NCBI GenBank assembly: GCA_021648085.1
Contig: JAKITS010000001.1
Coordinates: 682,759-746,758 of the forward strand
Direction of reading: 5' to 3'
Length of the DNA stretch: 64,000 bases
DNA from: Candidatus Magasanikiibacteriota bacterium
Lineage (GTDB): Bacteria; Patescibacteriota; Patescibacteriia; Magasanikbacterales; UBA922
Shown: piece after piece, positions 1 to 64,000 of the stretch
Layout: the number at the start of each line of letters is the position of its first letter
Position numbering within the stretch: position 1 is the first letter of the stretch
Program-made: the position numbers and the translations under genes
The notes under the pieces: model-generated
Told to the model about the DNA's origin: nothing
Seen by the model: the letters and a program-made list of their open reading frames with translations, nothing else
Database searches by the model: none

Positions 1-55
1 TTCAAAAGACAGCTTTCAAAATATTTACAAACACACATTAGTTTGTAGAAAACCT

Positions 56-84
56 ATAACCCACTTTTGAAAAGTGGGTTTTTT
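56..84 (+). terminator. Rho-independent terminator, followed by a TTGACAAAA promoter
   Basis: Hairpin aacccacttttgaaaagtgggtt followed by a T-run. An extended -35 TTGACAAAA sits at 86-94. Confidence 0.55.
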
Positions 85-113
85 ATTGACAAAAATATAA
101 AAATAATGTAAGC

Positions 114-770
114 TTGAGCTGTCCAAAAAAAAAAAGAAACGGAGAAAAAATGCCTAGAAAAGGTCCAAAACAATTTTTTTCAAAACAGTTCATTTTAAAA
201 AAAGGAAAAGTTTCTCTTGGTATTACTGTAAACTTTAGTATAAAATACAAAACAGGAGAAGTATCATCACTATTCTTCGTACCATTTATTGGAATAGAGA
301 AAGAAATTACTTTTAACGGTGAAAAAATTACAAGATTTGTAAAACTTCTAGGAAAAGAAAGTTTGGAATACTACTATATTGTCGAAATTTATAGAGTCTG
401 GAGAATTCTTTGTTTAGTAAAAGGAATACATATTATCAACTCACCTCTTATAGTTCTACTCGAGCAAATGCTTGAAGAAAAATGTGCTTTAAAAAATATT
501 TTAAATGTCCTCCCAAAAGAAGTGACCGAGGTGGAATTAAAAAGAGTACTAGTTGAATTACCAAAAGACTTAGAAATTGATACTTCTATGTATAAATTTG
601 GCAGATTGTCTGATTTTGTAATTACAGATCCAAAAAATAAACCGAAGTTCCTATCTGTGAGTATTCCACAAAAATCAGACCTCTCATACTCTTACGGACT
701 AAATCGAGGTTTGGTAGACATAACAAATACAGGAAAAATAAAAACAACAAATAAAACTACCTGTTACTAA
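114..770 (+). CDS. hypothetical protein; the start may be the internal Met at 150
   Basis: Long ORF between a promoter and a terminator hairpin at 775-806. There is no SD at 114; a weak GGAG precedes the Met at 150. I recognise no motifs. Confidence 0.3.
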   Translation: MSCPKKKRNGEKMPRKGPKQFFSKQFILKKGKVSLGITVNFSIKYKTGEVSSLFFVPFIGIEKEITFNGEKITRFVKLLGKESLEYYYIVEIYRVWRILCLVKGIHIINSPLIVLLEQMLEEKCALKNILNVLPKEVTEVELKRVLVELPKDLEIDTSMYKFGRLSDFVITDPKNKPKFLSVSIPQKSDLSYSYGLNRGLVDITNTGKIKTTNKTTCY

Positions 771-897
771 AAACAAAACGGACCACAATAATGTCCGTTT
801 TTTTATTTTACTATTTATACTTTTCACTTGACAAAACAAACAAAATAAGTTATTATTTAAATAGATTGGCCAGAGGCCTTTTTTAAATAGAAAAAAT

Positions 898-1089
898 ATG
901 TTAAAAGCAATCAAAAAGCTAAAAAAATACCTTATTGACTCAAGTCGTGAAATGAAAAAAGTGACTTGGCCAACAAAAAAACAAACTAAAAACTACACTA
1001 TTATTGTAATAGCGCTTAGTCTTGGAATTATGATTTTCTTTGCTATTTTAGATTACTTATTCGACATTATTTTAAAAACAATTATTTAA
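898..1089 (+). CDS. secE: preprotein translocase subunit SecE
   Basis: 63-aa protein with a basic N-terminus and one C-terminal TM helix. It lies immediately upstream of nusG, the canonical synteny. Confidence 0.75.
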   Translation: MLKAIKKLKKYLIDSSREMKKVTWPTKKQTKNYTIIVIALSLGIMIFFAILDYLFDIILKTII

Positions 1090-1095
1090 TTTTTT

Positions 1096-1644
1096 ATGGC
1101 AAAACAAACCCTAGACCTTGGTCGCAGATGGTATGTATTACACACATATAGCGGATACGAGGAAAATGTAAAAAGAAACCTAGAGCAAAGAGCAGAGTCT
1201 TTTGATATGGGCGACAAAATTTTTGGTGTTTTGATTCCAAAAGAAAAGAAAATTAAAATTAAAGGTGGAAAAAGAAATGTAATTGAAGAAAAGATTTTTC
1301 CAGGATATGTCTTGGTAGAAATGATCGTGACAGATGATTCTTGGTATGTTGTAAGAAATACACCAAATGTCACTGGTTTTGTTGGTTCTGGTACTACCCC
1401 TACTCCAATTGACCCATCGGAGGTAAAATCACTTCAAAAGAGAATGGATGTGGAAGATCCTACACACAAAATTGATGTTAATGTAGACGATTCTGTAAAA
1501 ATTACAGATGGGCCATTTAAAAATTTCGAAGGAAAAGTTAGTGAAGTCGATGAAACACGAGGTAAAGTTAAAGTTCTTGTTAGTATGTTTGGAAGAGAGA
1601 CACCAGTTGAGCTAGACGCACTACAAATTAAAAAAAGTAACTAA
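1096..1644 (+). CDS. nusG: transcription termination/antitermination factor NusG
   Basis: NGN domain (WYVLHTYSGYE), a C-terminal KOW motif (GPFKNFEGKV), and a position between secE and rplK. Confidence 0.9.
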   Translation: MAKQTLDLGRRWYVLHTYSGYEENVKRNLEQRAESFDMGDKIFGVLIPKEKKIKIKGGKRNVIEEKIFPGYVLVEMIVTDDSWYVVRNTPNVTGFVGSGTTPTPIDPSEVKSLQKRMDVEDPTHKIDVNVDDSVKITDGPFKNFEGKVSEVDETRGKVKVLVSMFGRETPVELDALQIKKSN

Positions 1645-1707
1645 ATTAATAAAAAGTTGAAAGACGAGAGCTTCTGAAGTCTGAAAACCGAAAATAATAT
1701 ACCAAAT

Positions 1708-2133
1708 ATGGCAAAGAAAGTATTATCACAAATAAAATTACAAATTAAAGGTGGAGCAGCAAACCCTGCGCCTCCAGTTGGGCCAGCATTGGGACAACAT
1801 GGATTAAATATCCAAGAATTCTGTACTCAATTTAACAACGCAACAGCAGACAGAAAAGGAGAAATTGTGCCTGTTATTATAGATGTTTACGAAGATAGAT
1901 CTTTTAGTTTTATTACAAAAGTTGCCCCAGCAAGCGCACTAATAAAACAAACCTTAAAACTAAAAAGTGGTTCAAGTAACCCTTTGAAAGATAAAGTAGC
2001 CAAATTGAGTAATGCTCAATTAAAAGAAATCGCAGAAAAGAAAATGCCAGACTTGAACACAAATGATGTAAACCAAGCAATGAAAATTATTGCTGGGACT
2101 GCGAGACAAATGGGTATTGAAACAGAAATCTAA
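1708..2133 (+). CDS. rplK: 50S ribosomal protein L11
   Basis: Carries the L11 signature [18 protein letters not shown]. 141 aa. Confidence 0.95.
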
Positions 2134-2154
2134 AATAAAAGATACACCTAACAA

Positions 2155-2187
2155 AAACTCGCCAAAATAGGTGAGTTTTTGTTATAC
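2155..2187 (+). terminator. terminator after rplK
   Basis: Stem acucgcc/ggugagu (one GU wobble) followed by UUUUUG. Confidence 0.45.
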
Positions 2188-2227
2188 TACATAATTATAA
2201 TATATATAGCACAATAAAATAAAAAAT

Positions 2228-2665
2228 ATGGCAAAAAATAATTCATCCGCAAAAGATATAATTAGAAAAATTTATTTCTATGCAGTACTTTTGGCAGGGC
2301 TTATGATGATGGTAATCCCTGGAATAGATATGACGAAAATAGCTCTGGAAACATGGGTTTTCCCAGATGTTGCACAAGAAAACTATAGTTACGAAAAAAT
2401 GCCAATTCGTCCTTTTATTTCTGATACAAAACTTAAAATAATAGAAAACGATGGTGAAATTAAACTAACAGAAGACGAAAAAAGAATGCTAGACGAATGG
2501 AAAATTCAACATACAGTTTGGCAAGAAAAACAAGAAAATAAAAATTTTGCAAAAATTAATATGCAAAGATCTTTGGTAAGAGATATTCCAACAATGGCAG
2601 CTGGAATAATCCTATTTTTTAGTCACGGTTACATATTGAGAAAAGATAAAAATAAAAAAGTTTAA
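2228..2665 (+). CDS. hypothetical membrane protein (2 TM)
   Basis: Hydrophobic segments near the N and C termini. It is inserted between rplK and rplA. Confidence 0.45.
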   Translation: MAKNNSSAKDIIRKIYFYAVLLAGLMMMVIPGIDMTKIALETWVFPDVAQENYSYEKMPIRPFISDTKLKIIENDGEIKLTEDEKRMLDEWKIQHTVWQEKQENKNFAKINMQRSLVRDIPTMAAGIILFFSHGYILRKDKNKKV

Positions 2666-2669
2666 ATAT

Positions 2670-3722
2670 ATGTTAAAAAAATTAAACTGCTCATTTTTTG
2701 GAGTAATGACAAGTTTTACAAAATACCTAAAAACTCAACTTAAAAGTCATAAGATAACGGTTGTTAGTAAAATTATAGATATAGAAAAGTTAGATAAAAA
2801 AACAGAAGTTTTAGGCGTTTTTGTAGATTCAAAAGTAGATAAAGAAGTTTTTCAAAATTTACCAAACCTAAAATTAATTGTCACAATGTCCACTGGTTTT
2901 GACCATATAGATTTGGCAGAGGCAAAAAAGCGTAAAATTCCTGTCTGTAATGTGCCGACTTATGGTGAAAATACTGTTGCAGAACATACTATTTCTTTGA
3001 TTCTTGCGCTTTCTCGCCAACTTTTTCACTCTATAGACCGAGTAAAAGAAGGTAATTATGATTATCACGGATTGCGTGGTTTTGACATAAAAGGAAAGAC
3101 AATTGGTGTTATTGGAACTGGTCATATTGGTCAACATGTTATAAAAAGACTAGCTGGTTTTGAAGCTGAAATTATTGCTTTTGATTTATTTCCAAAACCA
3201 GAATTAGAAACTGACTTCAATTTTCGTTATGTAAAAAAACTAGACGAATTATTAAAAAAATCTGATATAATTACACTACATCTTCCACTATTTCCAGAGA
3301 CTTACCACCTCATAAATAAGAAAAACATTAAAAAAATTAAAAAAGGAGCTTATATTATAAACACAGCTCGCGGTGGACTTGTCGAACCAGAAGCTTTGGT
3401 TTGGGGATTGGAGAGTGGTAGAATTGCTGGTGCTGGTTTGGATGTTTTGGAAGATGAACAAATTGCAAAAGACCCATCAAATATTTTTTATTCAGAAACC
3501 GGTGAGCGTGGTGGACTAAGTATGAATATGATAAAAGACGAAAAAGTGATCAAAAACAGTCTTTTAAATAATATGCTGATAGATCACCCAAATGTAATTA
3601 TCACACCTCACAATGCTTTTAATAGCACAGAAGCAATAGAGAGAATAATAAACACCACAGCCGAAAACATAGACTCATTTGCCAATGGAAAAGTCATAAA
3701 TGATGTAACAAAGAAAAAATAA
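2670..3722 (+). CDS. D-isomer-specific 2-hydroxyacid dehydrogenase family (NAD-binding)
   Basis: Rossmann motif GVIGTGHIGQHV. Catalytic-domain pattern ends ...PHNAF. Overall layout matches the D-2-HDH/PGDH family. Confidence 0.8.
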   Translation: MLKKLNCSFFGVMTSFTKYLKTQLKSHKITVVSKIIDIEKLDKKTEVLGVFVDSKVDKEVFQNLPNLKLIVTMSTGFDHIDLAEAKKRKIPVCNVPTYGENTVAEHTISLILALSRQLFHSIDRVKEGNYDYHGLRGFDIKGKTIGVIGTGHIGQHVIKRLAGFEAEIIAFDLFPKPELETDFNFRYVKKLDELLKKSDIITLHLPLFPETYHLINKKNIKKIKKGAYIINTARGGLVEPEALVWGLESGRIAGAGLDVLEDEQIAKDPSNIFYSETGERGGLSMNMIKDEKVIKNSLLNNMLIDHPNVIITPHNAFNSTEAIERIINTTAENIDSFANGKVINDVTKKK

Positions 3723-3734
3723 GAATTTAACATT

Positions 3735-3768
3735 AAAAAAACCTCTTTCATAAAAGAGGTTTTTTGTT
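3735..3768 (+). terminator. Rho-independent terminator
   Basis: acctctttcataaaagaggt followed by TTTTTT. Confidence 0.7.
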
Positions 3769-4002
3769 TTGTCTATTATATTCAACTTGATTAAAAATCT
3801 AATTTGAATCACTGTATTATTTTAGAAACTCTAGATTCCCGATCAAGCTGGGAATGACGCTATAGGGATTTTTAATTAATTATCTGTATCTTATTTTAGT
3901 TAACCTGCTTAATTGTTAATTTACTATCTTTCTTGCTTGACAAAAGGGCTTTTTTGTGATATTGTATTATGATTATAAGGGTTCATTTTCAAGGAGGAAA
4001 AA

Positions 4003-4308
4003 GTGGAAAAAGTTCAGTGGTTTGTGTATAGAAATGGAGTTTTTGTAGGAAGTACACACGCTGTTTCAGAAAAACAGGCGTGTGCCAATGTAATTTTCCG
4101 AAGCTTTGGAAAAGACCAAAGTGAAAGAAAATACCTGGCTGCTTTTCTCGCAAAAGCAACGCCTAAAATTACAAAAAGACCAGCAAAGTTTCAACACCAG
4201 TTACGAGCTGGATTTTGCACAAACTGTAAATACAGCGAAAATCGCGTGGGTATTCTTTGCCCAAACTGCGAAGAAGTTGATTTGCAACAAACAAGGAGAA
4301 GAAAATAA
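4003..4308 (+). CDS. hypothetical protein with C-terminal CxxC...CxxC zinc-ribbon
   Basis: GTG start 4 nt after the SD aaggagg. A TTGACAAAA promoter at 3937. Motifs CTNC and CPNC. A terminator at 4312-4347. GC is higher than in neighbouring genes. Confidence 0.5.
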   Translation: MEKVQWFVYRNGVFVGSTHAVSEKQACANVIFRSFGKDQSERKYLAAFLAKATPKITKRPAKFQHQLRAGFCTNCKYSENRVGILCPNCEEVDLQQTRRRK

Positions 4309-4360
4309 TATAAAAGCCCAAGTAGCAACCGCGAACGGGCTTTTTTTGTTATATTTTTTC

Positions 4361-4489
4361 CTGTCATTTCGAATTTAATAATACAAATGAGAAATTACTT
4401 AAATATTGTAATCATTAAGAACTTTACTTTTAAAATGTTTAAAAAAACCACTTGCCAGTGTGCAAATCTCACTTCATTCGAAATGACAG
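4361..4489. repeat. 129-bp element bounded by perfect 14-bp terminal inverted repeats (ctgtcatttcgaat / attcgaaatgacag)
   Basis: Read directly from the sequence. The 18-mer ttttcctgtcatttcgaa recurs in inverted orientation at 34215-34232. Confidence 0.7.
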
Positions 4490-4617
4490 AATATCAAAAT
4501 TATTAATTTCCTACTATTGACAAAATCAAAGAATTCTGGTATTATTAGACCATAATTTATATGTGGGAGCTTAGTCTTCAAAAATGCTAAGCGCTAATAC
4601 CACTTACGACAAAAAAT

Positions 4618-5298
4618 ATGTCAAAAAGAATGCAAGAATTATCAGAAAAGATCGATAAAACAAAAGTTTACACAATAGAAGAAGCTGTTGCTTTAGTAAA
4701 GGAAACTAGCAATGTAAAATTTGATGCTTCGGTAGAAGTTCACACAAACTTAGGAATTAATCCTAAAAAAAGTGATCAGCAAATTCGTACCACAATGACA
4801 CTTCCTCACGGAACTGGAAAAACAAAGAAAATTGCAGCTTTTGTAGGACCAAACGATGAAGCAGAGGCAAAAGAAGCTGGAGCTGACTTTATCTATGGAG
4901 AAGAAGAAATTCAAAAAATTAAAACTAGTGGAAAAATTGAATTTGAAGTAGCTATCTCAACACCAGAAATGATGCCAAAACTGGCAATGGTTGCTCGTGT
5001 TTTGGGACCACGTGGACTTATGCCAAATCCAAAAACTGGAACAGTTGGACCAAATGTAAAAGAAATGATTGCAGACCTTAAAAAAGGTAAAGTTTCTTTC
5101 AAAAATGACGATACTTCAAACATACACCAAACAATTGGTAAAGTAAGTTTTGACGATACCAAAATAGTTGAAAACTTCAACTACTTTATGGAAACTTTAA
5201 AAAAAGTTAAACCAACATCCTCAAAAGGTACATATATAAAATCTTTATATATTACGAGTAGCATGGGGCCAAGTATAAAAGTTGAAAGTCCGCTTTAA
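4618..5298 (+). CDS. rplA: 50S ribosomal protein L1
   Basis: L1 family N-terminus (VYTIEEAVALVKE...KFDASVEVHTNLGINPKKSDQ). 226 aa. Confidence 0.95.
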   Translation: MSKRMQELSEKIDKTKVYTIEEAVALVKETSNVKFDASVEVHTNLGINPKKSDQQIRTTMTLPHGTGKTKKIAAFVGPNDEAEAKEAGADFIYGEEEIQKIKTSGKIEFEVAISTPEMMPKLAMVARVLGPRGLMPNPKTGTVGPNVKEMIADLKKGKVSFKNDDTSNIHQTIGKVSFDDTKIVENFNYFMETLKKVKPTSSKGTYIKSLYITSSMGPSIKVESPL

Positions 5299-5326
5299 AA
5301 CTATAAGTATCTAATTAAAAACTTGA

Positions 5327-5366
5327 AAAAAAGAACTTCTTGTGATAATATCCAAGAAGTTCTTTT
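5327..5366 (+). terminator. terminator after rplA
   Basis: agaacttcttg...caagaagttct followed by TTTTT. Confidence 0.7.
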
Positions 5367-5369
5367 TAT

Positions 5370-5933
5370 TTGCCAACGGAGATCCGCATTGTGAAAAAAA
5401 TAATCAAAGAAATTCGAGAAAATGGTAGTTTAATTGCAATACATAAATGGAGAAAAAATAATCCAGAAAAAAAACTAGATTTCTCTGGAATGGATTTGTC
5501 TGGTTTAAATTTTGAGTCTGCAGAGCTACAAAATACAAATTTTTCTGGAGCAAATTTAAGAAATATCTGTTTTAACAATACAAACTTACTTAATGCAGAC
5601 CTTTCAAATACAGATTGCACAAATGCAAGTTTTATTGGTGCAGAATTAATGAATGTAAACGCAAAATACGCAATTTTTGAAAATACAGATTTTAGCAATT
5701 CCAATCCAATGAATATGTATAACAAAGCATACGCAATTTGGGCTCGCGCAAAATTTAATAATAAGTATCAAGCAAATCAAATTCTAGTTTTTATAATGTC
5801 TTCGTGGCTTGCGAACAATCCATTGCTAAAAATTTTTGTATCATACAATCATTTTGAAAAAGAAGGTAGTAGGTATGACCCCGAAAAACAAAAAAGTTTT
5901 CTAACAAAATTAAAAAGTATATTTAGAAGATAA
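5370..5933 (+). CDS. pentapeptide-repeat protein
   Basis: Tandem A(D/N)LxN-type pentapeptides (LSGLNFESAELQNTNFSGANLRNICFNNTNLLNADLSNTDCTNASFIGAELMNVNA). The ORF begins with TTG and overlaps the terminator, so the start is uncertain. Confidence 0.65.
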   Translation: MPTEIRIVKKIIKEIRENGSLIAIHKWRKNNPEKKLDFSGMDLSGLNFESAELQNTNFSGANLRNICFNNTNLLNADLSNTDCTNASFIGAELMNVNAKYAIFENTDFSNSNPMNMYNKAYAIWARAKFNNKYQANQILVFIMSSWLANNPLLKIFVSYNHFEKEGSRYDPEKQKSFLTKLKSIFRR

Positions 5934-6037
5934 AAACCAAAAACACTGTTAAAATCAGTGTTTTTTAATTTGACGGTTTAGATAAGTTTGATAAACTATA
6001 CAAACTAATAGCTTTATTTTAAAGTAATAAAATAAAT

Positions 6038-6532
6038 ATGGAAGAAAAAAATAGATATATAAGACCTAGCTGGGACGAATATTTTATGGATATTGCAAAA
6101 GCTGTGGCAACAAGAGCGACTTGCGATAGAGGAAGGTCTGGCTGTGTAATCGCAAAGGATAAGCAAATTTTAGTGACAGGCTATGTTGGCTCTCCACGCA
6201 GTATTCCTCATTGCGACGAAATTGGACATCAATTTAAAACTATAATTCACGAAGATGGAAGTCAGAGTCAACATTGTTTGCGCACAACTCACGCAGAGCA
6301 AAATGCTATAGTTCAAGCTGCAAAAAGAGGTGTGGCGATTGAAAACGCAACACTTTACTGCAAAATGACACCGTGTTCTACTTGCGCTAAAATGATTATA
6401 AATTCTGGTATAAAAAAAGTTGTTTGTGAGAAAAAATATCACCGCGGTGCAGAAAGCGAAGATATGTTTAGGCGTGTTGGAATTTCACTAAATTACTTCG
6501 AAGAAACAGTAGAAAAATATGACAAACAATAA
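6038..6532 (+). CDS. comEB: dCMP deaminase (cytidine/deoxycytidylate deaminase family)
   Basis: Zinc motifs HAEQNAI and PCSTCAKMI. Confidence 0.85.
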   Translation: MEEKNRYIRPSWDEYFMDIAKAVATRATCDRGRSGCVIAKDKQILVTGYVGSPRSIPHCDEIGHQFKTIIHEDGSQSQHCLRTTHAEQNAIVQAAKRGVAIENATLYCKMTPCSTCAKMIINSGIKKVVCEKKYHRGAESEDMFRRVGISLNYFEETVEKYDKQ

Positions 6533-7085
6533 AATAATTTTAGGATTTACTGGTTTTATTGCTAGTGGAAAAGGAACCGCAGCAGAATATTTAAAAGAAA
6601 AATACAATGCGCCGTCTTACAGATTTTCTACAATGCTTCGTGATATTTTAGATAGGATTTATGTAGAAAAAAATAGAGACAATCTCATAAAAACTTCAGA
6701 ATTTATTAGAAGTACTTTTGGTGAAGATGTGATGGCTAAAACACTTGGAAAAGATGTGGAAAACGACTCAAGTAATACAATAGTAGTTGACGGAATTCGT
6801 AGAATGGCCGATATTGAATACCTAACAAAAATGTCTGGTTTTGTGTTAATTCATATCGATGCAAATCCAAAAATTCGCTACGAGAGATTGGTAAAAAGAT
6901 CTGAAAATACAGACGACCAATCTAAAACTTACGAAGACTTTTTAGCAGACCACGAAAGATCTACAGAAATTAGTATTCGTGAAGTTGCAAAGCAGGCTAT
7001 GGAAAAAATTGAAAACAGTGGAAATTTTGAAGAATTAAACAAGCAAATAGATAATATTATAAAAAAATATGGAGGTCAAAATTAA
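6519..7085 (+). CDS. P-loop nucleoside/nucleotide kinase (dNMP-kinase or CoaE-like); specificity unknown
   Basis: Walker A motif GFTGFIASGKGT. It overlaps both neighbours, suggesting translational coupling. It sits inside the dTMP gene cluster. Confidence 0.55.
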   Translation: MTNNKIILGFTGFIASGKGTAAEYLKEKYNAPSYRFSTMLRDILDRIYVEKNRDNLIKTSEFIRSTFGEDVMAKTLGKDVENDSSNTIVVDGIRRMADIEYLTKMSGFVLIHIDANPKIRYERLVKRSENTDDQSKTYEDFLADHERSTEISIREVAKQAMEKIENSGNFEELNKQIDNIIKKYGGQN

Positions 7086-7497
7086 AAGAGTTGACAAATC
7101 ACTTCCACTTCCCCACTATCAAACTAAAGGGTCTGTTGCTTTTGATATTTATACACGAAAAGATATTTCAATTGAACCAAAAGAAATAAAAATGGCTCCA
7201 AGCAATTTGATTATTGAGACTCCACAAAATTTCATGCTTGTAATTGCAGCACGCTCTAGTCTACAGAAAAGAAGTTTAATGCTTGCAAATAATGTAGGAA
7301 TAGTTGATCAAGATTATTGTGGAGAAAATGACGAGATAAGCACAGCACTTTATAATTTTGGAAATGAAACCGTAGAAATTAAAGCAGGCGAAAGAATTGC
7401 ACAAGGAATTTTTGTGCCAATTGTGAAAGTAAACTGGCAAGAAGTTGATAAAATGTCTAACAATAATAGAGGTGGTTTTGGTTCAACAGGAATTTAA
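7069..7497 (+). CDS. dut: dUTP diphosphatase
   Basis: dUTPase motifs (AARSSL, GIVDQDY, and RGGFGSTG at the C-terminus). Confidence 0.9.
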   Translation: MEVKIKRVDKSLPLPHYQTKGSVAFDIYTRKDISIEPKEIKMAPSNLIIETPQNFMLVIAARSSLQKRSLMLANNVGIVDQDYCGENDEISTALYNFGNETVEIKAGERIAQGIFVPIVKVNWQEVDKMSNNNRGGFGSTGI

Positions 7498-7503
7498 AAA
7501 ATT

Positions 7504-8376
7504 ATGAAACAATATTTAGATATAGTAAAAAATGTATTGGAAAATGGAGAAAAAAAGGAAAACAGAACAGGAGTGGATACTATTGCGGTTGCTGGAGCTT
7601 TTTTCCAGCACGATATGTCCAAAGGTTTTCCAATGTTGACAACAAAAAGAGTACCTATCAGACTTGTCTCTAGTGAATTGGAATTTTTTATAAAAGGATT
7701 GACAGACAAACAGTGGTTGCAAGATAGAAACAACCACATTTGGGACGAATGGGCTTACCCAAAAAAAGCACCGTACGGACATAGCGAAGAAGCAAAGAAG
7801 AAAATGCGAGAAGAAAGAGATTTGGGTGCAATTTATGGATTTCAGTGGAGAAATTTCAATGCTCCGTACGACCACCACACCAGCGATTATTCTGGAAAAG
7901 GTGTAGATCAACTTAAAAATGTAGTTGACAAACTAAAAACAAACCCACATGACCGCAGAATGATAGTGTCGGCTTGGAATCCTACAATGATAAATGAAAT
8001 GGCTCTTCCGCCTTGCCACTATGCTTTTCAAGTGACAGTGATAAACGGAAAATTAAATCTACTCTGGAATCAGCGTTCTGTGGATGTTATGCTTGGGCTT
8101 CCTTTTAATATTGCGAGTTATGCCTTACTATTACATTTGCTCGCCAAAGAATCTGGTTTTGAAGAAGGTCGTCTAATTGGGTTTTTGGCAGATACTCATA
8201 TTTATGAAAATCATATAAATGGAGCAAAAGAACAATTAACACGCGATGTAACTAAATTCCAATTACCAAAAATAGAAACAGAAAATTTTTCATCTATTTT
8301 TGACTGGCAGTATACAGATACAAAACTTTCCAACTACCAAAGTTATCCACGAATTAAATTTGATATAGCAGTTTAA
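7504..8376 (+). CDS. thyA: thymidylate synthase (ThyA type)
   Basis: Opens MKQYLDIVKNVLENG. Carries the catalytic-Cys region PPCHYAFQV and ends with the ThyA C-terminal IKFDIAV. Confidence 0.95.
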   Translation: MKQYLDIVKNVLENGEKKENRTGVDTIAVAGAFFQHDMSKGFPMLTTKRVPIRLVSSELEFFIKGLTDKQWLQDRNNHIWDEWAYPKKAPYGHSEEAKKKMREERDLGAIYGFQWRNFNAPYDHHTSDYSGKGVDQLKNVVDKLKTNPHDRRMIVSAWNPTMINEMALPPCHYAFQVTVINGKLNLLWNQRSVDVMLGLPFNIASYALLLHLLAKESGFEEGRLIGFLADTHIYENHINGAKEQLTRDVTKFQLPKIETENFSSIFDWQYTDTKLSNYQSYPRIKFDIAV

Positions 8377-8377
8377 T

Positions 8378-8848
8378 ATGATCGCATTAATGTCAGCCGT
8401 AAGTGAAAACAATTGTATAGGAGTAAGTGGTGATTTGCCGTGGAATATTCCTGGAGATATGAAATTATTCAAAAAATATACAACAGGAAATGTGGTAATA
8501 ATGGGGCGAAAAACTTGGGAATCTCTACCAGAAAAATTTCGCCCACTTCCAAACAGAAAAAATATTATAATAACTAGGCAACCAGATTATAAAGCACCAG
8601 AAGAGGTGGCGGTTTATTCTGATATCAAAAAAGCTATACAAGCTCACAAAAATGAAAAAGTTTTTATAATTGGCGGTGGCGAAATTTACAAACAGTCTAT
8701 AGATTTGGCCGATACACTTTATATCACAAAAGTTCACCGAACAATAGATGTGTGCGATACTTTTTTCCCAAAAATAGACGAGACAAAATGGAAAATAACA
8801 GAAGAAGAAAAAATGGGAGAAATTTCTTTTTTAACTTATGAAAAATAA
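8378..8848 (+). CDS. folA: dihydrofolate reductase
   Basis: MIALMSAVSENNCIGVSGDLPWNIPGDMKLFKKYT...IMGRKTWESLP. The start is coupled to thyA. Confidence 0.9.
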   Translation: MIALMSAVSENNCIGVSGDLPWNIPGDMKLFKKYTTGNVVIMGRKTWESLPEKFRPLPNRKNIIITRQPDYKAPEEVAVYSDIKKAIQAHKNEKVFIIGGGEIYKQSIDLADTLYITKVHRTIDVCDTFFPKIDETKWKITEEEKMGEISFLTYEK

Positions 8849-8850
8849 TT

Positions 8851-9690
8851 ATGTCTAATAAAGACAGCTCGATCACGCTTTTTCACGAAAAACAAGTTCG
8901 CAGACATTGGAATGAAAAAGATGAACTTTGGTATTTTTCAGTTGTAGACGTTATTTCTGTTTTAACTAACTCTACAATTCCAAAAAGATATTGGAGTGAC
9001 CTAAAAAATAAATTTAAAAATGAAGGAAGTGAAGTGTACGAAAAAATCGTACGGTTCAAAATGATAGCTTCTGATAATAAAATAAGGGAAACCGACTGTT
9101 TCTCTACCCAAGATTTATTACGTGCAATCCAATCCATTCCCTCCCCAAAAGCAGAACCTTTCAAACTTTGGCTTGCAAAAGTTGGCTATGAAAGAATAGC
9201 AGAAACCGAAGATCCAGAACTTGCAATAGACCGAGCAATGCAAACCTATTTTAAAAAAGGATATTCCAAAGATTGGATAAATCAGAGAATAAAAACAATT
9301 GAAGTAAGAAAAGAATTAACAGATGAGTGGGAAGAAAGAGGAGTTCAAAAAGGAATAGAATTTGCAATTTTAACAGATGAGATTACAAAAGCTTGGTCTG
9401 GAAAATCTGTAAAACAATATAAAAAGTTTAAAAATCTTCAAAAACAGAATTTAAGAGATAGTATGACTAATTTGGAGTTGATTTTAAATATGCTTGCCGA
9501 AGCAACAACAACCGAAATATCCAAAGAAAAACAACCAAAAACTTTTTTAGAAAGTAAGGAAATCGCCAAAAAAGGTGGTGACACAGCAGGTAAAGCTAGG
9601 ATAGATATTGAAGAAAAAATAGGAAAAAGTATTATTTCCCCAAAAAATGCACACTATTTACAAAATAGTATAAATAACAAGTTGCAATAA
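8851..9690 (+). CDS. dinD: DinD-like DNA-damage-inducible protein (Bro-N N-terminal domain)
   Basis: By eye it aligns with E. coli DinD: a Bro-N-like N-terminus (FHEKQVRRHWNEKDELWYFSVVDV), a KAEPFKLWLAKV/AIDRAMQTYF block and an MTNLELILNMLAEATTTEIS block. Confidence 0.65.
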   Translation: MSNKDSSITLFHEKQVRRHWNEKDELWYFSVVDVISVLTNSTIPKRYWSDLKNKFKNEGSEVYEKIVRFKMIASDNKIRETDCFSTQDLLRAIQSIPSPKAEPFKLWLAKVGYERIAETEDPELAIDRAMQTYFKKGYSKDWINQRIKTIEVRKELTDEWEERGVQKGIEFAILTDEITKAWSGKSVKQYKKFKNLQKQNLRDSMTNLELILNMLAEATTTEISKEKQPKTFLESKEIAKKGGDTAGKARIDIEEKIGKSIISPKNAHYLQNSINNKLQ

Positions 9691-9723
9691 TTTTAACTTA
9701 ATTCTTAATCCTTTTTTAAAAAT

Positions 9724-10425
9724 ATGTTTATAATTTTAGATGGAATAGACGGCAGTGGAAAAACAACAATAATAAAAACTTGGGCTGAATATTTAGAAAA
9801 CAATGGTAAAAAAGTTTTTAATTTGATTGATTTTTGGAAAGAAAATGAAAAACACCCAAAAGCAGAAGACCTGCTTGAATATGATGTGATAATTTCTGGA
9901 GAACCAACACACGCCTGGATTGGCAAAGCTATTCGCAACGAAATAATACAAAATGGAAATGACTATACTGCAAGTGCCACAGCAAATGCATATTCATTGG
10001 ACAGATTAGTTCTTTATAAAAGAATTTTAGTTCCACTTCTAAAAGCTGGAAAAATAATTTTGCAAGACAGAAGTGTAAGCACTTCACTTTGTTATCAACC
10101 AATCCAGGGAAATGTAGATATAGATTTTGTGGCAAACTTGGAAGGAAATGCTTTTGCACTACAAAATGCTCCAGATTATTTGATAATCGCAAACCTACCC
10201 GCAAACTCTGCACTTGATAGACTTTCTACAAGATATGAAAAACAAGATAATACGATTTTTGAAAACAAACCATTTTTAGAAAAAGCACAAGCTCAGTTTT
10301 TGAATCCAGAATATCAAAAATATTTCACAGAAAAAGGAACTAAAATTGAAGTCTTGAATGTAAACACAGAAATTGCTATAATGAAAATGGATGCTTTAAA
10401 CTTACTTAAAAAAATAATGAACTAA
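9724..10425 (+). CDS. tmk: thymidylate kinase
   Basis: P-loop ILDGIDGSGKTT. A LID-region and a DRS-like motif (QDRSVSTS). Confidence 0.85.
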   Translation: MFIILDGIDGSGKTTIIKTWAEYLENNGKKVFNLIDFWKENEKHPKAEDLLEYDVIISGEPTHAWIGKAIRNEIIQNGNDYTASATANAYSLDRLVLYKRILVPLLKAGKIILQDRSVSTSLCYQPIQGNVDIDFVANLEGNAFALQNAPDYLIIANLPANSALDRLSTRYEKQDNTIFENKPFLEKAQAQFLNPEYQKYFTEKGTKIEVLNVNTEIAIMKMDALNLLKKIMN

Positions 10426-10428
10426 ACT

Positions 10429-11202
10429 ATGTTAATCCCAGCAAAAGAACTAATTCAAAAAACAATAGATATTTATAAAGAAAATTTTAAACTTTTCTTT
10501 TCGTATGTAATTGCACTATTTATTCCAACAGGGATAATAACAATACTCTCAACTTTTGTAAAAGAATTTGCAGCAAGTGATTCTGCCAGAGACGCAATGA
10601 TTTTCAATGGATATTTTGTTTTATTATTAGCCTCCTGGTTTGCTACATTTTGGATTACAGCAAGTTTTATACGTGTTTTCTACGCAAAATATAATGGAAA
10701 AGAAGTAAGAGATATTAAAACAGAATTATCAAATGTGAAACATGTTTTAATTCCTGCAATTTTAGCTTCTATATTATCTACACTTATTATTATTGTTGGA
10801 TATATACTCTTTATAATTCCAGGTGTAATATTTTCAATTTGGTATTTTTTTACACTTCATGAAGCCGTTATCAACGAAAAGAAGGTCGTGGAAGCTATTA
10901 AATCTAGTAAAGAACTGGTAAAAGGACGCTGGTGGGCAGTACTTTGGAGGTTGTTTGCTTCAATTTTAATTTTTGCTATTTTAATGTTAATTATAGGAGG
11001 ACTTGTTGGTGGAATTCTTGGTCTACTTACTTCTGGAATAGACGAAACATCCAGTGTTTACACTTTTGCTTTAATTATGTCTAGTTTAATTACAAGTTTT
11101 GTGAGTATACTTTTTATACCACTTACAAATGGGGCACCGATTATCCTATTTACTGAACTTCAAAAAACCCCAAAGGTTGCAGAAATAACACAAAAACAGT
11201 AA
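10429..11202 (+). CDS. polytopic membrane protein of unknown function; paralogue of 35966..36952
   Basis: 6-7 hydrophobic helices. It shares the ...VEAI...W..LW.LFA... architecture with the ORF at 35966. Confidence 0.5.
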   Translation: MLIPAKELIQKTIDIYKENFKLFFSYVIALFIPTGIITILSTFVKEFAASDSARDAMIFNGYFVLLLASWFATFWITASFIRVFYAKYNGKEVRDIKTELSNVKHVLIPAILASILSTLIIIVGYILFIIPGVIFSIWYFFTLHEAVINEKKVVEAIKSSKELVKGRWWAVLWRLFASILIFAILMLIIGGLVGGILGLLTSGIDETSSVYTFALIMSSLITSFVSILFIPLTNGAPIILFTELQKTPKVAEITQKQ

Positions 11203-11225
11203 AATAGAAACAACTTAGGTAGATT

Positions 11226-11257
11226 AAAAAACCCTTCTACTTTAGAAGGGTTTTTTG
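11226..11257 (+). terminator. Rho-independent terminator
   Basis: aacccttctactttagaagggtt followed by TTTTTT. Confidence 0.7.
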
Positions 11258-11276
11258 TTTCTATCCTACACAAGTA

Positions 11277-11384
11277 TAGCGACTCCTGTCTGCCAGCAGG
11301 CTATCATCAAGTCAAATGCAATTTGACAATTCATCAAACGAAGTGATCTATCGAGCAAAGCGATCCATCACTTCCTAATTCTTC
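11277..11384. repeat. GC-rich palindromic repeat unit (cctgtctgccagcagg; tcaaatgcaatttga; gaagtgatctatcg/cgatccatcacttc)
   Basis: Inverted repeats read from the sequence. It is related to the element at 46464-46560 (gctcgatNgatcaNttcg) and shares the aacgaagtg core with the type-A elements. Confidence 0.6.
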
Positions 11385-11390
11385 AAAAAT

Positions 11391-12935
11391 ATGTATCAAA
11401 CAATCATTGGAATGGAGGTTCATGTAGAACTAAAAACAAATAGCAAAATGTTTTGCTCTTGCAAAAATAATCCAGACGAAAATGAGCCAAATAAAAATGT
11501 ATGCGAAATTTGCCTTGGTCACCCAGGCACGCTTCCAACAGCAAACAAAAAAGCCATCGCGTGGACTGTAAAAATTGGAAAAGCTTTGGGCTGTTCTATT
11601 CGTGAAGTTTCAAAATTTGATCGTAAACATTATTTTTATCCAGACCTGCCAAAAGCATATCAAATTTCTCAGTTTGACGAGCCTATTGCAGAACACGGAG
11701 AAATAACTCTTACTTTTGAAACAGAAGAAAATGTTCGCGATACTGCTTTGATTGAGATAGAAAGAGTACATTTGGAAGAAGATACAGCAAAATTGACACA
11801 TGACAAAGAAGGAAACACTTTGGCAGATTTCAATCGCGCCAGCACTCCCCTCGTTGAAATTGTATCAAGGCCAGATTTCAAAACTCCACTTGAAGCAAAA
11901 ACTTATTGCCAAGAATTACGCTCAATTTTGAGATATTTAAATGTGAGTGATGCGAATATGGAAAAAGGTCTAATGCGTTGTGAGGCAAATATTTCTGTGC
12001 AAGAAGCAGGAAAATTTGAAATTGTGGATGGAGTTGTAAAACCACTTGGTGATTATGTTTTAAATTCAAAAGTTGAAGTAAAAAACTTAAATTCTTTTAA
12101 AGCAGTAGAGAAAGCACTTGAATTTGAAATTGCGCAGCAGACAAAAATGCTGGAAAATGGAGAAAATTGGGAACAGCAGACAAAAGGTTGGGACGCAAAA
12201 AAACAAGAAACAATTCCACAAAGAAAAAAGGAATCTGCACATGATTATAGATATTTTCCAGAACCAGATATTCCACCGTTTCACCCTTTGCAAATTGCTG
12301 GTGAGATAAGTTTGCCAGAATTACCAATTGCAAAAAGAAAGAGGTTTCACACAGAGTACGGATTTTCCTATTCTGACTCCAAAATACTGACAAACGATAA
12401 AGAGTGGGCAGATTTTACCGAACGCGTGATGAGCGAGCTTGTGGACTGGTTGCACAGCCTGCCAGAAATAAAAGGAGATAGCAATGAAATAATGGAAGAA
12501 AAAAGAAATAAAATCGCACGACTTTGTGGAGGCTGGCTTACCAGTAAACTAATGGGTGAAATGATAAATAGAAAAATGCATATAAAAACTTTGGCAATTT
12601 CTCCAGAAAATTTTGCAGAACTTGTGGCACTTGTTTATGCTGAACGCATCAATTCTACAAATGCACTCAAACTTTTGGGAGATATGCTTAACGCTGGAAC
12701 TGATATTGACCCGACACAAATAATGGAGGAAAAAGGTTATGGGCAAATTAACGATGAAGGAAAATTGGGTGAAATTATAGAAAATGTAATCCGAAGTTAT
12801 CCAGACCAAGTGGAACAATTTAAACAAGGAAAAGAACCAATACTAAAATTCCTAATTGGAATGGCAATGAAAGCAAGTGAAGGAAGTGCTGACCCAAAAG
12901 TTTTGGAAAAAATGCTTAGAGAAAAATTGAAATAA
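11391..12935 (+). CDS. gatB: Asp-tRNA(Asn)/Glu-tRNA(Gln) amidotransferase subunit B
   Basis: GatB N-terminus MYQTIIGMEVHVEL, a Cys cluster, and a C-terminal YqeY-like domain. Confidence 0.95.
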   Translation: MYQTIIGMEVHVELKTNSKMFCSCKNNPDENEPNKNVCEICLGHPGTLPTANKKAIAWTVKIGKALGCSIREVSKFDRKHYFYPDLPKAYQISQFDEPIAEHGEITLTFETEENVRDTALIEIERVHLEEDTAKLTHDKEGNTLADFNRASTPLVEIVSRPDFKTPLEAKTYCQELRSILRYLNVSDANMEKGLMRCEANISVQEAGKFEIVDGVVKPLGDYVLNSKVEVKNLNSFKAVEKALEFEIAQQTKMLENGENWEQQTKGWDAKKQETIPQRKKESAHDYRYFPEPDIPPFHPLQIAGEISLPELPIAKRKRFHTEYGFSYSDSKILTNDKEWADFTERVMSELVDWLHSLPEIKGDSNEIMEEKRNKIARLCGGWLTSKLMGEMINRKMHIKTLAISPENFAELVALVYAERINSTNALKLLGDMLNAGTDIDPTQIMEEKGYGQINDEGKLGEIIENVIRSYPDQVEQFKQGKEPILKFLIGMAMKASEGSADPKVLEKMLREKLK

Positions 12936-12943
12936 ACAAAACA

Positions 12944-12973
12944 AAAAAGAACTTTTAAAAAGTTCTTTTTTGT
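12944..12973 (+). terminator. Rho-independent terminator
   Basis: aagaacttttaaaaagttctt followed by TTTTTT. Confidence 0.7.
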
Positions 12974-13029
12974 TTTAACCTTTTCACATAAACTCCCCGC
13001 TCAACCTAAAAAAGGTTAAGCGGGATTTT

Positions 13030-13482
13030 TTATTCCCAACAATTTACAAGACCCTCTTTTAAATGATGCTCTTTTGCCATTATTTTTATTAATTTTATTT
13101 CGATATCATTAAAAAAAATCATTGCATAACATGTTGCCTGAGCATCTAATTTCTCGGCAGTAGTAAATTTCCAATTTAAATCAACACCTAAAATAATATG
13201 CCCTTCTTCGTGTCGAAGAACAAATTCTTGCAAAAGTGGTGGTAAATTTTGTATATAAAAAGTATCCACAACTATTATTAATTCTCCTTCTGGATTTTCT
13301 ATAACCTCGGCTACAGTATGCCCATCCCAACGATAATTACCAACATCATCTGGATCTAAAGGAGAATAATAAATTTTTATATTTGGATCACTTGGTGTGA
13401 ATTCAACAAGTTTATAAGTCTTACAAGCATTCAGACCTATTAAAAAAAATAGACAAGCAAATACAGTTAAATTTCTCACCAC
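13030..13482 (-). CDS. putative lipoprotein with an HExxH (HEEGH) zinc-metallopeptidase-like motif
   Basis: Signal peptide with lipobox LIGLNAC. Motif VLRHEEGHII. Confidence 0.45.
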   Translation of the reverse strand: MVRNLTVFACLFFLIGLNACKTYKLVEFTPSDPNIKIYYSPLDPDDVGNYRWDGHTVAEVIENPEGELIIVVDTFYIQNLPPLLQEFVLRHEEGHIILGVDLNWKFTTAEKLDAQATCYAMIFFNDIEIKLIKIMAKEHHLKEGLVNCWE

Positions 13483-13840
13483 TCTTCCCTCCTTTTATAA
13501 ATTGTAGGGAATGGACGCACCCAAAATTAGGTGTAAATTTATTTTAACACTTTAAAAATAAATTACCAAAAATATAATATTATCATAATACATTAAATTT
13601 TATCCACAACCCAAGTTTTGCACAAAAATTAAAATCCTGTTATTATTTATCGCAGTATGAATACATCAAAATATCTACAAAATTCAGAAAATAAATACGG
13701 TAATAATAAAATCACCTAGTCGGTGATTTTTTTCTTTTTTATGAATATACTAAAAATAATTCTGCAACAATTAGACATAAATAAAGTTACTAGATACAGT
13801 TGCCTTAGAATAATTATTTCTAGGCAAGTTTATTCCACCT

Positions 13841-13867
13841 AAACTGGTGGTATTTTTTTAAAAAATT
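13841..13867 (+). promoter_or_regulatory. hairpin plus U-tract ~5 nt upstream of the pyrB start (candidate attenuator)
   Basis: ccacctaaactggtgg followed by tattttttt. A second terminator-like hairpin lies at 13718-13748. Confidence 0.35.
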
Positions 13868-13869
13868 TT

Positions 13870-15318
13870 ATGAACCAAAATTTCAAAGGAAAAAGTATTA
13901 TATCCATCAAAGAATTAACAAAAGAAGAAATTCTTTATATTTTAGAATGTGCACAAGAGTTAAAAATTAACCCAAAACCAAACCTACTTTCAGGATATGT
14001 CATGGGAAGTTGCTTTTTTGAACCATCTACTAGAACTAGACTATCTTTTGAAACTGCTATGAATCGTTTGGGTGGAAAAGTAGTGGGATTTGCAAATGCT
14101 GGAATAACCTCAGCAAAAAAAGGGGAAACTTTATATGATTCAATAAAAAATATTGGTCAATATGTGGATATAATAGCAATGCGTCATCCTTTGGAAGGAA
14201 CTGCCAGAAGAGCGACGGAGGCAACAGACAAACCAATTTTAAACGGCGGAGACGGCACAAATCAACATCCAACTCAAACACTTTTAGATTTATTTTCAAT
14301 AAAAGAGTGTCAAGGAACTTTAAATAATTTGAACATTGCGATAATAGGAGATTTGAAATATGGAAGAACTGCACACAGCCTAACACAAGCTCTAACTCAT
14401 TTTAAACCTAGATTACATTTTGTTGCTCCAAATTTTCTGCAAATGCCCAATTATATACTCGACGGACTAAAAGAAAATGGAATTGAGTATTTTTTACATA
14501 AAAAAATGGAAAACCTGTTGACTGAAGTGGATATTTTGTATATGACAAGAATTCAAGCAGAAAGATTTTCAGATCGAGCAGCATATGAAAAAGTAAAAAA
14601 TGTCTATATTTTGACATCTGGTATGCTTCAAAATGTTAAAGAAAATATGAGAATTATGCATCCACTACCGAGAGTAAATGAGATTGAGACAAAAATAGAC
14701 GACACAAAATATGCATACTATTTTCAACAAGCAGAAAACGGATTATTTGTGCGGCAAGCACTTCTGGGATTATTACTTGGGAAATCAATTTTAAATGAAA
14801 ATATGCAAATTAATGAGCCAACTTTTAATAATTACAGAATTGAAAATAAACAATTTGAGAATGAAAATAAACAATTTAAAGTTCTCACCATAGAAAACGG
14901 AACAGTTATAGACCATATACCTAAAAAAGTTGCTTTTAAATTATTCAAAATATTAAACTTGGCAAGTGACAATAAAATAGTATCAATAGGTGTAAATTTT
15001 CCTAGTCAAAAAGTGGGTACAAAAAATTTAATTAAAATAGAAAATAAAGAATTAACAGAAAAAGAAGTTAGTATTTTGGCTATTTTTGCACCGGACGCCA
15101 CGATAAATATTATCCGCAATTTTAAAGTTTATAAAAAATTTAAAACTGTAATTCCAAAAGAAGTCGCCAAACTTTTGGTTTGTCCAAATCCAAACTGTAT
15201 AACAAATAATGAAAAAATGGATAGTCATTTTTTCATTAATAAAAATAATTTAGACGCTCAATGCAAATATTGTGAGAAAATTTTTCATCAAAATGAAATT
15301 AAAAAATATAAAATATAA
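13870..15318 (+). CDS. pyrBI: aspartate carbamoyltransferase, catalytic and regulatory chains fused (PyrB-PyrI)
   Basis: N-terminal ATCase motifs: STRTR, HPTQ, HPLP. The C-terminal ~150 aa matches the PyrI regulatory chain (GTVIDHIP, LIKIEN, VCPNPNCI, CKYCEK). Confidence 0.85.
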   Translation: MNQNFKGKSIISIKELTKEEILYILECAQELKINPKPNLLSGYVMGSCFFEPSTRTRLSFETAMNRLGGKVVGFANAGITSAKKGETLYDSIKNIGQYVDIIAMRHPLEGTARRATEATDKPILNGGDGTNQHPTQTLLDLFSIKECQGTLNNLNIAIIGDLKYGRTAHSLTQALTHFKPRLHFVAPNFLQMPNYILDGLKENGIEYFLHKKMENLLTEVDILYMTRIQAERFSDRAAYEKVKNVYILTSGMLQNVKENMRIMHPLPRVNEIETKIDDTKYAYYFQQAENGLFVRQALLGLLLGKSILNENMQINEPTFNNYRIENKQFENENKQFKVLTIENGTVIDHIPKKVAFKLFKILNLASDNKIVSIGVNFPSQKVGTKNLIKIENKELTEKEVSILAIFAPDATINIIRNFKVYKKFKTVIPKEVAKLLVCPNPNCITNNEKMDSHFFINKNNLDAQCKYCEKIFHQNEIKKYKI

Positions 15319-15323
15319 AAAAT

Positions 15324-16277
15324 ATGAGACATATAATTTCACTAAAAGAACAATCAAAAAATGATATTTTGGGAATACTCAACACAGCTATAAAACTGAA
15401 AAAAGAATTTAAATCTGGAGTTGAACATAAAATATTATCAAACCAAACTTTGATAATGCTTTTTCAAAAATCATCCACCAGAACAAGACTTTCTTTTGAA
15501 ACAGCTATGACACAATTGGGCGGACACGCTATTTTTCTAGATGCAAAAACTACTCAGTTTTCTTTGACTGATTTTGGTGATGAAGTGCAAGCTGTTATGA
15601 GATTTGGAGAACTGCTAATGTTTAGAGCCAAAAAATCCGCAGATGTGGAATTGGCAGCTAATTTTGACAATATTCCAGTGGTGGACGCTTGTAGTGAAAA
15701 ATATCATCCAGCACAAGCTTTAAGCGATATTTTGACAATGGCTGAACATAGTGGAGGTCTAGAAAATGTAAAAAAAATAGTTTGGCTTGGAGTAGAAAAT
15801 AATGTTTCAAACACACTAATGCTTGCTTGCGCAAAATTAGGAATAGAAGTTGTTTTGGTGGCACCAGAAATAGACCCAGATAGTATTGATACAGAATTAA
15901 ACAAACAAGCAGAAGAAACAGGAAAAATAAAAAGAACATTGAATTTGCGTGATGCACTACAAGACGCAGATTATGTTCATACAGATACTTGGATGAATAT
16001 GGAGTTTTTTGAAAATGGAAAAGTAAAGCCAGAAATGCAAGAAGAATTTTACAGAAAAAAAGAAAAATTTATGCCATATCAACTTAATGCTAATTTAATT
16101 GATACTTACGCACCAAACGCAAAAATAATGCATTGTATGCCTTGTCATATTGGATATGAAATATCACGCGATGCTATTGATCACAAAAATTCAATAATTT
16201 TTGATCAGGCTGAAAACAGATTGCATATGCAAAAAGCTATGATATTATGGATGTTGGAGAAAGAAAATCTAGTTTAG
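15324..16277 (+). CDS. ornithine-carbamoyltransferase-family transcarbamylase with a non-canonical substrate motif
   Basis: STRTR and HPAQ are present. MHCMPCH corresponds to OTC HCLP. IFDQAENRLH matches OTC. DTWMNME replaces the canonical DxWxSMG. Confidence 0.75.
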   Translation: MRHIISLKEQSKNDILGILNTAIKLKKEFKSGVEHKILSNQTLIMLFQKSSTRTRLSFETAMTQLGGHAIFLDAKTTQFSLTDFGDEVQAVMRFGELLMFRAKKSADVELAANFDNIPVVDACSEKYHPAQALSDILTMAEHSGGLENVKKIVWLGVENNVSNTLMLACAKLGIEVVLVAPEIDPDSIDTELNKQAEETGKIKRTLNLRDALQDADYVHTDTWMNMEFFENGKVKPEMQEEFYRKKEKFMPYQLNANLIDTYAPNAKIMHCMPCHIGYEISRDAIDHKNSIIFDQAENRLHMQKAMILWMLEKENLV

Positions 16278-16278
16278 T

Positions 16279-18984
16279 ATGAAAATTTTAAACGAGCCGA
16301 TTTATGACAAAAATAAATCTTATCAATACAACCTTATAAACGGTCCGTTTTTCAATGAAGAAATTCCAACGATTCCTGATGTAGAAAAAGAAAAATGGGT
16401 TGATTTTCTAGGTTTTAAAATTCGCTCCAGAATCGGTGTGCCAGCTGGACCACTCTTGAGCTCAAAATGGATAGCTCTTGCCTCGAAAATGGGGTTTGAT
16501 ATTCTCACTTACAAAACAATTCGAAGTAAATATGCAGGTGGGCACAAGAGTCCAAATATTGTGTTCGTTGAAACTCCAAACCAATTTAAAACTTCAGACC
16601 TGAACACAAATTTTACACTCAAAAAAACTCCAGTTAAAAAGACAGGTGAAATAGCAATCACCAACTCTTTTGGTATGCCTTCTATGGATCCAGATTTTCT
16701 AATAGAAGATATCAAAAAAGCTCACGCAAGTATAAAAGAAGGGCAAATTATCATAGTTTCTGTAGTTGGAAGCCAAAGCGAAAATACAAGTTTGGCAGAA
16801 GATTTTGTAAATGTTTCTAAGCTTGCAAAAAGTGCTGGTGCAAAAATAATTGAGGTAAATTTTTCTTGTCCAAATGTAAAAAGTAAAGAAGGAATTTTGT
16901 ACAAAGACTCTGAGCAAGTTTTTGAGATAATTCAAAAAATAAAAAATGAAATAAAAGAAACACCTTTAATCGTAAAACTTGGTTTTTTTGAAACTGTAGA
17001 ATCACTCCAAAAAACTTTGGTTGCAATATCAAAAGCTGGAGCCTCTGGAATTGCGGGTATAAACTCTGTCTCCGTAGCCGTTCAAAAAGAAGATGGCTCA
17101 CCAGCACTTGGAATTGGTAGAGAAAAAAGTGGACTTTGCGGAAACCCAATTCGAAATTTAGCACTAGAATTGACAAAAAATGCAAAAGAAATTATTGAAA
17201 ATAAAAGCTTAAATCTAAAAATAATTGGAATGGGTGGAGTTTCCGAACCAAAGCATTTCAATGAATTTTTGCAAGCCGGAGCCGATATTACAATGACCGC
17301 AACCACAATGCTTTGGCATCCACAAATAGCATTTGAATATAAAAAAGAACAGCAAAAAAATAAACTGGTTTCAGATTTATTTGAAATAGGCGCTATAAAA
17401 TTTGGTGGATTTACTCTAAAAAATGGAACTCTCTCGCCTATTTATATAGATCTGCGTATCACAGTTTCATATCCAAAAATTCTGATGAAAATTGCAGACG
17501 CATTAAATGAATTAGCTTCAAATACAGATTTTGATCTTATTTGTGGAGTTCCTTATACTGCCCTACCGTTTGCTACAGCAATGTCTATAAAATATAATAT
17601 TCCAATGGTAATGCGCAGAAAAGAAGCAAAAAAATACGGCACAAAAAAAATAATAGAAGGTGCTTTTGAGTCAGGGCAAACATGTTTAATTGTAGAAGAT
17701 TTGATTACAAGCGGATCTAGTGTTTTAGAAACTGTTGAACCGCTAAATGATGTAGGCCTAAATGTGACAGATGTTGTAATACTTTTGGACAGACAGCAAG
17801 GCGGAAGAGAAAATTTAGAAAAAGCTGGAATAACAGTAAAATCAATCTTTAAAATAAGTGAATTGTTGGAAACCCTTTTAAACCAAAATAAAATCTCTGA
17901 ACAAAAATTTAATGAAATACAAAATTATCTTTATAGCACAAAAATAGAAAAAATAACAATACGAAAACCAGATGATTTTCATGTGCATTTGCGCAGAGGA
18001 CAAACACTTATCAATGTTTTACCTTTTACATCCGCAGTATTCAAAAGAGCCGTAATAATGGGAAACACAACTCCACCAATTAAAAATAGTCCTGACGTTA
18101 TTTCTTACAAAAAAGAAATAGGACTGCACGCTCACGACGGATTCACGCCAATAATGTCGATAATGCTTACAAACAGCACAACACCAAAAGACATAGAAGA
18201 TGCTTTTGACGCTGGAGCAAAAGTATTAAAACTTATCCCTGAAGGAACCTCTACAAATTCCGATGAAGGTGTGCCTTTGTCACTTCTTAAAAATTATTAC
18301 AATGTCCTTAAAATTGTACAAGATTTGGGTATGATTTTCTCTGGACACTGGGAGTTAATTGAAAATCCAGAAACTGGAGAAAAAATTCCTGAAATAGAAA
18401 GAGAAACACAGGCAATTCCATTTCTTTTAAAATTAATTAGAGATTTTCCTAAATTAAAAATAGTTGTAGAACATGTGACATCCAAAGAAATGATACAAAC
18501 TGTTGAACAATCTCCTAACAATGTTTCAGCTACTATTTCTGCACACCATCCAATTTTAACTTTTGACGATGTGTGCAATAAAGATAGTGATATTATCAAT
18601 CCCCTCAATTATTGCAAACCTATCGCAAAAAATGAGGTAGACCAAAAAGCAATAATTAAAGCAATGACTAGCGGAAATCCAAAATTCTTTTTTGGTTCAG
18701 ATAGCGCTCCACATCCAATTAATCAGAAAATAGATAGCCAAAATTGTCCTGCTGGAATATTTTCAGCCCCAATTGCATTACCTTTATTATGCGAAATTTT
18801 TGAAAATGAAAATGCTTTAGATAAATTAGAAGATTTTGTATCAAAATTTGGTGCAGAATTTTATGGAATACCTTTAAACCAAGAATCTATTACATTGAAA
18901 AAGGAGCAGTGGAATACTCCTTATGAACACAACGGAATTGGAATATTTAAAGGTAAAGATAAATTAAATTGGCAAATTATTTAA
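16279..18984 (+). CDS. pyrDEC: trifunctional fusion: dihydroorotate dehydrogenase (class 1) - orotate phosphoribosyltransferase - dihydroorotase
   Basis: N-terminal domain: NFSCPN, GMGGV (PyrD family 1). Middle domain: FEIGAIKFGGFTLKNGTLSPIYIDLR...LIVEDLITSGSSV (PyrE). C-terminal domain: RKPDDFHVHLRRG...GSDSAPH...FYGIP, which aligns by eye with E. coli-type PyrC. Confidence 0.85.
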   Translation: MKILNEPIYDKNKSYQYNLINGPFFNEEIPTIPDVEKEKWVDFLGFKIRSRIGVPAGPLLSSKWIALASKMGFDILTYKTIRSKYAGGHKSPNIVFVETPNQFKTSDLNTNFTLKKTPVKKTGEIAITNSFGMPSMDPDFLIEDIKKAHASIKEGQIIIVSVVGSQSENTSLAEDFVNVSKLAKSAGAKIIEVNFSCPNVKSKEGILYKDSEQVFEIIQKIKNEIKETPLIVKLGFFETVESLQKTLVAISKAGASGIAGINSVSVAVQKEDGSPALGIGREKSGLCGNPIRNLALELTKNAKEIIENKSLNLKIIGMGGVSEPKHFNEFLQAGADITMTATTMLWHPQIAFEYKKEQQKNKLVSDLFEIGAIKFGGFTLKNGTLSPIYIDLRITVSYPKILMKIADALNELASNTDFDLICGVPYTALPFATAMSIKYNIPMVMRRKEAKKYGTKKIIEGAFESGQTCLIVEDLITSGSSVLETVEPLNDVGLNVTDVVILLDRQQGGRENLEKAGITVKSIFKISELLETLLNQNKISEQKFNEIQNYLYSTKIEKITIRKPDDFHVHLRRGQTLINVLPFTSAVFKRAVIMGNTTPPIKNSPDVISYKKEIGLHAHDGFTPIMSIMLTNSTTPKDIEDAFDAGAKVLKLIPEGTSTNSDEGVPLSLLKNYYNVLKIVQDLGMIFSGHWELIENPETGEKIPEIERETQAIPFLLKLIRDFPKLKIVVEHVTSKEMIQTVEQSPNNVSATISAHHPILTFDDVCNKDSDIINPLNYCKPIAKNEVDQKAIIKAMTSGNPKFFFGSDSAPHPINQKIDSQNCPAGIFSAPIALPLLCEIFENENALDKLEDFVSKFGAEFYGIPLNQESITLKKEQWNTPYEHNGIGIFKGKDKLNWQII

Positions 18985-19049
18985 TTGACAAAAATTAGTT
19001 TTTACTGCTTTACTTAAATAAAGAACTTTTTCTAAAAAAGGAGTATAAA

Positions 19050-19340
19050 ATGAACGCAAATATAATTAGAATTATTTTTGGAATAATCATACTTTTTTGC
19101 TTTCTATATCCGCTTAAAAAAAATATTTACATACCCAAATATCACTTAATAAAATTGATAGTTATATTTTTTATTTGCTCTTTACATATTATTCTTATTT
19201 CTTTTTATGTTTTTATTTTTGATCTTTTAATATTCACACTTGTACTTAGTTTTATTTATCTTTTTAACTTGACTTTTTTGAAAAAAAATACTAAAATAAG
19301 CAAGTTCCAAAATCAAAGGAGGAAATGGTGGATCTTTTAG
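19050..19340 (+). CDS. small hydrophobic membrane protein
   Basis: SD aaggag lies 7 nt upstream and a TTGACAAAA promoter sits at 18985. Very hydrophobic. Confidence 0.4.
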   Translation: MNANIIRIIFGIIILFCFLYPLKKNIYIPKYHLIKLIVIFFICSLHIILISFYVFIFDLLIFTLVLSFIYLFNLTFLKKNTKISKFQNQRRKWWIF

Positions 19341-19576
19341 GTATTATTTTATTGACTGTAATTTACGCGATTATTTGCGCATTAATACCAGAAAAAAGAT
19401 ATCATCTTTACGCAATTCTATTTTGTATTTTTGTTATTTTTATTTTAAATATATTAATACAAAATTATGCAGTAAACCTTTTAATTGTAATATTCGGTTT
19501 TTTATTAGGAGAAATATTAAGAGTCAATTTAACACATATAAAATCTAAAGAAGATATAAAAGGAGTAAAAGAATAA
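19325..19576 (+). CDS. small hydrophobic membrane protein
   Basis: SD aaggagg upstream. A terminator follows at 19584-19608. Confidence 0.4.
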   Translation: MVDLLGIILLTVIYAIICALIPEKRYHLYAILFCIFVIFILNILIQNYAVNLLIVIFGFLLGEILRVNLTHIKSKEDIKGVKE

Positions 19577-19583
19577 AAACAAA

Positions 19584-19608
19584 AAACCGCCAACTCGGCG
19601 GTTTTTTT
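19584..19608 (+). terminator. Rho-independent terminator
   Basis: aaaccgccaactcggcggttt followed by TTTTTT. Confidence 0.7.
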
Positions 19609-19610
19609 GA

Positions 19611-19740
19611 TAGGATCCCCAACTTGATTAGGGATCCAGGGTTTGTATAATAGTGTAATTATTATAGTTTATATATTTTTATATAAAATAATTCCGGTTT
19701 GTAAACCCTGGATTCCCGATTAGCGCGGGAATTACAAATT
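19611..19740. repeat. type-B structured repeat (three stem-loops around an AT-rich palindromic core), copy 1
   Basis: ~85% identical over ~90 bp to 27617-27745. Stems: ggatccc/gggatcc, agggttt/aaaccct, attcccg/cgggaat. Core palindrome: tttatata-tttt-tatataaa. Confidence 0.7.
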
Positions 19741-19766
19741 AGAAGTTTAAATAAACACAATTTTTA

Positions 19767-20324
19767 TTATTTCATTTTAGATTCAAAATATGAACGCGTG
19801 GTTAACCCACAAACATCCTGCTCTTTTGTATTAGCATCTGTTCCTCTTTCTTGGATTTCCCCATTAAAATCAAAAATATCTACAACACTTTTGAAACAAG
19901 TAGGATTTCCATACGGATTTGTGCCAACCTCTGTATCGCAGTTTGCAATTGGCTCAAAATAACTATTTTTATAATAACAAAAACCAACGATTACATCCCT
20001 ACAAACAAAATAACTACTGGAAATACTGTCTTCTCCACTGTGAGAAGGAAAATTTCCACAAACACTCAAATTAGTCTTATCACTAGTTCTCACATTTGTA
20101 TTTTCTGACATTAAAAATGATACCTTCTCGTTTAAATCATCCAATTGAATTTGTATCTGTTCTATATCAACTTCTGTGACAGCAGGTTTTTGAAAAATTA
20201 TCAAACTAAGCATTACTAACAAACTAACAAGAAAAGCTAGACCAACAGAAACTATAATAATCCAAACAGGCTCTCTTCCCTCGTTAATTTCATCTATATG
20301 TTTTTCATTTTCTAAAATCTTCAT
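19767..20324 (-). CDS. single-pass membrane protein with a Cys-rich extracytoplasmic domain
   Basis: N-terminal TM helix followed by 8 Cys in the C-terminal half. Confidence 0.45.
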   Translation of the reverse strand: MKILENEKHIDEINEGREPVWIIIVSVGLAFLVSLLVMLSLIIFQKPAVTEVDIEQIQIQLDDLNEKVSFLMSENTNVRTSDKTNLSVCGNFPSHSGEDSISSSYFVCRDVIVGFCYYKNSYFEPIANCDTEVGTNPYGNPTCFKSVVDIFDFNGEIQERGTDANTKEQDVCGLTTRSYFESKMK

Positions 20325-20381
20325 AGTATAATATTAAAAGATAAGTATATTATACCACAAAAAAAATAACTATTTAAAAAA

Positions 20382-21326
20382 CTATTTTTTTAAAAATTCT
20401 CTTATCAACACCTCCACCTCTTCATAATTTCTTACCCACTTTATACGCTTATCACGACGAAACCAAGTAAGCTGTCTTTTTGCATACCTTTTTGTATCAC
20501 GCACAAGTAATCTTTTTGCCTCTTCCAAATCATATTCACCCTCCAAAAATCCTTTAAATTGCTTATACCCAATCCCACTCATACTTGGCAAATCCCAATG
20601 ATATTTTTGTTTTAACAAACCTTTTATTTCATCCAAAAGCCCACCTTCTATCATTTTATCAATTCTTTTTTCTATTCTTTCATGAAGCACTCCTCTATCC
20701 ACACTTATTCCAATTTGCAACACATCAAACATGGGTTCACCTTTCATTTTTTGCCCAGAAAATGGCTCGCCAGTTAAAATAGATACTTCCAAAGCTCTAA
20801 CAATTCTTCTTTTATTATTTCTATCTATCACATCCGCTGCAACAGGATCCAAAGTTGTTAAAAGTACCATTAAATCTTCGTTACTTTTTGTAGATAAACT
20901 TTTGCGCAATTTATTATTTGGGGCAACTCGTGGAATTGAAAAATTATCCACAACCGAAGAAATATAAAGTCCAGTTCCACCTACCATCATTGGCAATTTA
21001 TTTTGTTTTACAGCAAGTTTTACATATTTAATAGCTTTATCTCTAAATTCTGCAACAGTAAAAGCCTTTCCAGGATCCAAAAAATCCACCAAATGATGAA
21101 CAATATCGCCAACAAAATAAGATCTTCGCAAACCATTTCTACGCCACCCCCCTTCTACTTTTGCTGTTCCTATATTCATCTTACGAAAAATCTGCCTAGA
21201 ATCCGCTGAAATAATATCTCCATTAAAAATTTTTGCCAACTTCAAACTCCACTCAGTTTTTCCACTAGCCGTAGACCCCAAAAGTACTACTAATTTTGGC
21301 AATTTTCTCAATTCTTTTTTATCCAT
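20382..21326 (-). CDS. miaA: tRNA dimethylallyltransferase
   Basis: P-loop GSTASGKT. ISADSRQIFRKMNIGTAK. Confidence 0.9.
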   Translation of the reverse strand: MDKKELRKLPKLVVLLGSTASGKTEWSLKLAKIFNGDIISADSRQIFRKMNIGTAKVEGGWRRNGLRRSYFVGDIVHHLVDFLDPGKAFTVAEFRDKAIKYVKLAVKQNKLPMMVGGTGLYISSVVDNFSIPRVAPNNKLRKSLSTKSNEDLMVLLTTLDPVAADVIDRNNKRRIVRALEVSILTGEPFSGQKMKGEPMFDVLQIGISVDRGVLHERIEKRIDKMIEGGLLDEIKGLLKQKYHWDLPSMSGIGYKQFKGFLEGEYDLEEAKRLLVRDTKRYAKRQLTWFRRDKRIKWVRNYEEVEVLIREFLKK

Positions 21327-21394
21327 ATTTTTGAAAAAGTTCTAAATGTTCTATCACTTCACTTATTTTTTCTTTCATTTCGAATGAAACCTCT

Positions 21395-21550
21395 CACGTC
21401 ATCTTGAGCAGAACGAAGTGGAGTCGAAATATCTCGTAAACAATTCACTGTTTATATTTTTTAATTCTAGTCTTTTTAAACCAAGACCCATTCGACTTCC
21501 TGCCGGCAGGCTGGCATTTCGACTTACTCCATTTCGCTCAGGATGACGTG
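21395..21550. repeat. type-A inverted-repeat (MITE/REP-like) element
   Basis: Arms cacgtcatcttgagcagaacgaagtggagtcgaa ... ttcgctcaggatgacgtg. It also contains cctgccggcagg. It lies between miaA and miaB and abuts the miaB stop. Confidence 0.7.
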
Positions 21551-21561
21551 AATAACTAACA

Positions 21562-22914
21562 CTATTCACCTCTCCTTCCCCACAAAATCCACATCTCAGC
21601 TTTAAAAATCTCAACTGGAACAATCTTACCAATTAACTCTTCACCACCCTTAAAACGCGTTAGCTTCATCTCATTAGACTGTCCACCACACCAACCATTT
21701 TTACATTCGTCCACCAAAACTTCCACAACTTTCCCAACATAATTCTGATTTTTCTCGTGAGTTCTTTTTTTCATCATATTTTGAATTTTCAGCCAACGAC
21801 GCTTTTTCTCTGCTTTTGGCACACCATCTTCAAAAAACTTTGCCGATACAGTTCCAGAACGAGTAGAATATTGAGCGGGATAAGAAATATCAAAATCACA
21901 TTCTTTGTAGAGACTTATAGTTTCTTCAAAATCCTCTTCGCTCTCTCCACAAAATCCTACTATAAAATCTGTGCCAAGTGCAATACCAGGTTTTTTTGCC
22001 TTTATCTTCTTTATTATACCAAGAAAAAACTCGCGTGTATGCCTTCGGTTCATTTTCTCCAAAATTTTATTACTTCCAGACTGAGCTGGCAAATGCAGAT
22101 AATTCATTTGTTTTGATAATGTAAGTGCGTCTATCACCTCATCTGTCATAAAAATTGGGTGTGGCGCAGTCCAACTCATCCTCTTTATTCCTTCAATTTG
22201 ATTTACTTCCCACAAAAGTTTTGCAAAATCACTTTCTTTATACGGATTTTCTTTGGAAAAATTTTCTGGATCTGGCGCAATATAATGATTTACAATTTGT
22301 CCCAATAATACAATTTCTATATATCCATTTTTTGCCAAATCCTTCACCTCATCCATCACATCTTTCAAAGGTCTATTTACCTCTAAACCGCGAGAAAATG
22401 GCACAACGCAATAACTACAAAAATGATTACACCCAGTTTGAATTGTAACGAAAGCCTGGAATTTATTTTTGCGAACAGGGTTTAAAATTAAATAATCCTC
22501 CTCCAAATCTTCGCGACGAAATTCTGGATTTATCTCTGCCAACCATTTTGGCAAATTTATCATTTGTTTGGTTGGAAAAAATAAATCCACATTTTTCAAC
22601 TTTTTGCGAAGTTTGCCACCTTTATCACGCCCAGGCATACAACCTGTCACACAAATTATTAAGTTTGGTTTTTTTATCTTTAATTTTGCATAATTTCTAG
22701 TTTGCCCAAAAATCCTATCTTCTGCCGAAGCGCGCACACTACAACTATTCATAATTATCACATCTGCCTGCTTATCATCATCTGTATTTTCCAAACCCAT
22801 ATTGCACAAAATTGACTCCAATCTCTCTGAGTCATTTTTATTCATTTGACAGCCAAATGTGATGATGTGATAATACTTCTGATTATTCATTGTATTTTTG
22901 TTGATCTTTAGCAA
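21562..22914 (-). CDS. miaB: tRNA-2-methylthio-N6-dimethylallyladenosine synthase (radical SAM MTTase)
   Basis: N-terminal MTTase domain (FGCQMN), radical SAM CNHFCSYC, and a C-terminal TRAM domain. Confidence 0.9.
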   Translation of the reverse strand: MLKINKNTMNNQKYYHIITFGCQMNKNDSERLESILCNMGLENTDDDKQADVIIMNSCSVRASAEDRIFGQTRNYAKLKIKKPNLIICVTGCMPGRDKGGKLRKKLKNVDLFFPTKQMINLPKWLAEINPEFRREDLEEDYLILNPVRKNKFQAFVTIQTGCNHFCSYCVVPFSRGLEVNRPLKDVMDEVKDLAKNGYIEIVLLGQIVNHYIAPDPENFSKENPYKESDFAKLLWEVNQIEGIKRMSWTAPHPIFMTDEVIDALTLSKQMNYLHLPAQSGSNKILEKMNRRHTREFFLGIIKKIKAKKPGIALGTDFIVGFCGESEEDFEETISLYKECDFDISYPAQYSTRSGTVSAKFFEDGVPKAEKKRRWLKIQNMMKKRTHEKNQNYVGKVVEVLVDECKNGWCGGQSNEMKLTRFKGGEELIGKIVPVEIFKAEMWILWGRRGE

Positions 22915-22947
22915 AGTTTAACAAAAAAATACTAAAAAATCAAGTAT

Positions 22948-24090
22948 ATGAGAAGAGAATTAAAAATCCCCAGTTTTTCTAAAGAAGAATTTCTAAATAT
23001 ACCAAATAAAGAATATTTTTCTAAATTTGAAAATGCACTTGAAAAAGATGCTGAATTTAATTTTGATAATTTAAGTGAAGAAGAAACACAAAGTTTAATT
23101 TCAACCAGACAAAAATTTGAAGATGCTAGAAAAAGTTATGAAGGAGTTGATGAGAAATTTAGTGAAGTAATAGAAAACTCAACAAAACAAGATGTTATAA
23201 ATGTATTATTAGGTGGAGATCTTTCAACTTTTGAAACTAGTACAATTTTAAGATTAAAAAAAGATGATCCAGATATTTTGGCTGCGGCTTCTGTACACAA
23301 ACCAACAGAAGTAATATCTGTTTTAGCTCACACAAATTCAGAATTCTCATCACAAATAATTCAATCTATTTTAGAAAGCAAGCCTTCTCTATTAATAACT
23401 ATTGATTTAAAAATACAATTAGACATAATTTCCAAAAAACCAGAATATTTAATTTTTGCAGATAGTAGAGTACAAGAAGATTATTTAAATAAAAATCCTG
23501 ATTTTTTAAGTACCTTAAAAGATGAGGAACAGAAAGTAGTTATAGCCAGTCTTTTAAGTTTGAGCGGTGATTATAATGTTTTAGATCCAATTTTAGAAAA
23601 AATAAAAGACAAAAACTCAATATTAAAACATTTAGACGAATATAAAATAAAATACCCAAAAGAATATCAAAGATATATAGAAAAACCATTAAAGCAAAGA
23701 GAGGTTTTACTAGACACTTCTACTTTAATTAAATACAAAAATAATGGAGACATGTCTGATATATCTCTAATTCTTGCACTGAAACATAATGTCGACATAA
23801 AAGAAAAAGTTCTCGAAGGAATAAAAGATGTTGATCCAGATTATTATGAAAAAATTATTAATAAAATAAAAATATTAGATAATTTTATAAATTTACCTAT
23901 TGAGCAAAAAACTGATTTACTTAAAAAAGGTATGGTGACTGAAGAAGAAGTTAGCCTTATTTTAAAAAAATTATATCCTAGTCATCCAGAAGTAGTAGAG
24001 ACACTTCTAAGACCTACTTTAACTAAGTTAAATCGTGAAAATTTACATTCTACTCCATACAAAGCAGGAAATATAAAAAACATAATTTAA
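22948..24090 (+). CDS. hypothetical protein (predicted all-helical, no TM)
   Basis: Long ORF with typical codon usage. No recognisable motifs. Confidence 0.5.
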   Translation: MRRELKIPSFSKEEFLNIPNKEYFSKFENALEKDAEFNFDNLSEEETQSLISTRQKFEDARKSYEGVDEKFSEVIENSTKQDVINVLLGGDLSTFETSTILRLKKDDPDILAAASVHKPTEVISVLAHTNSEFSSQIIQSILESKPSLLITIDLKIQLDIISKKPEYLIFADSRVQEDYLNKNPDFLSTLKDEEQKVVIASLLSLSGDYNVLDPILEKIKDKNSILKHLDEYKIKYPKEYQRYIEKPLKQREVLLDTSTLIKYKNNGDMSDISLILALKHNVDIKEKVLEGIKDVDPDYYEKIINKIKILDNFINLPIEQKTDLLKKGMVTEEEVSLILKKLYPSHPEVVETLLRPTLTKLNRENLHSTPYKAGNIKNII

Positions 24091-24110
24091 TAAACTAAAA
24101 AATCAAGTCT

Positions 24111-25217
24111 ATGAACCCAGAAAGAAGAAGAATATCCATTGCAGAAGCCGAAGCTGCAACCGCAAAAGTTAGAGGAGACACTGGGGATTTTGATTTTGGA
24201 GAAGACGGTGATGATGAAGAAGAGGAAGGTGATTTTTTTGCAACTCCGGGAGAATTAGAACAACATAAAAAAGAAGTGGTTGAAAAAGAAAGAATAACAA
24301 TCGAAAAAGAAATAGCTGAAAAAAAAGCAACAATAGAAAAAAATAGAAAAAACCCAACAGCGGCTGAAATGGCAATGAGAGAGCTTTTATTTTCTGAACA
24401 AGGACTTCGAGTTCAATCAATATACAACCCAGAATTACCACCAAACCCAAATAGAAAACAAGAATTGCAAAAATTAACAGAAGTTTATGAAAAACCCCCA
24501 CTTTCTAATATGGAAAAGCAAAAAATAGAATTAATGGGACAGCAGTTCGATAATGCGAGAGATAGTTTTTATACAAAATATAGTGAAGATGATTTGGCAA
24601 ATTATACATCCGGGGCAAATCAAAATGAAATGCAATTTTTGATAGAACGAAACCCAAATAGTGCAAAAATATTAAGTGCTTCTGTGGCTGGAAAAGGTAT
24701 AAAAGCAAGAAAAGCTTTAGAAATTATATCGCGAATGCAGACATTAGAAGATTCAACATTAAGCCCTGAATTTAAAAAAGATTTAATAGATATAAAATTA
24801 GAATTAAACCCTGAATTAATAAATGCACTACCAGAAGAAATGCAAATACAAGAAGTATTTGAAAATCCAACCTTATTACGACACACATCTAGAGAAGCCC
24901 AGCAAAAAGTATTAGAAACTACACCACCAGAAAAATTTGCAGAAATGCTTGGTCAATTAGAAGTAAACAATTTAGATTTACTTACTGAAATAGAAGGTTT
25001 TCAAAATAATCAAGAAATAATGAGAAAACTTGTGGCTTTTGCCATTCAAGGTCCAGACCATTTTTTGAAACTACCAAATGAAACTCAAGACAAAGTTTTT
25101 GCAAAAATGGATGAACCGACAAAAAAACAGTTTATAAACTCAGCTAGAAAATTTATAAAAACTCACGGCTCACAAAAAATGCCAAGAGAAATTGAAAGAA
25201 GAGTTTGGCAAGCTTAA
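24111..25217 (+). CDS. hypothetical protein with an acidic N-terminal stretch (GEDGDDEEEEGDFF)
   Basis: Long ORF. No recognisable motifs. Confidence 0.5.
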   Translation: MNPERRRISIAEAEAATAKVRGDTGDFDFGEDGDDEEEEGDFFATPGELEQHKKEVVEKERITIEKEIAEKKATIEKNRKNPTAAEMAMRELLFSEQGLRVQSIYNPELPPNPNRKQELQKLTEVYEKPPLSNMEKQKIELMGQQFDNARDSFYTKYSEDDLANYTSGANQNEMQFLIERNPNSAKILSASVAGKGIKARKALEIISRMQTLEDSTLSPEFKKDLIDIKLELNPELINALPEEMQIQEVFENPTLLRHTSREAQQKVLETTPPEKFAEMLGQLEVNNLDLLTEIEGFQNNQEIMRKLVAFAIQGPDHFLKLPNETQDKVFAKMDEPTKKQFINSARKFIKTHGSQKMPREIERRVWQA

Positions 25218-25267
25218 CAAAAATAAAAAAGACGACTATATTTATAGTCGTCTTACTTTTTTATCTT

Positions 25268-25774
25268 TCAAAATTCTCCCCTTCCTTCACAAATAAATGT
25301 AACCCTACTACCCTCATAAAACACAACTTCGAAATCAAAGTCTGTATTTTTAACATCGTACATAAAGAAAGATGTCCTATCTCCTGTTATATGTTCGGTT
25401 AGTTTTACGTCTCCTTCAAATCTATTACACCCCAACAAACTTGAAATAGAAATTTTTCTAAGAGAAAATCTCATTAAACTTTCGTTTAGTTTTGAAAAGT
25501 TATATTCTTTATTTTCAATATTAATACAAAGAGTTTTAACCTTTCTGTCAAACCTAATATAATCTATAACAATCATAATTTCCAATCTCCAATAGTTTGG
25601 AAATTTTAGAAGTTTTGCATTCAAATCTGGAGATTTAAATGCTGGAACAACACTATAAAATCTTCCAGACATTTTTCTATGATCTGAAATTTTCACAACA
25701 TTTTTATTCATCTTTTTCTCCTTTTTTAGTTTCATTTGTAAGGAACTTTTAGAACATTTAACTATATCAAACAT
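25268..25774 (-). CDS. hypothetical protein (start trimmed to the Met at MFDIVK)
   Basis: The ORF-track N-terminus runs into the promoter region of the + gene at 25861. No SD, hence low confidence. Confidence 0.3.
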   Translation of the reverse strand: MFDIVKCSKSSLQMKLKKEKKMNKNVVKISDHRKMSGRFYSVVPAFKSPDLNAKLLKFPNYWRLEIMIVIDYIRFDRKVKTLCINIENKEYNFSKLNESLMRFSLRKISISSLLGCNRFEGDVKLTEHITGDRTSFFMYDVKNTDFDFEVVFYEGSRVTFICEGRGEF

Positions 25775-25860
25775 TTCAGGTTTTGTCAAGTTTAAGACTA
25801 ATAAATTGACAAAAAAACCATATAACATATAATAAATAGGTAATTTTAAATAAAAAAAAT

Positions 25861-26304
25861 ATGGGAAACCCTGAATTAAGATCAATGAGTTTAGAAGAAG
25901 CAGAAAGAAAACTAAATACAGAAATTGCAGGCGAAGCAATTCAAAAACAAAGTGAACAAGAATTACTTAAAAAAATGGATTCTATAAATACAAACCCAGA
26001 TGCTTTAAAAAATAGACGAGAAAAAGCAATGCGAGAACTATTGGAAAAAAATGCTAAAGATCGAGAAAAACAAAAAAATATAGATAGAAATATTCAAAAA
26101 CAAAAAGAAAGAGAAGAAGGCACAGCAGTAGAACAAGCACTTTCTGAAACAAGAAAAGTAGTAAATGAATCTATCATTAGCGATAAAGAGCAAAAAATTA
26201 TAAAAGAATTAGAAAAGGTAAATCAAAGCACAGAAAAAGACATGCAAACCTTAGGAGATTTAGATAAAACAGGTATTTTTAAACCAGTCACAAAAAATAA
26301 ATAA
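25861..26304 (+). CDS. hypothetical Lys/Glu-rich coiled-coil protein
   Basis: TTGACAAAA promoter at 25806. Low-complexity charged sequence. Confidence 0.45.
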   Translation: MGNPELRSMSLEEAERKLNTEIAGEAIQKQSEQELLKKMDSINTNPDALKNRREKAMRELLEKNAKDREKQKNIDRNIQKQKEREEGTAVEQALSETRKVVNESIISDKEQKIIKELEKVNQSTEKDMQTLGDLDKTGIFKPVTKNK

Positions 26305-26305
26305 T

Positions 26306-27514
26306 ATGGAAAAAGAAAGTAAAATAATGAGTATGAGCGAGGTGGCCAAAGAAATAGCAAAAGAAGATAACATGACAGAGACAGAAAAAGCACTTGCCGA
26401 AACTATGATTGCAGGTAAACAATCTGCGGAAGAGCAAAAGCAAGAAAAAAAAATGAAAAAAGAAGAAATAGAAATGGTGAAAAAATCAGAAGTGCAAAGG
26501 GCTGATTATCTTCAAGCTGCTCAAAAAGCAAACAATCAGCCACCCACAGAAAATGCTGGAGTAAATGAAGCAATAAATATACGAAATGCTTATAATGCGT
26601 CCGCAAATGTGGAAGATCCAAAAGTAGAAATAGAAAGAATGCAAAAACAACAAGAAATGTTAAAAGAAATAAAATTGGAAGAACAAAAAGCTGAACTTCA
26701 AAAAACTATCCAATCTGGTGAGGCAGAACTTGATGTTGCTTCAAAACCAGAAACAGATGAAGAAAAAATAATTATTTCTCCAGATTTTCAACAAGAAATA
26801 AAAAACGAAAAAAGAAAAGATGTAATAGAAGCTTTAAACGAAGCACAAAAAGCTGGTAAGGAATCTATAAAAGCAGATGAAGAAAAAGAAAAAAATACTA
26901 GTTTAGAGGAATTAACAAAGCAAGCGACTGCAGAACAAGAAAGTAAAAAAGTAGAAGACACTATTCCACCAACAACAGAAAGTGCAATAAAAACAGAACC
27001 GCCAGAAAAACTATCTGACATACTCAAAGAAGGAGAGGAAAAAGAACAAATTGGAACAGAAATTACTCCAGAGTGGCAAGAACTTGAAAAAGAATTAGAC
27101 TCAGCCCCAACAAAAGAAGAGCTAGAAGTTTTACCAGAAATTACAGAATTAGAACCACTTCCAACAAAAGGAATGGGTGAAATGATAAAAGATACACCAA
27201 TGGATCCAGACACAAAAGAATGGCTTTTGGCTCAAAGAGGATTGTTGAAAAAAGTAAATGATACAGAAGGTTCAGAAAAACAAAAAAGAGAGCTACTCCT
27301 AGAAGAGTTAACAGCAAAACTAGAAGAAAAAGAAGCTAAGCTCAAAAAAACATGGTTTTTTGGAAAAAGTGCACTCAAAAAAGATATCAAAAGATTGAAT
27401 GAAATAATAAACGACTCCACACTATTTAAAACTGGCGAGGCAACAAAACCAAGAAACTCGTCCAGAATGAATCGAGGCTCAGAAAATAGTTCTGGCTTCG
27501 CAAGTAAAGTTTAA
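26306..27514 (+). CDS. hypothetical Lys/Glu-rich low-complexity protein
   Basis: 402-aa ORF coupled to the previous gene. A terminator at 27565-27590. Confidence 0.5.
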   Translation: MEKESKIMSMSEVAKEIAKEDNMTETEKALAETMIAGKQSAEEQKQEKKMKKEEIEMVKKSEVQRADYLQAAQKANNQPPTENAGVNEAINIRNAYNASANVEDPKVEIERMQKQQEMLKEIKLEEQKAELQKTIQSGEAELDVASKPETDEEKIIISPDFQQEIKNEKRKDVIEALNEAQKAGKESIKADEEKEKNTSLEELTKQATAEQESKKVEDTIPPTTESAIKTEPPEKLSDILKEGEEKEQIGTEITPEWQELEKELDSAPTKEELEVLPEITELEPLPTKGMGEMIKDTPMDPDTKEWLLAQRGLLKKVNDTEGSEKQKRELLLEELTAKLEEKEAKLKKTWFFGKSALKKDIKRLNEIINDSTLFKTGEATKPRNSSRMNRGSENSSGFASKV

Positions 27515-27564
27515 GACCCTTAATGTTTGTTGAATAACCTTACTTAGATTACAACAAAATAAAA

Positions 27565-27590
27565 AAACACTATTTAAATAGTGTTTTTTT
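27565..27590 (+). terminator. Rho-independent terminator
   Basis: aaacactatttaaatagtgttt followed by TTTTTT. Confidence 0.7.
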
Positions 27591-27616
27591 ATTTTTTATA
27601 CGCACCGTGTTTTTCT

Positions 27617-27745
27617 GTCATCCTCAGCTTGACTGAGGATCTAGGATTTATATTACAATGTAATTATTACAGTTTATGTATTTTTATATAAAAATAATTC
27701 TAGTTTATAGACTCTGGATTCCTAAGTCGGACTAAAAATAACAAT
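27617..27745. repeat. type-B structured repeat, copy 2, preceded by a type-A-like arm (tgtcatcctcagc)
   Basis: Aligns with 19611-19740 over the core gtaattatta(c/t)agtttat(g/a)tatttttatataaaa(a)taattc...ctggattcc. Confidence 0.7.
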
Positions 27746-27772
27746 AAAAAGTTTTTTCAAATTAAAAAATAA

Positions 27773-29575
27773 TTATTTTCTTTCTTTTATTTCTTTCACA
27801 ATTCTTTCAACAAACTCCTCTTTATTTATATTTTCAGTCTCACCATCTTTATCCCTCATTCTCACAGCAAAATTATCTCCACTCAATTCTCTCTCACCTA
27901 CTACAATTATGTATGGCACTTTGTTTTCTACAGCTTTGCGAACTTTTTTACCAACTGTTTCACTTGCGCTATCTATTTCAATTCGCACTCCCGCATCTAC
28001 AAATTTTTGTGCCAATTCTTTTGTGCCTTCCAAAAATTTATCTGAAACTGGAACAAACTGAACCTGAACAGGTGCAAGCCAAACTGGCCACTTCCCTGCA
28101 TAATGCTCTATCAAAAATGCTATAAAACGCTCATGTGTAGAAAGTGGCGCTCTGTGAATTACAAACACTTCATTATTTTCATTTCCTGTTTCATCTATAT
28201 ATTTCAAACCAAATCTTTCTTTTGCCAAAAAGTCCAATTGAACTGTAGACAATGTTTCTTCTCTACCAATAATAGATTTAAACTGTACATCCACTTTCGG
28301 CCCATAAAAAGCTGCTTCATCACTTGCTTCAGTAAATGGAACTTCCATTTCCTGCAAAACTTCGCGCAACACATTTTCTGCAAACTTCCAATTTTCTGGC
28401 TCATTTATATATTTTTCTGTCTTTTCTGGATCCCATTTTGAAAGTCTAAACCAATAATCACCCAAATCAAACATTTTGAAATAATCCATTGTCATATTGA
28501 TCACAGCTCTAAACTCATATTTTATTTGAGTTTTACTGCAATACGTGTGAGCATCATTCATGGTAAGTCCACGAACACGCAAAAGTCCTGCCAAAGTTCC
28601 AGAAAGCTCGTTTCTATAAACTGTTCCATATTCTGCTACACGCAAAGGCAGTTCTTTGTAACTTCTAGGTTTGTGTCCAAATACCAAATGATGATGTGGA
28701 CAATTCATAGAACGCAAATAATATGTCCCATCGTCCATTTCCATTGCAGGATACATATCATCTTTATAATACGGCAAATGTCCAGAAGTTATATATAACT
28801 CTTCTTTTGCCAAATGCGGAGTCACAACGCGCTTATAGCCTGCTTTGTCTTCTTTTTCAACTGCCAATTTTTCTATTTCATTTCTTATAATTGTTCCATT
28901 TGGTAACCACATCACCAAGCCTTTTCCAACTTTATCATCAAAAAAATATAACTCCTGTGCTTTTGCAATTTTTCTATGATCCCTCTTCTCTGCTTCTGCA
29001 AGCATTTCCATATGATCTTCCAATTCTTGTTTTGTTTCAAAATAAACTCCATAAATTCGCTGAAGCTGTGGATTTTCATTTTTCCCTCTCCAATACGCTC
29101 CTGCCAAACGAGTAAGTTTCAAACCTTCTGGATTTAATTCACTACTATTTTCTATATGAGGTCCACGACACAAATCTGTAAATTCTCCACTTTTGTAAAG
29201 TGAAATTTCTTTTGCAGAATCGCCCACTTCCTGTTTTTCTTCTTCGCTTATTTTTGTAGTTCCATGTTTTTTTAAGTCGTTCAACAGTTCTACTTTGTAA
29301 ATCTGCCCATTTTTTTGGAAAAAATTAACCCCATCTTCCAAACTCATTTCCTGTCTTTCAAAAGTTAGACCACTTTTCATCAATTCTTTTGCTTTATCTT
29401 CTATTTTTTGCAGATCTTCCTCTCCAATATTTTCTGGAAAATCTATATCATAATAAAACCCGTTTTCTATTACAGGACCAACACCAAATTTTAAATTTGG
29501 ATAAAGCTCGTTTGCAGCAGATGCCACAATATGTGCGCAAGAATGTCTTGCTTTTTCCAATTTTTCGTTTTCCAT
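27773..29575 (-). CDS. thrS: threonyl-tRNA synthetase (no N-terminal TGS domain)
   Basis: Begins at the HSCAHI editing-domain motif. Class II core with RGLTMNDAHTYC. C-terminal anticodon-binding domain. Confidence 0.9.
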   Translation of the reverse strand: MENEKLEKARHSCAHIVASAANELYPNLKFGVGPVIENGFYYDIDFPENIGEEDLQKIEDKAKELMKSGLTFERQEMSLEDGVNFFQKNGQIYKVELLNDLKKHGTTKISEEEKQEVGDSAKEISLYKSGEFTDLCRGPHIENSSELNPEGLKLTRLAGAYWRGKNENPQLQRIYGVYFETKQELEDHMEMLAEAEKRDHRKIAKAQELYFFDDKVGKGLVMWLPNGTIIRNEIEKLAVEKEDKAGYKRVVTPHLAKEELYITSGHLPYYKDDMYPAMEMDDGTYYLRSMNCPHHHLVFGHKPRSYKELPLRVAEYGTVYRNELSGTLAGLLRVRGLTMNDAHTYCSKTQIKYEFRAVINMTMDYFKMFDLGDYWFRLSKWDPEKTEKYINEPENWKFAENVLREVLQEMEVPFTEASDEAAFYGPKVDVQFKSIIGREETLSTVQLDFLAKERFGLKYIDETGNENNEVFVIHRAPLSTHERFIAFLIEHYAGKWPVWLAPVQVQFVPVSDKFLEGTKELAQKFVDAGVRIEIDSASETVGKKVRKAVENKVPYIIVVGERELSGDNFAVRMRDKDGETENINKEEFVERIVKEIKERK

Positions 29576-29731
29576 AAAATTTTAAAAAAATAAAAGGCAT
29601 TAAAAGATTGTTTAAAATCTCTTTGCCCTACAATTTCCAGACTTACTAAAAAATAAATATACTTTCTATATATTTACTTTAGTGGATTTATGATGTTTAG
29701 TCAACAGAATTGTTTTAAATACAAAAATAAT

Positions 29732-30241
29732 TTAATTATTTTTGTTCAATATTAGTAATTCGTTTATTTTATTTTTTACTTCTTCAAAATTTATATTTTT
29801 CTGATGTTTAATGTGAAGACTTTTTATTCCTACTAATTCCAACACCCTATTTACAAATTCGTCTCTTTTCTGCCTATCACTTCTATTGTGTGTTTTTCCA
29901 TTATATTCAATCGCAATAATTGGTTTCAGATATTGTTTTTCAAAAATAACAAAATCAATTGTTTTTCTGTTTATCTTATTTTGATAAGTCCAAAAATCTT
30001 TTCTTGAAGAACTTACTTTCACAATATTACTCAATACAATTTGAGGAAAAACAATATACTCAGTAGGAATAATTGATTGCAACCTCTCAAAGAATTGCCT
30101 TTCTGGAATATTGAGTAAAAAATCTTTTCTTTTAAATGGCAAAGTCTTTTCTTCTTCCTGAAGAAAAATAGAAATTTTATCCTTAAAAAAATAAAATAAA
30201 ATTCCGAGAACTATAGCAATTACTATTAGTAAAAATTCCAT
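29732..30241 (-). CDS. membrane-anchored protein with a restriction-endonuclease-like (PD-(D/E)xK, DUF2726-like) C-terminal region
   Basis: N-terminal TM helix. DFVIFEKQ...IIAIEYNGKTH pattern. Confidence 0.4.
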   Translation of the reverse strand: MEFLLIVIAIVLGILFYFFKDKISIFLQEEEKTLPFKRKDFLLNIPERQFFERLQSIIPTEYIVFPQIVLSNIVKVSSSRKDFWTYQNKINRKTIDFVIFEKQYLKPIIAIEYNGKTHNRSDRQKRDEFVNRVLELVGIKSLHIKHQKNINFEEVKNKINELLILNKNN

Positions 30242-30280
30242 AAGTGTAAAAAATTATTAAATTATTTCACATAACGTTCC

Positions 30281-30440
30281 AGTATATGCGATGTTTTGCG
30301 GAGCGTAGCGGAGCAAAATATGGGTGAACGGAGTGCAACGAGTGAACCGCATATACTGTGTTAGGCGAGGGTGATTTTCTGTAGTGATAACGGAAGAAAA
30401 TTAAGTGCAACGACCCCGAAGCGTATTTTTGAAAAAATTT
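30281..30440. repeat. GC-rich structured repeat (10-bp perfect IR agtatatgcg/cgcatatact enclosing gcggagc-gta-gcggagc and agtgcaacga x2)
   Basis: Read from the sequence. The 12-mer cgtagcggagca recurs at 32682-32693. Confidence 0.6.
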
Positions 30441-30559
30441 ATCCTTATTATTCTTTTGTTGTTGGGCTTTTATCATTTCTTATTTTTGATTTTTTTGTTT
30501 TGAAAAATGAAAGAGGGGAATTAAAGGGGTGAATTTCATTTTTCAAAACTCCTTATTTT

Positions 30560-31258
30560 TTATTCTTTTTCAATAATTCCATCTTTTAAACATATTACTC
30601 TATCCACATATTTTTTATCGTCAGGTTCATGAGTTACCATTATAATAGTTTGTCCTATTTTTTTATTTAATTCTTTAAACAATTTTAATATCGCAAGGGA
30701 AGATTCGCTATCTAGATTAGCGGTTGGCTCATCAGCAAATAAAATCATTGGATCATTTACTAATGCTCTGGCAATAGCAACTCTTTGCTGTTCACCACCA
30801 GACATTTCTTTTGGTAAATGATGTAATCTTTCTGCTAATCCAACTTTTGTTAACATTTCAGTTGCTTTTTTTATATATATTTTTTTAGAAATTCTAGAAA
30901 GCATTAGAGGTAGGTAGACAGACTCTAACGCCGTTAATTCTGGCAATAAAGCATAGGATTGAAATACATAACCTAATTTTTTTAACCTAAACTCGGCTTT
31001 TTGTTTTTCAGAAAAATTCATAAGATCAATTCCTTCCATAATAACTTTTCCTGTAGTTGGTGTATCTAATAATCCAAGCTGATGTAAAAGTGTAGATTTC
31101 CCAGAACCAGAACGGCCCATAAGTGCCAAAAATTCTCCTTTTTTTACTCCAAAATTAATATTTTTTAATGCGTGAGTTGGGACAACTCCTTCGTATGTCT
31201 TTTTTAAATTTTTTACTTCAATAATCATGATAATTTTTAAATTAGAATTTATCCCCAA
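30560..31258 (-). CDS. ABC transporter ATP-binding protein (MacB/LolD-like)
   Basis: Walker A GRSGSGKST. Signature LSGGEQQR. Walker B ILFADEPT. Confidence 0.9.
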   Translation of the reverse strand: MGINSNLKIIMIIEVKNLKKTYEGVVPTHALKNINFGVKKGEFLALMGRSGSGKSTLLHQLGLLDTPTTGKVIMEGIDLMNFSEKQKAEFRLKKLGYVFQSYALLPELTALESVYLPLMLSRISKKIYIKKATEMLTKVGLAERLHHLPKEMSGGEQQRVAIARALVNDPMILFADEPTANLDSESSLAILKLFKELNKKIGQTIIMVTHEPDDKKYVDRVICLKDGIIEKE

Positions 31259-32460
31259 ATAGATTTCAATATACTCTCTTTTGCGCCACGATATGCTGGA
31301 AAAAACCCTCCTATCAAAGCAGCGCCTATTAAACTTAAATTACTTATGCTTATAATATTAAATGTTATTTTTAACGAGACCCAACCGACAGGAAAATCTA
31401 AAGGATTTACAATAAATAATGGTCGTATAACAAAAAGGATTAAAGATGCCCCAATGATTACGCCAACTACTCCATAAAATAATGCCTGCATAACAAAATA
31501 CAAAATAATTGTATTTTCCTCCATACCAATAGCTTTTAATATTCCAATTTGTCTTCTTTTGTTTACGACACTTACAAAAATAATAATAAATATAGTTACT
31601 CCAGCAACAATCGTTCCTATTACTCCAAGTATAATACTAATCATTGTAAAACTTTTACTAGCACCAGAAGTAAAACCCATTAAATCTTGCCATTTTTTTA
31701 TATCCTCTTTGTTTAATCCAGCTTGCCTTATTTCTTTAATATATATTTCTTCATTGCCTGTATCTTCAACTTTAATCAAAATTTCTGATGCAAAATTGTG
31801 AATTTTTAAAACAGACTCCATCTCTTTTTTAGTTATAAACAACATTTGATCGGCTTGAGTGCTTTTAGTGCTAAAAATACCCTTTACTGTATATGTTCTG
31901 TTTATACCATTGCTAAATAAAACATTTATTTCATCTCCAACAACAACACCAAGACTTAAATAATCCAAGTCACCACCATATCCTCCGGCAATTTCTTTAC
32001 CTATCATTATCTGATCTCTATCATTCTTATCTAAAAAATCTCCGTCTACAATTGACTTATGGATTTTTGTAACTTTTTTTTCATCTTCTGGGTTTATTGA
32101 TTTTAAGACCCATCTACCACTTTTTATATCATAACCATCTTTACGATAATCATATTTCACAATCGGACTATCTATGTAATGTTGAGAAACCCCAATAATC
32201 CCTGGTATTGTTTTTAATTGTTTTATTGCACTTTTATTGTCTATATATTTTTTATCAATAGCCGGTTCTATTGTTATATTTCCATATTGATTATCAATAG
32301 CTTCCTGATTTATTGCTTCAACTATTCCACCAAAAATTGAAGCAACAAAAACAAGATTAACATACGCAAGTGTCATAATTAGAATGGTCATTGCTAATGT
32401 TCCCTTGTTCCCTCGTTTAATAGAGGTGATAGCTAGGAATAATGATGTTTTTATATTCAT
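31249..32460 (-). CDS. ABC transporter permease, FtsX/MacB family
   Basis: N-terminal TM helix, a large periplasmic domain and a C-terminal FtsX-like 3-TM bundle. Overlaps the ATPase gene. Confidence 0.85.
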   Translation of the reverse strand: MNIKTSLFLAITSIKRGNKGTLAMTILIMTLAYVNLVFVASIFGGIVEAINQEAIDNQYGNITIEPAIDKKYIDNKSAIKQLKTIPGIIGVSQHYIDSPIVKYDYRKDGYDIKSGRWVLKSINPEDEKKVTKIHKSIVDGDFLDKNDRDQIMIGKEIAGGYGGDLDYLSLGVVVGDEINVLFSNGINRTYTVKGIFSTKSTQADQMLFITKKEMESVLKIHNFASEILIKVEDTGNEEIYIKEIRQAGLNKEDIKKWQDLMGFTSGASKSFTMISIILGVIGTIVAGVTIFIIIFVSVVNKRRQIGILKAIGMEENTIILYFVMQALFYGVVGVIIGASLILFVIRPLFIVNPLDFPVGWVSLKITFNIISISNLSLIGAALIGGFFPAYRGAKESILKSIWG

Positions 32461-32654
32461 TTAGTTTTATTATTTAAGAGATTTTTTAAGGAATAAAAAA
32501 TAATTTTTCTGTGTTGAATAATATGTATAGAGATAAGAATAAAAAATATTAATTGGACAATTTTTATAAATTGAATATCAATAATCTTTGACAATAGTAT
32601 AACTGCAAATATTGCGATTAACAAATAATCTATAATTAATGTATATTTTTTCAT
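32457..32654 (-). CDS. small membrane protein (start uncertain)
   Basis: Hydrophobic and coupled to the permease. The ORF-track start lies inside a repeat. Confidence 0.3.
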   Translation of the reverse strand: MKKYTLIIDYLLIAIFAVILLSKIIDIQFIKIVQLIFFILISIHIIQHRKIIFYSLKNLLNNKTK

Positions 32655-32938
32655 AGTAATATTTAGATTAGATTTTTCGTAGCGGAGCAGAGAAAACACC
32701 TTATTTCCCCTCTTTTAAATTTAAAAAAATCAAAAATATTCCTTATTCTTTAAAGCCCAACAACAAAAATCTTTAAATTCAAATTTTTTCAAAAATATGT
32801 CGTATAACTGGTTTTTATACAAACTTTTTATTTTTTAATAACATAAAATTGTATATTATACAAACTTATGTTATGTTTTTTAATACAAATAAATTAAATA
32901 AAAATTAGCTTAATATTTATTTAATTAAAAGAAAATAT

Positions 32939-34075
32939 TTAATCAACATGCTTCACAACAACCTTTACATGAGAATCCACAGGAGGTACAGTCTGAATCC
33001 ATGCAGGTTTAAATTCTACATCTACACTACTTACATGGTCTAAAGACAATATATACTCACGCACCTCCTCTGCGCTCTTGTCAAAAAACATTACTTTTTG
33101 AAGTTGCTTGCTATCTGAATTCAGTTTTGCAATTCCACTATAAAATATATTTAATACTGCCGAACCTCTAGCCAAATCATAACTCTCCAAAGAAACTACA
33201 GGATCGGCGTCACCCTGCTCCACCAATTCTATATCGTTTACAGACCTTCTCATCAATAAATTCCTTGCTCTTGCGTCTACCTCTTTTTTGTCATACATTA
33301 CTGCCAAAACTGTCGCTCTTGCAGAAACTGTAAACTCTGACACCTCTTCGCCAATTTCTGTATCTGTCTCAAAAGTATTTTGTACAATAGAAAATACGGT
33401 GTTCATTGTTGGTGCAATTTGTCCAAAAGATTTTTTACCAAGCTCTTCCAACTCCCCCAAAAGCACTGTTTCAGCTTGTTTTATATCTTCTGCACTTACA
33501 ACTCCACTTGTTGTAATTCCACCAGTCATAGCTTCTTCACTCTCACCAAAAATTACCTTCTGTTTCGCTTCATCCAATCCAGGAATTGTAAATTTTGTAG
33601 GGCTTATATTATTTTCCACGCCTTTTGTATCAGAATAGACATCTGCAGTGATTTTTCCTTTTGCAGGAACAACTACCTTATCTTTGAGTCTAAAAAGTAT
33701 GCCGTCTGCAGAAAGAAATCTTGTCGTTGAAATTAAAGGCTGATTAGAGTTTGTTTCATTAAAAACTGTAATAGTGCCACGAGCAGTCCCTGGCTCTTCT
33801 TTGTCCCCAGTTGGACTAAACACCTTGTCCAAAGTAATAATAGTTGTAGTCACTGCCCCTGTCACAGCGTTACTCCCCTTTCCCACATCCACAGTTCCTG
33901 ATACATCTACCACTTCTGTTTTACTTATTATTGTAATAGTAGCTCTTTTTGATGACATAAAAAGAATAACAGCCAAAAGAGCTACTGTTAAAAGTAGAAA
34001 TGAAATTGCAATAAATTTATACAACTTTACTGGCTGCTCTGCCGCAAAATTCTTTTGAAATTTTCCTGAAGACAT
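32939..34075 (-). CDS. hypothetical N-terminally anchored protein upstream of the GspE/PilB ATPase
   Basis: One TM helix, then a Thr/Val/Ser-rich region. No known motifs. Confidence 0.5.
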   Translation of the reverse strand: MSSGKFQKNFAAEQPVKLYKFIAISFLLLTVALLAVILFMSSKRATITIISKTEVVDVSGTVDVGKGSNAVTGAVTTTIITLDKVFSPTGDKEEPGTARGTITVFNETNSNQPLISTTRFLSADGILFRLKDKVVVPAKGKITADVYSDTKGVENNISPTKFTIPGLDEAKQKVIFGESEEAMTGGITTSGVVSAEDIKQAETVLLGELEELGKKSFGQIAPTMNTVFSIVQNTFETDTEIGEEVSEFTVSARATVLAVMYDKKEVDARARNLLMRRSVNDIELVEQGDADPVVSLESYDLARGSAVLNIFYSGIAKLNSDSKQLQKVMFFDKSAEEVREYILSLDHVSSVDVEFKPAWIQTVPPVDSHVKVVVKHVD

Positions 34076-34187
34076 ATTCTATTTTGAAATTACAGTTTTT
34101 TAAAATTCCTCCTTTTTTTAACTCCCCGAACATTTGATGTTATCATTAAAAAAGAATATTTTTAAATCAATGTTTAAGGGATTCCCG

Positions 34188-34232
34188 CCTGCCGGCAGGC
34201 AAGCCCCACTTTGGTTCGAAATGACAGGAAAA
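34188..34232. repeat. GC-rich repeat fragment (gggattcccgcctgccggcagg...ttcgaaatgacaggaaaa)
   Basis: Shares cctgccggcagg with 21497 and the 18-mer with 4356-4373 (inverted). Confidence 0.6.
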
Positions 34233-34239
34233 ATAAATA

Positions 34240-35964
34240 TTATTCAATCACTCTAAATACCTCCTCTACTGAAGTTTCCCCCTCCATTGCTTTTAACACT
34301 CCGTCTTGAATCATGGTTATCATACCATTTTTTACAGCGACCTGTTCTATATCTGTTTCCGACACATTTCCAGATACGATTAGCTGTTCTATTTCTGGAA
34401 TCATTGTAAAAATTTCATAAATACCAATTCTACCTTTGTATCCCAAATTACTGCATTTATCACATTTTCCAGGTCCGTAAAATTTTCCACTCGCTTCAAT
34501 ATTTTTTTCTGTTTCTGGTAAATTTTCCAAAGTTTTATCTACTCTTTCTTTTTGCTCTGGTGTAAGCTCAATTTCGACCTTACAATCACACAATTTACGC
34601 ACAAGTCTTTGCCCAATCACACAATTTAGTGCAGGAGCCATCAAAAATGGTTTTACACCCATAGAAAGAAAACGAGGAATGGCACCAGATGCACTATTAG
34701 TATGAATTGTAGACAACATTAGATGTCCTGTCAAAGCAGCTTGGATTGCAACTTCGGCTGTTTCCAAATCTCGGATCTCTCCAACCATCGCAATATCTGG
34801 ATCTTGCCGCAACACAGAACGCAAAGCACTTGCAAAAGTATAACCTTTTGTGGCATCCATTTGACTTTGATTTATTCCATCCATTCTATATTCTACAGGG
34901 TCTTCGAGTGTAATAATTTTTACACCTGGCTTGTTCAAATACTGCATTATAGAATAAAGTGTTGTTGTTTTTCCTGATCCAGTTGGCCCAGTTGTGATAA
35001 TCATTCCATTTGGTCGCTCTATCTCCGCTTTGAGTCTTTCGTGTGCACTTCCACGCAAACCCAAATCCTCAAAAGCCATTTTTTCTTTTGATTGTGGAAG
35101 TAATCGCATTACAATACTTTCACCATAAACAGTAGGGATTGTAGAAACACGAATATCCACATCTCCACTTTTTGCTTTTATTGTAAAGCGTCCATCTTGA
35201 GGCTGATCTACAACATTTATTTTTAAAGATGACAAAAGTTTGATTCTTGAAACCAATTTTTTATACATTTCTTTGGATATTGTACCAGCATCATGCAAAA
35301 TTCCATCCATACGAAAACGGATTACAATCTTTTCTTCTTCTGCTTCTATATGAACATCTGACGCACCCAATTTTAATCCTGCTCCCATTATAAATGTCAC
35401 TATATCTGTTGCTTTTTCGCTATCAAACAATTTTTGTAATGATGCGAAATCATTTACATCTGCCTGAACTTTTTTCAAATCTTCTTCACTTATTTCTACA
35501 TTTTTGGAAATTACAGCAATAGTTGGAACTTTTTTGTACAATTCAAAAACTTTATCAAAACTTTCTTGAGAAATTGTATACAAAGCTCCGTTTGCATGGT
35601 TTCTTTCTTGAATTTGATGTAGCAATTCCTTTACTTCTTCACGGCTTGGATCTACTGCACCCAGCCTTACCTCATCTTGAGAGAAAAAGAAACAAACAAC
35701 GCCCAATTCTTTTGCCTGCTTTTCTGGAATTTGCCTTAAAGACTCTTGGCTCACTGGAAATTTTACCAAATTTATATAAGAAAAACCCAAAGAACCAGCA
35801 AGCTGTTCAGCTCTGGTTTCAGATTCTTTCAAAGAAATATCCTCCATTTTTTTTGTAAATTTTTCCTGTACAACCGTTTTTTGTTGCGAGACTTTCTCCC
35901 CCTCTTTTTCTTGTGTTTCCTCTTTTTTTGGAATCAAATCATCTATTGTCTGAAAGTTTGACAT
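34240..35964 (-). CDS. pilB: type II secretion / type IV pilus assembly ATPase (GspE/PilB family)
   Basis: Walker A GPTGSGKTT. Asp box. His box. C-terminal tetracysteine CDC...CDKC. Confidence 0.9.
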   Translation of the reverse strand: MSNFQTIDDLIPKKEETQEKEGEKVSQQKTVVQEKFTKKMEDISLKESETRAEQLAGSLGFSYINLVKFPVSQESLRQIPEKQAKELGVVCFFFSQDEVRLGAVDPSREEVKELLHQIQERNHANGALYTISQESFDKVFELYKKVPTIAVISKNVEISEEDLKKVQADVNDFASLQKLFDSEKATDIVTFIMGAGLKLGASDVHIEAEEEKIVIRFRMDGILHDAGTISKEMYKKLVSRIKLLSSLKINVVDQPQDGRFTIKAKSGDVDIRVSTIPTVYGESIVMRLLPQSKEKMAFEDLGLRGSAHERLKAEIERPNGMIITTGPTGSGKTTTLYSIMQYLNKPGVKIITLEDPVEYRMDGINQSQMDATKGYTFASALRSVLRQDPDIAMVGEIRDLETAEVAIQAALTGHLMLSTIHTNSASGAIPRFLSMGVKPFLMAPALNCVIGQRLVRKLCDCKVEIELTPEQKERVDKTLENLPETEKNIEASGKFYGPGKCDKCSNLGYKGRIGIYEIFTMIPEIEQLIVSGNVSETDIEQVAVKNGMITMIQDGVLKAMEGETSVEEVFRVIE

Positions 35965-35965
35965 A

Positions 35966-36952
35966 TCAACTCTTTAATTTATCAATAAAGTGAACCAATT
36001 TACTTTTTACCCCTTCTTTGTGCATTCTCATAAACAGATCTGTCCAAACAGAAGTTGCAAACGCTGTAAAAACTGAACCAAGTGTCATTACAATAAACAA
36101 AGTTATTACAAATCCAAAAATAATTCCTACCATTTTTAGTGCAATCACACCTGTCAAAATAGATAAAAACCAAAAAACTGCCAAAGGTATAAGGAAGAAA
36201 AAGAAAATTGCCAAAAATCCTAGCAACATTACTGCAAAATTTAAAATCATTATTATTAGCCCAACCTCAATAGACACAAGTGGATGATGTGTAAAAAGCC
36301 TCCACGCTGCGACTATTGATTCTACAAATGAATACTCCTCTACCACCACATATCCTGCGGCATAAATTGCCAAAAATGAAATCAACATTCCAGAAATTAA
36401 TGCAAGAACCAAAGTAACCACAAAACTACTGAATGTAAAAATATTTGCACTACTGTACATTATCAAAAGAGAGAGTGTAACAAAACTGGTCACCAATAAA
36501 ATTAGACTTTTTTTCAAAACATTTATAAAAAATAAGCGTCCAGAATGATTTACACCTTTATGCCAAGCTGTGCCAAAATCTGGAACTTTTTTACCTCTCA
36601 CTTTTTGTGCTATTGAGTTTATAATAGCACCTTGGCTAATAACCGCAACAAATATAAAGAAAAACAATAAACCTGCCAAAATAACAAATAGCCAAATAAG
36701 TGCAAACCATTTTGATATAGAAAGTGGTAAACCTGTGGTTAAAATAAAAAGTTCAACAAAACCTTTTGGCACGAAAAAAGTATCCAAATAAATAGGATTT
36801 TTAAATCCTAACATTAAAATTTTGTGGATCAAATCGCCTATTCCAGCCTGACCCAAAAAAGTTGCAAACAATCCAAAAATCCACAAAATCTTATGTTCCC
36901 AGACAATCTCCCAACTTTCTCTTATGGTTTGTATGTATAATGGTTTTTTCAT
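35966..36952 (-). CDS. polytopic membrane protein; paralogue of 10429..11202
   Basis: 8 or more hydrophobic helices. Shares conserved blocks with 10429..11202. Confidence 0.5.
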   Translation of the reverse strand: MKKPLYIQTIRESWEIVWEHKILWIFGLFATFLGQAGIGDLIHKILMLGFKNPIYLDTFFVPKGFVELFILTTGLPLSISKWFALIWLFVILAGLLFFFIFVAVISQGAIINSIAQKVRGKKVPDFGTAWHKGVNHSGRLFFINVLKKSLILLVTSFVTLSLLIMYSSANIFTFSSFVVTLVLALISGMLISFLAIYAAGYVVVEEYSFVESIVAAWRLFTHHPLVSIEVGLIIMILNFAVMLLGFLAIFFFFLIPLAVFWFLSILTGVIALKMVGIIFGFVITLFIVMTLGSVFTAFATSVWTDLFMRMHKEGVKSKLVHFIDKLKS

Positions 36953-37124
36953 AATTAAAATTTAGAGCCTCTCTTAAGACCTATTCTTAAACATAGCTAA
37001 TAAGCTAATTATAGCATAATTAAAAACTAGCGACAATTCAATTTTATATAATAGGTTTGATTTTTATACTTAATTTATCTATAATTCCACCAGAGTTTTA
37101 ATCGCGAAAAAGGAGGACGAGCAA

Positions 37125-37487
37125 ATGACAGAAGGCAAAGACAAAAAAGAATTTAAAGGTGTAATTTTTGGACATTTCGAAACTGGATGTGAAGGTTATA
37201 TGTGGGTATTTTATGAAGATGGTAAAGAAGGTTATGATGGTTTGAAAAATTTAGAAGCTGGAGATCATCTAACAATTTTTAATAATGATGGTTTGGAGAT
37301 TTTTTCAGAGATAATTAAACCTGATCATGAAATCGGCAAACAAGTTATCCCTCTTAATCCTGAATATTCTCAACCTACTGCTTTGGGTTTGTGGATTCAT
37401 TGGACACAAGATGGCTTTTTACCTGACGATTGGGCAAAACTCTTCTTTCAAAAGCCTCCTTTTCGAGCAACTCTTCGCAAAAAATAA
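37125..37487 (+). CDS. hypothetical protein
   Basis: SD aaaggagg upstream. A terminator at 37507-37533. Confidence 0.45.
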   Translation: MTEGKDKKEFKGVIFGHFETGCEGYMWVFYEDGKEGYDGLKNLEAGDHLTIFNNDGLEIFSEIIKPDHEIGKQVIPLNPEYSQPTALGLWIHWTQDGFLPDDWAKLFFQKPPFRATLRKK

Positions 37488-37637
37488 ATTGTTTTGCGAT
37501 TACCAACCGCCCTGTTTCTTGGGCGGTTTTTTTAATTAATCCTTATAATTTAGTTTTTGTTCACAACTCTTGACAGTTTTTATTTTTTCGTGTATCATAT
37601 TCCACTCAAGATAGTTCTTTTAAAAAAGAGAGGTGGC

Positions 37638-37937
37638 ATGGAAGTTCAAAAAAGTAAAATTATTCCTCGTGACAAGCGAATGGCTGATTTTACAAAACAA
37701 TATGGTACTTTAGGTAAAGTTATTTTAAATGCTTTCAAAACAAACCATGCAGTTCCATCAAATTTTAGGGGTTATACACAAGATTATTATATTACTCTAG
37801 CTAAAAACTTTTTAAGGCGTTTCCAAAGTGAATGTGCTAGAATGGTTTTTATGGCGATGGTTGAAAAAAAACTCACACCAAAAGATACAAAAGCGATAGC
37901 CGAAAATATTATTCAATCTTTATGTGAACCTTTTTAA
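37638..37937 (+). CDS. hypothetical small protein
   Basis: Promoter ttgacag...tatcat at 37570. SD gagagg. A terminator at 37945-37972. Confidence 0.4.
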   Translation: MEVQKSKIIPRDKRMADFTKQYGTLGKVILNAFKTNHAVPSNFRGYTQDYYITLAKNFLRRFQSECARMVFMAMVEKKLTPKDTKAIAENIIQSLCEPF

Positions 37938-37985
37938 AACCAAAACCAGCGATTGAGTCGCTGGTTTTTTTATTTTACTTTTTTC

Positions 37986-39854
37986 TTACTTTACTTTCCT
38001 TATTCCTTTTCCCACCAAAAATTCAAAAGCTTTTTGCTCTATTGTTTCTTTTTCAAGCAAAGATTTCACAACTTTTTCCAATTCTGGCTTATATTTTTTC
38101 AAAACCACTTTTGCGCGATCAAGTGCCTCATTCAACAATCCATTAATTTCCACATCAATAGTTTCTGCAGTTTTTTCACTATAATTTTTCTTGTCATGAA
38201 TTTCTTGCGCCAAGAAAATCAACTCTTCACGCTCACCATACATTCTAGGTCCAAGCTTATCACTCATTCCATATTGCATTATCATTGCAGTTGCAGATTT
38301 TGTAGCTTGCTTCAAATCACTAGATGGACCGGTAGAAATTTCATTATCACCATAAATCATTTTTTCTACAACATATCCACCCAAAGTCATAGCCAAATCA
38401 TCTTTAAACTGCGCACGAGTTCTATATCGCACATCGTTTTCTGGCATACTCAAAGTATATCCACCAGCACTACCACGACTAATAATAGAAACTTTACGAA
38501 CAGGGTGACAATTTTCCAAGAAATGCCCAACAATTGCATGTCCAGCTTCGTGGTAAGCTGTCATTTCACGCTCTTTTTTCTGCATAACTCTAGACTTCCT
38601 CTCTGGCCCAAGCAAAACTTTTTCGATACTTTCCAAAATAAAAACCTCACTAATTTCTTTTTTGTTTTTACGCACTGCCAAAATTGCAGCTTCGTTTAAC
38701 AAACTCTCCAAATCTGCCCCAGTAAATCCAGGCGTTCTCTCTGCTAAGTTTCTCAAAGAAACCTTTTTAGAAAGTGGTTTATTTTTTGCATGAACTTTTA
38801 ATATCGCCTCTCTGTCGGTAATATCCGGCATATCTATCACAACTCTTCTATCAAATCTACCGGGACGCAAAAGTGCTTTATCCAAAACATCTGGTCTATT
38901 TGTAGCTGCAATAATAATCACACCAGAATTTGGCTCAAATCCATCCATCTCTACCAAAATCTGATTCAAAGTCTGCTCTCTTTCATCATGACTTCCACCA
39001 AGTCCTGCTCCACGCTTTCTTCCTACCGCATCTATTTCATCTATAAATATAATTGCTGGTGCAGCTTTTTTTGCTTTTCCAAATAAATCACGAACACGAC
39101 TTGCTCCAACTCCTACAAACATCTCCACAAACTCCGATCCACTAATGTGGAAAAACGGAACATCCGCCTCTCCTGCCACGGCTTTTGCCAACAAAGTTTT
39201 TCCAGTTCCCGGAGCTCCCATCAAAAGTACGCCTTTTGGAATTTTTGCTCCCATTTTTTCAAACTTTTTTGGAGTTTTCAAAAACTCAACAATTTCTTCC
39301 AGCTCCTCTTTTGCTTCTTTTGCTCCTGCAACTTTGCTAAAATTTATCTTACTTTTACTATCTTTATTAAATTCTTTTGCTTTACTTTGCCCAAAACCCA
39401 TTGCTTTGTTATTTACTCCTTTTACCTGTCTTGTCATGAAGTAAATAATCACCAAAATAATAAACAACGGCAATAAATACGGTGCCAAAATAGCCAACCA
39501 AACAACAAAACCTGTCTCTTCTTCTACAAAAACTTCAATCGCACGAACTTTATCTTCTGCAACACCATAATCAGACATAATATCTGAAAATGATTGTCCA
39601 AATTCTTTTTTTACTTGCTGCTCTTTTGCTTCCTCATTATGTAGTTGAACAAAAAGCTTATCCCCACGAACTTCAATTTTTTTGATTGACCCGTCTTCTA
39701 CTTCTTGAACCAACTGAGTAATTCCAATCTTGTCTGGCTCTTCTGTGTTCATATCTACAAAACTCAAAACTGCAGCAATTGAAAATAATATCAAAAATAT
39801 TGCCAAAAAATTCTTTGTCATTCCAAATTTTGTATTGTTTTTTTTCTTTTTCAT
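37986..39854 (-). CDS. ftsH: ATP-dependent zinc metalloprotease FtsH
   Basis: AAA+ Walker [20 protein letters not shown] zinc site. Two N-terminal TM helices. Confidence 0.95.
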
Positions 39855-40074
39855 AAATTCTTAATATTCCCACTTTTAAATAATGTCTTATAACTATAGG
39901 AGAAAATACATGTTTTGTCAATTAAAAAGTACGATTTTATTGACAAAAGTGTAAATAAATGATAATATTTTCTATTAAGAAGCTTCTAATAAATAAGTTT
40001 ATTAGAAATTCCTTAAAGTTCTTTATATTCACCAGATCTATGGCAAGATCTACCCTTAACAAAAGGAGAGGAAA

Positions 40075-40851
40075 ATGGAAAACGAGAAAAGAGACAGGAA
40101 ATCTTGGGCTAAACTTTTGGCCACACTATTTGGATTTTTAGCGTCAGTATTTTGGATTTTGTATTTAGTTCTTGGTGCAGAATCTGTGCCGAGCGTATCC
40201 TCAATATTAATGTTTGATGATTTCGGTTTGGACTTACCATTTGAAATTTCAAGATGGTGGGATATTCCAGCGTTAGCTTTCATTGTTTATATTTTTACTT
40301 TGCAGGAAAAAGATTTGGAAAATATAAAAGGAATGATACTTGTTTTTATTTTCTTATTTTTAATACTAATTCTTTTTGATAATAAAATTTTTTTACCGCT
40401 TTTGTGTATTGAATTAATTTATGGAATTACATTAGGTTTGTATTTTTCAGAAGAACTAAACAACATTAATCCAATCGACAAAATTACCTTTAAAGAAATT
40501 CTCAATTTTATTCCAAAAAATCTTCTAATTGGAATTTGGGCAGGAATTAGTGTTGGAGTTGGAGTCTTCTACGGATTCACAATCGGAGCTGTTCTAGCTC
40601 TAGTCTCCACACTTAGTATTTGGGCTTTTGCACTAGTAATAATCTTCGGAAGGAAAAACTTCAAACTTCTTGTGCAAACAATTCTTGGAACTTTTATGAT
40701 GATAGCAGTTGCGACTGCATTCCTGTTTGGAAACATTCTTGCAGACTTAACAAAAACATTAGTTGCAGGAGGTGTATTTATAGTATTAGGAATTATCCTC
40801 ATAATATTGCAATCCAAAAAGAAAAAGAAAGTTGAGGAAATTGAAGAATAA
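40075..40851 (+). CDS. hypothetical polytopic membrane protein
   Basis: Multiple hydrophobic helices. SD aaaggagagg. A terminator at 40867-40896. Confidence 0.5.
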   Translation: MENEKRDRKSWAKLLATLFGFLASVFWILYLVLGAESVPSVSSILMFDDFGLDLPFEISRWWDIPALAFIVYIFTLQEKDLENIKGMILVFIFLFLILILFDNKIFLPLLCIELIYGITLGLYFSEELNNINPIDKITFKEILNFIPKNLLIGIWAGISVGVGVFYGFTIGAVLALVSTLSIWAFALVIIFGRKNFKLLVQTILGTFMMIAVATAFLFGNILADLTKTLVAGGVFIVLGIILIILQSKKKKKVEEIEE

Positions 40852-40929
40852 TTTCAGCGCCCAAAAGACCGGAGCAAATCCGGTCTTTTTTTTATTTTAT
40901 TTTTTCCCATCCTAATTTACCACCTCAAT

Positions 40930-41074
40930 CACGTCATCCTGAGCGGAACGAAGTGGAGTCGAACGGATCCCAGTGCAATATCATCAGAACTATGAATATT
41001 TTATGTTCTGGTTATTCTGTTGCGAGATCCATTCGACTCCATTCCGTTTCACTCCATTTCGCTCAGGATAACGT
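40930..41074. repeat. type-A inverted-repeat (MITE/REP-like) element, near-complete copy
   Basis: Arms cacgtcatcctgagcggaacgaagtggagtcgaacggatccc ... cgaatggagtcgaatggatctcg...cgctcaggataacgt (~145 bp). Confidence 0.75.
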
Positions 41075-41093
41075 AAATTATAAATAAAAATAA

Positions 41094-41121
41094 AAACTCA
41101 CTTTAAAAAGTGAGTTTTTAT
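41094..41121. terminator. bidirectional terminator downstream of rpsA
   Basis: aaaaactcactttaaaaagtgagttttt. Confidence 0.65.
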
Positions 41122-41138
41122 TTTTAAGTTTTGTAGTT

Positions 41139-42512
41139 TTAAGCTTTTTTCTCCTCAGTTGGAGTTTCAACTTTTTCTTCCACAGATTCTTCTTTTACTT
41201 CTTCAGTTGGAGTTTCTTCTACTTTTGATTCTTCTACCACTTCAGTAGGTTTTTCTTCAACTTTTTCTTTTTTAACTTTTTTCTTTTTTACAACTGAAGT
41301 TTCTACAACTTCCTTAGCTTTAAGCTTTTCAGCAGTCACTTCCTCAACTACAACTTCTTTTTTTACTTCTTCAACTTTCTTCTTAGCAGGTTTTACTTCT
41401 TTTTTCTTTTTCTTCAATCCTGCTACACGAAGTCCAAGTCTGTGTTCAGCTGGTTCTATATTTACGATTTCAAAATCATATTCTTTACCAACTTCAAACA
41501 TTACTTCAAGTTCACGACTGTCATGAATTGTTTTATCACTCAATTCAGAAATGTGAGCCAAACCATGAATTTCGTTATCAAGCTTTACCATCAAACCAAA
41601 TGGTTCAACTTTATGAACTTCACCCTTTACAACCTGATCAACCTGATAACGGTCTTTCACAGATTTCCAAGGATCTTCCACCAAACGCTTAACAGAAAGA
41701 TAGATTTTTGATTTATTTAAGTCAATAATTTGAGCTTGGACTTTCTGCCCAACTTTCAAAACATCTCTTGGGTGTTCAATTCTTTGCCATACAATTTCAG
41801 AAATGTGAACCAATCCTTCCAAACCTTCACCAAATTTGATAAATGCACCAAACGATGTCAGCGCACTAACCTCTCCATCTACAATATTTCCAACCTTGTA
41901 AGATTCAAGTACAGCTTTTTGATCATCTTCCCAAACAGCTTTTTCAGAAACGATTAATTTTTCATCTCTTTGGTCAACATCGATAATTTTTACTTGCAAT
42001 GTTTTTCCAATTAAAGCTTTTAAGTGTTCTAAAATACGATCTTTGTCTCCGCCAGGAACACGAGGATAATTTTCTGGACTCAACTGTGATACAGGCAAAA
42101 ATGATACTAACGCATCAACTTGAACCATAAGTCCACCTTTATTTGCTTGCAGTATTTTAGCTGGAACAGTCAAACCACTCTCTACCAAATCTCTCATTTT
42201 ATTCCAAACATTTTCATAACCAGCCACACGAAAAGACAACTCAACTTCACCAGTTTCATTTTCCAATTCTACAACTGATGCTTCAATTTCCTCTCCAACT
42301 TTTAAATTTGAATATACTTCTGATTCAGAAAACAATTCTTTTCCACGAACAATTCCTGTAGTCACTCCGTTTACATCTATCCTTACAGATCCGTTTTCAA
42401 TAGAAATAATTTTACCTTTTACATTGTCTCCTACATCTGGAACATTTGCAAAATAATTGTTTAACAATTCTTCGAAACTTCCACCTTTTTTTGTTTTAGC
42501 TTTTTCAGCCAT
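41139..42512 (-). CDS. rpsA: 30S ribosomal protein S1 with a Lys/Glu-rich C-terminal extension
   Basis: Four S1 (OB) domains with G..V.G.V motifs. Long KE-rich tail. Confidence 0.85.
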   Translation of the reverse strand: MAEKAKTKKGGSFEELLNNYFANVPDVGDNVKGKIISIENGSVRIDVNGVTTGIVRGKELFSESEVYSNLKVGEEIEASVVELENETGEVELSFRVAGYENVWNKMRDLVESGLTVPAKILQANKGGLMVQVDALVSFLPVSQLSPENYPRVPGGDKDRILEHLKALIGKTLQVKIIDVDQRDEKLIVSEKAVWEDDQKAVLESYKVGNIVDGEVSALTSFGAFIKFGEGLEGLVHISEIVWQRIEHPRDVLKVGQKVQAQIIDLNKSKIYLSVKRLVEDPWKSVKDRYQVDQVVKGEVHKVEPFGLMVKLDNEIHGLAHISELSDKTIHDSRELEVMFEVGKEYDFEIVNIEPAEHRLGLRVAGLKKKKKEVKPAKKKVEEVKKEVVVEEVTAEKLKAKEVVETSVVKKKKVKKEKVEEKPTEVVEESKVEETPTEEVKEESVEEKVETPTEEKKA

Positions 42513-42907
42513 ACTAATTAATAATTAAATTTAACCCTTATACATACATGTGTGTGGGTTGCTCCAAATGGAGCTAAATAAATGGAACCTTTGGTAAAAA
42601 TAGCACCGTCACAAAATCTTCAAATTTTGAGCGAGATGAAAAAAAATCTTTGTTCTTTTAAAGTATACAAAATATTTTTTCTTAAAATCATAGCCAAAAT
42701 TTGGAGATTTTAGTAGGTGATGTGTTTACTAAAGGTTCCTGAAGTGCTAACTATAACACAACTCTTGAAAAAAATCAAGTACAACGAACACAGATTGTGT
42801 GCAACATATTCAAAACCGTACTTGCACAGAGTAATAATCTAAGATACAATATGAAAGCAATCAAAAAAATACTTAATTTTTAGCTATTAACTCTTAAATC
42901 TGAATTT

Positions 42908-43522
42908 ATGCATATAACCTGGCTAGGCAGTACTGCTATAAAAATACAGGCAAAACCAAAGCACGATGAAGTATCTATTGTAATAGACCCATACAAACCA
43001 GAAGTTGGAAGTTTTCCAACAAATTTGGCTCCAGATGTGGCTGTTTACACTCAGGGAGATGAAAACTCTATCACAGTTGGTGAAGCTTTTTCACTTTCTA
43101 TGCCTGGAGAAATAGAAATTAAAAATGTTTTAATATCAGCAGTACAAGGAAACAAAGAAAAACAGACAATGATTCGAATAGATGCAGAAAATTTAAGTTT
43201 AGCCCACCTCGGAAAAACAAAAAAGACACTTACAAACACCCAACTTGAAGTTTTGTCTGGTGTGGATATTTTACTTCTTCCAGTTGGTGGTGGAGATGAA
43301 ATGTATACAGCACAAGAAGCTATGAAAGCTGTAAACGCAATAGAGCCTAGAATAATAATTCCCATCGGACACAAAAGTGACAATGATCCAAAAGCAGATG
43401 AAGTTGAGAGGTTTATAAAAGAAATAGGAATAAAAGCAAAAGCAACAGACAAAAAAATAATTATAAAGAAAAAAGACTTGCCAGCAGAAGAAACAGATGT
43501 TTATATACTAACAAAAGAATAG
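42908..43522 (+). CDS. MBL-fold metal-dependent hydrolase (UPF0173/Lactamase_B_3-like)
   Basis: The pattern ITWLGSTAIKI...D......H matches this family. No further motif. Confidence 0.6.
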   Translation: MHITWLGSTAIKIQAKPKHDEVSIVIDPYKPEVGSFPTNLAPDVAVYTQGDENSITVGEAFSLSMPGEIEIKNVLISAVQGNKEKQTMIRIDAENLSLAHLGKTKKTLTNTQLEVLSGVDILLLPVGGGDEMYTAQEAMKAVNAIEPRIIIPIGHKSDNDPKADEVERFIKEIGIKAKATDKKIIIKKKDLPAEETDVYILTKE

Positions 43523-43523
43523 T

Positions 43524-43928
43524 ATGCCAAGTGCAAACAAATCTACAGATAAAAAAGTAGATTCAATGCCAGGAATAATTGTAGGTCGTATCACAAAAGA
43601 AACAGTTTCAAAAGAGAACTCAAAAAAAATACTTAAAAAGAAAAAAATTATACTTTGGGTATCTGTAATTTCAATAAGTTGTGTTATTCTTATTATGTGG
43701 ATTTTAAACATGAGTATACTTTTCTTCGATATAGATTTTCAAGAAAAAACAGAAGAAGGCATGTTTAAAACTGCAAAGTTTGAATTTAACACAACAATGG
43801 ATGAATTTCTTTTGAAAGATGAAAATGGTAAAAATAAAAATATAATAACCGAGATAGAAAAAACCTTGGAACAAATTGTAAGTAGCACAACACAAACCGC
43901 AACAAGTTCTGAAGAAAATATAGAATAA
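43524..43928 (+). CDS. hypothetical membrane-anchored protein
   Basis: One TM helix. Coupled to its neighbours. Confidence 0.4.
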   Translation: MPSANKSTDKKVDSMPGIIVGRITKETVSKENSKKILKKKKIILWVSVISISCVILIMWILNMSILFFDIDFQEKTEEGMFKTAKFEFNTTMDEFLLKDENGKNKNIITEIEKTLEQIVSSTTQTATSSEENIE

Positions 43929-43931
43929 AAT

Positions 43932-46463
43932 ATGCCAAAAAAACAAGAAGAGTTGAGCGTAAAACCACAAAACATAAAACCAATAGAATTGGTAAAAGAA
44001 ATGGAAACATCTTATTTGCAATATGCAATGAGTGTTATTGTCTCTCGTGCATTACCAGATGTTCGCGACGGATTAAAACCTGTTCACAGAAGGATTTTGT
44101 ACGCAATGTGGGGAATTGGACTAAAACATAATGCAAGATTTAGAAAATCTGCCCACGTAGTTGGAGAAGTGATGGCAAAATACCACCCTCACGGAGACTC
44201 CGCTATCTATGATTCTATGGTTCGTATGGCGCAAGACTTTAGTATGCGTTATCAATTGGTAAATGGACAAGGAAACTTTGGGTCATTAGATGGCGACTCT
44301 GCTGCTGCTATGCGTTATACCGAGGCAAAACTTCAAGCAATTGCAGAAGAGCTTCTTTTTGATATAGAAAAAGACACTGTAGATTTCAAAGCAACTTATG
44401 ACGGATCTCACAGAGAACCTCGTGTATTACCAGCCAAATTACCAAACCTTCTTTTGACAGGAAGTATGGGAATTGCAGTTGGAATGGCAACTAATATTCC
44501 ACCGCACAACCTTACCGAACTTTGTGATGGAATAACACATTTAATAGAAAACTCAAACGCAACAATAGAAGACTTAAATAAAATTATAAAAGGACCAGAC
44601 TTCCCTACCGGAGGTATTATTTACGATAAAAAAGATATTGCTGTAGCATACGCCACAGGAAAAGGTGGTGTTGTAATGCGTGCAAAAATAGACACAGAAG
44701 AAAAAAAACCAGGTTATCATCAAATTATTGTTAGAGAAATTCCATATCAAGTAAATAAATCTAGGTTAATAGAAAAAATTGCAAATCTTGTTCAAGAAAA
44801 GAAAATGACAGACATAAAAGACTTACGTGATGAATCTAACAAAGATGGAATTCGGATTGTAATTGAGTTGAAAAGAGATGCTTTTCCAAAAAAAGTTTTA
44901 AATAAATTATATAAACTTACAGATCTACAAACAAAATTCCATTTCAATATGCTTGCACTTGTAGATGGAATTCAACCAAGAATTTTGAACCTAAAAACAA
45001 TTTTAGAAGAACACATAAAACACAGACAAGTCGTGGTTGTTCGCAGAGCTGAATTTGAACTTGCAAAAGCAAGAGCCAGGGCTCATATTTTGGAAGGTTT
45101 GAAAAAAGCATTGGATAAAATAGACGAGGTAATAAAAATTATCAAAAAATCCAAAAACAAAGAGGAAGCTAAACAAAACTTGATGGCAAAATTTAAATTT
45201 AGTGAACTTCAAACTATTGCTATTTTGGATATGCGTTTGCAACAATTAGCAAACCTGGAACGCCAAAAAATTGAAAATGAGTTGAAAGAAAAAATGGTAA
45301 TTATCAAAAAATTGGAAGGAATTTTGAATAGTCCAAAAAAGATATTAGGCATTATTAAAACAGAAATTTCAGAAATAAAAGAAAAATTTGGTGATACAAG
45401 AAGAACAAAAATTGTAGCTCACGGCGTAAAAGAGTTCAGAATTGAAGACTTAATTCCAAACGAACCAACTCTTATTATCGCTACACGCGACGGATATATA
45501 AAAAGACTAGATCCGAACTCATTTAAAACTCAAGGTCGCGGAGGAAAAGGGGTCATTGGGTTAGCGACAAAAGAAGAAGATGTTGTAGAGCATTTAATTT
45601 CCACATACACTCACGACAGACTATTACTTTTTACCAGCAAAGGACAAGTTTTCCAACTTTATGCTCATGAAATTCCACAAACAACAAGAACCTCCAGAGG
45701 TAATGCTTTAGTAAATTTCTTACAACTATCCCCTCGCGACAAAGTCACATCAATCCTTTCAATGGATGATATAAATAAGTACAAATTCCTAATAATGACA
45801 ACAACGAAAGGAACTTCAAAAAAGACAAAAATTAAAGATTTTGAGACAGTGAGAAAATCTGGTTTAATTGCAATTAAATTGAAAGATGGCGACAGACTTG
45901 AGTGGGTTCGTCCATCTAGTGGAAAAGATGATGTTGCAATTGTCACCAAAAAAGGTCAAGCAATTCGATTTAAAGAAAAAGACCTAAGACCAATGGGTCG
46001 TGCTGCAGCTGGTGTTAGAGGAATAAGACTAAAAACAGATGACGAAGTTGTAGGAATGAATGTGGTCACACTAGAATCAATAGAACAGAGTGATGCACTT
46101 CTTTTGGTAGTTTCAGAGCTTGGTAGAGGAAAAAAGACAGCTCTCAAATATTACAAAGTTCAAAAAAGAGGTGGTAGTGGAATAAAAACAATGGCAATCA
46201 CTCAAAGAACCGGACAAATTGTAAAAGCCAAAGTTCTAAGAAAAAGTGCAAAAGACGATCTACTTATAATCACAGTAAAAGGACAAATAATTCGAATCCC
46301 TTTGAAAAGTGTCTCTACACTTGGACGCGCAACCCAAGGTGTAAGAATTATGAAATTCAAAGCGGTTGGAGACAAAGTAGTGAGTTTGGCGCTACTAGAA
46401 AAAGCAAATCCAAAAGAAAACCTTGCACTTCCACTTGTAAAAAAAGAAGGAACGAAGAAATGA
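43932..46463 (+). CDS. gyrA: DNA gyrase subunit A
   Basis: Active-site region [14 protein letters not shown]-like [11 protein letters not shown]-terminal beta-pinwheel repeats. Confidence 0.95.
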
Positions 46464-46560
46464 TGATAAATCGTTAACGCTCGATGGATCATTCGCTTCG
46501 CTCATTTGATAAATCGAAAAACCATGTTTTTCTTGATGCATAACTTCGCTTGAATAAAGA
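46464..46560. repeat. repeat unit related to 11277-11384 (cgctcgatggatcattcgcttcg), flanked by direct tgataaatcg
   Basis: Immediately follows the gyrA stop. Confidence 0.55.
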
Positions 46561-46623
46561 ATTTAGGGATATTTTATAATAATTACTACCGTACCGAGGC
46601 AAGTCTCACTGTATTACTATGAA

Positions 46624-46664
46624 TAAAACAAAAAACGCTATTTAAATAGCGTTTTTTGTTTTAT
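46624..46664. terminator. bidirectional terminator
   Basis: aacgctatttaaatagcgtt with A/T runs on both sides. Confidence 0.7.
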
Positions 46665-46715
46665 ATTTTTTTACTTACTCTACCTAATCTGCTTTTTTGT
46701 CTGTCTCATTTTTTC

Positions 46716-47120
46716 TTAGGCTGCCATTCTGTCATCTGTAGAAAGGCTTTCAATTGTTTTTCTTAATTCAGCTATAGTTGCTTCTGTTTCAACTTTTATT
46801 CTATTACTCCTTGCTTCTATTTCTGCTTTTTTTATACCTTCTCCTCGTTTTTTAATTTCTTTGTTTTTCCTTTCTGATTCTACTTCCCTCTCTTTTCTTT
46901 CACGAACAAGTTTTTCCATTGGAGTTTCACTTTCCGCTTGTTCCATTTCTTTTAATCGTTCTTCACCAACCTCTAATTTAGTCAACCTTTCTGAACTTTC
47001 AGCATCTACTTGTTCTTGTTTTACTTTAGCCTCCAAAGCTTGGGACTCTGGAGAATTTGGATCAAGAGCCTCGCCAATTTCTCTTTTATTTACACCTCTG
47101 ATAAAACCTCTTCCCTCCAT
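46716..47120 (-). CDS. hypothetical Lys/Glu-rich coiled-coil protein downstream of ruvA
   Basis: Coupled to ruvA. Low-complexity sequence. Confidence 0.4.
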   Translation of the reverse strand: MEGRGFIRGVNKREIGEALDPNSPESQALEAKVKQEQVDAESSERLTKLEVGEERLKEMEQAESETPMEKLVRERKEREVESERKNKEIKKRGEGIKKAEIEARSNRIKVETEATIAELRKTIESLSTDDRMAA

Positions 47121-47124
47121 ATAT

Positions 47125-47703
47125 TTATCTACTTAAAAGTTTTAATGCTTCACGAAGTAATGCTTCGCTGTTTTTGTTTGGATCTTTAATTCGTTTCGCG
47201 GCAGCGCGCGCTTCTGCTTTGGAATACCCCATTGAAACAAGCCCATCTACCACATCAGCCAAAGCTCCATTATCAGCTTCCATTTCTCCAGCGTCTACCA
47301 ACTTCTCTATTTTACTTCTTAGCTCCACTATCATCCTCTCAGCCGTCTTCTTCCCTATTCCACTCACTTGCGTTAGATAACTTACATCTTTTCTAGCTAT
47401 TGCAGATGAAATTTCCTTTATACTTCCAAGTGTCAAAATATGCAAACCACTTTTTGGACCAACTCCAGACACAGATATTAAAAGTTCGAAAAAACCTTTT
47501 TGTTCTAAACTTTCAAATCCATACAAATCCAAAGCATTTTCTGCAACTTTCAAAAATGTGAATAATTCTACTTTATCCCCAATGTTTTTCTGCACCAAAA
47601 AAGTCGGCACAACTCTTATTTCATACCCAACCCCCTCTCCAGCCAATACCACAAAAGAAGTTTTAGTCTTCCCAATCAATTTTCCACTCAAAAATGCAAT
47701 CAT
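47125..47703 (-). CDS. ruvA: Holliday junction DNA helicase RuvA
   Basis: OB-fold N-terminus (MIAFLSGKL). Tandem HhH motifs (GVGPKSGL, GIGKKTAERM). C-terminal domain. Confidence 0.85.
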   Translation of the reverse strand: MIAFLSGKLIGKTKTSFVVLAGEGVGYEIRVVPTFLVQKNIGDKVELFTFLKVAENALDLYGFESLEQKGFFELLISVSGVGPKSGLHILTLGSIKEISSAIARKDVSYLTQVSGIGKKTAERMIVELRSKIEKLVDAGEMEADNGALADVVDGLVSMGYSKAEARAAAKRIKDPNKNSEALLREALKLLSR

Positions 47704-47809
47704 AATTTTTTTTAAGAGTTTCTATTGTAAACCCCACTATATTGTATCTTTATTCCAACTTTTGGTCAAAAATAAAAGAGCAGGGATAAACCGCCACTCT
47801 TTGTTTTTA

Positions 47810-48091
47810 TTATGCAATTATACTTTCGCAAACTACAGACATTTTTTTTAGATCTTCCACTTCCCTCATAAAAAATTCAAAAGTAAAACCTATTTTAATA
47901 GCTAAAAATGAACAATCTTCTTTTCCTGAAAACCCATAAGTTTTAGAAATACCTTGCAAAGCCTCGGTCCACAAATTATGTAAACCTACTTCACATACTA
48001 AATTTAAAGACTTTAAATAAGTATTTCTAAGAATCTCCTTTCTTTTTATATTCATCCAAACCTCCTTTTGAAGATTAATACATTTAACCAT
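47810..48091 (-). CDS. hypothetical small protein
   Basis: ORF only. No SD. Confidence 0.25.
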   Translation of the reverse strand: MVKCINLQKEVWMNIKRKEILRNTYLKSLNLVCEVGLHNLWTEALQGISKTYGFSGKEDCSFLAIKIGFTFEFFMREVEDLKKMSVVCESIIA

Positions 48092-48119
48092 AAAATAACT
48101 TAAATGTCAATAGCAAACC

Positions 48120-49457
48120 TTACAAATTCGCAGATTCATTAAATTTATTATAAAGACTTATATTTCTTTTTTGTAAAATTTTTCTAATTTCATCTGCCAA
48201 TATCTTTTTTTCTTCCTCATTTTCAACAAAATTATCTAACTCACTAGCTAAAAAATATCCTATTAAACTTTCGTCCGGTGGAAGCATTCTATTTGTAGTC
48301 AAATTTGCATAAAATTTATTTGCGATTAAATCGTCTACTTCACCAGATTTTATAGCTTCAAATAAACTTTGAACTGGTATCCTCATTTCATTATTAAACT
48401 TTTGTGTCATTTTTCTTTTTTCTAACATATCAAAATGACGACTTAGTTTTGTTCCTAAAATATTTTTTTTCTTTTTTTTTGTTCCAGCTTCAGACCGGTC
48501 TTCTGCAATATCTTGCCAAAATTCTACAAAACCAGTATCTCTATTAAATTCTCCTCCTTTTAAATTACTATAATAAGGGTCTGTTACTTTTTTATCATTA
48601 AGTCCCATACCAAAATCTATTACAAAAACATCTCCATTTTTATCCATCATTATGTTTCTTTCATGTAAATCACGGTGATAAATTCCATTTTCATTTAACA
48701 ATTTAATAGTGTTGGCAATTTTTGAAAAAAAATCTTCAGGCAAACGAAATTCAGAACCCTCCCCCTTTTTACCCTTACCAATTCCAAAAAAATCTACCAC
48801 TTTTGCTACATTTTCTCTATCCAACAATTCTTTTCCTCCCCCTGTTGTACCAGACTTTGAAAATTTTAGTGCAACTTGAACCTCATAAGCCAACTGTTTA
48901 AAAGATGTATTTTCTAATTTTAAATCTATAAGTTTTGGATGTCTTTTTGCAACCTCTTCAAATAAAATTGTGTTAAAATCCTTTCCATCAACCGCATCCA
49001 TAATAATAACATTTAGACTTCCCCCTTCTCTCGCTGGAACACCATAATTAGACAAAGTCTCTGCTAATTCTGCGTCTAAATCTTTTAAATTATAATTAAT
49101 ATGTGCTTGTGGAATTTTTGCATATTCCTCGACTTTATCCGGACTACTTTCAAAAATACTATTCAACACATCATACGCACTAGACATAACATTAAATTCA
49201 TTAGTTGCTTCCGTAACAGAGTCTATTTTAAATATTTTAGACACAAGTGACTGTCCTTCAAATTTTGGGTTAACATTTTTAATTTCTTCATCCAAAACTC
49301 CTCCCTCAACCCTCACAATTACACCGTTATTACCTTCATTTATTTTTACACCTTCTTTTAGAGCTTTAACCAATAATTCTCTAAAAATAGCCTCTTTTAC
49401 TTCTTTCGATTCTTTTTGTATTTGTAAAGCTCTTTCATTTCTATTATTTTCTGACAT
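48120..49457 (-). CDS. protein-kinase-like fold protein (HRD/DFG catalytic motifs)
   Basis: IYHRDLHERNIMMD and VIDFGMG resemble the kinase catalytic loop and DFG motif. No canonical Gly-rich loop. Confidence 0.5.
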   Translation of the reverse strand: MSENNRNERALQIQKESKEVKEAIFRELLVKALKEGVKINEGNNGVIVRVEGGVLDEEIKNVNPKFEGQSLVSKIFKIDSVTEATNEFNVMSSAYDVLNSIFESSPDKVEEYAKIPQAHINYNLKDLDAELAETLSNYGVPAREGGSLNVIIMDAVDGKDFNTILFEEVAKRHPKLIDLKLENTSFKQLAYEVQVALKFSKSGTTGGGKELLDRENVAKVVDFFGIGKGKKGEGSEFRLPEDFFSKIANTIKLLNENGIYHRDLHERNIMMDKNGDVFVIDFGMGLNDKKVTDPYYSNLKGGEFNRDTGFVEFWQDIAEDRSEAGTKKKKKNILGTKLSRHFDMLEKRKMTQKFNNEMRIPVQSLFEAIKSGEVDDLIANKFYANLTTNRMLPPDESLIGYFLASELDNFVENEEEKKILADEIRKILQKRNISLYNKFNESANL

Positions 49458-49590
49458 ATAAAATAAATTAACCTAATTTAAGCCAAAATACTTGACAAAA
49501 CACCCAAAATATGCTATAATTATAAGATTCCTTTCGGTATAGTTCCGTCTGGATGTCCTTTTTACAACATGCCCACAAAAGGAGGCAAGT

Positions 49591-50289
49591 GTGGGAGAAG
49601 TAAGGGTATGGCCCAAAATTTGTCATAGAAAAATTGGCGAGTTGACTTTGCACGAGCAAAGTCAACTCACTTTAATTGTAAAACAAAACTACCCAGATTG
49701 CAAAGAGCAAGCTGGGGATTTCGAGGAGGTATTGGAAGAAAAGCAAGGCGAAGTCACCTATTTGGAGACAAATAGTGAGATTGAAGCCTTTTTCTACACA
49801 GAAAACTTGGGCAAAGCTGGGGTTCAATTCCGATTCGTGAATGTCAAAAAAGACAGTCAGCGAAATGGACTCGGACAAAAGCTTATCGAGTTAATGGCTC
49901 AAAAAATTGAAACAACCCGCATTATAGGTTGCGTCGTCGTTGGCAATGCAATCGGCGAGCAGTATGTGGATGCTGGTTGTGTTATTAATGGTATCGAGGA
50001 GATTGAAGAAGGTGTTACGGTTTTTAACTTAGTTGGAAGCCGTGAAATGAACTCTTTATTTACCACAAAAATGTGGGGAATAAGGGAATTTGTAAAAACC
50101 TTTGATCGCCAAAAGAAGGAAGTGACAAGATTTTTACTGGAAGAAAATGAGCAAGTAATTGTTCGTGAATATTCCAGAAAAAAAGAAGCCATTCAGGAGA
50201 CAAGAGAACTCCTGAAAAGAGGCTATTTCGGAACTATCTACATAGTAGATAGCGAAGAAGAAATGATCATTTGCTTCGAAAAAATTTGA
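49591..50289 (+). CDS. GNAT-family N-acetyltransferase-like protein
   Basis: GTG start after the SD aaggagg. A TTGACAAAA/tataat promoter at 49493. Motif A-like RNGLGQKLIELM. GC is higher than the background. Confidence 0.5.
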   Translation: MGEVRVWPKICHRKIGELTLHEQSQLTLIVKQNYPDCKEQAGDFEEVLEEKQGEVTYLETNSEIEAFFYTENLGKAGVQFRFVNVKKDSQRNGLGQKLIELMAQKIETTRIIGCVVVGNAIGEQYVDAGCVINGIEEIEEGVTVFNLVGSREMNSLFTTKMWGIREFVKTFDRQKKEVTRFLLEENEQVIVREYSRKKEAIQETRELLKRGYFGTIYIVDSEEEMIICFEKI

Positions 50290-50310
50290 TTTCTTGCGTG
50301 TTTTTACCAG

Positions 50311-50344
50311 CCGTTCTCACACTTTAGTGAGAACGGCTTTTTTA
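50311..50344. terminator. bidirectional terminator
   Basis: ccgttctcacactttagtgagaacgg followed by TTTTTT. Confidence 0.7.
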
Positions 50345-51124
50345 TTTACTTGAATGCTCCCAAATAAAACCAAAAAGCTGCTTATAAAAAGTATAGACTT
50401 CCCTATCTTCTATTATAAAAGTGACCAATTTTCCCTCTCTTAAACTCAAAATGCCGACTTTATCTTCATAAATAAGCAAAAATAAGAATAAGTCTTTAAA
50501 CCTTTCTGGCAAAAATTTTACTTTTGTAAACTCTCCTGGTTTAATTTTTTTATAAGATTTCCTTGCAAAAGGTGTATCTACAGACAATAAATCCATTTTT
50601 ATACCCTGTTTTAGACGCACTTTTGTAAATTTATTCACCAATTCAGAAAAATTCTTGTCTAATACATCTTTATTTACAATACTTAAAATCTTCTTTCTGG
50701 GCTTCAAACTATCGTCCAAAGCCTCTTTTAACCCCTTTTTACCCTCAAAAAACCTAACATTTGGCTTATCTTGCCCCAAACGATACAAAGACTGCAAATC
50801 AAACAAATTACTATTTAATATCTTCTTTTTTGCCAACACCTCTGTTTCTTCTACTTTTAGCAAGTTTTTTAAATTGTCCGGTGGTAGTGAATTATATACA
50901 GTTTTCCCAGAATCTTTACTCTTTTTCAACAAACCTTTTTCATTTAATCCATCCAACACATAATAAAGCAGAGTTCTGGAAAGATCTATGTTTTTTTGTA
51001 AAATTTTTATATTAGTGTTTGCGTTTTTGAGCAAAAATTCATAAACCATCGCTTCGTTTTTACTGAGCCCCAAGCTAACCAATGTTTTTTGGGTTGTATT
51101 TACTTTTTTATTACTTTTTGACAT
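50342..51124 (-). CDS. TrmB-like winged-HTH transcriptional regulator
   Basis: N-terminal wHTH (KNEAMVYEFLLKNANTNIKILQKNIDLSRTLLYYVLDGLNEKGLL) plus a ~150-aa C-terminal effector-type domain. Confidence 0.6.
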   Translation of the reverse strand: MSKSNKKVNTTQKTLVSLGLSKNEAMVYEFLLKNANTNIKILQKNIDLSRTLLYYVLDGLNEKGLLKKSKDSGKTVYNSLPPDNLKNLLKVEETEVLAKKKILNSNLFDLQSLYRLGQDKPNVRFFEGKKGLKEALDDSLKPRKKILSIVNKDVLDKNFSELVNKFTKVRLKQGIKMDLLSVDTPFARKSYKKIKPGEFTKVKFLPERFKDLFLFLLIYEDKVGILSLREGKLVTFIIEDREVYTFYKQLFGFIWEHSSK

Positions 51125-51179
51125 ATTTTTTATTGTTTATAGTAGTATTATAAATAATAATACCATATTTTTCTTATTT

Positions 51180-51198
51180 TGTCAAATTTAGTTTGACA
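51180..51198. promoter_or_regulatory. perfect palindrome TGTCAAA-TTTAG-TTTGACA overlapping the -35 of the regulator promoter
   Basis: Two inverted TTGACA hexamers sit 56-74 nt upstream of the start of the TrmB-like gene. Confidence 0.5.
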
Positions 51199-51780
51199 TT
51201 TTTTACTATCACAAATACTTATTTTGTCTACAAAGACTTGACAAAGTTTTATTTTTATGATATTGTTGCTCTTGTTCATAACGCAAAAGCTTGTCAAGTC
51301 GCAGCGGATCTAAGTCATTTAAGCATCCGTACATGTTTGACTTACACACAAGTAAACACGCTTTGAACATTTCAAAAAATGTTTGCAAGGATTTTATCCA
51401 AAACAAACATCAAATGTCATATTGGTGATACTTGCCCTTTTTGGGCAGTATCGTTTCAAACACCTATTGAGCTGGAGAACTTAATAAGTGTTTGAAACGA
51501 TGCTATTCAAAAAAACACCTCCCCAATTACTAATTAAACAAAAAATATGGTTTTCCCAGCAGAACTTATCTCATTATTTTAAACAAAAGAAGATAGTATA
51601 AACCTTTCTCCACTTAATTGAATCCTTGAGTTATTCAAGGATTCAACAGAGTCTAGTTTTAAACATTAGTCAAAAACAATTTTCCGCTTAATTTGTGTAA
51701 GAAATATACAAATTAAACTGGAAATGGTTTCCAAAAAGGTGTCCCTCCCTTTGAGTGATAATAAAAAAAAGGAGGTTTAA

Positions 51781-52017
51781 ATGACCAACTTAGCTCAAGC
51801 TTTTGCAGCGGCTGGCATCGTAGATGCAGAGTCAGCCCAAAAAGCTGAGCGGGCAGTGGAACGTCGCGCCGCCGTAAACACACTTTGTGTTCGGGTGAGC
51901 AAGGCTTTCCAACTCGCCAAATCGCTTCCTTCGGGAAGTGACGCCGCGAATCGGGAGTGGAAGCATTATTATACGCTACGCAACCGCCTGCCCTACCATC
52001 TCCGACAAGCCTACTAG
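51781..52017 (+). CDS. small protein (78 aa) encoded in a ~56% GC segment; could instead be, or also be, a structured RNA
   Basis: A perfect SD aaaaaaggagg lies 6 nt before the ATG. I counted 67/120 G+C in the first 120 nt. The segment contains a cuuccUUCGggaag hairpin and other stems. Confidence 0.4.
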   Translation: MTNLAQAFAAAGIVDAESAQKAERAVERRAAVNTLCVRVSKAFQLAKSLPSGSDAANREWKHYYTLRNRLPYHLRQAY

Positions 52018-52414
52018 GCAAAAAGGATATGGTTAATCGGACTCCCGCCGAGCCGATGAAAAATAAACGGGAACAAATCTTCTTGTCTAATAGAGGACAG
52101 AACAAGAAGTTGAAGTAATTTAATAGTAAAACTTCCTAAAAAGTACTATCCAGCCCATCGCCTGCTGTAAATGGTGAAAAATGTGGGAGTAAATTGCTAA
52201 AAACAATTTACTCCCTACCTTAACTAAATATTTAAATATATTTTGAATAATTAGTTAGGGTCTTTAAAAAAATATTACAAATCCTGGATTCAATTGAGTT
52301 TTTAAATAAGTTAAAAGTTTAATTGAGTTCCTTTTACAGTTTTTTTCACAAGAGGCCTCGTATGAGCGATTACGGAGGTAAAATCACCGCGTACCCACAA
52401 ATAGGAGAGAAATC

Positions 52415-53038
52415 ATGAAGACAGCGTACTCCTTTGATTCTACTATTAAAATTCCAGATTTTCTAAAAAACCCAGCTTTTTATCTGGGAAATGAATGGCT
52501 CTTATCTTTAAACAAGTCGAAGTTTACTAAAAAACAGTGGAAAAATAATGGAAACCTACTGTATGTTTTAAAAGCAGTAGGACTACTTTTACTTATTTGT
52601 AAAAGTAGAAAGGTGGAAAAGCTAGCAAAAAAATGGCTAGAACCAGAAGAAGAGATTGAAATAAAAGCTTTGATAGATTTTTTAAGATTTGCTCTAATTA
52701 TAGAGTCAGATCCTGCGGTAGCACCAAGCTTAATGTATATAAATACATTAAGCCCTGTATTAGAAGCGCAAATAGAGGTCTCCGCTATTGACAAAATTTT
52801 AGAAATACTTGATGCAAAGAATAAACATAGTTTTCCTGTTGGAGATATTGAATGGTGTATTTTTGGGCTTGATCAGTTGCGAATAGCTCAAAAAGGTAGA
52901 CACCCCACCCAAGATGATATTGATTTTGATTTCAAAATAATGAATCAATCTCAATTTAAGCGGACAATTTCCGCTATTTTCCCAGAGTATGAAAAGGCTT
53001 TGGAGGAATTCTTGGTAACACAAACGGCTTTTGTCTGA
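52415..53038 (+). CDS. hypothetical protein
   Basis: SD aggagag upstream. A possible coupled 17-codon upstream ORF ends in an ATGA overlap. Confidence 0.5.
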   Translation: MKTAYSFDSTIKIPDFLKNPAFYLGNEWLLSLNKSKFTKKQWKNNGNLLYVLKAVGLLLLICKSRKVEKLAKKWLEPEEEIEIKALIDFLRFALIIESDPAVAPSLMYINTLSPVLEAQIEVSAIDKILEILDAKNKHSFPVGDIEWCIFGLDQLRIAQKGRHPTQDDIDFDFKIMNQSQFKRTISAIFPEYEKALEEFLVTQTAFV

Positions 53039-53166
53039 TAATTAATCAGACACAAAGTCATTCCCCAGACTTTTACATTTTTTGTAAGTAAAAGTCTGGG
53101 TCTCACTTTTACACTTTTATAAAATAAGAGTAGAAAAGTGAGACTCATCACAAAAAAGGAGATAAA

Positions 53167-53307
53167 ATGAGTAAAAAAAAGAAAAAAAGAAAACTCAAAA
53201 CTGTACCACGAAATTTCTTTGTTGTTCAAATGCGAACAGAAAGAAAAAATGGTGCTCACAAAAACAAAAACACTTGTCGTGGAAAATACAGAAGCAACTC
53301 TTATTAA
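53167..53307 (+). CDS. small, highly basic 46-aa protein (not in the ORF track)
   Basis: SD aaaaaggag lies 7 nt before the ATG. Translates to MSKKKKKRKLKTVPRNFFVVQMRTERKNGAHKNKNTCRGKYRSNSY. A terminator hairpin gcaactct...agagttgc follows. Confidence 0.4.
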   Translation: MSKKKKKRKLKTVPRNFFVVQMRTERKNGAHKNKNTCRGKYRSNSY

Positions 53308-53603
53308 TTAGAGTTGCTTTTTATTTTTTTAAGTCCAAACCCTTGACAAATAACTATTTTTATGGTTTAATTAAGCCTGCTTTAGTGTGGTGCTGGAGCA
53401 GTTCGATCCTTACAAGGAGTAAATGGTAAATGAATTCAAAAATCTGTGTTGTACAACTCACACCTCCCAACAACCAAAAACCAGCAGCTAAAGGTAAAAA
53501 TACCAGAAGCTGTTGGAAACACGCTAACCAAAGGCGTGAAAGAAGAGAGGTGAAAGTGCAACTCAAAAATACCAATCTTAAAGATTGGTAAAAAGGAGAA
53601 ATA

Positions 53604-53957
53604 ATGAAGATTCTTGTAGATAATAAACCTGGTTCTTCAAAACTGGAGATAGATAGTGAAAATGATGCTCTTTTAGCCTCCATTTCTCTTGATATTACCG
53701 AAGGTATTATCAATAGTCTAAGCTCTTGGACAATTATAGAAATTAATGGGAAAGATTTTTGTGTAATTTCAATGATACGAGCAGATTTTTTTATGTTTAA
53801 TTCCAATTTGTCAATAATTCCACTAAATAAAGAAATGATTTTTTATTTTATTACTGAGTGCCAAACGGCACTCAGTGAAATAAAGGAAGGCTCAAAAGAG
53901 GAATCTTTTTGGGCAGCCAAAATTGTAAAGCTAGACAAAATTTTGTCTCATTACTAA
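53604..53957 (+). CDS. hypothetical protein
   Basis: SD aaaaaggag upstream. A terminator at 53965-53995. Confidence 0.45.
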   Translation: MKILVDNKPGSSKLEIDSENDALLASISLDITEGIINSLSSWTIIEINGKDFCVISMIRADFFMFNSNLSIIPLNKEMIFYFITECQTALSEIKEGSKEESFWAAKIVKLDKILSHY

Positions 53958-53964
53958 AACCCAA

Positions 53965-53995
53965 ATCCCCGCACAAATGTGCGGGGATTTTTTTA
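53965..53995 (+). terminator. Rho-independent terminator
   Basis: atccccgcacaaatgtgcggggat followed by TTTTTTT. Confidence 0.75.
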
Positions 53996-54074
53996 TTGGC
54001 ACTAATTATATTATAGGGTTTTCTATTTAATTACAAAACAACCTTAATTCTTAACCTCGGAGAGGTCTTTCTTC

Positions 54075-54236
54075 CACGTCATCTTGAGCGACAGTCGAAA
54101 GATCCCCGTGCAATATCACAAAATATAAATAATTATAATAAAACATAAGTCAGTTTTTTCTTTTGTTCTTTGTTAGTTCTGGTGATTCTATTTCGAGATC
54201 CGTTCGACTTCACTTCGTTCCGCTCAGGATGACGTG
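54075..54236. repeat. type-A inverted-repeat element flanked by a perfect 28-bp direct repeat (54043-54070 and 54303-54330)
   Basis: Arms cacgtcatcttgagcgacagtcgaaagatcccc ... gatccgttcgacttcacttcgttccgctcaggatgacgtg. The direct repeat is cttaattcttaacctcggagaggtcttt. Confidence 0.75.
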
Positions 54237-54336
54237 AGAGAATAGAATTAAGAAATAAGATAGAAAGAAAATTTCCTACTTAAATACGAAGTAGTCTTAG
54301 TACTTAATTCTTAACCTCGGAGAGGTCTTTTTCTGA

Positions 54337-57300
54337 TTAATCTACTTTCCTCACTCCAAGTTCTATTTCAACATCACCAATTTTTACACTTTTTTCTCCG
54401 CCGTCCTGCAAAATTTCATCTGCTAAAACACCCTTTTTAATATCTTCTGCAAATTTTTCAAACACGCTTTGAAGTAGAAAATCTTCTGTATGATAAGTTA
54501 TCACAACTCTGTCTTCTCTAGTTAAACCTTGTTCTTTGCGAAGTTGGTTCACCGTTCTTACAATTTCACGCATCAAACCTTCTTTTTTCAATTCTTCTGT
54601 TATTTCTGTGTTGAGTGCAACTAATGTTCTTTGACTTTCAATAACAAAATATTTTTTGTCTTTTTTAACTCTATTTATGTCAGGACATCCCATTTTTAAG
54701 AATTTAACTTCTTTAACATTTAACTCATTTTTAATTAAAGTTTCATATTTTTTCTTTTCTTCATTATCATCATAAATAGGCGGTCCAAAAAAACAAACTT
54801 CTGACAAAGGTTGCCTAACTTTAATTCCAGCACTTGATCTAGCAGATTGACCTAACTCAATAATATCTCTTGTGGATCTCATATTTTCTAATGGTAGAAA
54901 ATCAATATCACCTTCCAGAACTTCTGGCCAATCTTCTAAATGCACACTTTCTGCAGTTCCTTCACCTTTTATTTGCAAGTAAATTTTGTCTGCAATAAAC
55001 GGCATAAATGGCGCCATCACTTTTGATAAAGTTAACAAAACATAACCCAAAGTTTTTTCTGCTTGTTTTTTGTCTTTTTCCAAATCACCTTCAGTAGAAT
55101 TCATTTTAAATCTATCACGACTTCTACGAATATACCATTGAGATAAATCTGCAATAAAATCTTGGATTGGACGAATTGCTTCAGCAAGTTTATACTCCTC
55201 CATATTTTTGGTGACATCTACTACCAATCTGTTCAGTTTTGCTACAATCCACTTATCCAAAACATTTTCCAATTCTACTGTATTTATTTTGCTCACAGCT
55301 TTTTCCTCTGCAAACATTTCATAAAAACTAAACACATTCCAAAGCATATTTATCACTTTTCCATAAACTTCACGCACACCTTTTTCAGAAAAACTCATAT
55401 TTTCTGCATGTACAACAGGCGAAGAAAGTAGATAATATCGCAGAGCATCTGAACCATATTTTTCCAAAACCAACATTGGATCTGGATAATTTTGTAGACG
55501 CTTACTCATCTTTTTTCCGTCTTCTGCCAAAATAATTCCGTTTACAATTACATTTCTAAAAGCTGGCAAAGATTCATCTGTTGGAATAGTAGGATTTTCT
55601 CCGCGAGTAAGTGCCGTCGCCAAAACATGTAAAGTATAAAACCAACCACGAGTCTGGTCTTGACCTTCTGCAATAAATTCTGCTGGAAAACCTGCTTCAA
55701 ATTTTTCTTTGTTTTCAAACGGATAGTGCATCTGGCCATAAGGCATAGCACCAGATTCAAACCAACAATCTAAAACCTCTGAAACTCTGTGATATGTTTT
55801 TCCATCTTTTTCAAAAACCAATTTGTCCACGGTATCTTTGTGCAAATCTTCTACTTTTTGCCCAGACAACTCCTCTAATTCTTCAACACTTCCTACACAA
55901 ATAAAATCTTCACCATCATCACTTCTCCAAATAGGAAGTGGCGCACCCCAAAAACGATTTCTAGAAACAGCCCAATCTCTTACATTTTCCAACCACTTTC
56001 CAAAACGCCCTTGTTTTATATGGCTTGGTACCCAGTTTGTCTTTTCATTATTTAATAGTAAATCTTCTTTAAGTTCTGTGACGCGAATAAACCAACTGCT
56101 TGTTAAATAGTTTAAAAGTGGCGTATCACAACGCCAACAATGTGGATAGCTGTGCAAATATTTTTCTTTTGCAAACAATTTTCCATTTTTTGCAAGCCAT
56201 TTTATAATTTCTACATCAGTCTTAGAATGATCTGCTTTTGGTTTTACTTCTTGCCCGACAAAATCTAGCACTTCTGGTTTAAATTTTCCATCCATTCCTA
56301 CATGTTGCACAAAATCAATCTCCTCTTTTTCTCCCAAACTATAGTCATCAGAACCAAAAGCTGGTGCAATATGTACAATTCCAGTTCCATTTTCTGTCGT
56401 CACAAAATCAGCTTCCACAACTTTAAATGCATTTTTTGTATCTTTATAATAAGGAAATAATGGCTCATAATTTAAACCAACCAATTTTGAACCTGTAAAT
56501 TCTGCCACAATTTCGTAAGCTCCTTTTGTCACATAATCAGCTCTCTCTTTTGCAACCAAAAATGTCTCTTTATTTTTTTCACCATTTTCATTTATTGTAC
56601 GAATTTGCAAATAATCTATATCATTTCCAACAGCAATTAGCACATTTCCCGGTAATGTCCACGGGGTTGTAGTCCAAGCCAAAATATATAAATCTTCCTC
56701 AACTCCCAACTTTTCTTTTGCATTCAAAACTTTAAACTGTGCTGTCACAGTTAAATCTTTTATATCTTTATAACCTTGTGTCACCTCAAAATTTGAAAGT
56801 GGGGTCTCACAACGCGGACAAATATGCATTGGCTTCCTACCCTCATAAATCAAATTCTTATCCCAAAGCTGTCTAAAAACCCACCAAACGCTTTCCATAT
56901 AATTTATATCCATAGTTCGGTAGGAATTTTCCATATCCACCCAACGACCAAATCTATGAATTATTCTTTTCCACTCGTCTACATAATTTGAAACATTAGA
57001 CCTGCAAGCATCGTTAAAATTATGTATGCCAAAATCTTCAATATCTTTTTTTGTTTTCAAATCTAAAGCCTTTTCTACAATATTTTCAATTGGCAAACCA
57101 TGACAATCCCAACCCCATTTTCTCTCTACACGAAAACCACGCATAGTCCAAAAACGCGGAATTGTATCCTTCATTGCAGTTCCAACTATATGCCCATAAT
57201 GTGGCAAACCTGTCGCAAACGGAGGTCCGTCATAAAAAACATATGGTTTATCTTTTGGTCTACTTTCTACTGATTTTTCAAAACACTTATGCTGATCCCA

Positions 57301-57342
57301 ATATTTTAAAATTTCTTTCTCATTTTTATCTGCTTCGTACAT
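54337..57342 (-). CDS. ileS: isoleucyl-tRNA synthetase
   Basis: HIGH motif (PHYGHIVG). KMSKS (KMSKRLQN). CP1 editing domain. About 1000 aa. Confidence 0.95.
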   Translation of the reverse strand: MYEADKNEKEILKYWDQHKCFEKSVESRPKDKPYVFYDGPPFATGLPHYGHIVGTAMKDTIPRFWTMRGFRVERKWGWDCHGLPIENIVEKALDLKTKKDIEDFGIHNFNDACRSNVSNYVDEWKRIIHRFGRWVDMENSYRTMDINYMESVWWVFRQLWDKNLIYEGRKPMHICPRCETPLSNFEVTQGYKDIKDLTVTAQFKVLNAKEKLGVEEDLYILAWTTTPWTLPGNVLIAVGNDIDYLQIRTINENGEKNKETFLVAKERADYVTKGAYEIVAEFTGSKLVGLNYEPLFPYYKDTKNAFKVVEADFVTTENGTGIVHIAPAFGSDDYSLGEKEEIDFVQHVGMDGKFKPEVLDFVGQEVKPKADHSKTDVEIIKWLAKNGKLFAKEKYLHSYPHCWRCDTPLLNYLTSSWFIRVTELKEDLLLNNEKTNWVPSHIKQGRFGKWLENVRDWAVSRNRFWGAPLPIWRSDDGEDFICVGSVEELEELSGQKVEDLHKDTVDKLVFEKDGKTYHRVSEVLDCWFESGAMPYGQMHYPFENKEKFEAGFPAEFIAEGQDQTRGWFYTLHVLATALTRGENPTIPTDESLPAFRNVIVNGIILAEDGKKMSKRLQNYPDPMLVLEKYGSDALRYYLLSSPVVHAENMSFSEKGVREVYGKVINMLWNVFSFYEMFAEEKAVSKINTVELENVLDKWIVAKLNRLVVDVTKNMEEYKLAEAIRPIQDFIADLSQWYIRRSRDRFKMNSTEGDLEKDKKQAEKTLGYVLLTLSKVMAPFMPFIADKIYLQIKGEGTAESVHLEDWPEVLEGDIDFLPLENMRSTRDIIELGQSARSSAGIKVRQPLSEVCFFGPPIYDDNEEKKKYETLIKNELNVKEVKFLKMGCPDINRVKKDKKYFVIESQRTLVALNTEITEELKKEGLMREIVRTVNQLRKEQGLTREDRVVITYHTEDFLLQSVFEKFAEDIKKGVLADEILQDGGEKSVKIGDVEIELGVRKVD

Positions 57343-57520
57343 AAAATGACAATTAACTTTCTTTTTAAATTTACTTATTTATATTATCCAATTCCCTAGG
57401 CAATGTCAACAAAAATAGCTGAATTTAGCTTTTAGACTTCAAACTTCTGATTTAAGTTTTATATTTTGGAAAATAAAAAAATAGCCCGAAAGCTACTTGA
57501 AATTTAAGAAAACTATTTTT

Positions 57521-57784
57521 TTATTTTGAAAGATTTTTTAAAATAATAATTTCTTTTGGTTTTCTCCTCTTACCAAGAATACACAAAGCAATGTCCTTCT
57601 GCACAAACTTTTTTTGTAACTCGTTGACCTCATATAATAAAGCCAATGCTCTTCTAAAAATTTCGGCACAATCCTTAACGCCAAAATCTTCTCTCAGCGA
57701 TTCTATAATCTTATACATTTCGAAGCTTATGTTTATTCCAATTCTCACACGAACTTCTTTATTTTGAATTTCTTGTTCAGACAC
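57521..57784 (-). CDS. ribbon-helix-helix (CopG/Arc/MetJ-like) DNA-binding protein
   Basis: GTG start after the SD aaggagg. Own TTGACAAAA promoter. Beta-strand (VRVRIGINISFEMY) then helices (AEIFRRALALL). Confidence 0.5.
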   Translation of the reverse strand: MSEQEIQNKEVRVRIGINISFEMYKIIESLREDFGVKDCAEIFRRALALLYEVNELQKKFVQKDIALCILGKRRKPKEIIILKNLSK

Positions 57785-57851
57785 TTCAGCCCTCCTTTTT
57801 GTTGTATAATTATTTCAAATAAATAATAGCAATTTTTCACACTTTTGTCAA

Positions 57852-57881
57852 TAAAAAAACCGCCTATTTAATAGACGGTTT
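57852..57881 (-). terminator. Rho-independent terminator (minus strand) after the 212-aa gene
   Basis: aaccgtctattaaataggcggtt followed by U7 on the minus strand. Confidence 0.65.
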
Positions 57882-57887
57882 ATATTT

Positions 57888-58526
57888 TTAAGCGCAAAAC
57901 CTACGAAGTGATGCTTTAGCTCTTTCGTCCAAATTCATCCAAGCTCTCAAAATCTTGTATTCTGCAATTAAGCTTTCGAAACTACCAAATTCGTTTATTT
58001 CAAATTCCAAATCTTCAAGTCTAAATTTAAGCTGATTAAACTCTTTCAAATAAACTGCCGTTGCAACTCGCATATCATATTTTTTCATAGCTTCATATTT
58101 TACAAGATGCTCTTTAAAAATTTTGGTCAACCTATGAGTACTCAAAATTCTTTCCTGCAAAATTTTTAAATGGCATAATATTTTATTATCTCTTTCGTAA
58201 CTAATCTGCCTATTTAATTCAAAAACTCTATCTCTTTTCACAGAATAAATACGGTTACTTGATTTAATAGCACAAAGCTCTATCATTTTCTGTAAAAATC
58301 TTTTTCTTTTGCTGGCCTCCTCTTTTTCTCTCAACCCTACAGTTTTCTCATTACTTTTGGCTGGAATATGTCCTTTTTCTATTACGATATACCCTTCCTT
58401 ACCCTTAGATCTTCGGCATTGTCCAAAGATCCAATTAAACGCATTCATAAACTCCAGAGGAAAATCAATAAAATCAATAAAACCCAATTTTTGTTTTAGA
58501 TTTTCTTGTGTTCCTTCTATCACCAT
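57888..58526 (-). CDS. hypothetical protein (212 aa)
   Basis: Coupled to the upstream 92-aa gene. No recognisable motifs. Confidence 0.5.
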   Translation of the reverse strand: MVIEGTQENLKQKLGFIDFIDFPLEFMNAFNWIFGQCRRSKGKEGYIVIEKGHIPAKSNEKTVGLREKEEASKRKRFLQKMIELCAIKSSNRIYSVKRDRVFELNRQISYERDNKILCHLKILQERILSTHRLTKIFKEHLVKYEAMKKYDMRVATAVYLKEFNQLKFRLEDLEFEINEFGSFESLIAEYKILRAWMNLDERAKASLRRFCA

Positions 58527-58527
58527 C

Positions 58528-58806
58528 TTAACCTCCTTTTTTGTCTTTAGTTTTTTCTTCTGGGAAAACTTCGTAATAAATTACAGGATCTATCTGAAAA
58601 ATATCCCGATTATCATCATTGAGTTCAATAGCAGGCTCATCCTCCTCTTTTGCCAACCTGTTTATCTCAAAAATTAACCGCTCCAAAGTGCTAAAATCAC
58701 AATATTTCGCAATTTTATATGTTAAATCACTTTGCACAAAAGTTTTCTTATGCAAAGCTTTACAAATTTTTTTGACTATTTTGTAGCCCAAACTTAATTT
58801 GGTCAT
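58528..58806 (-). CDS. hypothetical protein (92 aa), possibly HTH-containing
   Basis: SD aaaaggagg upstream. A TTGACAAAA promoter at 58876-58884 (minus strand). Confidence 0.45.
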   Translation of the reverse strand: MTKLSLGYKIVKKICKALHKKTFVQSDLTYKIAKYCDFSTLERLIFEINRLAKEEDEPAIELNDDNRDIFQIDPVIYYEVFPEEKTKDKKGG

Positions 58807-58932
58807 TTTACCTCCTTTTCAACTCCTCTATTTTATTGTAATGTGCTTAATACCATTTTTAGCACAAAAACCAAGTTTTGTCAATTCAAAATAAAGGTGT
58901 AGAATAAGATTATACTTATTTTATAAAATAAT

Positions 58933-59373
58933 ATGGAAAAAATATATTTAGCAACAGACCATGCCGGTTTTGAACTAAAAGAAAAAATTAAACAATTTTT
59001 AATTGAAAGAAATTTTGAAATAGAAGACAAAGGAGCAGTAGAGCATAATGAAAAAGATGATTATCCAGATTTTATATCTTTAGTCGCAAAAGAGATATCA
59101 CAAAATCCAAATAAAAAAGCCATTATTTTTGGTGGTTCCGGTCAAGGTGAAGCTATGGCGGCAAACCGTTTCCCAAATGTTCGCGCTGTAGTTTTTTATG
59201 GAGGAAATTTAGAAATTATAAAACTTTCACGAGAGCATAATGATGCAAATATACTTTCAATAGGCGCAAGATTTCTAAACGAAGAAGAAGCAAAGACAGC
59301 AATAGAACTTTGGCTAAACACAGAATTTACAAATGAAGAAAGACATATCCGAAGAATAGAAAAAATTGTATGA
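58933..59373 (+). CDS. rpiB: ribose-5-phosphate isomerase B (Glu-type active site)
   Basis: DHAGFELK. GGSGQGEAMAANR, which resembles the M. tuberculosis-type RpiB with a Glu base instead of Cys. Confidence 0.85.
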   Translation: MEKIYLATDHAGFELKEKIKQFLIERNFEIEDKGAVEHNEKDDYPDFISLVAKEISQNPNKKAIIFGGSGQGEAMAANRFPNVRAVVFYGGNLEIIKLSREHNDANILSIGARFLNEEEAKTAIELWLNTEFTNEERHIRRIEKIV

Positions 59374-60014
59374 TTAAAATAATCCCAGCAATAAATGTTA
59401 TATCACAAAACGAATTTGAAAAACAAATAAAATCAGTAGAAAATTCTGTTGATTTAGTTCAAATTGATATCGCCGATGGCAAATTTACACATTGGAAAAA
59501 TTGGGCTGATGCAGAAAAAATTAAAGAAATTCCAACAACTTTAAGTTATGAATTGCATTTAATGGTAGAAAATCCAATTCAAGAATTAAAAAAATGGGAA
59601 AGTCTCTCAAATGTACAAAGAATAGTTGTTCACACCGAATCTTTTAAAGAAATAAATTTGGAACTTTTTCATAAACTTGTAGATTTTGGTTTTGAAGTTG
59701 GCTTTGCACTTAATCCAAAAACTTCAATCGAAAAAATAGAATTTTTATTACCAAACCTTGAGTACATACTCTTTTTAGGAGTAAGTCCAGGAAAATCTGG
59801 GCAAAAATTTCAGAAAAAAGTTTTAGAAAAAATAAAAAAAATAAAAGTTGCATTTCCGCACATTAAAATAGAAGTTGACGGAGGGGTAAACGAAGGAACT
59901 GCAAAAAATATTTCCAAAGCTGGCGCCGATATTTTATGTATTGGAAGTGCAATTTTCAATGAAAACGGAACTCCAGCTGAAAATTTAACTTTTTTCAATA
60001 ATCTGGTAAACTAA
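59370..60014 (+). CDS. rpe: ribulose-phosphate 3-epimerase
   Basis: DIADGKF, HLMVENP and VDGGVN motifs. Overlaps rpiB. Confidence 0.8.
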   Translation: MIKIIPAINVISQNEFEKQIKSVENSVDLVQIDIADGKFTHWKNWADAEKIKEIPTTLSYELHLMVENPIQELKKWESLSNVQRIVVHTESFKEINLELFHKLVDFGFEVGFALNPKTSIEKIEFLLPNLEYILFLGVSPGKSGQKFQKKVLEKIKKIKVAFPHIKIEVDGGVNEGTAKNISKAGADILCIGSAIFNENGTPAENLTFFNNLVN

Positions 60015-60030
60015 TTAATATGTTATATTT

Positions 60031-60141
60031 AGCGGAACAAAGTGAAGTCGAAATATCTCGTGTCTATTTCATAAGAATTTTATATATTTATAATTCTATG
60101 AAATTTAATCGAGATCCTTCGACTTCGCTCAGGATGATGTG
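60031..60141. repeat. type-A inverted-repeat element (left arm truncated)
   Basis: agcggaacaaagtgaagtcgaaatatctcg ... cgagatccttcgacttcgctcaggatgatgtg. Confidence 0.7.
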
Positions 60142-60166
60142 ATTTATTTTATATAATTTAAAAAAT

Positions 60167-61117
60167 ATGTACGATTTGATAATAATTGGAGCGTCGGCCG
60201 CAGGACTTTCAGCATCTGTTTACGCGGCGCGTAGAAATTTAAAATTTTTAGTAATATCCAAAGATATTGGTGGAGAGGTTGCACTTTCTGGAGAAGTTGG
60301 AAACTGGCCTGGAATTATAAAAATAAATGGAATGGAATTGGCAAAGAATTTCGAAGATCACGCCAAATTTTATAACACAGAAATTCGCGAAGGAACAGAA
60401 GTCCTAAAAATAGAACAAAAAGATAATATTCATATAGTTCACACAAAAAAAGGTGCTAAAAAAGTAAAACTTGATACAAAATCTATAATTGTAGCAAGTG
60501 GAATACACCCACGAGAGCTAGGTATTCAAGGTGAAAAAGATTTTCGTGGAAAAGGTATTACATATTGTACAGTTTGCGATGGCCCACTTTTTAAAGGAAA
60601 AATAACAGCCACAATTGGCGCTGGAAATGCAGGTCTAGAATCTGCTCTTATGATGAGTGGGATTGCTGAAAAAGTTTATTTAATATCAAACAAACCAAAT
60701 ACAAAAGAAATGAATGGTGGTTTTCCAAAAGGTGAAAATATTTTAATAGACAAAGTAAAAAAAGCAAAAAATATAGAGATAATTTATAATGCGAACACAA
60801 CAAAAATTTTGGGTGATAAAATGGTTTCTAGTTTGAAATATGAAGATAGCGAAAGTAAAAAAGAAAAAGAATTAGAAGTTGGTGGAGTGATGGTCCACAT
60901 AGGAACAATTCCAAATTCCTATTTTATAGACTGTGTAAACAAAGATAAACAAAAATCAATAAAAATCGACCAAAAATGTCAAACTAGTTGCAAAGGAATT
61001 TTTGCTGCCGGCGATGTAACGAACATACCACACAAACAGATAGTTATCGCTGCTGGACAAGGTGTTATAGCAGTACTAAGTGCAATTGATTATATAAACA
61101 GATTTGAAACAAAATAA
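60167..61117 (+). CDS. trxB: thioredoxin-disulfide reductase-like flavoprotein
   Basis: FAD motif IIGASAAG. Redox CTVCDG. NAD(P) motif GAGNAG. Confidence 0.85.
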   Translation: MYDLIIIGASAAGLSASVYAARRNLKFLVISKDIGGEVALSGEVGNWPGIIKINGMELAKNFEDHAKFYNTEIREGTEVLKIEQKDNIHIVHTKKGAKKVKLDTKSIIVASGIHPRELGIQGEKDFRGKGITYCTVCDGPLFKGKITATIGAGNAGLESALMMSGIAEKVYLISNKPNTKEMNGGFPKGENILIDKVKKAKNIEIIYNANTTKILGDKMVSSLKYEDSESKKEKELEVGGVMVHIGTIPNSYFIDCVNKDKQKSIKIDQKCQTSCKGIFAAGDVTNIPHKQIVIAAGQGVIAVLSAIDYINRFETK

Positions 61118-61225
61118 AATAAATTCAAAATAAAAAATTATCTTCCCTGATAATTTTTTATTTGACTTAAACTTTTAGAAATTATAGAATTTAACCAAGA
61201 AGTTCTTTAACAAAAGGAGTAAGCA

Positions 61226-61402
61226 ATGAATGGTAAACAAGATGTTTGCAAAGGTCACAATACAGAACAATACCCTGCCATTATGAGCTGGTGTGAAAAA
61301 TGTGGGCAATTAAAAGCAAGTAAAACATTTTTAACCTGCAAAAAATGCGCAAAAAAAAATAGTAGATGTCATATTTGTGGCAAAAAAAAAAGGAGTAACT
61401 AG
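61226..61402 (+). CDS. Cys-rich mini-protein 1 (58 aa, zinc-ribbon-like; not in the ORF track)
   Basis: SD aaaaggag 6 nt upstream. CEKCG, CKKC and CHICG motifs. Confidence 0.45.
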   Translation: MNGKQDVCKGHNTEQYPAIMSWCEKCGQLKASKTFLTCKKCAKKNSRCHICGKKKRSN

Positions 61403-61569
61403 TGAATGAAGAAGTTTGTGATTGCCCCAAAAAACAAACATCATGTGTTTTTAGAATCTGCATTGACTGTAAAGCTCTTTTTTTAACATTATCTTCTAAA
61501 TTATGTTTACCCTGTTCCAACAAAAAAAGAACCTGCGTTTATTGTGGTAACCAAAAAAAGAAAACTTAA
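61402..61569 (+). CDS. Cys-rich mini-protein 2 (55 aa), paralogue of mini-protein 1
   Basis: GTG start overlapping the previous stop, with the SD aaaggag. CDC, CIDC, CLPC and CVYCG motifs. A terminator at 61570-61600. Confidence 0.4.
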   Translation: MNEEVCDCPKKQTSCVFRICIDCKALFLTLSSKLCLPCSNKKRTCVYCGNQKKKT

Positions 61570-61680
61570 AAGATCGAAGTAAATTCGATCTTTTTTTAAT
61601 CCCCGAACATTTAACTACCTAAAAATAAATTAAATTTTAATTTTAATTTTTGGATGAATGTTTGAGTGAAATTAAGATAA

Positions 61681-61709
61681 GATCCTTCGACTTCGCTGAG
61701 GATGACGTG
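61681..61709. repeat. solo right arm of a type-A element
   Basis: gatccttcgacttcgctgaggatgacgtg. Confidence 0.6.
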
Positions 61710-61757
61710 GAAACGATCCTCAAATATGCTATAATATAATAAATTAATTATAAAAAA

Positions 61758-62726
61758 ATGCATACAGATATAATTACAATTGGAGATAGTGTTTTGGATA
61801 CTTATATAATGATAGACGACGCTACAGTTCATTGCGATATCAAAAAAGAACATTGCAAACTCTGTCTAAATTATGCAGAAAAAATTCCTATCACAGGATC
61901 CGCTCAGTCTGTTGGTGGAAATGCCGCAAATGTAGCAGTTGGTACACATCTTTTTGGGCTAAACTCTACAATTATTACAGAAGTTGGAGACGATTTAAAC
62001 GGTCATATTATTTTATCGAGCCTTAAAAAAGTTGGTGTAAATATAAAACATATACAGGTTAAAAAACAAGAAACTCGCTACGCAATTGTATTAAATTTCA
62101 AAGGTGAGCGTACAATTCTGTCTCAACACCCAAAAAGAAATTACACCTTATTAAACATTCCAAAAACTAATTGGATTTATTATACATCGCTTAGTAAATC
62201 ATTTGAAAAAATTCAAAAAAAATTAATTTCTCATCTTAAAAAAAATCCAAGCATAAAACTTGCTGTAAACCCAGGAACATACCAATTGAAAGACGGTTTG
62301 AAAATTCTAAAAAAAATACTCCCCTACGCTCACGCAATTATTTTAAACAAAGAAGAGGCGGAAATTATAGTTGGTAAGAAAAAAACCGAAAAAAGTACCT
62401 TAAAAGCTTTATTGGAAACTGGTGCAAAAATTGCTGTAATTACAAACGGTAAAAAAGGATCGTACACAACAGACGGAAAAGAATTTTTATTTATGCCAAT
62501 TTACCCACTAAAAGCAAAGGCTAAAACAGGCGCCGGTGATGCTTTTACAAGTGGTTTTTTGTCCGCTTTGGTACAAGGACACACAATAAAAGAAGCTGTG
62601 CAGTGGGGTACCGCAAACTCAGCAGGGGTAATACAAAAATTTGGTGCACAAGTTGGATTATTAAGTAAGCGGCAAACTTTAACAATGATAAAAAAATATA
62701 AAAAAATAATTCCGAAATCAATTTAA
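61758..62726 (+). CDS. PfkB-family carbohydrate/nucleoside kinase (ribokinase-like)
   Basis: N-terminal GG region (GSAQSVGGNAANVA). C-terminal TGAGDAFTSGF. Confidence 0.85.
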   Translation: MHTDIITIGDSVLDTYIMIDDATVHCDIKKEHCKLCLNYAEKIPITGSAQSVGGNAANVAVGTHLFGLNSTIITEVGDDLNGHIILSSLKKVGVNIKHIQVKKQETRYAIVLNFKGERTILSQHPKRNYTLLNIPKTNWIYYTSLSKSFEKIQKKLISHLKKNPSIKLAVNPGTYQLKDGLKILKKILPYAHAIILNKEEAEIIVGKKKTEKSTLKALLETGAKIAVITNGKKGSYTTDGKEFLFMPIYPLKAKAKTGAGDAFTSGFLSALVQGHTIKEAVQWGTANSAGVIQKFGAQVGLLSKRQTLTMIKKYKKIIPKSI

Positions 62727-62813
62727 ATGACAAAAAACAAAATCAAGTCCTTTTAAGCTTGATTTTTTATTCATTTTAGTGCATAATGTCTAAGTATTTT
62801 ATACTTTTTAATT

Positions 62814-64000
62814 ATGAAAAAAAATATAATCTTGTTTGTAGGTAAATACATCTCTGGTATTTCAAAAAGTTTAGAAGCTTACGAAGAGAAAACTGGAGAA
62901 AAATTTAAAACCGCACTATTACACGACAATAAAAAAACACCAAAAAAATTAGATATGGTGGATATTTTAATTTCTTGTAAAACTAAATCTGTAAACAGCA
63001 TACAAAAAGCTTTACTACCACACAGAGACTCATTTATTGCAGTCACTTGTCGTGGAGAAGATCAGATTCAAAACTTTGCAAAAGTAATACCAAACCTTCC
63101 ATATCTAAAAACACCAACAAGTGAATCTCTTTTGTGGTCTTCGGATAAATTATTAATGAGAAAGAGATTACATACACATAACAAGAAAATTACTCCTACA
63201 TACACAATCGTAAAAGATTATGAAGAAAAAACTATAAATAAAATTGCAAAAAAAGTTGGCTTTCCTTTGATTGTAAAGCCTACAGGCCTAGCTGGAAGCA
63301 GGCTTGTCACAATGTGTTTTGATAAAGAAGAATTAAAAAAAACACTAAAAAAAGTTTTCAAAAAAATTAAAAAAGTACACAAAGAGTCTGGTGGAAATTG
63401 GGAACCAAAAGTCTTGGTAGAACAATTTTTAGAAGGAAGTATGTATAGTATAGATGCTTATGTAGACAACAAAGGTAAGACCTACTTTTGTCCACTTGTG
63501 AGAGTGACGACTGGAAAAGAAATAGGCGGAGACGATTTCTTTGGCTACAAACAAACTACACCAGTTAAACTAAAGTCTGCAACAATAGAAGGTGCACGAT
63601 ATGTCGCGGTTCAAGCAGTTGAAGCCTTGGGTCTAAAAAATACAACAGCACACATAGAAATGATGAGAAATGAAGACGGCTGGAAAATTATAGAAGTAGG
63701 AGCAAGAATTGGCGGTTTTAGGCATGATTTATACCAAATGACTGCAAACATAGATCATAATATGAACGACATTTTAATACATATGGGTAAAAAACCTATT
63801 ATTCCAAAAAAGATAAAAGGTTATGCAACTGCAATGAAATTTTTTACACCAAAAGAAGGAGAATTGGTCAAAGTTTTTGGACTAAGAAAAGCAAATAAAT
63901 TGGAATCCTTCAAAAAAATAAATATAAGAAAAAAACCGGGAGACAAGTGTCTGTTTGCTAGAAATGGTGGAATAAGCATATTTAATATTATATTATTTAA
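62814..64000 (+). CDS. ATP-grasp domain protein (3' end outside the window; not in the ORF track)
   Basis: Pattern FPLIVKP..G.GS...EQFLEGSMYSID...GARIGG is typical of ATP-grasp ligases. The ORF is open to the end of the window. Confidence 0.65.
   Translation, partial: MKKNIILFVGKYISGISKSLEAYEEKTGEKFKTALLHDNKKTPKKLDMVDILISCKTKSVNSIQKALLPHRDSFIAVTCRGEDQIQNFAKVIPNLPYLKTPTSESLLWSSDKLLMRKRLHTHNKKITPTYTIVKDYEEKTINKIAKKVGFPLIVKPTGLAGSRLVTMCFDKEELKKTLKKVFKKIKKVHKESGGNWEPKVLVEQFLEGSMYSIDAYVDNKGKTYFCPLVRVTTGKEIGGDDFFGYKQTTPVKLKSATIEGARYVAVQAVEALGLKNTTAHIEMMRNEDGWKIIEVGARIGGFRHDLYQMTANIDHNMNDILIHMGKKPIIPKKIKGYATAMKFFTPKEGELVKVFGLRKANKLESFKKINIRKKPGDKCLFARNGGISIFNIILF

Follow-up and report, generated by a model that had tools for sequence, protein, structure and literature searches.

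A remodelled ornithine-transcarbamylase-like enzyme in the pyrimidine operon of a Candidatus Magasanikbacteria genome, and a possible citrulline route to carbamoyl phosphate in CPR bacteria and DPANN archaea

The pyrimidine operon of a Candidatus Magasanikbacteria metagenome-assembled genome carries, next to aspartate transcarbamylase (ATCase), a gene for another transcarbamylase whose substrate motif departs from that of ornithine transcarbamylase (OTC), which raises the question of what reaction such an enzyme performs in this place. We analysed the gene within a stretch of 64,000 nucleotides, hereafter the window. Its open reading frame (ORF) spans exactly 15324..16277 on the + strand, starts with ATG and encodes a protein of 317 aa (NCBI MCF6276906.1), referred to here as T. 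Matches to two Pfam domains, OTCace_N (E 1.5e-36) and OTCace (E 1.6e-40), show it to be a genuine gene rather than a reading frame open by chance. We put the probability at about 0.5, roughly even odds, that T works as an OTC and that it here converts citrulline and phosphate into ornithine and carbamoyl phosphate (CP) for the adjacent ATCase.

Immediately upstream, across a gap of 5 nt, lies a fused PyrB-PyrI of 482 aa (ATCase catalytic plus regulatory chain; 13870..15318, + strand), recognised by TIGR00670 (369.6 bits, cut-off 236.95), TIGR00240 (162.4 bits, cut-off 148.55) and Pfam PyrI and PyrI_C. Only 1 nt separates T from the downstream gene, a fused PyrD-PyrE-PyrC of 901 aa (16279..18984, + strand) that joins dihydroorotate dehydrogenase (PF01180, DHO_dh, residues 127-347), orotate phosphoribosyltransferase (NF010382, residues 353-556, 242.7 bits) and type-II dihydroorotase (TIGR00856, residues 558-900, 328.4 bits). 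The position of T between pyrBI and pyrDEC, described in an earlier note on this DNA, is confirmed, both neighbours being single fused ORFs. A tblastn search with seed proteins across all 64 kb bore out that note's observation that the window holds no carAB, and likewise returned no carbamate kinase (arcC), ArcA, ArcE-like protein, ArgG, ArgH, PyrF or PyrK. Neither a citrulline source (ArcA or ArcE-like) nor a transporter for citrulline, arginine or ornithine was identified in the window, and an Rfam scan of the pyrBI leader gave no match above noise.

Translation located in T all the motifs that the earlier note had read from the sequence (STRTR, HPAQ, HCMPCH, DTWMNME and IFDQAENRLH); alignment divides them into a conserved CP site and a remodelled second-substrate site (all features on the + strand; Lys53, Asn167, Asp231, Ser235, Met236, Gly237 and Cys273 follow E. 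coli numbering). The CP-binding motif FQKSSTRTR (residues 47-55; 15462..15488), invariant in the clade, has the OTC-type Lys in third position of FxKxSxRT; this Lys49, the equivalent of Lys53 within LFQKSSTRTR (residues 46-55), is invariant in the alignment. HPAQ (residues 128-131; 15705..15716) corresponds to the HPxQ CP motif, and the C-terminal block IFDQAENRLH (residues 292-301; 16197..16226) contains the CP-binding Arg of "ENR", which we take to be the counterpart of E. coli R319 and human R330. HCMPCH (residues 270-275; 16131..16148) stands in place of HCLPAH and keeps the Cys273 equivalent, followed by Ile-Gly-Tyr-Glu instead of the canonical Arg-Gly-Glu-Glu.

Three substrate loops differ from those of canonical OTCs. 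The 80s loop, TTQFSL-TDFGDE (15549..15584), has one residue fewer than the canonical Q-L-R-R-G-E-T-I-A-D-T, and no "GE", when aligned with the OTCs of P. furiosus, E. coli and H. salinarum, with putrescine transcarbamylase (PTC) and with ATCase. GVENNVSN (residues 156-163; 15789..15812) replaces GDGNNV, with the Asn pair, including the Asn167 equivalent, retained. DTWMNME (residues 221-227; 15984..16004) replaces DxWxSMG: the equivalents of Met236 and of Asp231, which binds the alpha-amino group, are kept, Ser235 has become Asn (Asn or Asp across the clade) and Gly237 has become Glu. Directly after it comes FFENGKVKPE (16005..16034), an insertion of ~10 aa peculiar to the 240s (SMG) loop of this clade. 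It is predicted to fold as a small beta-hairpin, as DSSP assignment of the AF2 model places strands at ~229-234, before a helix at 236-252.

STRTR, HPxQ, Cys-x-Pro, the ENR Arg and the equivalents of Lys53, Asn167, Asp231 and Met236 are invariant in the clade, and so are the three altered loops, namely DTW[MIL][ND]ME with its 10-aa hairpin, G[IV]ENN and the shortened 80s loop. Almost all of the 120 database proteins closest to T, as well as the loci of 67 species, show DTW[MIL][ND]ME, HCMPCH and G[IV]ENNVSN, so the altered DxWxSMG noticed earlier is no quirk of one sequence. The AF2 model (pLDDT 95) superimposes on OTC and PTC structures with TM scores of 0.86-0.87. T is best explained as a probably active OTC-branch transcarbamylase, predicted to be unknotted after its best structural matches, OTC and PTC.

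To which family, then, does T belong? The OTCase signature consists of DxxxSMG, FxKxSxRT and HCLP (Shi et al. 2015, PMC4581275), and the same study assigns second-substrate specificity to the 80s loop, the GDGNN motif and the 240s loop. T carries the Lys of FxKxSxRT, an HxLP motif with Cys (HCMP, Leu to Met) and the Asn167 equivalent (the pair in ENNV being invariant), but has DTWMNME where the signature has DxxxSMG. Its best NCBIfam models are OTC models, yet it scores under every curated cut-off, narrowly so for TIGR00658/NF001986 (275.0 versus 280.85 and 283.8 versus 306). The ATCase markers FxExSxRT, RxQxER (240s loop) and HPLP-R are all absent from T, which scores 131.5 against 236.95 with TIGR00670 and shares 26-29% identity with PyrB. 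The knotted families (AOTCase, SOTCase, YgeW) are marked by a proline-rich loop and an extended 120s loop, and T misses the cut-offs of their models as well (NF003384, 130.5 versus 288; TIGR03316, 56.1 versus 500), with 22-24% identity to YgeW-like and AOTC-like sequences. The diaminopropionate and diaminobutyrate transcarbamylase markers, (T/S)RWQTTG or TRWQSMG and HDLP (PMC4581275), do not occur in T, which keeps Asp221 and has HCMP.

A neighbour-joining tree placed T on the OTC branch, away from ATCase, in a tight CPR/DPANN clade (49-76% identity; bootstrap 197/200; best GTDB-representative match 76%) outside all sampled SMG-type OTCs and PTC. The earlier note had called for such a placement; it gave T a clade of its own rather than a position firmly within canonical anabolic OTCs. 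We used only the two well-supported clades of this tree, that of T and its sister, since it does not resolve the backbone of the canonical OTCs and draws the YgeW-like and AOTC-like outgroups inside, probably through long-branch attraction. Judged by its sequences, the T clade is a previously undescribed OTC branch of ultra-small bacteria and archaea; we found no literature on it or on an OTC gene in CPR pyrimidine operons.

The sister group (174/200) comprises the NF011379/PRK14804-type OTCs of Zixibacteria, Latescibacteria and others, which have in common with T the D-x-W-x-[DN]-M-E-[FY] motif, G[IV]xNN, a short 80s loop and an insertion in the 240s loop. In them HDMP takes the place of HCMP and the insertion is shorter, and they share only 38-42% identity with T; NF011379 (cut-off 373) gives T 273.7 bits, against 445 and 373.9 for the PRK14804-type proteins P0130 and P0128. 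Their genes stand alone in large genomes, and the two contexts examined (P0318, P0357) were uninformative. A literature search returned no experimental characterisation of either group.

Canonical OTCases (TIGR00658/NF001986) share with T the two-domain fold, the complete CP site and Lys53, Asn167, Asp231, Met236 and Cys273, and provide its best HMM and PDB matches. They differ from it at SMG, which is [ND]ME plus the 10-aa hairpin in T, at GDGNN (G[IV]ENN), in the 80s loop, shorter and without GE in T, and at HCLPAHRGEE (HCMPCH[VI]GYE). The P. furiosus OTC (1a1s, Thermococcales), 38% identical to T, has the canonical DVWASMG, GDGNN and HCLPAHRGEE.

Within the OTC branch, PTC is a catabolic enzyme that generates CP and is paired with carbamate kinase. 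The E. faecalis enzyme (PDB 4a8p/3txx; TIGR04384) is structurally as similar to T as OTC is (TM 0.86), but PTC has Gln in FxQxSxRT where T has Lys, a (Y/W)(G/W)(V/L/I)x loop (Y-G-L) where T has NME, and a C-terminal helix of ~20 aa that T, which ends level with OTCs, lacks. Identity between T and a PTC is 33%, and TIGR04384 scores 227.2 bits against a cut-off of 500. The PTC comparison sequence was an unannotated E. raffinosus gene recognised by its motifs; no annotated PTC was found among plasmids.

To relate T to its metabolic surroundings, we surveyed the loci of its orthologues in 67 species (L numbers denote individual loci; L081 and L082 are additional, metagenomic ones). Sixteen of the 67 lie in a pyrimidine operon of the order pyrB-pyrI-pyrC-T-pyrD(-pyrK)-pyrE-pyrF with gaps of 14-90 nt, T always between pyrC and pyrD, and in a single case, L036, PyrC and T form one continuous ORF of 706 aa. 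No carAB was seen in 11-12 of these 16 loci within the 6-10 kb of upstream sequence examined. As a counterpoint, carA-carB stands directly upstream of the same operon in L036 and L054, and a CarB fragment lies at the contig edge in L045 and probably L026 (3-4 of 16); T in such operons need not supply CP and may act anabolically. None of the pyrimidine-context loci has argG or argH near T.

About three quarters of the loci carry no pyr genes at all. In 7 of 67 the gene directly upstream of T encodes carbamate kinase (TIGR00746, 398.9 bits versus a cut-off of 358), an arrangement that a review of carbamoyl phosphate takes as the mark of catabolic transcarbamylases (PMC6022934). An ArcE-like gene adjoins T in four loci of the 67 (L012, L032, L034, L048), and both metagenomic loci hold three-gene operons of arcE-like gene, carbamate kinase and T; orthologues in these ArcE-like/carbamate-kinase operons are 62-73% identical to T. 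NodU/CmcH-type carbamoyltransferases, which also consume CP, adjoin T in another context (7/67). Two basal clade members with the same motif sit in argG-argH clusters (L063, argG-argH-T-argE-like; L066, argG-argH-carA-carB-T); in L063 the gene after T encodes an ArgE/DapE-family deacylase, and his genes follow. No arcA occurs near T in any of the 67 loci, and agmatine deiminase, allantoin-pathway and pyrimidine-degradation genes are not recurrent beside it.

In the tree, T genes of the pyrimidine, carbamate-kinase and NodU contexts are intermingled, as would fit a single activity serving several contexts, the nearest to the T of the window being L023 (pyrimidine), L006 (carbamate kinase) and L007 (pyrimidine). 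A LysE-type exporter gene follows T only in the lineage L001/L002, and we rejected it as a general ornithine exporter on account of this confinement. An apparent 830-aa fusion in L034 was dismissed, its N-terminal part being the upstream ArcE-like gene read through in the wrong frame, in DNA of 68% GC. Stronger conservation of T than of its neighbours was also discarded as a sign of horizontal transfer, as PyrB is equally conserved (67% against 70%).

The ArcE-like gene encodes a P-loop protein of 439 aa, named "predicted GTPase" or "cDPG synthase" in databases, with weak sequence similarity to cDPG synthetase and with cDPG synthetase, then A. aeolicus LpxK (4EHY), as best structural matches. 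Because ArcE and carbamate kinase can each run both ways, an arcE-arcC-T operon does not on its own set the direction of the reaction. The assignment is a putative one, made by description: the protein fits the published account of arginine synthetase ArcE, including a position near arcB/arcC, and ArcE can synthesise arginine from citrulline in vivo (PMC11032458).

ArcB (OTC, TK0871) of the Thermococcus kodakarensis arginine synthetase pathway (Michimori et al. 2024, PMC11032458; 2026, PMC13260591) resembles T in the role proposed for it, in that phosphorolysis of citrulline yields CP for pyrimidines without carbamoyl-phosphate synthetase (CPSase). In this archaeon, which has no CPSase, deletion of arcE or arcB causes severe growth defects in the absence of pyrimidines and deletion of arcC has little effect (PMC13260591). 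The partners of ArcB are ArcE and carbamate kinase, as in the ArcE-like-carbamate-kinase-T operons of CPR relatives. Unlike this module, T in the window has no ArcE, carbamate kinase or ArcA beside it; carbamate kinase and ArcE-like partners occur at the orthologous loci counted above. The locus numbers of arcB (TK0871), arcC (TK2158) and arcE (TK2200) are far apart and arcB is not described in a pyrimidine operon, whereas T lies inside one. Catabolic use of an OTC with carbamate kinase is also known from a CPR bacterium, Saccharibacteria TM7x, whose ArcB is Bacillus-like (65% identity to B. cereus ArcB) and was acquired with arcA and arcD/E as a classical ADI operon (Tian et al. 2022, PMC8764695); the T clade, in contrast, is never accompanied by arcA.

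In the mechanism we propose, T would catalyse ornithine + CP <-> citrulline + phosphate through its remodelled ornithine-binding site and, co-transcribed with the fused PyrBI and PyrD-PyrE-PyrC, would run phosphorolytically from citrulline and phosphate. PyrBI would be the presumed consumer of the CP so made, and the adjoining ATCase and dihydroorotase reactions, both essentially irreversible, would draw the unfavourable equilibrium forward. Citrulline or arginine obtained from a host or the environment could then sustain de novo pyrimidine synthesis with no need of CPSase. Ornithine and citrulline are suggested as substrates by the gene contexts of orthologues, not by the active site; the direction is suggested by the absence of a CP-producing gene from the operon and the window and by the T. 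kodakarensis analogy, and channelling of CP to ATCase by the PyrC-T fusion alone.

The earlier note had weighed a catabolic OTC feeding CP to ATCase against a transcarbamylase for a different amino acid. The former proves the better supported because of the ArcE-like and carbamate-kinase operons, the basal argG-argH loci, the pyrC-pyrD position with its PyrC fusion and the physiology of T. kodakarensis, although the related operons with carAB speak against it and carAB or a carbamate kinase gene may lie elsewhere in the 984-kb genome. It competes with an anabolic OTC that draws CP from a CPSase or an anabolic carbamate kinase elsewhere and passes citrulline to arginine through ArgG/ArgH or a reversible ArcE-like enzyme, its placement reflecting a shared CP pool. 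The four loci with carAB or a CarB fragment upstream, the same motif variant in argG-argH clusters, arginine synthesis from citrulline by ArcE in vivo (PMC11032458) and the closest solved relative of T, P. furiosus OTC, would all suit such an enzyme. That OTC is of anabolic type. We nevertheless consider an anabolic role unlikely: neither argG, argH, an ArcE-like gene nor carAB occurs within the 64 kb, most pyrimidine operons with T have no carAB in the examined flank, argG and argH are absent near every one of them, carbamate-kinase adjacency is a catabolic hallmark (PMC6022934), and a lone arginine-pathway step in the pyrimidine operon of a ~1-Mb CPR genome would have no obvious use.

A different second substrate, such as an N-acylated ornithine, a diamine or another ureido compound, with CP released or consumed, is the note's other proposal, and we disfavour it as distinctly improbable. 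Its strength lies in the missing DxxxSMG and in the invariant remodelling of precisely those loops that determine second-substrate specificity, as well as in the Asp of the sister group's HDMP, shared with diaminopropionate and diaminobutyrate transcarbamylases (PMC4581275); the deacylase gene in L063, the PTC structures at the top of the Foldseek list for the T model and the scores under every curated cut-off point the same way. Yet the equivalents of Asp231, Asn167, Lys53, Met236 and Cys273 are all kept, the markers of PTC (TIGR04384, 227 versus 500) and of DPTCase/DBTCase (T/S-RWQ, HDLP) are absent, no neighbour from agmatine, allantoin or pyrimidine degradation recurs, and the ArcE-like, carbamate-kinase, argG and argH contexts point to citrulline and arginine. 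The inactive PyrC' subunit of Pseudomonas ATCase offers an analogy for a non-catalytic structural or regulatory partner of an ATCase/DHOase complex, with which the fixed pyrC-pyrD position and the one PyrC-T fusion would agree. That T is such a partner is barely credible, given catalytic and CP-binding residues invariant across 49-76% identity and orthologues in about three quarters of loci without pyr genes, often with carbamate kinase or NodU-type enzymes.

CPR bacteria and DPANN archaea are generally portrayed as lacking de novo nucleotide synthesis; a compact pyrimidine pathway, with some of its enzymes fused, is encoded by the operon in the window and by roughly one in four of the related loci, and its CP may come from citrulline rather than from CPSase. 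It is possible, though we hold this only tentatively, that these lineages have a CPSase-independent pathway in which a remodelled OTC-like "citrulline phosphorylase", sometimes fused to PyrC, is integral, hands CP directly to ATCase and brings dependence on host citrulline or arginine, the altered SMG loop and hairpin fitting a catabolic or channelling role or a non-ornithine substrate.

For the family, the textbook rule that DxxxSMG denotes OTCase fails for the large, strongly conserved T clade and for its PRK14804-type sister, both automatically annotated as OTC, and the remodelled loops and hairpin amount to a natural experiment on what determines the substrate specificity or the reaction direction of a transcarbamylase. 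The ArcE-like contexts suggest that CPR bacteria use the recently discovered arginine synthetase (ArcE) pathway. If the proposed role of T is true, pyrimidine synthesis in these organisms would be tied to host arginine or citrulline, a concrete dependency, and a mechanism not demonstrated until 2026, in Thermococcus, would extend to two very large uncultivated radiations.

The transcarbamylase gene (T) lies at positions 15324-16277 of the forward strand, with an ATG start and 317 encoded residues, as the earlier note had it, and both transcarbamylase domains are matched in Pfam (E 1.5e-36 and 1.6e-40). Translation located every motif the note had named, namely STRTR within FQKSSTRTR (residues 47-55), HPAQ (128-131), DTWMNME (221-227), HCMPCH (270-275) and IFDQAENRLH (292-301), together with GVENNVSN (156-163). 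Its placement in a pyrimidine operon likewise held: a single 482-aa ORF fusing PyrB and PyrI (13870-15318, forward) lies 5 nt upstream, and a single 901-aa ORF fusing PyrD, PyrE and PyrC (16279-18984, forward) follows after 1 nt. Tblastn with seed sequences across the whole 64-kb window (GC ~31%) returned no match to CarA or CarB, in line with what the sequence had suggested, nor to carbamate kinase (CK), ArcA, ArcE-like protein, ArgG, ArgH, PyrF or PyrK; the searches covered these 64 kb of a 984,181-bp contig.

PyrB and PyrI are separate genes in every related locus examined, whereas here they form one ORF, which scores only 211 bits against the bifunctional PyrB/PyrI model NF009916 (cut-off 800). 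Relatives carry a separate Amidohydro_1-type dihydroorotase before T, whereas the PyrC fused in the window is of type II (pyrC_dimer, TIGR00856, 328 bits, cut-off 293); in the PyrD part, the DHO_dh profile does not match the N-terminal ~126 residues, and pyrF and pyrK lie inside the operon in relatives only. The pyrBI leader contains two terminator-like hairpins (13708-13730 and 13835-13850, forward), each followed by a T-run; together they could make up an attenuator responsive to pyrimidines. A scan of this leader matched nothing in Rfam, PyrR sites included. Further upstream, a phage antirepressor-like Bro-N domain protein (PF02498, E 1.6e-8; 8851-9690, forward) separates DHFR and thymidylate kinase genes that directly adjoin in a syntenic relative.

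Databases already name T an ornithine carbamoyltransferase (OTC), including its identical NCBI entry, MCF6276906.1 ('MAG: ornithine carbamoyltransferase [Candidatus Magasanikbacteria bacterium]'). OTC models are indeed its best NCBIfam matches, yet every one falls below its curated cut-off: NF001986, 283.8 bits (306); TIGR00658, 275.0 (280.85); and the PRK14804-type NF011379, 273.7 (373). Scores against the models for putrescine transcarbamylase (PTC; TIGR04384, 227 bits, cut-off 500), aspartate transcarbamylase (ATCase; TIGR00670, 131.5, 236.95), AOTCase (NF003384, 130.5, 288) and YgeW (TIGR03316, 56, 500) were lower. By sequence, P. furiosus OTC 1a1s is the solved structure nearest to T (E 3e-60; 38% identity). 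A confident AlphaFold2 model (pLDDT 95, pTM 0.92; built on 38 sequences) fits PTC and OTC structures equally well (TM 0.86-0.87) and so gives no means of telling the two apart by fold.

Active-site residues were assessed by the criteria of Shi et al. 2015 (PMC4581275). In the alignment, the carbamoyl phosphate (CP) site is complete (STRTR, HPxQ, Cys-x-Pro and the ENR arginine), and five ornithine-binding equivalents are retained: Lys53 (FxKxSxRT), Asn167, Asp231, Met236 and Cys273 in E. coli OTC numbering. Four departures from canonical OTCs are each invariant across the clade: SMG is replaced by [N/D]-M-E, with ~10 residues inserted after it that the model predicts as a small beta-hairpin (~residues 229-234); GDGNN becomes G[IV]ENN; the 80s loop, shorter by one residue, is without the canonical Gly-Glu; and HCLPAHRGEE becomes HCMPCH[VI]GYE. 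Because T fails the published OTCase signature DxxxSMG, it is not classed here as a canonical OTCase.

Phylogenetic placement, which the earlier note had proposed, set T in its own clade, apart from the sampled canonical OTCs and PTC (neighbour joining, 99 sequences, 300 columns; 197 of 200 bootstraps, basal members L063, L064 and L066 at 49-56% identity included). Many database proteins are 70-76% identical to T, from Magasanik-, Falkow-, Peregrini-, Pace-, Portnoy- and other CPR bacteria, and GTDB species genomes yielded 67 loci in CPR bacteria and DPANN archaea (Woese-, Nano- and Iainarchaeota), although some binning labels ('Gammaproteobacteria', 'Methanosarcinales') look unreliable. Clustered at 50%, the clade reduces to a single full-length representative, the next relatives being just 38-44% identical. 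Orthologues with an ArcE-like neighbour also occur in genomes of 67-68% GC (L034, L048; one labelled Wallbacteria) and remain 62-68% identical to the protein of the 31% GC window, which points to strong constraint or to transfer across very different genomes. One relative at 43% identity (P0125) has lost STRTR (TEKGTTRTG) while retaining HCMPCH; judged by sequence, it could be a paralogue that has lost its activity or taken on a new function.

The T clade and a PRK14804-type sister group join in the tree (174/200), and outside this joint group fall all sampled SMG-type OTCs, E. coli ArgI, two catabolic ArcBs, P. furiosus OTC and one PTC, with no resolved order among the OTC backbone branches. 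In common with the T clade, the sister group has [DN]ME, the altered G-x-x-NN and a shortened 80s loop, but it carries HDMP instead of HCMP. Six members (P0127, P0128, P0130, P0131, P0163, P0165) have HDMP for HCLP and D-x-W-x-D-M-E for DxxxSMG, the Asp of HDMP being the one found in diaminopropionate/diaminobutyrate transcarbamylases. Their NCBI name, ornithine carbamoyltransferase, derives from the equivalog model NF011379/PRK14804, whose cut-off some pass (P0130, 445 bits; P0128, 373.9); we found no experimental characterisation behind it.

To survey gene context, ORFs were called in all loci, clustered and labelled with seeds and HMMs. Among the 67 species loci, 16 are pyr operons (pyrB-pyrI-pyrC-T-pyrD(-pyrK)-pyrE-pyrF), with T immediately behind pyrC and ahead of pyrD in all 16. 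One of them (L036, 5195-7315) joins PyrC to T in an uninterrupted 706-aa ORF, within the order carA-carB-pyrB-pyrI-[pyrC-T]-pyrD. This fusion and the fixed gene order hint at a possible physical coupling. carA-carB lies directly upstream in L036 and L054, and L045 and probably L026 have part of CarB at the edge of the contig; the 6-10 kb flanks of the remaining 11-12 pyr loci contain no carAB. CK is directly upstream of T in seven loci (TIGR00746, 398.9 bits, cut-off 358.25), a 439-aa P-loop protein adjoins it in four, a CP-consuming NodU/CmcH-type carbamoyltransferase occurs amid sugar-modification genes in seven, and about half show T alone. Two basal members lie in argG-argH clusters: L063 (DTWMDMEY) reads ArgG (549.7 bits)-ArgH (333.8)-T-ArgE/DapE-type deacylase, then his genes, and L066 (DTWINMEF) reads ArgG-ArgH (309.9)-CarA-CarB-T. 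No locus contains arginine deiminase (ArcA).

T genes of pyr, CK and NodU contexts are intermixed in the tree, the window's nearest neighbours being L023 (pyr), L006 (CK) and L007 (pyr); from this interleaving of sequences, one enzyme activity appears to serve all three. L006, the closest GTDB relative, keeps the flanking synteny (thyA-DHFR-tmk-UPF0259-gatB), and at the window's pyr site carries CK, T, an aspartate ammonia-lyase-like protein (469.5 bits, cut-off 510), a small ORF and uracil phosphoribosyltransferase (9045-13183), thus coupling CP catabolism to the salvage of pyrimidines instead of their de novo synthesis. L044, one of the seven CK loci, has a YgeW-type knotted transcarbamylase (603 bits, cut-off 453), CK and T in series (7816-10936), two distinct transcarbamylases served by one CK.

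The 439-aa neighbour has a GCGKS P-loop, a weak CobW/HypB/UreG match in Pfam and no matching NCBIfam model. Its sequence faintly resembles cyclic 2,3-diphosphoglycerate synthetase (E 4e-8), and source databases label it 'predicted GTPase' or 'cyclic 2,3-diphosphoglycerate synthase'; its AlphaFold2 model (pLDDT 87) best matches cDPG synthetase and then Aquifex LpxK 4EHY. This profile agrees with the description of arginine synthetase ArcE (TK2200), a hypothetical or putative GTPase with low cDPG synthase similarity, superposable on LpxK 4EHY and often near arcB/arcC, which catalyses arginine + ADP + Pi <-> citrulline + NH3 + ATP (Michimori et al. 2024, PMC11032458). The neighbour is probably ArcE. 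Two metagenomic contigs carry three-gene ArcE-like-CK-T operons (L081, 5169-8954; L082, 5703-8954) whose T is 73% identical to ours, and equal-sized source contigs imply several more with both proteins. The gene also accompanies T in L012, L032, L034 and L048, and its family is 70-79% conserved over CPR, Bathyarchaeia, Ignavibacteria and Kapabacteria; Michimori et al. (2024) do not name CPR phyla among the ArcE bearers listed in their main text.

These ArcE-like/CK operons and the argG-argH clusters tie the clade to citrulline, and on that ground T probably works as an OTC. A second substrate other than ornithine would fit the remodelling of three specificity loops and the departure from SMG, but is made quite improbable by the conserved Asp231/Asn167/Lys53/Met236/Cys273 set, by the missing PTC and DPTCase/DBTCase markers and by the orthologues' gene contexts. 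A non-catalytic scaffold is hardly credible given the invariant catalytic residues.

In the window, T and the CP consumer PyrBI are the operon's only CP-related genes and no CP-producing gene was found in the 64 kb, so citrulline phosphorolysis is the most economical reading. T would phosphorolyse citrulline, pulled by ATCase and the later steps, and thereby feed ATCase with CP, one of the roles the earlier note had envisaged; the same physiology has been demonstrated in T. kodakarensis, an organism without carbamoyl-phosphate synthetase (PMC13260591). We hold this at a probability of about 0.5, given the 64-kb scope of the searches (the other 920 kb lying outside), the carAB-pyr-T operons of some relatives and the question of the citrulline source. 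An anabolic OTC drawing on a CP pool made elsewhere is a possible, though unlikely, alternative.

We found no published description of the clade or its motif signature, of T inside CPR/DPANN pyr operons, of a PyrC-T fusion or of ArcE-type operons in CPR bacteria. A different enzyme lineage serves the Saccharibacteria ADI system, whose Bacillus-like ArcB was gained jointly with arcA. In seven species (L017, L040, L041, L047, L049, L053, L060), the NodU/CmcH-type carbamoyltransferase (Carbam_trans_N and Carbam_trans_C) lies 0-2.7 kb from T, surrounded by NAD-dependent epimerase/dehydratase genes. This proximity suggests that T may also supply CP for glycan or metabolite carbamoylation. The predictions made here for T are directly testable.

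What the first reader, a model, noticed from the sequence alone, without database searches (positions are those of the whole stretch)
16279..18984. Single 901-aa ORF fusing PyrD, PyrE and PyrC (dihydroorotate dehydrogenase - OPRTase - dihydroorotase)
One uninterrupted reading frame carries three pyrimidine-pathway domains. Residues ~1-350 are class-1 DHODH (NFSCPN, GMGGV). Residues ~365-545 are OPRTase (PRPP-binding LIVEDLITSGSS). Residues ~555-901 align by eye with E. coli-type dihydroorotase (PDDFHVHLRRG...GSDSAPH...FYGIP). The enzymes for pathway steps 4, 5 and 3 are covalently linked in that non-pathway order. To my knowledge this differs from the eukaryotic CAD and UMPS fusions and is not a standard bacterial arrangement. 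It suggests substrate channelling in a minimal genome.
Basis: partly seen in the sequence, partly recalled or inferred. Interest (0 to 1): 0.7.

Follow-up and report, generated by a model that had tools for sequence, protein, structure and literature searches.

The report
Three pyrimidine enzymes fused in one protein
A tiny-genome groundwater-type bacterium (Candidatus Magasanikbacteria) encodes dihydroorotate dehydrogenase, orotate phosphoribosyltransferase and dihydroorotase as one 901-residue protein; this exact combination was found nowhere else in public data, but it is one more variant in a pathway and lineage where such gene fusions are common.

Summary
Window 16279-18984 (+) is one uninterrupted 901-aa ORF with three domains. 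Residues 1-355 are a divergent DHODH-family flavoprotein domain. Residues ~359-551 are a UMPS-type OPRT. Residues ~557-901 are an E. coli-type (class II) dihydroorotase. All checked catalytic motifs are intact.

The protein is public (MCF6276907.1, Ca. Magasanikbacteria MAG, annotated only as 'dihydroorotase'). An exhaustive HMMER scan of 1.84 billion representatives found no other protein spanning all three domains.

It is not isolated, though. Relatives carry D~E (553 aa) and D~E~F (844 aa) fusions. A separate E~C fusion family (511-513 aa) exists, and so do D~C, C~D and C~OTC-like fusions. In related operons (pyrB-pyrI-pyrC(I)-[OTC-like]-pyrD-pyrE-pyrF) the class II pyrC here sits where pyrF normally lies, and the class I pyrC is gone.

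The E/C junction has essentially no linker, and the PyrC domain has no start codon of its own. That argues for a real fusion. A 1-nt deletion error in the A-rich junction cannot be excluded without reads (~10%).

'Class 1 DHODH' is only partly right: it has a Cys base but fails every class-specific model. Substrate channelling is untested. Verdict: real, rare, a new variant of a known kind; moderate interest.

The parts
16279..18984 (+). Whole 901-aa ORF pyrD~pyrE~pyrC, stop codon included. Its ATG lies 1 nt after the stop of the upstream OTC-like gene (TAG T ATG).
   Evidence: Identical to NCBI MCF6276907.1.
16279..17343 (+). Residues 1-355: divergent DHODH-family FMN TIM-barrel domain. Putative catalytic Cys197 lies in NFSCPN. 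K79, N129, N194, K233, N262 and G319-G320 are invariant across the family. It has a conserved N-terminal extension of about 45 residues.
   Evidence: Pfam DHO_dh 78.7 bits. Family invariants. AF2 model pLDDT 91.3, pTM 0.91. Foldseek hits to DPD and DHODH at E~1e-18 to 1e-19, TM 0.67-0.71. It occupies the pyrD slot in about 50 related operons.
17353..17931 (+). Residues ~359-551: UMPS-type orotate phosphoribosyltransferase domain. PRPP loop LIVEDLITSGSS at 470-481; flexible loop RRKEAKKYGTKK at 446-457.
   Evidence: NF010382 242.7 bits against cutoff 208. Best solved relative is the human UMPS OPRT domain 2wns, 204.7 bits, aligned through to ...NYL.
17932..17946 (+). E/C junction, residues 552-556 (Y-S-T-K-I). 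Relatives' OPRT ends two residues after ...NYL. ATA (I556, 17944-17946) sits where stand-alone PyrC homologues have their ATG. An A5 run lies at 17940-17944.
17947..18981 (+). Residues 557-901: class II (E. coli-type) dihydroorotase domain. Metal and substrate residues are H568, H570, R572, N596, K651 (the residue that is carboxylated in E. coli DHOase), H690, H732, D808 and H812. Active-site loop is GTSTNS.
   Evidence: TIGR00856 328.4 bits against cutoff 292.95. Vibrio cholerae DHOase 5vgm 228.9 bits. 73 of 76 columns that are >=90% conserved in 31 stand-alone CPR homologues are retained. pLDDT 95-98.
13870..15318 (+). Same operon: pyrB~pyrI fusion (aspartate carbamoyltransferase catalytic plus regulatory chain, 482 aa), pathway step 2.
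   Evidence: TIGR00670 369.6 bits against 236.95, and TIGR00240 162.4 against 148.55. Pfam OTCace_N/OTCace/PyrI/PyrI_C.
15324..16277 (+). Same operon: OTC-like carbamoyltransferase (317 aa) with remodelled 80s and SMG loops. It is a conserved neighbour of the DHODH-like gene in Magasanikbacteria. Role unknown.

Best explanation
This is a genuine trifunctional pyrimidine-biosynthesis protein of a Candidatus Magasanikbacteria (CPR/Patescibacteria) genome. The C-terminal class II dihydroorotase cyclises N-carbamoyl-L-aspartate to dihydroorotate (step 3). The N-terminal FMN domain oxidises dihydroorotate to orotate (step 4). It uses a Cys base and a soluble, non-quinone acceptor, most plausibly fumarate. 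The central UMPS-type OPRT converts orotate plus PRPP to OMP (step 5). Together with the upstream PyrB~PyrI fusion, steps 2-5 are encoded by two polypeptides in one translationally coupled operon. The architecture arose in a lineage whose ancestral operon was pyrB-pyrI-pyrC(class I)-OTC-like-pyrD-pyrE-pyrF. pyrD and pyrE fused, as in the closest relatives. The class I pyrC was lost. A class II pyrC of CPR type was placed at the 3' end of pyrE, in the position pyrF holds in relatives, and joined in frame with loss of the stop and start codons. Shown: the ORF, the domain identities, intact catalytic motifs, the junction anatomy, the comparative operon structure, and the uniqueness of the combination. 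Inferred: all enzymatic activities, the electron acceptor, the order of evolutionary events, and any kinetic benefit. The simplest benefit is fixed 1:1:1 co-expression and fewer genes; channelling is possible but untested.
For: The ORF is continuous. Three domain assignments are above curated cutoffs. Solved-structure relatives exist for each domain. Catalytic and ligand residues are intact in all three domains. The PyrC domain keeps 73 of 76 highly conserved columns.

Junction: relatives stop at ...NYLQQ/NYLKK, while here the frame runs NYL-YSTK-I-EKITIRKPDDFHVH. Stand-alone PyrC homologues begin M(x)KITIRKPDD, 9-11 residues before the DDxHxH motif. There is no in-frame ATG/GTG/TTG between TTG 17863-17868 and the GTG inside the HVH metal motif, so the PyrC domain cannot be made on its own.

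GC3 of the three segments (0.18-0.23) matches neighbouring genes, so there is no sign of a chimera. Downstream synteny (small ORFs, miaA, miaB) and upstream gatB match relatives.

Fusions recur independently in the clade: D~E (L001-3, L011, L017), D~E~F (L013-15) and C(I)~OTC-like (L014). An independent E~C(II) fusion family has complete 511-513-aa ORFs in three separate assemblies, one of them from the GOS marine metagenome (accession prefix AACY).

DHODH role of the N-domain: it sits between pyrC and pyrE in about 50 operons that contain no other pyrD.

Fumarate hint: an aspartate ammonia-lyase~DHODH-like fusion in Babeliales (P0014; NF008909 518.6 bits against 510) and an ArgH-like lyase immediately upstream in the closest relatives. 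No pyrK is present in the window.
Against: There is only one assembly of this locus: cluster size 1, one contig, and the gene is not on record in the contig index. The junction therefore has no independent confirmation and no read support. The junction is A-rich (A5 at 17940-17944). A single missing base after 17934 would resolve it into two overlapping genes. No pyrF, carAB, pyrK or fumarate-producing lyase is in the 64-kb window, so completeness of the pathway and the oxidant are unverified. The N-domain fails all class-specific DHODH models and is as close to dihydropyrimidine dehydrogenase as to DHODH. No activity has been measured. The full-length model gives no reliable domain arrangement (pTM 0.50).
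Confidence: 0.75

Rival explanations
1. Assembly or sequencing artefact. The true genome has two genes, pyrD~E and a separate class II pyrC. A 1-nt deletion error in the A-rich junction (for example A6 read as A5 at 17940-17944) merged the frames.
For:: inserting one base between 17935 and 17947 gives a pyrD~E ending at codon 554-565, plus a pyrC that could start at ATG 17912-17914 in the +1 frame (MKYKIIFIAQKIEKITIRKPDD...). The locus is known from a single contig only. The closest relatives are two-domain, 553 aa.
Against: The two genes would overlap by about 26-65 nt. The hypothetical PyrC would carry an 11-residue N-terminal extension read from the alternative frame of the OPRT C-terminal helix, placing DDxHxH about 20 residues from the start; 97 of 99 homologues have it at 17 or fewer, mostly 9-11. 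No SD-like sequence precedes ATG 17912. In the assembled frame, I556-E-K-I-T-I-R-K-P-D-D aligns residue for residue with M-D-K-I-T-I-R-K-P-D-D of stand-alone homologues, as expected for a fused former start codon. No single-base deletion gives two viable genes. Other long genes in the window are intact (thrS 600 aa, ftsH 622, gyrA 843, ileS 1001), so indel errors are not rampant. E~C fusions do exist elsewhere.
Confidence: 0.1
2. The fusion is real, but the N-terminal domain is not the pathway's dihydroorotate dehydrogenase. It could be a DPD/PreA-like or other flavin oxidoreductase. Alternatively, one domain may be a catalytically dead scaffold, like the DHOase-like domain of fungal CAD. The protein would then not be trifunctional in the proposed sense.
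For: The N-domain scores far below all DHODH equivalog cutoffs. The top Foldseek hits are the FMN domain of pig dihydropyrimidine dehydrogenase (TM 0.71). PDB sequence hits are weak, 49 bits at best.
Against: In about 50 operons from Chlamydiae, Dependentiae and Magasanikbacteria, this domain is the only pyrD candidate and lies exactly between pyrC and pyrE. It is fused to OPRT, OMP decarboxylase or DHOase in several lineages. The residue pattern typical of the DHODH active site (K79, N129, N194, C197, K233, N262) is invariant across the family. The PyrC and OPRT domains exceed equivalog cutoffs and keep their catalytic residues.
Confidence: 0.1
3. The fusion is real but recent and of no functional consequence: a neutral stop-codon loss in a decaying, streamlined genome. 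It may even be on the way to pseudogenisation of the pathway, given that pyrF is missing from its usual place.
For: The architecture is a singleton. pyrF is absent from the window and from its conserved position 3' of pyrE. The former start codon position is ATA.
Against: All three domains keep conserved residues. The operon is compact and translationally coupled.
Confidence: 0.05

Closest known systems
DHODH-like~OPRT~OMP decarboxylase (D~E~F) fusion of a sister Ca. Magasanikbacteria MAG (P0006 = MFH1287005.1, 844 aa; locus L014). Similar fusions occur in Dependentiae (L013) and an uncultured bacterium (L015).
   Same: It has the same divergent DHODH-like N-domain (50% identity) and the same UMPS-type OPRT (58-60%) fused in the same order. 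It lies in the same operon position after an OTC-like gene, and it is also a three-enzyme polypeptide.
   Different: Its third domain is OMP decarboxylase (step 6), giving colinear steps 4-5-6. Here the third domain is a class II dihydroorotase (step 3), giving the order 4-5-3. Here pyrF is missing from the locus.
Two-domain DHODH-like~OPRT proteins (552-553 aa; P0002-P0005, loci L001-L004, L011)
   Same: They are 64-79% identical over residues 1-551, with the same D/E junction and the same downstream synteny (small ORFs, miaA, miaB).
   Different: They stop two residues after ...NYL and have no PyrC domain or adjacent pyrC. Their upstream genes are a PRK06886-type amidohydrolase and an ArgH-like lyase, instead of pyrB~I and the OTC-like gene.
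OPRT~class II DHOase (E~C) fusion family, 511-513 aa (P0254/L008, L095, L096)
   Same: It has the same two domains in the same order, and the junction falls at the same place in PyrC (…EIKIRKPNDFHHH).
   Different: It is only 34-38% identical and has no DHODH domain; its ATG lies directly before the OPRT domain. It comes from AT-rich marine contigs of unknown origin, so the fusion is probably independent.
Eukaryotic CAD (CPSase-DHOase-ATCase) and UMP synthase (OPRT-OMPdc)
   Same: These are covalent fusions of consecutive pyrimidine-pathway enzymes. The OPRT domain here is of the UMPS type; its best solved relative is the human UMPS OPRT domain.
   Different: The domain sets differ. CAD covers steps 1-3 and UMPS covers steps 5-6. 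Neither includes DHODH, which in animals is a separate mitochondrial class 2 enzyme (established knowledge). Here steps 3-5 are joined.
E. coli / Vibrio class II dihydroorotase (PyrC; PDB 1j79, 5vgm)
   Same: It shares the same subfamily (TIGR00856 above cutoff), the HxH, Lys, His, His and Asp metal ligands, and the TTNS-type active-site loop.
   Different: The known enzymes are stand-alone ~345-aa homodimers. Here the domain is the C-terminal part of a 901-aa chain, and its first beta-strand follows the OPRT C-terminal helix after about 2 residues.
Class 1A/1B DHODH (Lactococcus lactis PyrDa 1dor, PyrDb 1ep1)
   Same: It is an FMN TIM barrel with a Cys in the (N/I)xSCPN motif, which is the catalytic base in class 1 (established knowledge). 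The Lys/Asn active-site pattern is shared.
   Different: Similarity is only 34-49 bits, below all class models. It has a ~45-residue conserved N-terminal extension and no pyrK nearby. It forms a separate clade found in Chlamydiae, Dependentiae, Magasanikbacteria and Rickettsiella.

Membership tests
Class II (E. coli-type, 'pyrC_dimer') dihydroorotase | Score above the curated equivalog cutoff of TIGR00856 over the full model | tested here: met
   328.4 bits against cutoff 292.95; residues 558-900 match model positions 1-340 of 341.
Class II (E. coli-type, 'pyrC_dimer') dihydroorotase | Binuclear-metal ligands (HxH, carboxylated Lys, His, His, Asp), substrate residues (Arg, Asn, His) and the mobile T-T-N-S loop | tested here: met
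   H568, H570, R572, N596, K651, H690, H732, D808 and H812 are present. The loop is GTSTNS.
Class II (E. coli-type, 'pyrC_dimer') dihydroorotase | Homodimeric stand-alone enzyme; measured DHOase activity | not testable with these tools
   Needs biochemistry.
Orotate phosphoribosyltransferase (type I PRTase, UMPS-type) | Score above the curated equivalog cutoff | tested here: met
   NF010382 242.7 bits against 208; TIGR00336 140.6 bits against 106.8.
Orotate phosphoribosyltransferase (type I PRTase, UMPS-type) | PRPP-binding loop (acidic pair followed by T/S-G-x-T/S) and flexible catalytic loop with Lys | tested here: met
   VEDLITSGSS at 472-481 and RRKEAKKYGTKK at 446-457. These align with human OPRT 2wns.
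Dihydroorotate dehydrogenase family (Pfam DHO_dh) | Pfam gathering threshold; FMN TIM-barrel fold | tested here: met
   78.7 bits against 27. AF2 pLDDT 91.3. Foldseek hits to DPD and DHODH at E~1e-18 to 1e-19, TM 0.67-0.71.
   80.6 bits against 270, 96.5 against 269, and 69.2 against 301.
   C197 lies in NFSCPN and is invariant in 19 family members.
Class 1B DHODH | PyrK electron-transfer subunit encoded alongside | tested here: inconclusive
   tblastn with a PyrK-containing query found no PyrK in the 64-kb window or in 85 related loci.
Class 2 DHODH | Catalytic Ser and an N-terminal two-helix quinone/membrane domain | tested here: not met
   It has Cys, not Ser. The N-terminal extension is modelled with one short helix (15-21) plus short strands. 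Class 2 models score 35-62 bits against cutoffs of 200-477.
CAD / UMP synthase type fusions | Domain composition CPSase-DHOase-ATCase, or OPRT-OMPdc | tested here: not met
   There is no CPSase, ATCase or OMPdc domain in the ORF. No OMPdc is present in the window.
D~E fusion family of Magasanikbacteria and relatives | Collinear DHODH-like plus OPRT in one ORF, with conserved motifs TYKTIR and AITNSFGMPS | tested here: met
   64-79% identity to P0002-P0005 over residues 1-551. Motifs lie at 77-82 and 126-135.

The most novel reading that the evidence does not exclude
The 901-aa protein is a working 'mini-metabolon'. It would take N-carbamoyl-aspartate to OMP without releasing dihydroorotate or orotate. 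It would be built around a previously uncharacterised class of soluble DHODH, shared by Chlamydiae, Dependentiae, CPR and Rickettsiella, that uses fumarate or another non-quinone acceptor. The unusual 4-5-3 domain order and near-zero linkers would reflect a specific quaternary assembly of three dimeric enzymes.
Probability: 0.15. Interest if true: 0.6.

Novelty: new variant of a known kind. Interest (0 to 1): 0.38.

Why it matters
Multi-enzyme fusions of the pyrimidine pathway (CAD, UMPS) are textbook cases for studying co-regulation and possible substrate channelling. None of the known ones includes DHODH, the redox step. This protein covalently links DHODH to both its upstream and its downstream enzyme in a bacterium with about 1 Mb of genome. 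If it is real and active, it offers a compact natural system for testing whether dihydroorotate and orotate are channelled. It is also a convenient handle for characterising a divergent DHODH clade, widespread in host-dependent bacteria (Chlamydiae, Dependentiae, CPR, Rickettsiella), whose electron acceptor is unknown. It further illustrates how operon genes are fused and swapped during genome streamlining: class I pyrC lost, class II pyrC gained in the pyrF slot, and pyrB~pyrI fused. On the practical side, the public annotation ('dihydroorotase') hides two of the three functions, so pathway reconstructions for this MAG would wrongly score pyrD and pyrE as missing.

Tried and rejected
(1) Chimeric assembly or recent foreign DNA: rejected. 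GC and GC3 of the three segments equal those of neighbouring genes, and flanking synteny matches relatives.

(2) Simple stop-codon loss between genes that are adjacent in the closest relatives: rejected. The 553-aa relatives have no pyrC downstream, and none of 85 related loci has a class II pyrC beside pyrE. A pyrC insertion or replacement is also needed.

(3) Independent translation of PyrC from an internal start: rejected. There is no in-frame ATG/GTG/TTG before the HxH motif.

(4) Looking for a second D~E~C protein. I ran a word-indexed search with the full protein, with the PyrC domain and with an E~C profile. I also ran exhaustive phmmer, a genome-contig scan and a metagenome-contig scan. 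None was found. Many 'both-domain' metagenome hits turned out to be adjacent pyrC-pyrE genes in GC-rich soil bacteria.

(5) Retrieving the source contig to look for pyrF, pyrK or carAB elsewhere: failed. The gene is not on record in the contig index, and the genome is not among the GTDB representatives returned.

(6) Full-length AlphaFold model to judge domain packing: uninformative. pTM was 0.50, and the D and E domains had low pLDDT because only four sequences covered them. A first mixed alignment (A2) was discarded as misaligned.

(7) Assigning the N-domain to a DHODH class by sequence or fold: inconclusive.

(8) Literature: six full-text searches found no description of DHODH~OPRT, D~E~C or CPR pyrimidine fusions. 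Only the known eukaryotic fusions are discussed (PMC7052976).
Full report
OBSERVATION. The ORF is real. Window 16279..18984 (+) is a single ATG-initiated frame of 901 codons with no internal stop.

Domain searches give three non-overlapping assignments:
- Pfam DHO_dh, 78.7 bits (cutoff 27), residues 127-347, and Pribosyltran, 40.2 bits (cutoff 26.3).
- NCBIfam OPRT NF010382, 242.7 bits (cutoff 208), residues 353-556.
- NCBIfam class II dihydroorotase TIGR00856, 328.4 bits (cutoff 292.95), residues 558-900, covering the entire model.

Solved-structure relatives agree:
- PyrC domain against Vibrio cholerae and E. coli DHOases, 229 and 176 bits.
- OPRT domain against the OPRT domain of human UMP synthase, 2wns, 205 bits.
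- N-domain only weakly against DHODH B, 49 bits; DPD, 38 bits; DHODH A, 34 bits; and class 2, 31 bits.

CATALYTIC INTEGRITY. In the DHOase domain the expected residues are all present: the HxH pair (H568/H570), R572, N596, the lysine that is carboxylated in E. coli DHOase (K651), H690, H732, D808/H812 and the mobile GTSTNS loop. The domain retains 73 of the 76 columns that are at least 90% conserved among 31 stand-alone CPR homologues.

The OPRT domain has the PRPP loop VEDLITSGSS and the Lys-rich flexible loop.

The N-domain has C197 in NFSCPN, plus K79, N129, N194, K233, N262 and G319-G320. All are invariant in a 19-member family alignment. On its own it folds confidently as a TIM barrel (pLDDT 91.3, pTM 0.91). 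The barrel superposes equally well on the DPD FMN domain and on class 2 DHODHs (TM 0.67-0.71, E~1e-18 to 1e-19).

JUNCTIONS. Both linkers are very short. The closest relatives end two residues after ...EI(K/Q)NYL. Here the frame continues NYL-Y-S-T-K-I-E-K-I-T-I-R-K-P-D-D-F-H-V-H.

Stand-alone CPR PyrC proteins start M-(D/S/K)-K/I-I-T-I-R-K-P-D-D, typically 9-11 residues before DDxHxH. I556 (ATA, 17944-17946) therefore sits exactly where their ATG would be.

There is no in-frame ATG, GTG or TTG between TTG 17863-17868, which lies deep in the OPRT C-terminal helix, and the GTG that encodes the Val inside the HVH metal motif. The PyrC domain therefore depends on translation of the upstream domains. 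In the full-length model the OPRT C-terminal helix (541-555) runs into the first DHOase strand (558-562).

ORGANISM AND OPERON. The protein is identical to NCBI MCF6276907.1, 'MAG: dihydroorotase [Candidatus Magasanikbacteria bacterium]', on a 984,181-bp contig.

The window is an ordinary CPR gene set: nusG, L1, thrS, ftsH, gyrA, ruvA, ileS, a type IV pilus ATPase, and a dCMP deaminase-thyA-folA-tmk cluster. GC is 29-35%.

The ORF is the last gene of a tight same-strand block: gatB (11391-12935), then pyrB~pyrI as one 482-aa ORF (13870-15318), then an OTC-like carbamoyltransferase (15324-16277), then the 901-aa ORF. The 901-aa ORF starts 1 nt after the preceding stop. No pyrF, pyrK, class I pyrC, argH or aspA is present in the 64 kb.

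COMPARATIVE PICTURE. A pattern scan of one genome per GTDB species returned 80 loci encoding the same divergent DHODH-like protein. They come from Chlamydiae (Waddliaceae, Rhabdochlamydia, Parachlamydiaceae), Dependentiae, Magasanikbacteria and Rickettsiella/Aquirickettsiella.

I mapped domains on these and five further loci. The recurrent operon is pyrB-pyrI-pyrC(class I)-pyrD-like-pyrE-pyrF. In Magasanikbacteria an OTC-like gene lies between pyrC and pyrD-like, as in L039, where every gene is separate. This is strong context evidence that the divergent domain is the pathway's DHODH.

Fusions occur repeatedly:
- D~E in L001-L003, L011 and L017.
- D~E~F in L013, L014 and L015.
- class I PyrC~OTC-like in L014.
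- OTC-like~D, DHOase~OTC-like~D, DHOase~D and aspartase~D in other metagenomic proteins.
- D~class II PyrC in P0344.

Only the window has D~E~C(II), and only the window has pyrB~pyrI fused. Relative to its relatives, this genome has lost the class I pyrC from between pyrI and the OTC-like gene. It carries a class II pyrC exactly where pyrF normally follows pyrE.

The class II domain's best relatives are stand-alone 340-350-aa proteins of other Patescibacteria (Falkowbacteria, Moranbacteria, Portnoybacteria), at no more than 60% identity. It is therefore of CPR type, and its codon composition is native.

RARITY. An exhaustive phmmer scan of 1.84 billion cluster representatives found 15,425 hits, but none covering all three domains. 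The top hits are D~E proteins, then single-domain proteins. A profile of the E~C part against 5.8 billion proteins returned only the query itself with both domains.

The exhaustive scan did reveal P0254, an OPRT~PyrC protein. Its contig copy is 5'-truncated. Two further metagenome contigs carry complete 511- and 513-aa ORFs that begin at the OPRT domain (L095, L096). An E~C fusion family therefore exists independently, at 34-38% identity. This shows that joining OPRT to a class II DHOase at this point is viable.

IS THE FUSION AN ARTEFACT? Reads were not available, so this cannot be settled. I enumerated all single-base indels across 17890-17967. No deletion, but some insertions after 17934, would give two genes. 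These correspond to a deletion error in the assembly, for example in the A5 run. The result would be pyrD~E ending at codon 554-565, and a pyrC starting at a fortuitous +1-frame ATG at 17912.

That arrangement would need a 26-65-nt overlap and an atypically long PyrC N-terminus read from the alternative frame of the OPRT helix, with no SD-like sequence before the ATG. In contrast, the assembled frame aligns residue for residue with the N-termini of stand-alone PyrC proteins. Long genes elsewhere in the window are intact. Independent assemblies of sister lineages show analogous fusions. I put the artefact at about 10%.

MECHANISM. What is shown is the sequence anatomy. The activities are inferred from homology. 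The protein should convert N-carbamoyl-L-aspartate, made by the upstream PyrB~PyrI, to dihydroorotate (C-terminal domain), then to orotate (N-terminal domain), then to OMP (middle domain).

The oxidant is unknown. The enzyme has a Cys base, is fused to soluble enzymes, has no quinone-type N-terminal domain and has no pyrK nearby. In Babeliales the same domain is fused to an aspartate ammonia-lyase. In the closest relatives an ArgH-like lyase lies immediately upstream. Both lyases release fumarate. Fumarate-dependent, class 1A-like chemistry is therefore the most economical inference, at roughly 40% confidence.

All three parent enzymes are homodimers (established knowledge), so a dimeric or higher assembly is plausible. 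The AlphaFold full-length model does not define it (pTM 0.50). Channelling is possible but has no support here. Fixed stoichiometry and gene economy are sufficient explanations.

COMPARISON AND NOVELTY. The protein is a member of the D~E fusion family, of the class II DHOases and of the UMPS-type OPRTs. It is not a member of CAD or UMPS. Its N-domain fails membership of classes 1A, 1B and 2. Six full-text literature searches found no description of a DHODH~OPRT or D~E~C protein, or of these CPR operons.

The sequence itself is already public, under an incomplete name. I rate it a new variant of a known kind, namely multifunctional pyrimidine-pathway fusions. It is real with about 75% confidence as a trifunctional enzyme and is of moderate interest (0.38). 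The more surprising leads are peripheral: the divergent DHODH clade with an unknown acceptor, the OTC-like gene embedded in and fused into these operons, and the amidohydrolase plus ArgH-like pair that replaces pyrB/pyrI/pyrC in the closest relatives.

Noticed in passing
window 13870-15318 (+): pyrB and pyrI are fused into one 482-aa ORF. The linker is about 30 residues and contains an ENKQF/ENENKQF repeat. In all 85 related loci examined, pyrB and pyrI are separate genes. A bifunctional PyrB/PyrI family exists in NCBIfam (NF009916), but this protein scores only 211 bits against its cutoff of 800, so the fusion is probably independent.
   Followed up: partly
window 15324-16277 (+): An OTC-like carbamoyltransferase lies between pyrB~I and the 901-aa ORF. 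It falls just below the OTC cutoffs (275 bits against 280.85). Against P. furiosus OTC, the 80s loop (LRRGEtiaDT) is replaced by FSLTD-FGDE. The ornithine-binding DVWASMG loop is replaced by DTWMNMEFFENGKVKPE, which includes an 8-residue insertion. The gene is conserved next to the DHODH-like gene in Magasanikbacteria. It is fused to class I DHOase (L014 5708-7960) or to the DHODH-like domain (P0016, P0013). Its substrate and role are unknown.
   Followed up: partly
L001-L003, L022, L027, L038 (e.g. L038 5709-7986): In the closest relatives of the D~E protein, the pyrB-pyrI-pyrC-OTC-like block between gatB(/guaB) and pyrD-like is replaced. In its place are a PRK06886-type amidohydrolase (369 bits against cutoff 340, named 'hypothetical protein') and an ArgH-like lyase (TIGR00838 331 bits against 279.5). 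This pair might provide fumarate or an alternative route into the pathway. That idea is untested.
   Followed up: partly
L095 1033-2568; L096 102-1643; L008 1-1533: An OPRT~class II dihydroorotase two-domain fusion family (511-513 aa) occurs on AT-rich marine metagenome contigs. Neighbouring ORFs are highly acidic or Lys-rich and have no family hits. The host is unknown and could be a virus or a eukaryote.
   Followed up: partly
loci L011-L090: The divergent DHODH-like family (motifs TYKTIR and AITNSFGMPS, ~360 aa, Cys base) is confined, in the species representatives returned, to host-associated or reduced-genome bacteria. These are Chlamydiae, Dependentiae, Magasanikbacteria and Rickettsiella/Aquirickettsiella, plus one bin labelled Wolbachia. 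NCBI names some members 'hypothetical protein'.
   Followed up: partly
P0014 / P0417 (Babeliales, 788-809 aa): This is an aspartate ammonia-lyase~DHODH-like fusion (NF008909 518.6 bits against cutoff 510). It physically links a fumarate-producing enzyme to this DHODH clade.
   Followed up: partly
window 6038-10425 (+): A compact deoxypyrimidine cluster: dCMP deaminase, a P-loop nucleotide kinase, thyA, folA, a Bro-N domain protein (8851-9690, an unusual insertion in such a cluster) and tmk.
   Followed up: no
window 1-64000: ARAGORN finds no tRNA or tmRNA gene in the whole 64-kb window. Several ORFs of 220-400 aa have no Pfam hit (e.g. 22948-24090, 24111-25217, 26306-27514, 32939-34075, 35966-36952).
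   Followed up: no
L018 8697-9730 (Waddliaceae MFD05684 bin): The pyrD-like and class I pyrC genes of this long-read MAG appear split into two pieces each, most likely by frameshift errors. This is a reminder that assemblies of this kind can carry indels.
   Followed up: no

Follow-up and report, generated by a model that had tools for sequence, protein, structure and literature searches.

What kind of element are the short GC-rich inverted repeats that recur between the genes of a patescibacterial genome, and does any enzyme belong to them? The question is raised by an element at positions 40930–41074 of a 64,000-nucleotide stretch of Candidatus Magasanikiibacteriota DNA (the window; contig JAKITS010000001.1, 682,759–746,758). 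An earlier note had placed this element in a family of MITE- or REP-like repeats with ~ 14 loci in 64 kb. The window is low-GC bacterial DNA, as had been stated (~ 33%); we measured a GC content of 0.29–0.35, and the genome is put at ~ 32% GC. Its housekeeping genes, assigned with Pfam, include miaA and genes for a MiaB-like radical-SAM enzyme, ribosomal protein S1, IleRS, Rpe, a TrxB-like protein and a PfkB-like protein. We did not detect tRNA or tmRNA genes in a search of the window. The cumulative GC skew is highest at ~ 18000–20000, where gene orientation switches from + to −, and the two together suggest that the replication terminus lies there.

The repeat family is real. The arm motif CGCTCAGGATGACGTG occurs eight times in the window at three or fewer mismatches, against 0.05 expected, and the arms share a common layout that reads (CA)CGTC, ATCCT-GAG-CG, a variable insert, and AGT-CGA-AGGAT-C(TC). 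We used two covariance models to define individual units. R1 was trained on 68 units from other phyla with no sequence from the window, which was then scanned with filters off; R2 was trained on 27 canonical units that flank GIY-YIG (Ssn) genes in metagenomes. R1 recovered 10 arm units with E-values from 2.4e−11 to 6.8e−3 (the next match had E = 1.9), which group as four head-to-head dimers, one solo unit, and one variant (27612–27645). R2 added three canonical units (3830–3861, 19615–19639, and 19707–19738) and rescored 27614–27645 at E = 3.1e−8. Together, the models support 13 units at 8 loci, five or six of which are head-to-head dimers with the tags outside and spacers of ~ 43–90 bp. The number of loci in the window is therefore about eight rather than ~ 14, even with a dimer that had been overlooked (19615–19639, +, and 19707–19738, −). 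The claim that all copies are intergenic holds for the supported loci (8/8). A detector built on GTCA plus an 8-bp hairpin was dropped, as it gave 8 matches versus 5.6 in shuffled sequence and missed most of the real units.

In the focal dimer, the left unit (40928–40973, + strand; R1 47.2 bits, E = 2.6e−11) has the tag CACGTC, the stem ATCCT-GAG/CGA-(C)GGAT, and the apical insert GGAACGAAGTGG. It is followed by an AT-rich spacer (40974–41021), weakly similar in sequence to the spacers of the other dimers, and by a right unit that is partly decayed, with the tag TACGTT and a longer insert (41022–41077, − strand; R1 30.3 bits, E = 1.5e−6). Between the miaB-like gene and miaA lies a dimer with a left unit at 21393–21437 (+; R1 40.9 bits, E = 1.5e−9) and a right unit at 21481–21552 (−; R1 22.1 bits, E = 3.4e−4, and alignment). 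What had been listed as a related module at 21497 is the GC palindrome CCTGCCGGCAGG (21499–21510), inserted within this right arm. Downstream of ileS, a left unit with the compensatory stem ATCTT/AAGAT (54073–54108, +; R1 42.3 bits, E = 6.3e−10) is paired with a right unit at 54193–54238 (−; R1 47.3 bits, E = 2.4e−11). In the rpe–trxB dimer, the left arm had been taken for truncated at 60031; we find a full arm that starts at ~ 60017–60019 and is decayed (60017–60061, +; R1 27.4 bits, E = 1.1e−5), with every C position of its terminal 16-mer mutated. Its partner lies at 60109–60143 (−; R1 39.3 bits, E = 4.3e−9). The solo right arm reported at 61681–61709 corresponds to an R1 unit upstream of the pfkB-family gene (61677–61711, −; 36.3 bits, E = 3.1e−8).

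The remaining units are of the canonical type. The left-arm-like piece noticed at 27617–27640 is part of the unit TGTC-ATCCTCAG-CTTGA-CTGAGGAT-CTAG (27612–27645, +; R2 39 bits, E = 3.1e−8; R1 E = 6.8e−3). The partner arm near 27700–27722 is decayed, and 27620–27722 is 81.6% identical to 19615–19716, which is part of the overlooked dimer. In that dimer, the left unit has lost its tag (19615–19639, +; R2 17.9 bits, E = 0.017) and the right unit, ATTCCCG…CGGGAAT, has a core like that of dRS3 and NTS (19707–19738, −; R2 23.8 bits, E = 4.4e−4). This dimer (19615–19738) is located at the switch in gene orientation. A solo unit, CGTC-ATTCCC-AGCTTGATC-GGGAAT-CTAG, lies at 3830–3861 (−; R2 27.9 bits, E = 3.2e−5). 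Across the arms, the tag is CACGTC in five, TACGTT and CACATC in decayed arms, TCTGTC at 27612, and AGCGTC at 3861. The dimers of the window are 60–72% identical to one another over their full length, so activity here may be ancient. Those at 40930 and 21395 have the same polarity and the same arm types; whole dimers thus appear to have been copied long ago.

The earlier note had also proposed a set of related GC-rich palindromic modules. The one at 3830–3861 belongs to the family, as just described; for those at 4361–4489, 11277–11384, 34188–34232, and 46464–46560, neither R1 nor R2 gave support (E > 1). The segment 4361–4489, an AT-rich core between the inverted ends CTGTCATTTCGAAT…ATTCGAAATGACAG, looks like a decayed dimer of an ATTTC-stem subfamily, for which the best match to either model has E = 8.8. 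The palindrome CCTGCCGGCAGG recurs, exactly or in related form, at ~ 34196–34212 and ~ 11285–11300, both intergenic, and may be a separate tiny repeat. The motif downstream of gyrA (46464–46560; gattcatcaagcgaagc-like) is tandem and degenerate, is conserved in a relative (L322, 1990–2100), and is not a tagged hairpin. Two long imperfect inverted repeats are likewise unrelated to the tagged hairpins: one at 42584–42739, 165 bp upstream of the S1 gene, and one of 76 bp at 51438–51513.

The motif is not confined to one lineage. When one genome per species was scanned with CACGTCATCYTGAGCR-N(0–16)-AGTCGAA, at least 120 matches came up, where by our own estimate about one is expected by chance, and GGATC or AGATC, which the query left unspecified, came next in nearly all matches listed. 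The hosts among the matches listed represent ~ 18 phyla: they include Pseudomonadota (alpha, gamma, and delta-type lineages), Bacteroidota, Bacillota (Parvimonas, Clostridia), Actinomycetota (Bifidobacterium, Coriobacteriia), Verrucomicrobiota, Planctomycetota, Chloroflexota, Acidobacteriota, Nitrospinota, Gemmatimonadota, Fibrobacterota, Armatimonadota, Vampirovibrionales, Margulisbacteria, Sumerlaeota, and Patescibacteria (Falkowbacteria, Magasanikbacteria). It is common in IMG/VR contigs as well. Head-to-tail R1 tandem arrays were seen in a Gemmatimonadales MAG (L200, 987–1168; three copies 79 bp apart) and in Sediminibacterium (L151, 144–240; three copies 33 bp apart). A search of literature full text with the motif sequence as query returned only unrelated primer matches.

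Which gene accompanies the motif? We clustered the open reading frames within 400 bp of it at 240 loci, and the sole family that recurs across unrelated genomes is a GIY-YIG protein of ~ 92 aa. In the reverse test, 80 metagenome loci were selected purely by homology to this protein. Within 150 bp of the GIY-YIG gene, the density of R1 units is 2.13 per kb, compared with 0.14 per kb farther out, a 15-fold enrichment. Upstream R1 units lie on the strand of the gene in 24 of 26 cases, and at 12 of the 80 loci the gene sits inside a head-to-head dimer, with a + unit upstream and a − unit downstream. GIY-YIG loci without R1 matches have canonical tagged hairpins at the equivalent positions (for example, TGTCATTCCCGCGAAAGCGGGAATCCAG, GTCATTGCGAGG…GCAATC, and TGTCATCCCGAACTTGTTTCGGGATCTC). 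Canonical units were found upstream at 18 and downstream at 15 of 64 loci, compared with four and four in the wrong orientation and 1.1% in far control zones. The proteins are 87–112 aa long with a single domain (PF01541 only), and one profile retrieves both the genes flanked by R1 units and those flanked by canonical NTS-like units. In 49 of 50 cases, a nuclease and its most similar counterpart share the type of flanking unit. In two genomes of Patescibacteria type (CPR), chosen by protein homology, ssn is closely flanked by units.

This association is already known from work on NTS and related SRM motifs, which flank ssnA (Chenal et al, 2025, Nat Commun 16:2388; PMC11893778). The product of ssnA, a GIY-YIG protein of 94 aa (cd10448), binds the hairpin only on one of the two strands, as ssDNA, and cuts just upstream (PMC11893778). 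In the PDB, we found no solved Ssn structure; the nearest entry, a weak match, is UPF0213 protein BH0048 (1zg2). In the 64-kb window, searches for a GIY-YIG gene or remnant (tblastn, HMM) gave only noise, including a weak match at 53672–53833 in an open reading frame without a Pfam match, and none of the best 120 Ssn homologues listed comes from the source contig. Two Ssn open reading frames run into the downstream unit and stop at the TGA in the complement of its tag (GAATGAC; L292 3226–3540 and L174 4570–4914), so that the repeat supplies the stop codon. Three phage-like IMG/VR contigs are dense in R1-type units (L093, with 8 in 14 kb; L086, with 5; L050, with 4), and the contig DNA examined contains no ssn gene, which is odd if Ssn restricts motif-bearing single-stranded DNA.

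The identity of the recurrent neighbor bears on a second family of explanations, in which the units are REPs or REPINs mobilized by RAYT or palindrome-associated elements of IS200/IS605 with TnpB. The earlier note had named an IS200/IS605 TnpA/TnpB, or another transposase, as the cognate enzyme to look for. At the 240 loci, we found no recurring transposase family next to the motif, no cluster of Y1 enzymes adjoining the units, and no link to IS200/IS605, RAYT, or TnpB; the bracketed position is taken by the GIY-YIG gene of Ssn type. There is one weak Y1_Tnp gene 3.6 kb from ssn in L329. The logic is shared in outline: in REP/REPIN–RAYT systems, too, a tag and hairpin are recognized on ssDNA, inverted doublets are the likely replicative unit, and the enzyme gene is bracketed. 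The tag is GTAG or GTGG there, however, and CGTC or TGTC here, and a covalent HUH Y1 transposase contrasts with a hydrolytic GIY-YIG nuclease, so that the strand-transfer chemistry of RAYT and IS200 cannot be assumed. CGTC repeats also had no dedicated transposase association in an earlier survey (Di Nocera, De Gregorio & Rocco, 2013, BMC Genomics 14:522; PMC3733652). We regard mobilization by RAYT or an IS200/IS605 enzyme as extremely unlikely.

The arms are tagged hairpins in which (C/T)GTC is followed by a covarying stem of 5 bp, tandem G.A/A.G, a further pair, a variable apical insert, and a TC tail. Among genome matches whose 3′ half was unconstrained by the search, the fourth stem pair is C-G in 127 and T-A in 28, with seven exceptions. 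The 87 distinct units adjoining GIY-YIG genes have eight stem types (ATCCT, ATTCT, ATCCC, ATCTC, ATTCC, ATGCT, ATTTC, and ATCGT), and the 3′ complement is perfect in 71. The inner three positions read GAG/CGA in 61 units, GAC/GGA in seven, and GAA/TGA in two, that is, tandem G.A/A.G followed by a covarying pair. In the main family, 6 to ~ 30 nt separate the stem halves, and the insert often has its own covarying mini-hairpin (GCGAAGC, GGCC-GAA-GGCC, or GCCC-GATA-GGGC). In the 27612 unit, all eight stem positions are Watson–Crick (ATCCTCAG/CTGAGGAT) and the loop is 5 nt. The two arms of one element (L152) bear different self-complementary stems, ATCTT and ATGCT, so that selection acts on the hairpin of each arm rather than on pairing between arms. 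Readings of the core as a hammerhead, twister, or kink-turn were rejected by eye, since the core nucleotides fit none of them.

Folding bore out the inverted repeat of the focal element (40930–41075), which is near-perfect and forms a long hairpin with predicted energies of −66.7 and −73.9 kcal/mol on the two strands (z −9.4 and −10.8). Within a dimer, such arm-to-arm pairing would compete with the hairpin of each arm. Single units of the main family have no stable predicted ssDNA fold (z +0.3 to +1.3). Among canonical units, 27612 is predicted to fold as DNA (−7.1 kcal/mol, z −3.5), as is 19707–19738 (z −2.2).

A hairpin of this stability could also be selected as RNA, with the elements acting as terminators, mRNA stabilizers, or small RNAs. 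A whole dimer would make a very stable RNA hairpin, two of the dimers (miaB-like/miaA and rpe/trxB) lie within apparent operons and are thus probably transcribed, and RNA roles were proposed for such repeats by Di Nocera et al (PMC3733652). The focal dimer, however, lies outside both neighboring transcription units, between two convergent intrinsic terminators, and no Rfam family matches the window at the gathering threshold; at a permissive threshold, the best sub-threshold matches were generic hairpins or the neighboring terminator. Moreover, in a head-to-head arrangement the tagged strands of the two arms lie on opposite DNA strands, as would be the case for DNA recognition, and SsnA of Neisseria binds no RNA (PMC11893778). 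Selection at the RNA level is very unlikely in our judgment, and effects of the units on transcripts are more likely a side effect.

Related genomes differ in these elements. The rpe–trxB spacer is 152 bp long in the window and is filled by the dimer at 60017–60143, whereas it contains no unit in three relatives: it is 34 bp in one whose TrxB is 83% identical (L327), 99 bp in one at 81% (L332), and 9 bp in one at 76% (L328). The absence of the dimer from all three shows turnover and is comparative evidence for gain or loss, which the literature had only hypothesized. In a relative with an 89% identical S1, a solo R1 unit and a canonical dimer lie downstream of gyrA, and both are missing in the window. 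Downstream of trxB, a relative has a canonical dimer and the window a solo R1 unit; downstream of S1, the neighboring gene itself differs between the window and the relatives.

Absence at the same junction in relatives, together with inverted termini, small size, and intergenic position, is what one would expect of classical MITEs, deletion derivatives of an insertion sequence that are moved by a DDE or other transposase, which recognizes the terminal inverted repeats, and flanked by target site duplications. In a loose sense the MITE label stands, as the dimers look like gene-less derivatives of a unit–gene–unit element and one of them is inserted at a junction where three relatives lack it. 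We did not find direct repeats abutting the ends of any of the four dimers that were searched for a target site duplication, nor was a precise empty site defined, and, as noted above, no transposase family recurs at the 240 loci. Each arm is a tagged hairpin that folds on itself rather than a simple terminal inverted repeat, the stems of the two arms covary independently inside a single element, and solo units and tandem arrays are common. All of this argues against MITEs in the classical sense, which we hold to be highly unlikely. At the ileS locus, an exact 28-bp direct repeat, cttaattcttaacctcggagaggtcttt, at 54043–54070 and 54303–54330 brackets the dimer at 54073–54238 and 66 bp of extra sequence; its right copy lies just after the ileS stop codon, 66 bp from the right end of the dimer. 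It could be a duplication made on insertion of the bracketed segment.

How gene-less forms can arise is shown by a locus shared by two Parvimonas genomes (L156, ~ 6900–7800, and L127, 3900–4300). One genome has an intact ssn, and in the other the first 18 nt of ssn are fused to the 3′ flank and a unit, with a second intact ssn nearby. We consider it likely that the elements of the window are head-to-head dimers and solo units of CGTC/TGTC-tagged hairpin repeats, gene-less derivatives of a unit–ssn–unit element and recognition sites of Ssn. The unit is a directional ssDNA hairpin with an unpaired 5′ (C/T)GTC tag, an 8-position stem that starts with A-T and T-A, and a short tail on the 3′ side. 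Tandem G.A/A.G occupies stem positions 6–7 in the main family, where the loop is widened by the variable, often self-pairing insert. The dimers of the window would derive from unit–ssn–unit by lack of the gene and would be sites for a cognate Ssn-type nuclease that is encoded elsewhere or now lost. They appear to have come and gone between genes while related species diverged, and most copies in the source genome look old. By analogy with the Neisseria system, we infer that these units may be cleaved by Ssn, that they may spread by way of it, and that they could serve the host, for example in restricting incoming ssDNA.

A further possibility is that the units of this genome are inert relics, decaying without a partner enzyme or a function. 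The divergence of the copies, the arm in which all C positions are mutated, and the lack of an ssn gene in the window or, among the best 120 homologues listed, from the source contig all fit such decay. Several arms, however, are near-consensus (47 bits) in a genome of 32% GC, where neutral GC-rich sequence should erode, and relatives bear units at other sites, which implies continuing turnover. We think it quite possible, at somewhat less than even chances, that the units are relics. This concerns their present activity and not their identity, and it is compatible with their derivation from unit–ssn–unit elements.

More tentatively, the G.A long-loop units and their own Ssn clade could be a distinct mobile element that spreads horizontally and transposes by means of a hydrolytic GIY-YIG nuclease and host repair. 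Unit–ssn–unit would then be the autonomous form and the head-to-head dimers the non-autonomous one. If true, this would add a new class to the mobile elements of prokaryotes, one that is overlooked by the published motif definition and that occurs in almost every bacterial phylum, CPR bacteria included, and in phage-like contigs. We consider this doubtful, if possible.

How do these repeats compare with known ones? The ATTCCC-N-GGGAAT core of Neisseria dRS3/NIME arrays is also found in the window, at 3830–3861 and 19707–19738. In Neisseria, dRS3/NIME copies form large mosaic clusters and are targets of phage integration, and the RPEs of Rickettsia are often inside genes. Unlike dRS3/NIME and RPE-4/RPE-6, which have other hosts, the copies in the window are all intergenic dimers or singletons.

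The repeat class and its GIY-YIG partner have both been published, and the window adds no new system. As in the NTS/SRM–Ssn system, directional tagged hairpins lie on both sides of a single-domain GIY-YIG gene of ~ 90 aa in other genomes. The published system has hundreds of gene-less copies across intergenic DNA, and the units of the window are also gene-less and intergenic. The canonical units (ATTCCC…GGGAAT, tail TCYAG) resemble the Neisseria NTS, CGTCATTCCCGCGMAVGCGGGAATCYRG. In contrast to that system, the window contains no ssn, and the host is a CPR bacterium rather than Neisseria or another symbiont. The authors showed strand-specific binding, and cleavage of ssDNA a few bases upstream of the tag, for the Neisseria and Wolbachia proteins, each on its own motifs, found SsnA inactive on dsDNA and RNA, and reported that it restrains transformation in Neisseria; they likened NTS–ssnA–NTS to an insertion sequence, and mobility was not demonstrated there (PMC11893778). 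The published SRM pattern, HGTCWYN(0-2)YYVSBRHN(0-5)WNVSBRGN(0-2)RNCYNB, has no match on either strand of the window (0.02 expected). The G.A long-loop subclass falls outside this pattern yet flanks about one third of the sampled Ssn genes, and current censuses therefore probably underestimate these motifs. That the nuclease sequence tracks the motif type is useful for mining Ssn/motif pairs as ssDNA tools.

The description of the family as REP-like was apt: tagged imperfect hairpins arranged as inverted head-to-head dimers are the architecture of CGTC-tagged REPs. These have the tag CGTC, TGTC, or CCTC, a stem of 8–9 bp that starts with A-T and T-A, and a loop of 4–5 nt (other loop lengths in some families); they occur mostly as head-to-head dimers with the tags outside and spacers of 20–100 bp, and dRS3 of Neisseria and RPE-4/-6 of Rickettsia belong to the superfamily (PMC3733652). 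The units of the window agree with them in the 5′ CGTC/TGTC tag, the short 3′ tail, the intergenic position, often downstream of genes, with no transposase nearby, the stem of eight positions (AT(C/T)(C/T)(T/C) and three inner ones) that begins with A-T and T-A and has five covarying Watson–Crick pairs, and the prevalence of head-to-head dimers with outside tags. The main family differs in the tandem G.A/A.G at stem positions 6–7, which is not Watson–Crick, and in a loop of 6 to ~ 30 nt with a mini-hairpin, outside the 4–5 nt of the published repeats. It is possibly an undescribed structural subclass, defined by the tandem G.A stem and the expandable apical hairpin. CGTC-tagged repeats were reported from five phyla (PMC3733652), whereas the 30-nt core of this subclass is unchanged in ~ 18 phyla among the matches listed, which include Patescibacteria and thus ultra-small CPR bacteria.
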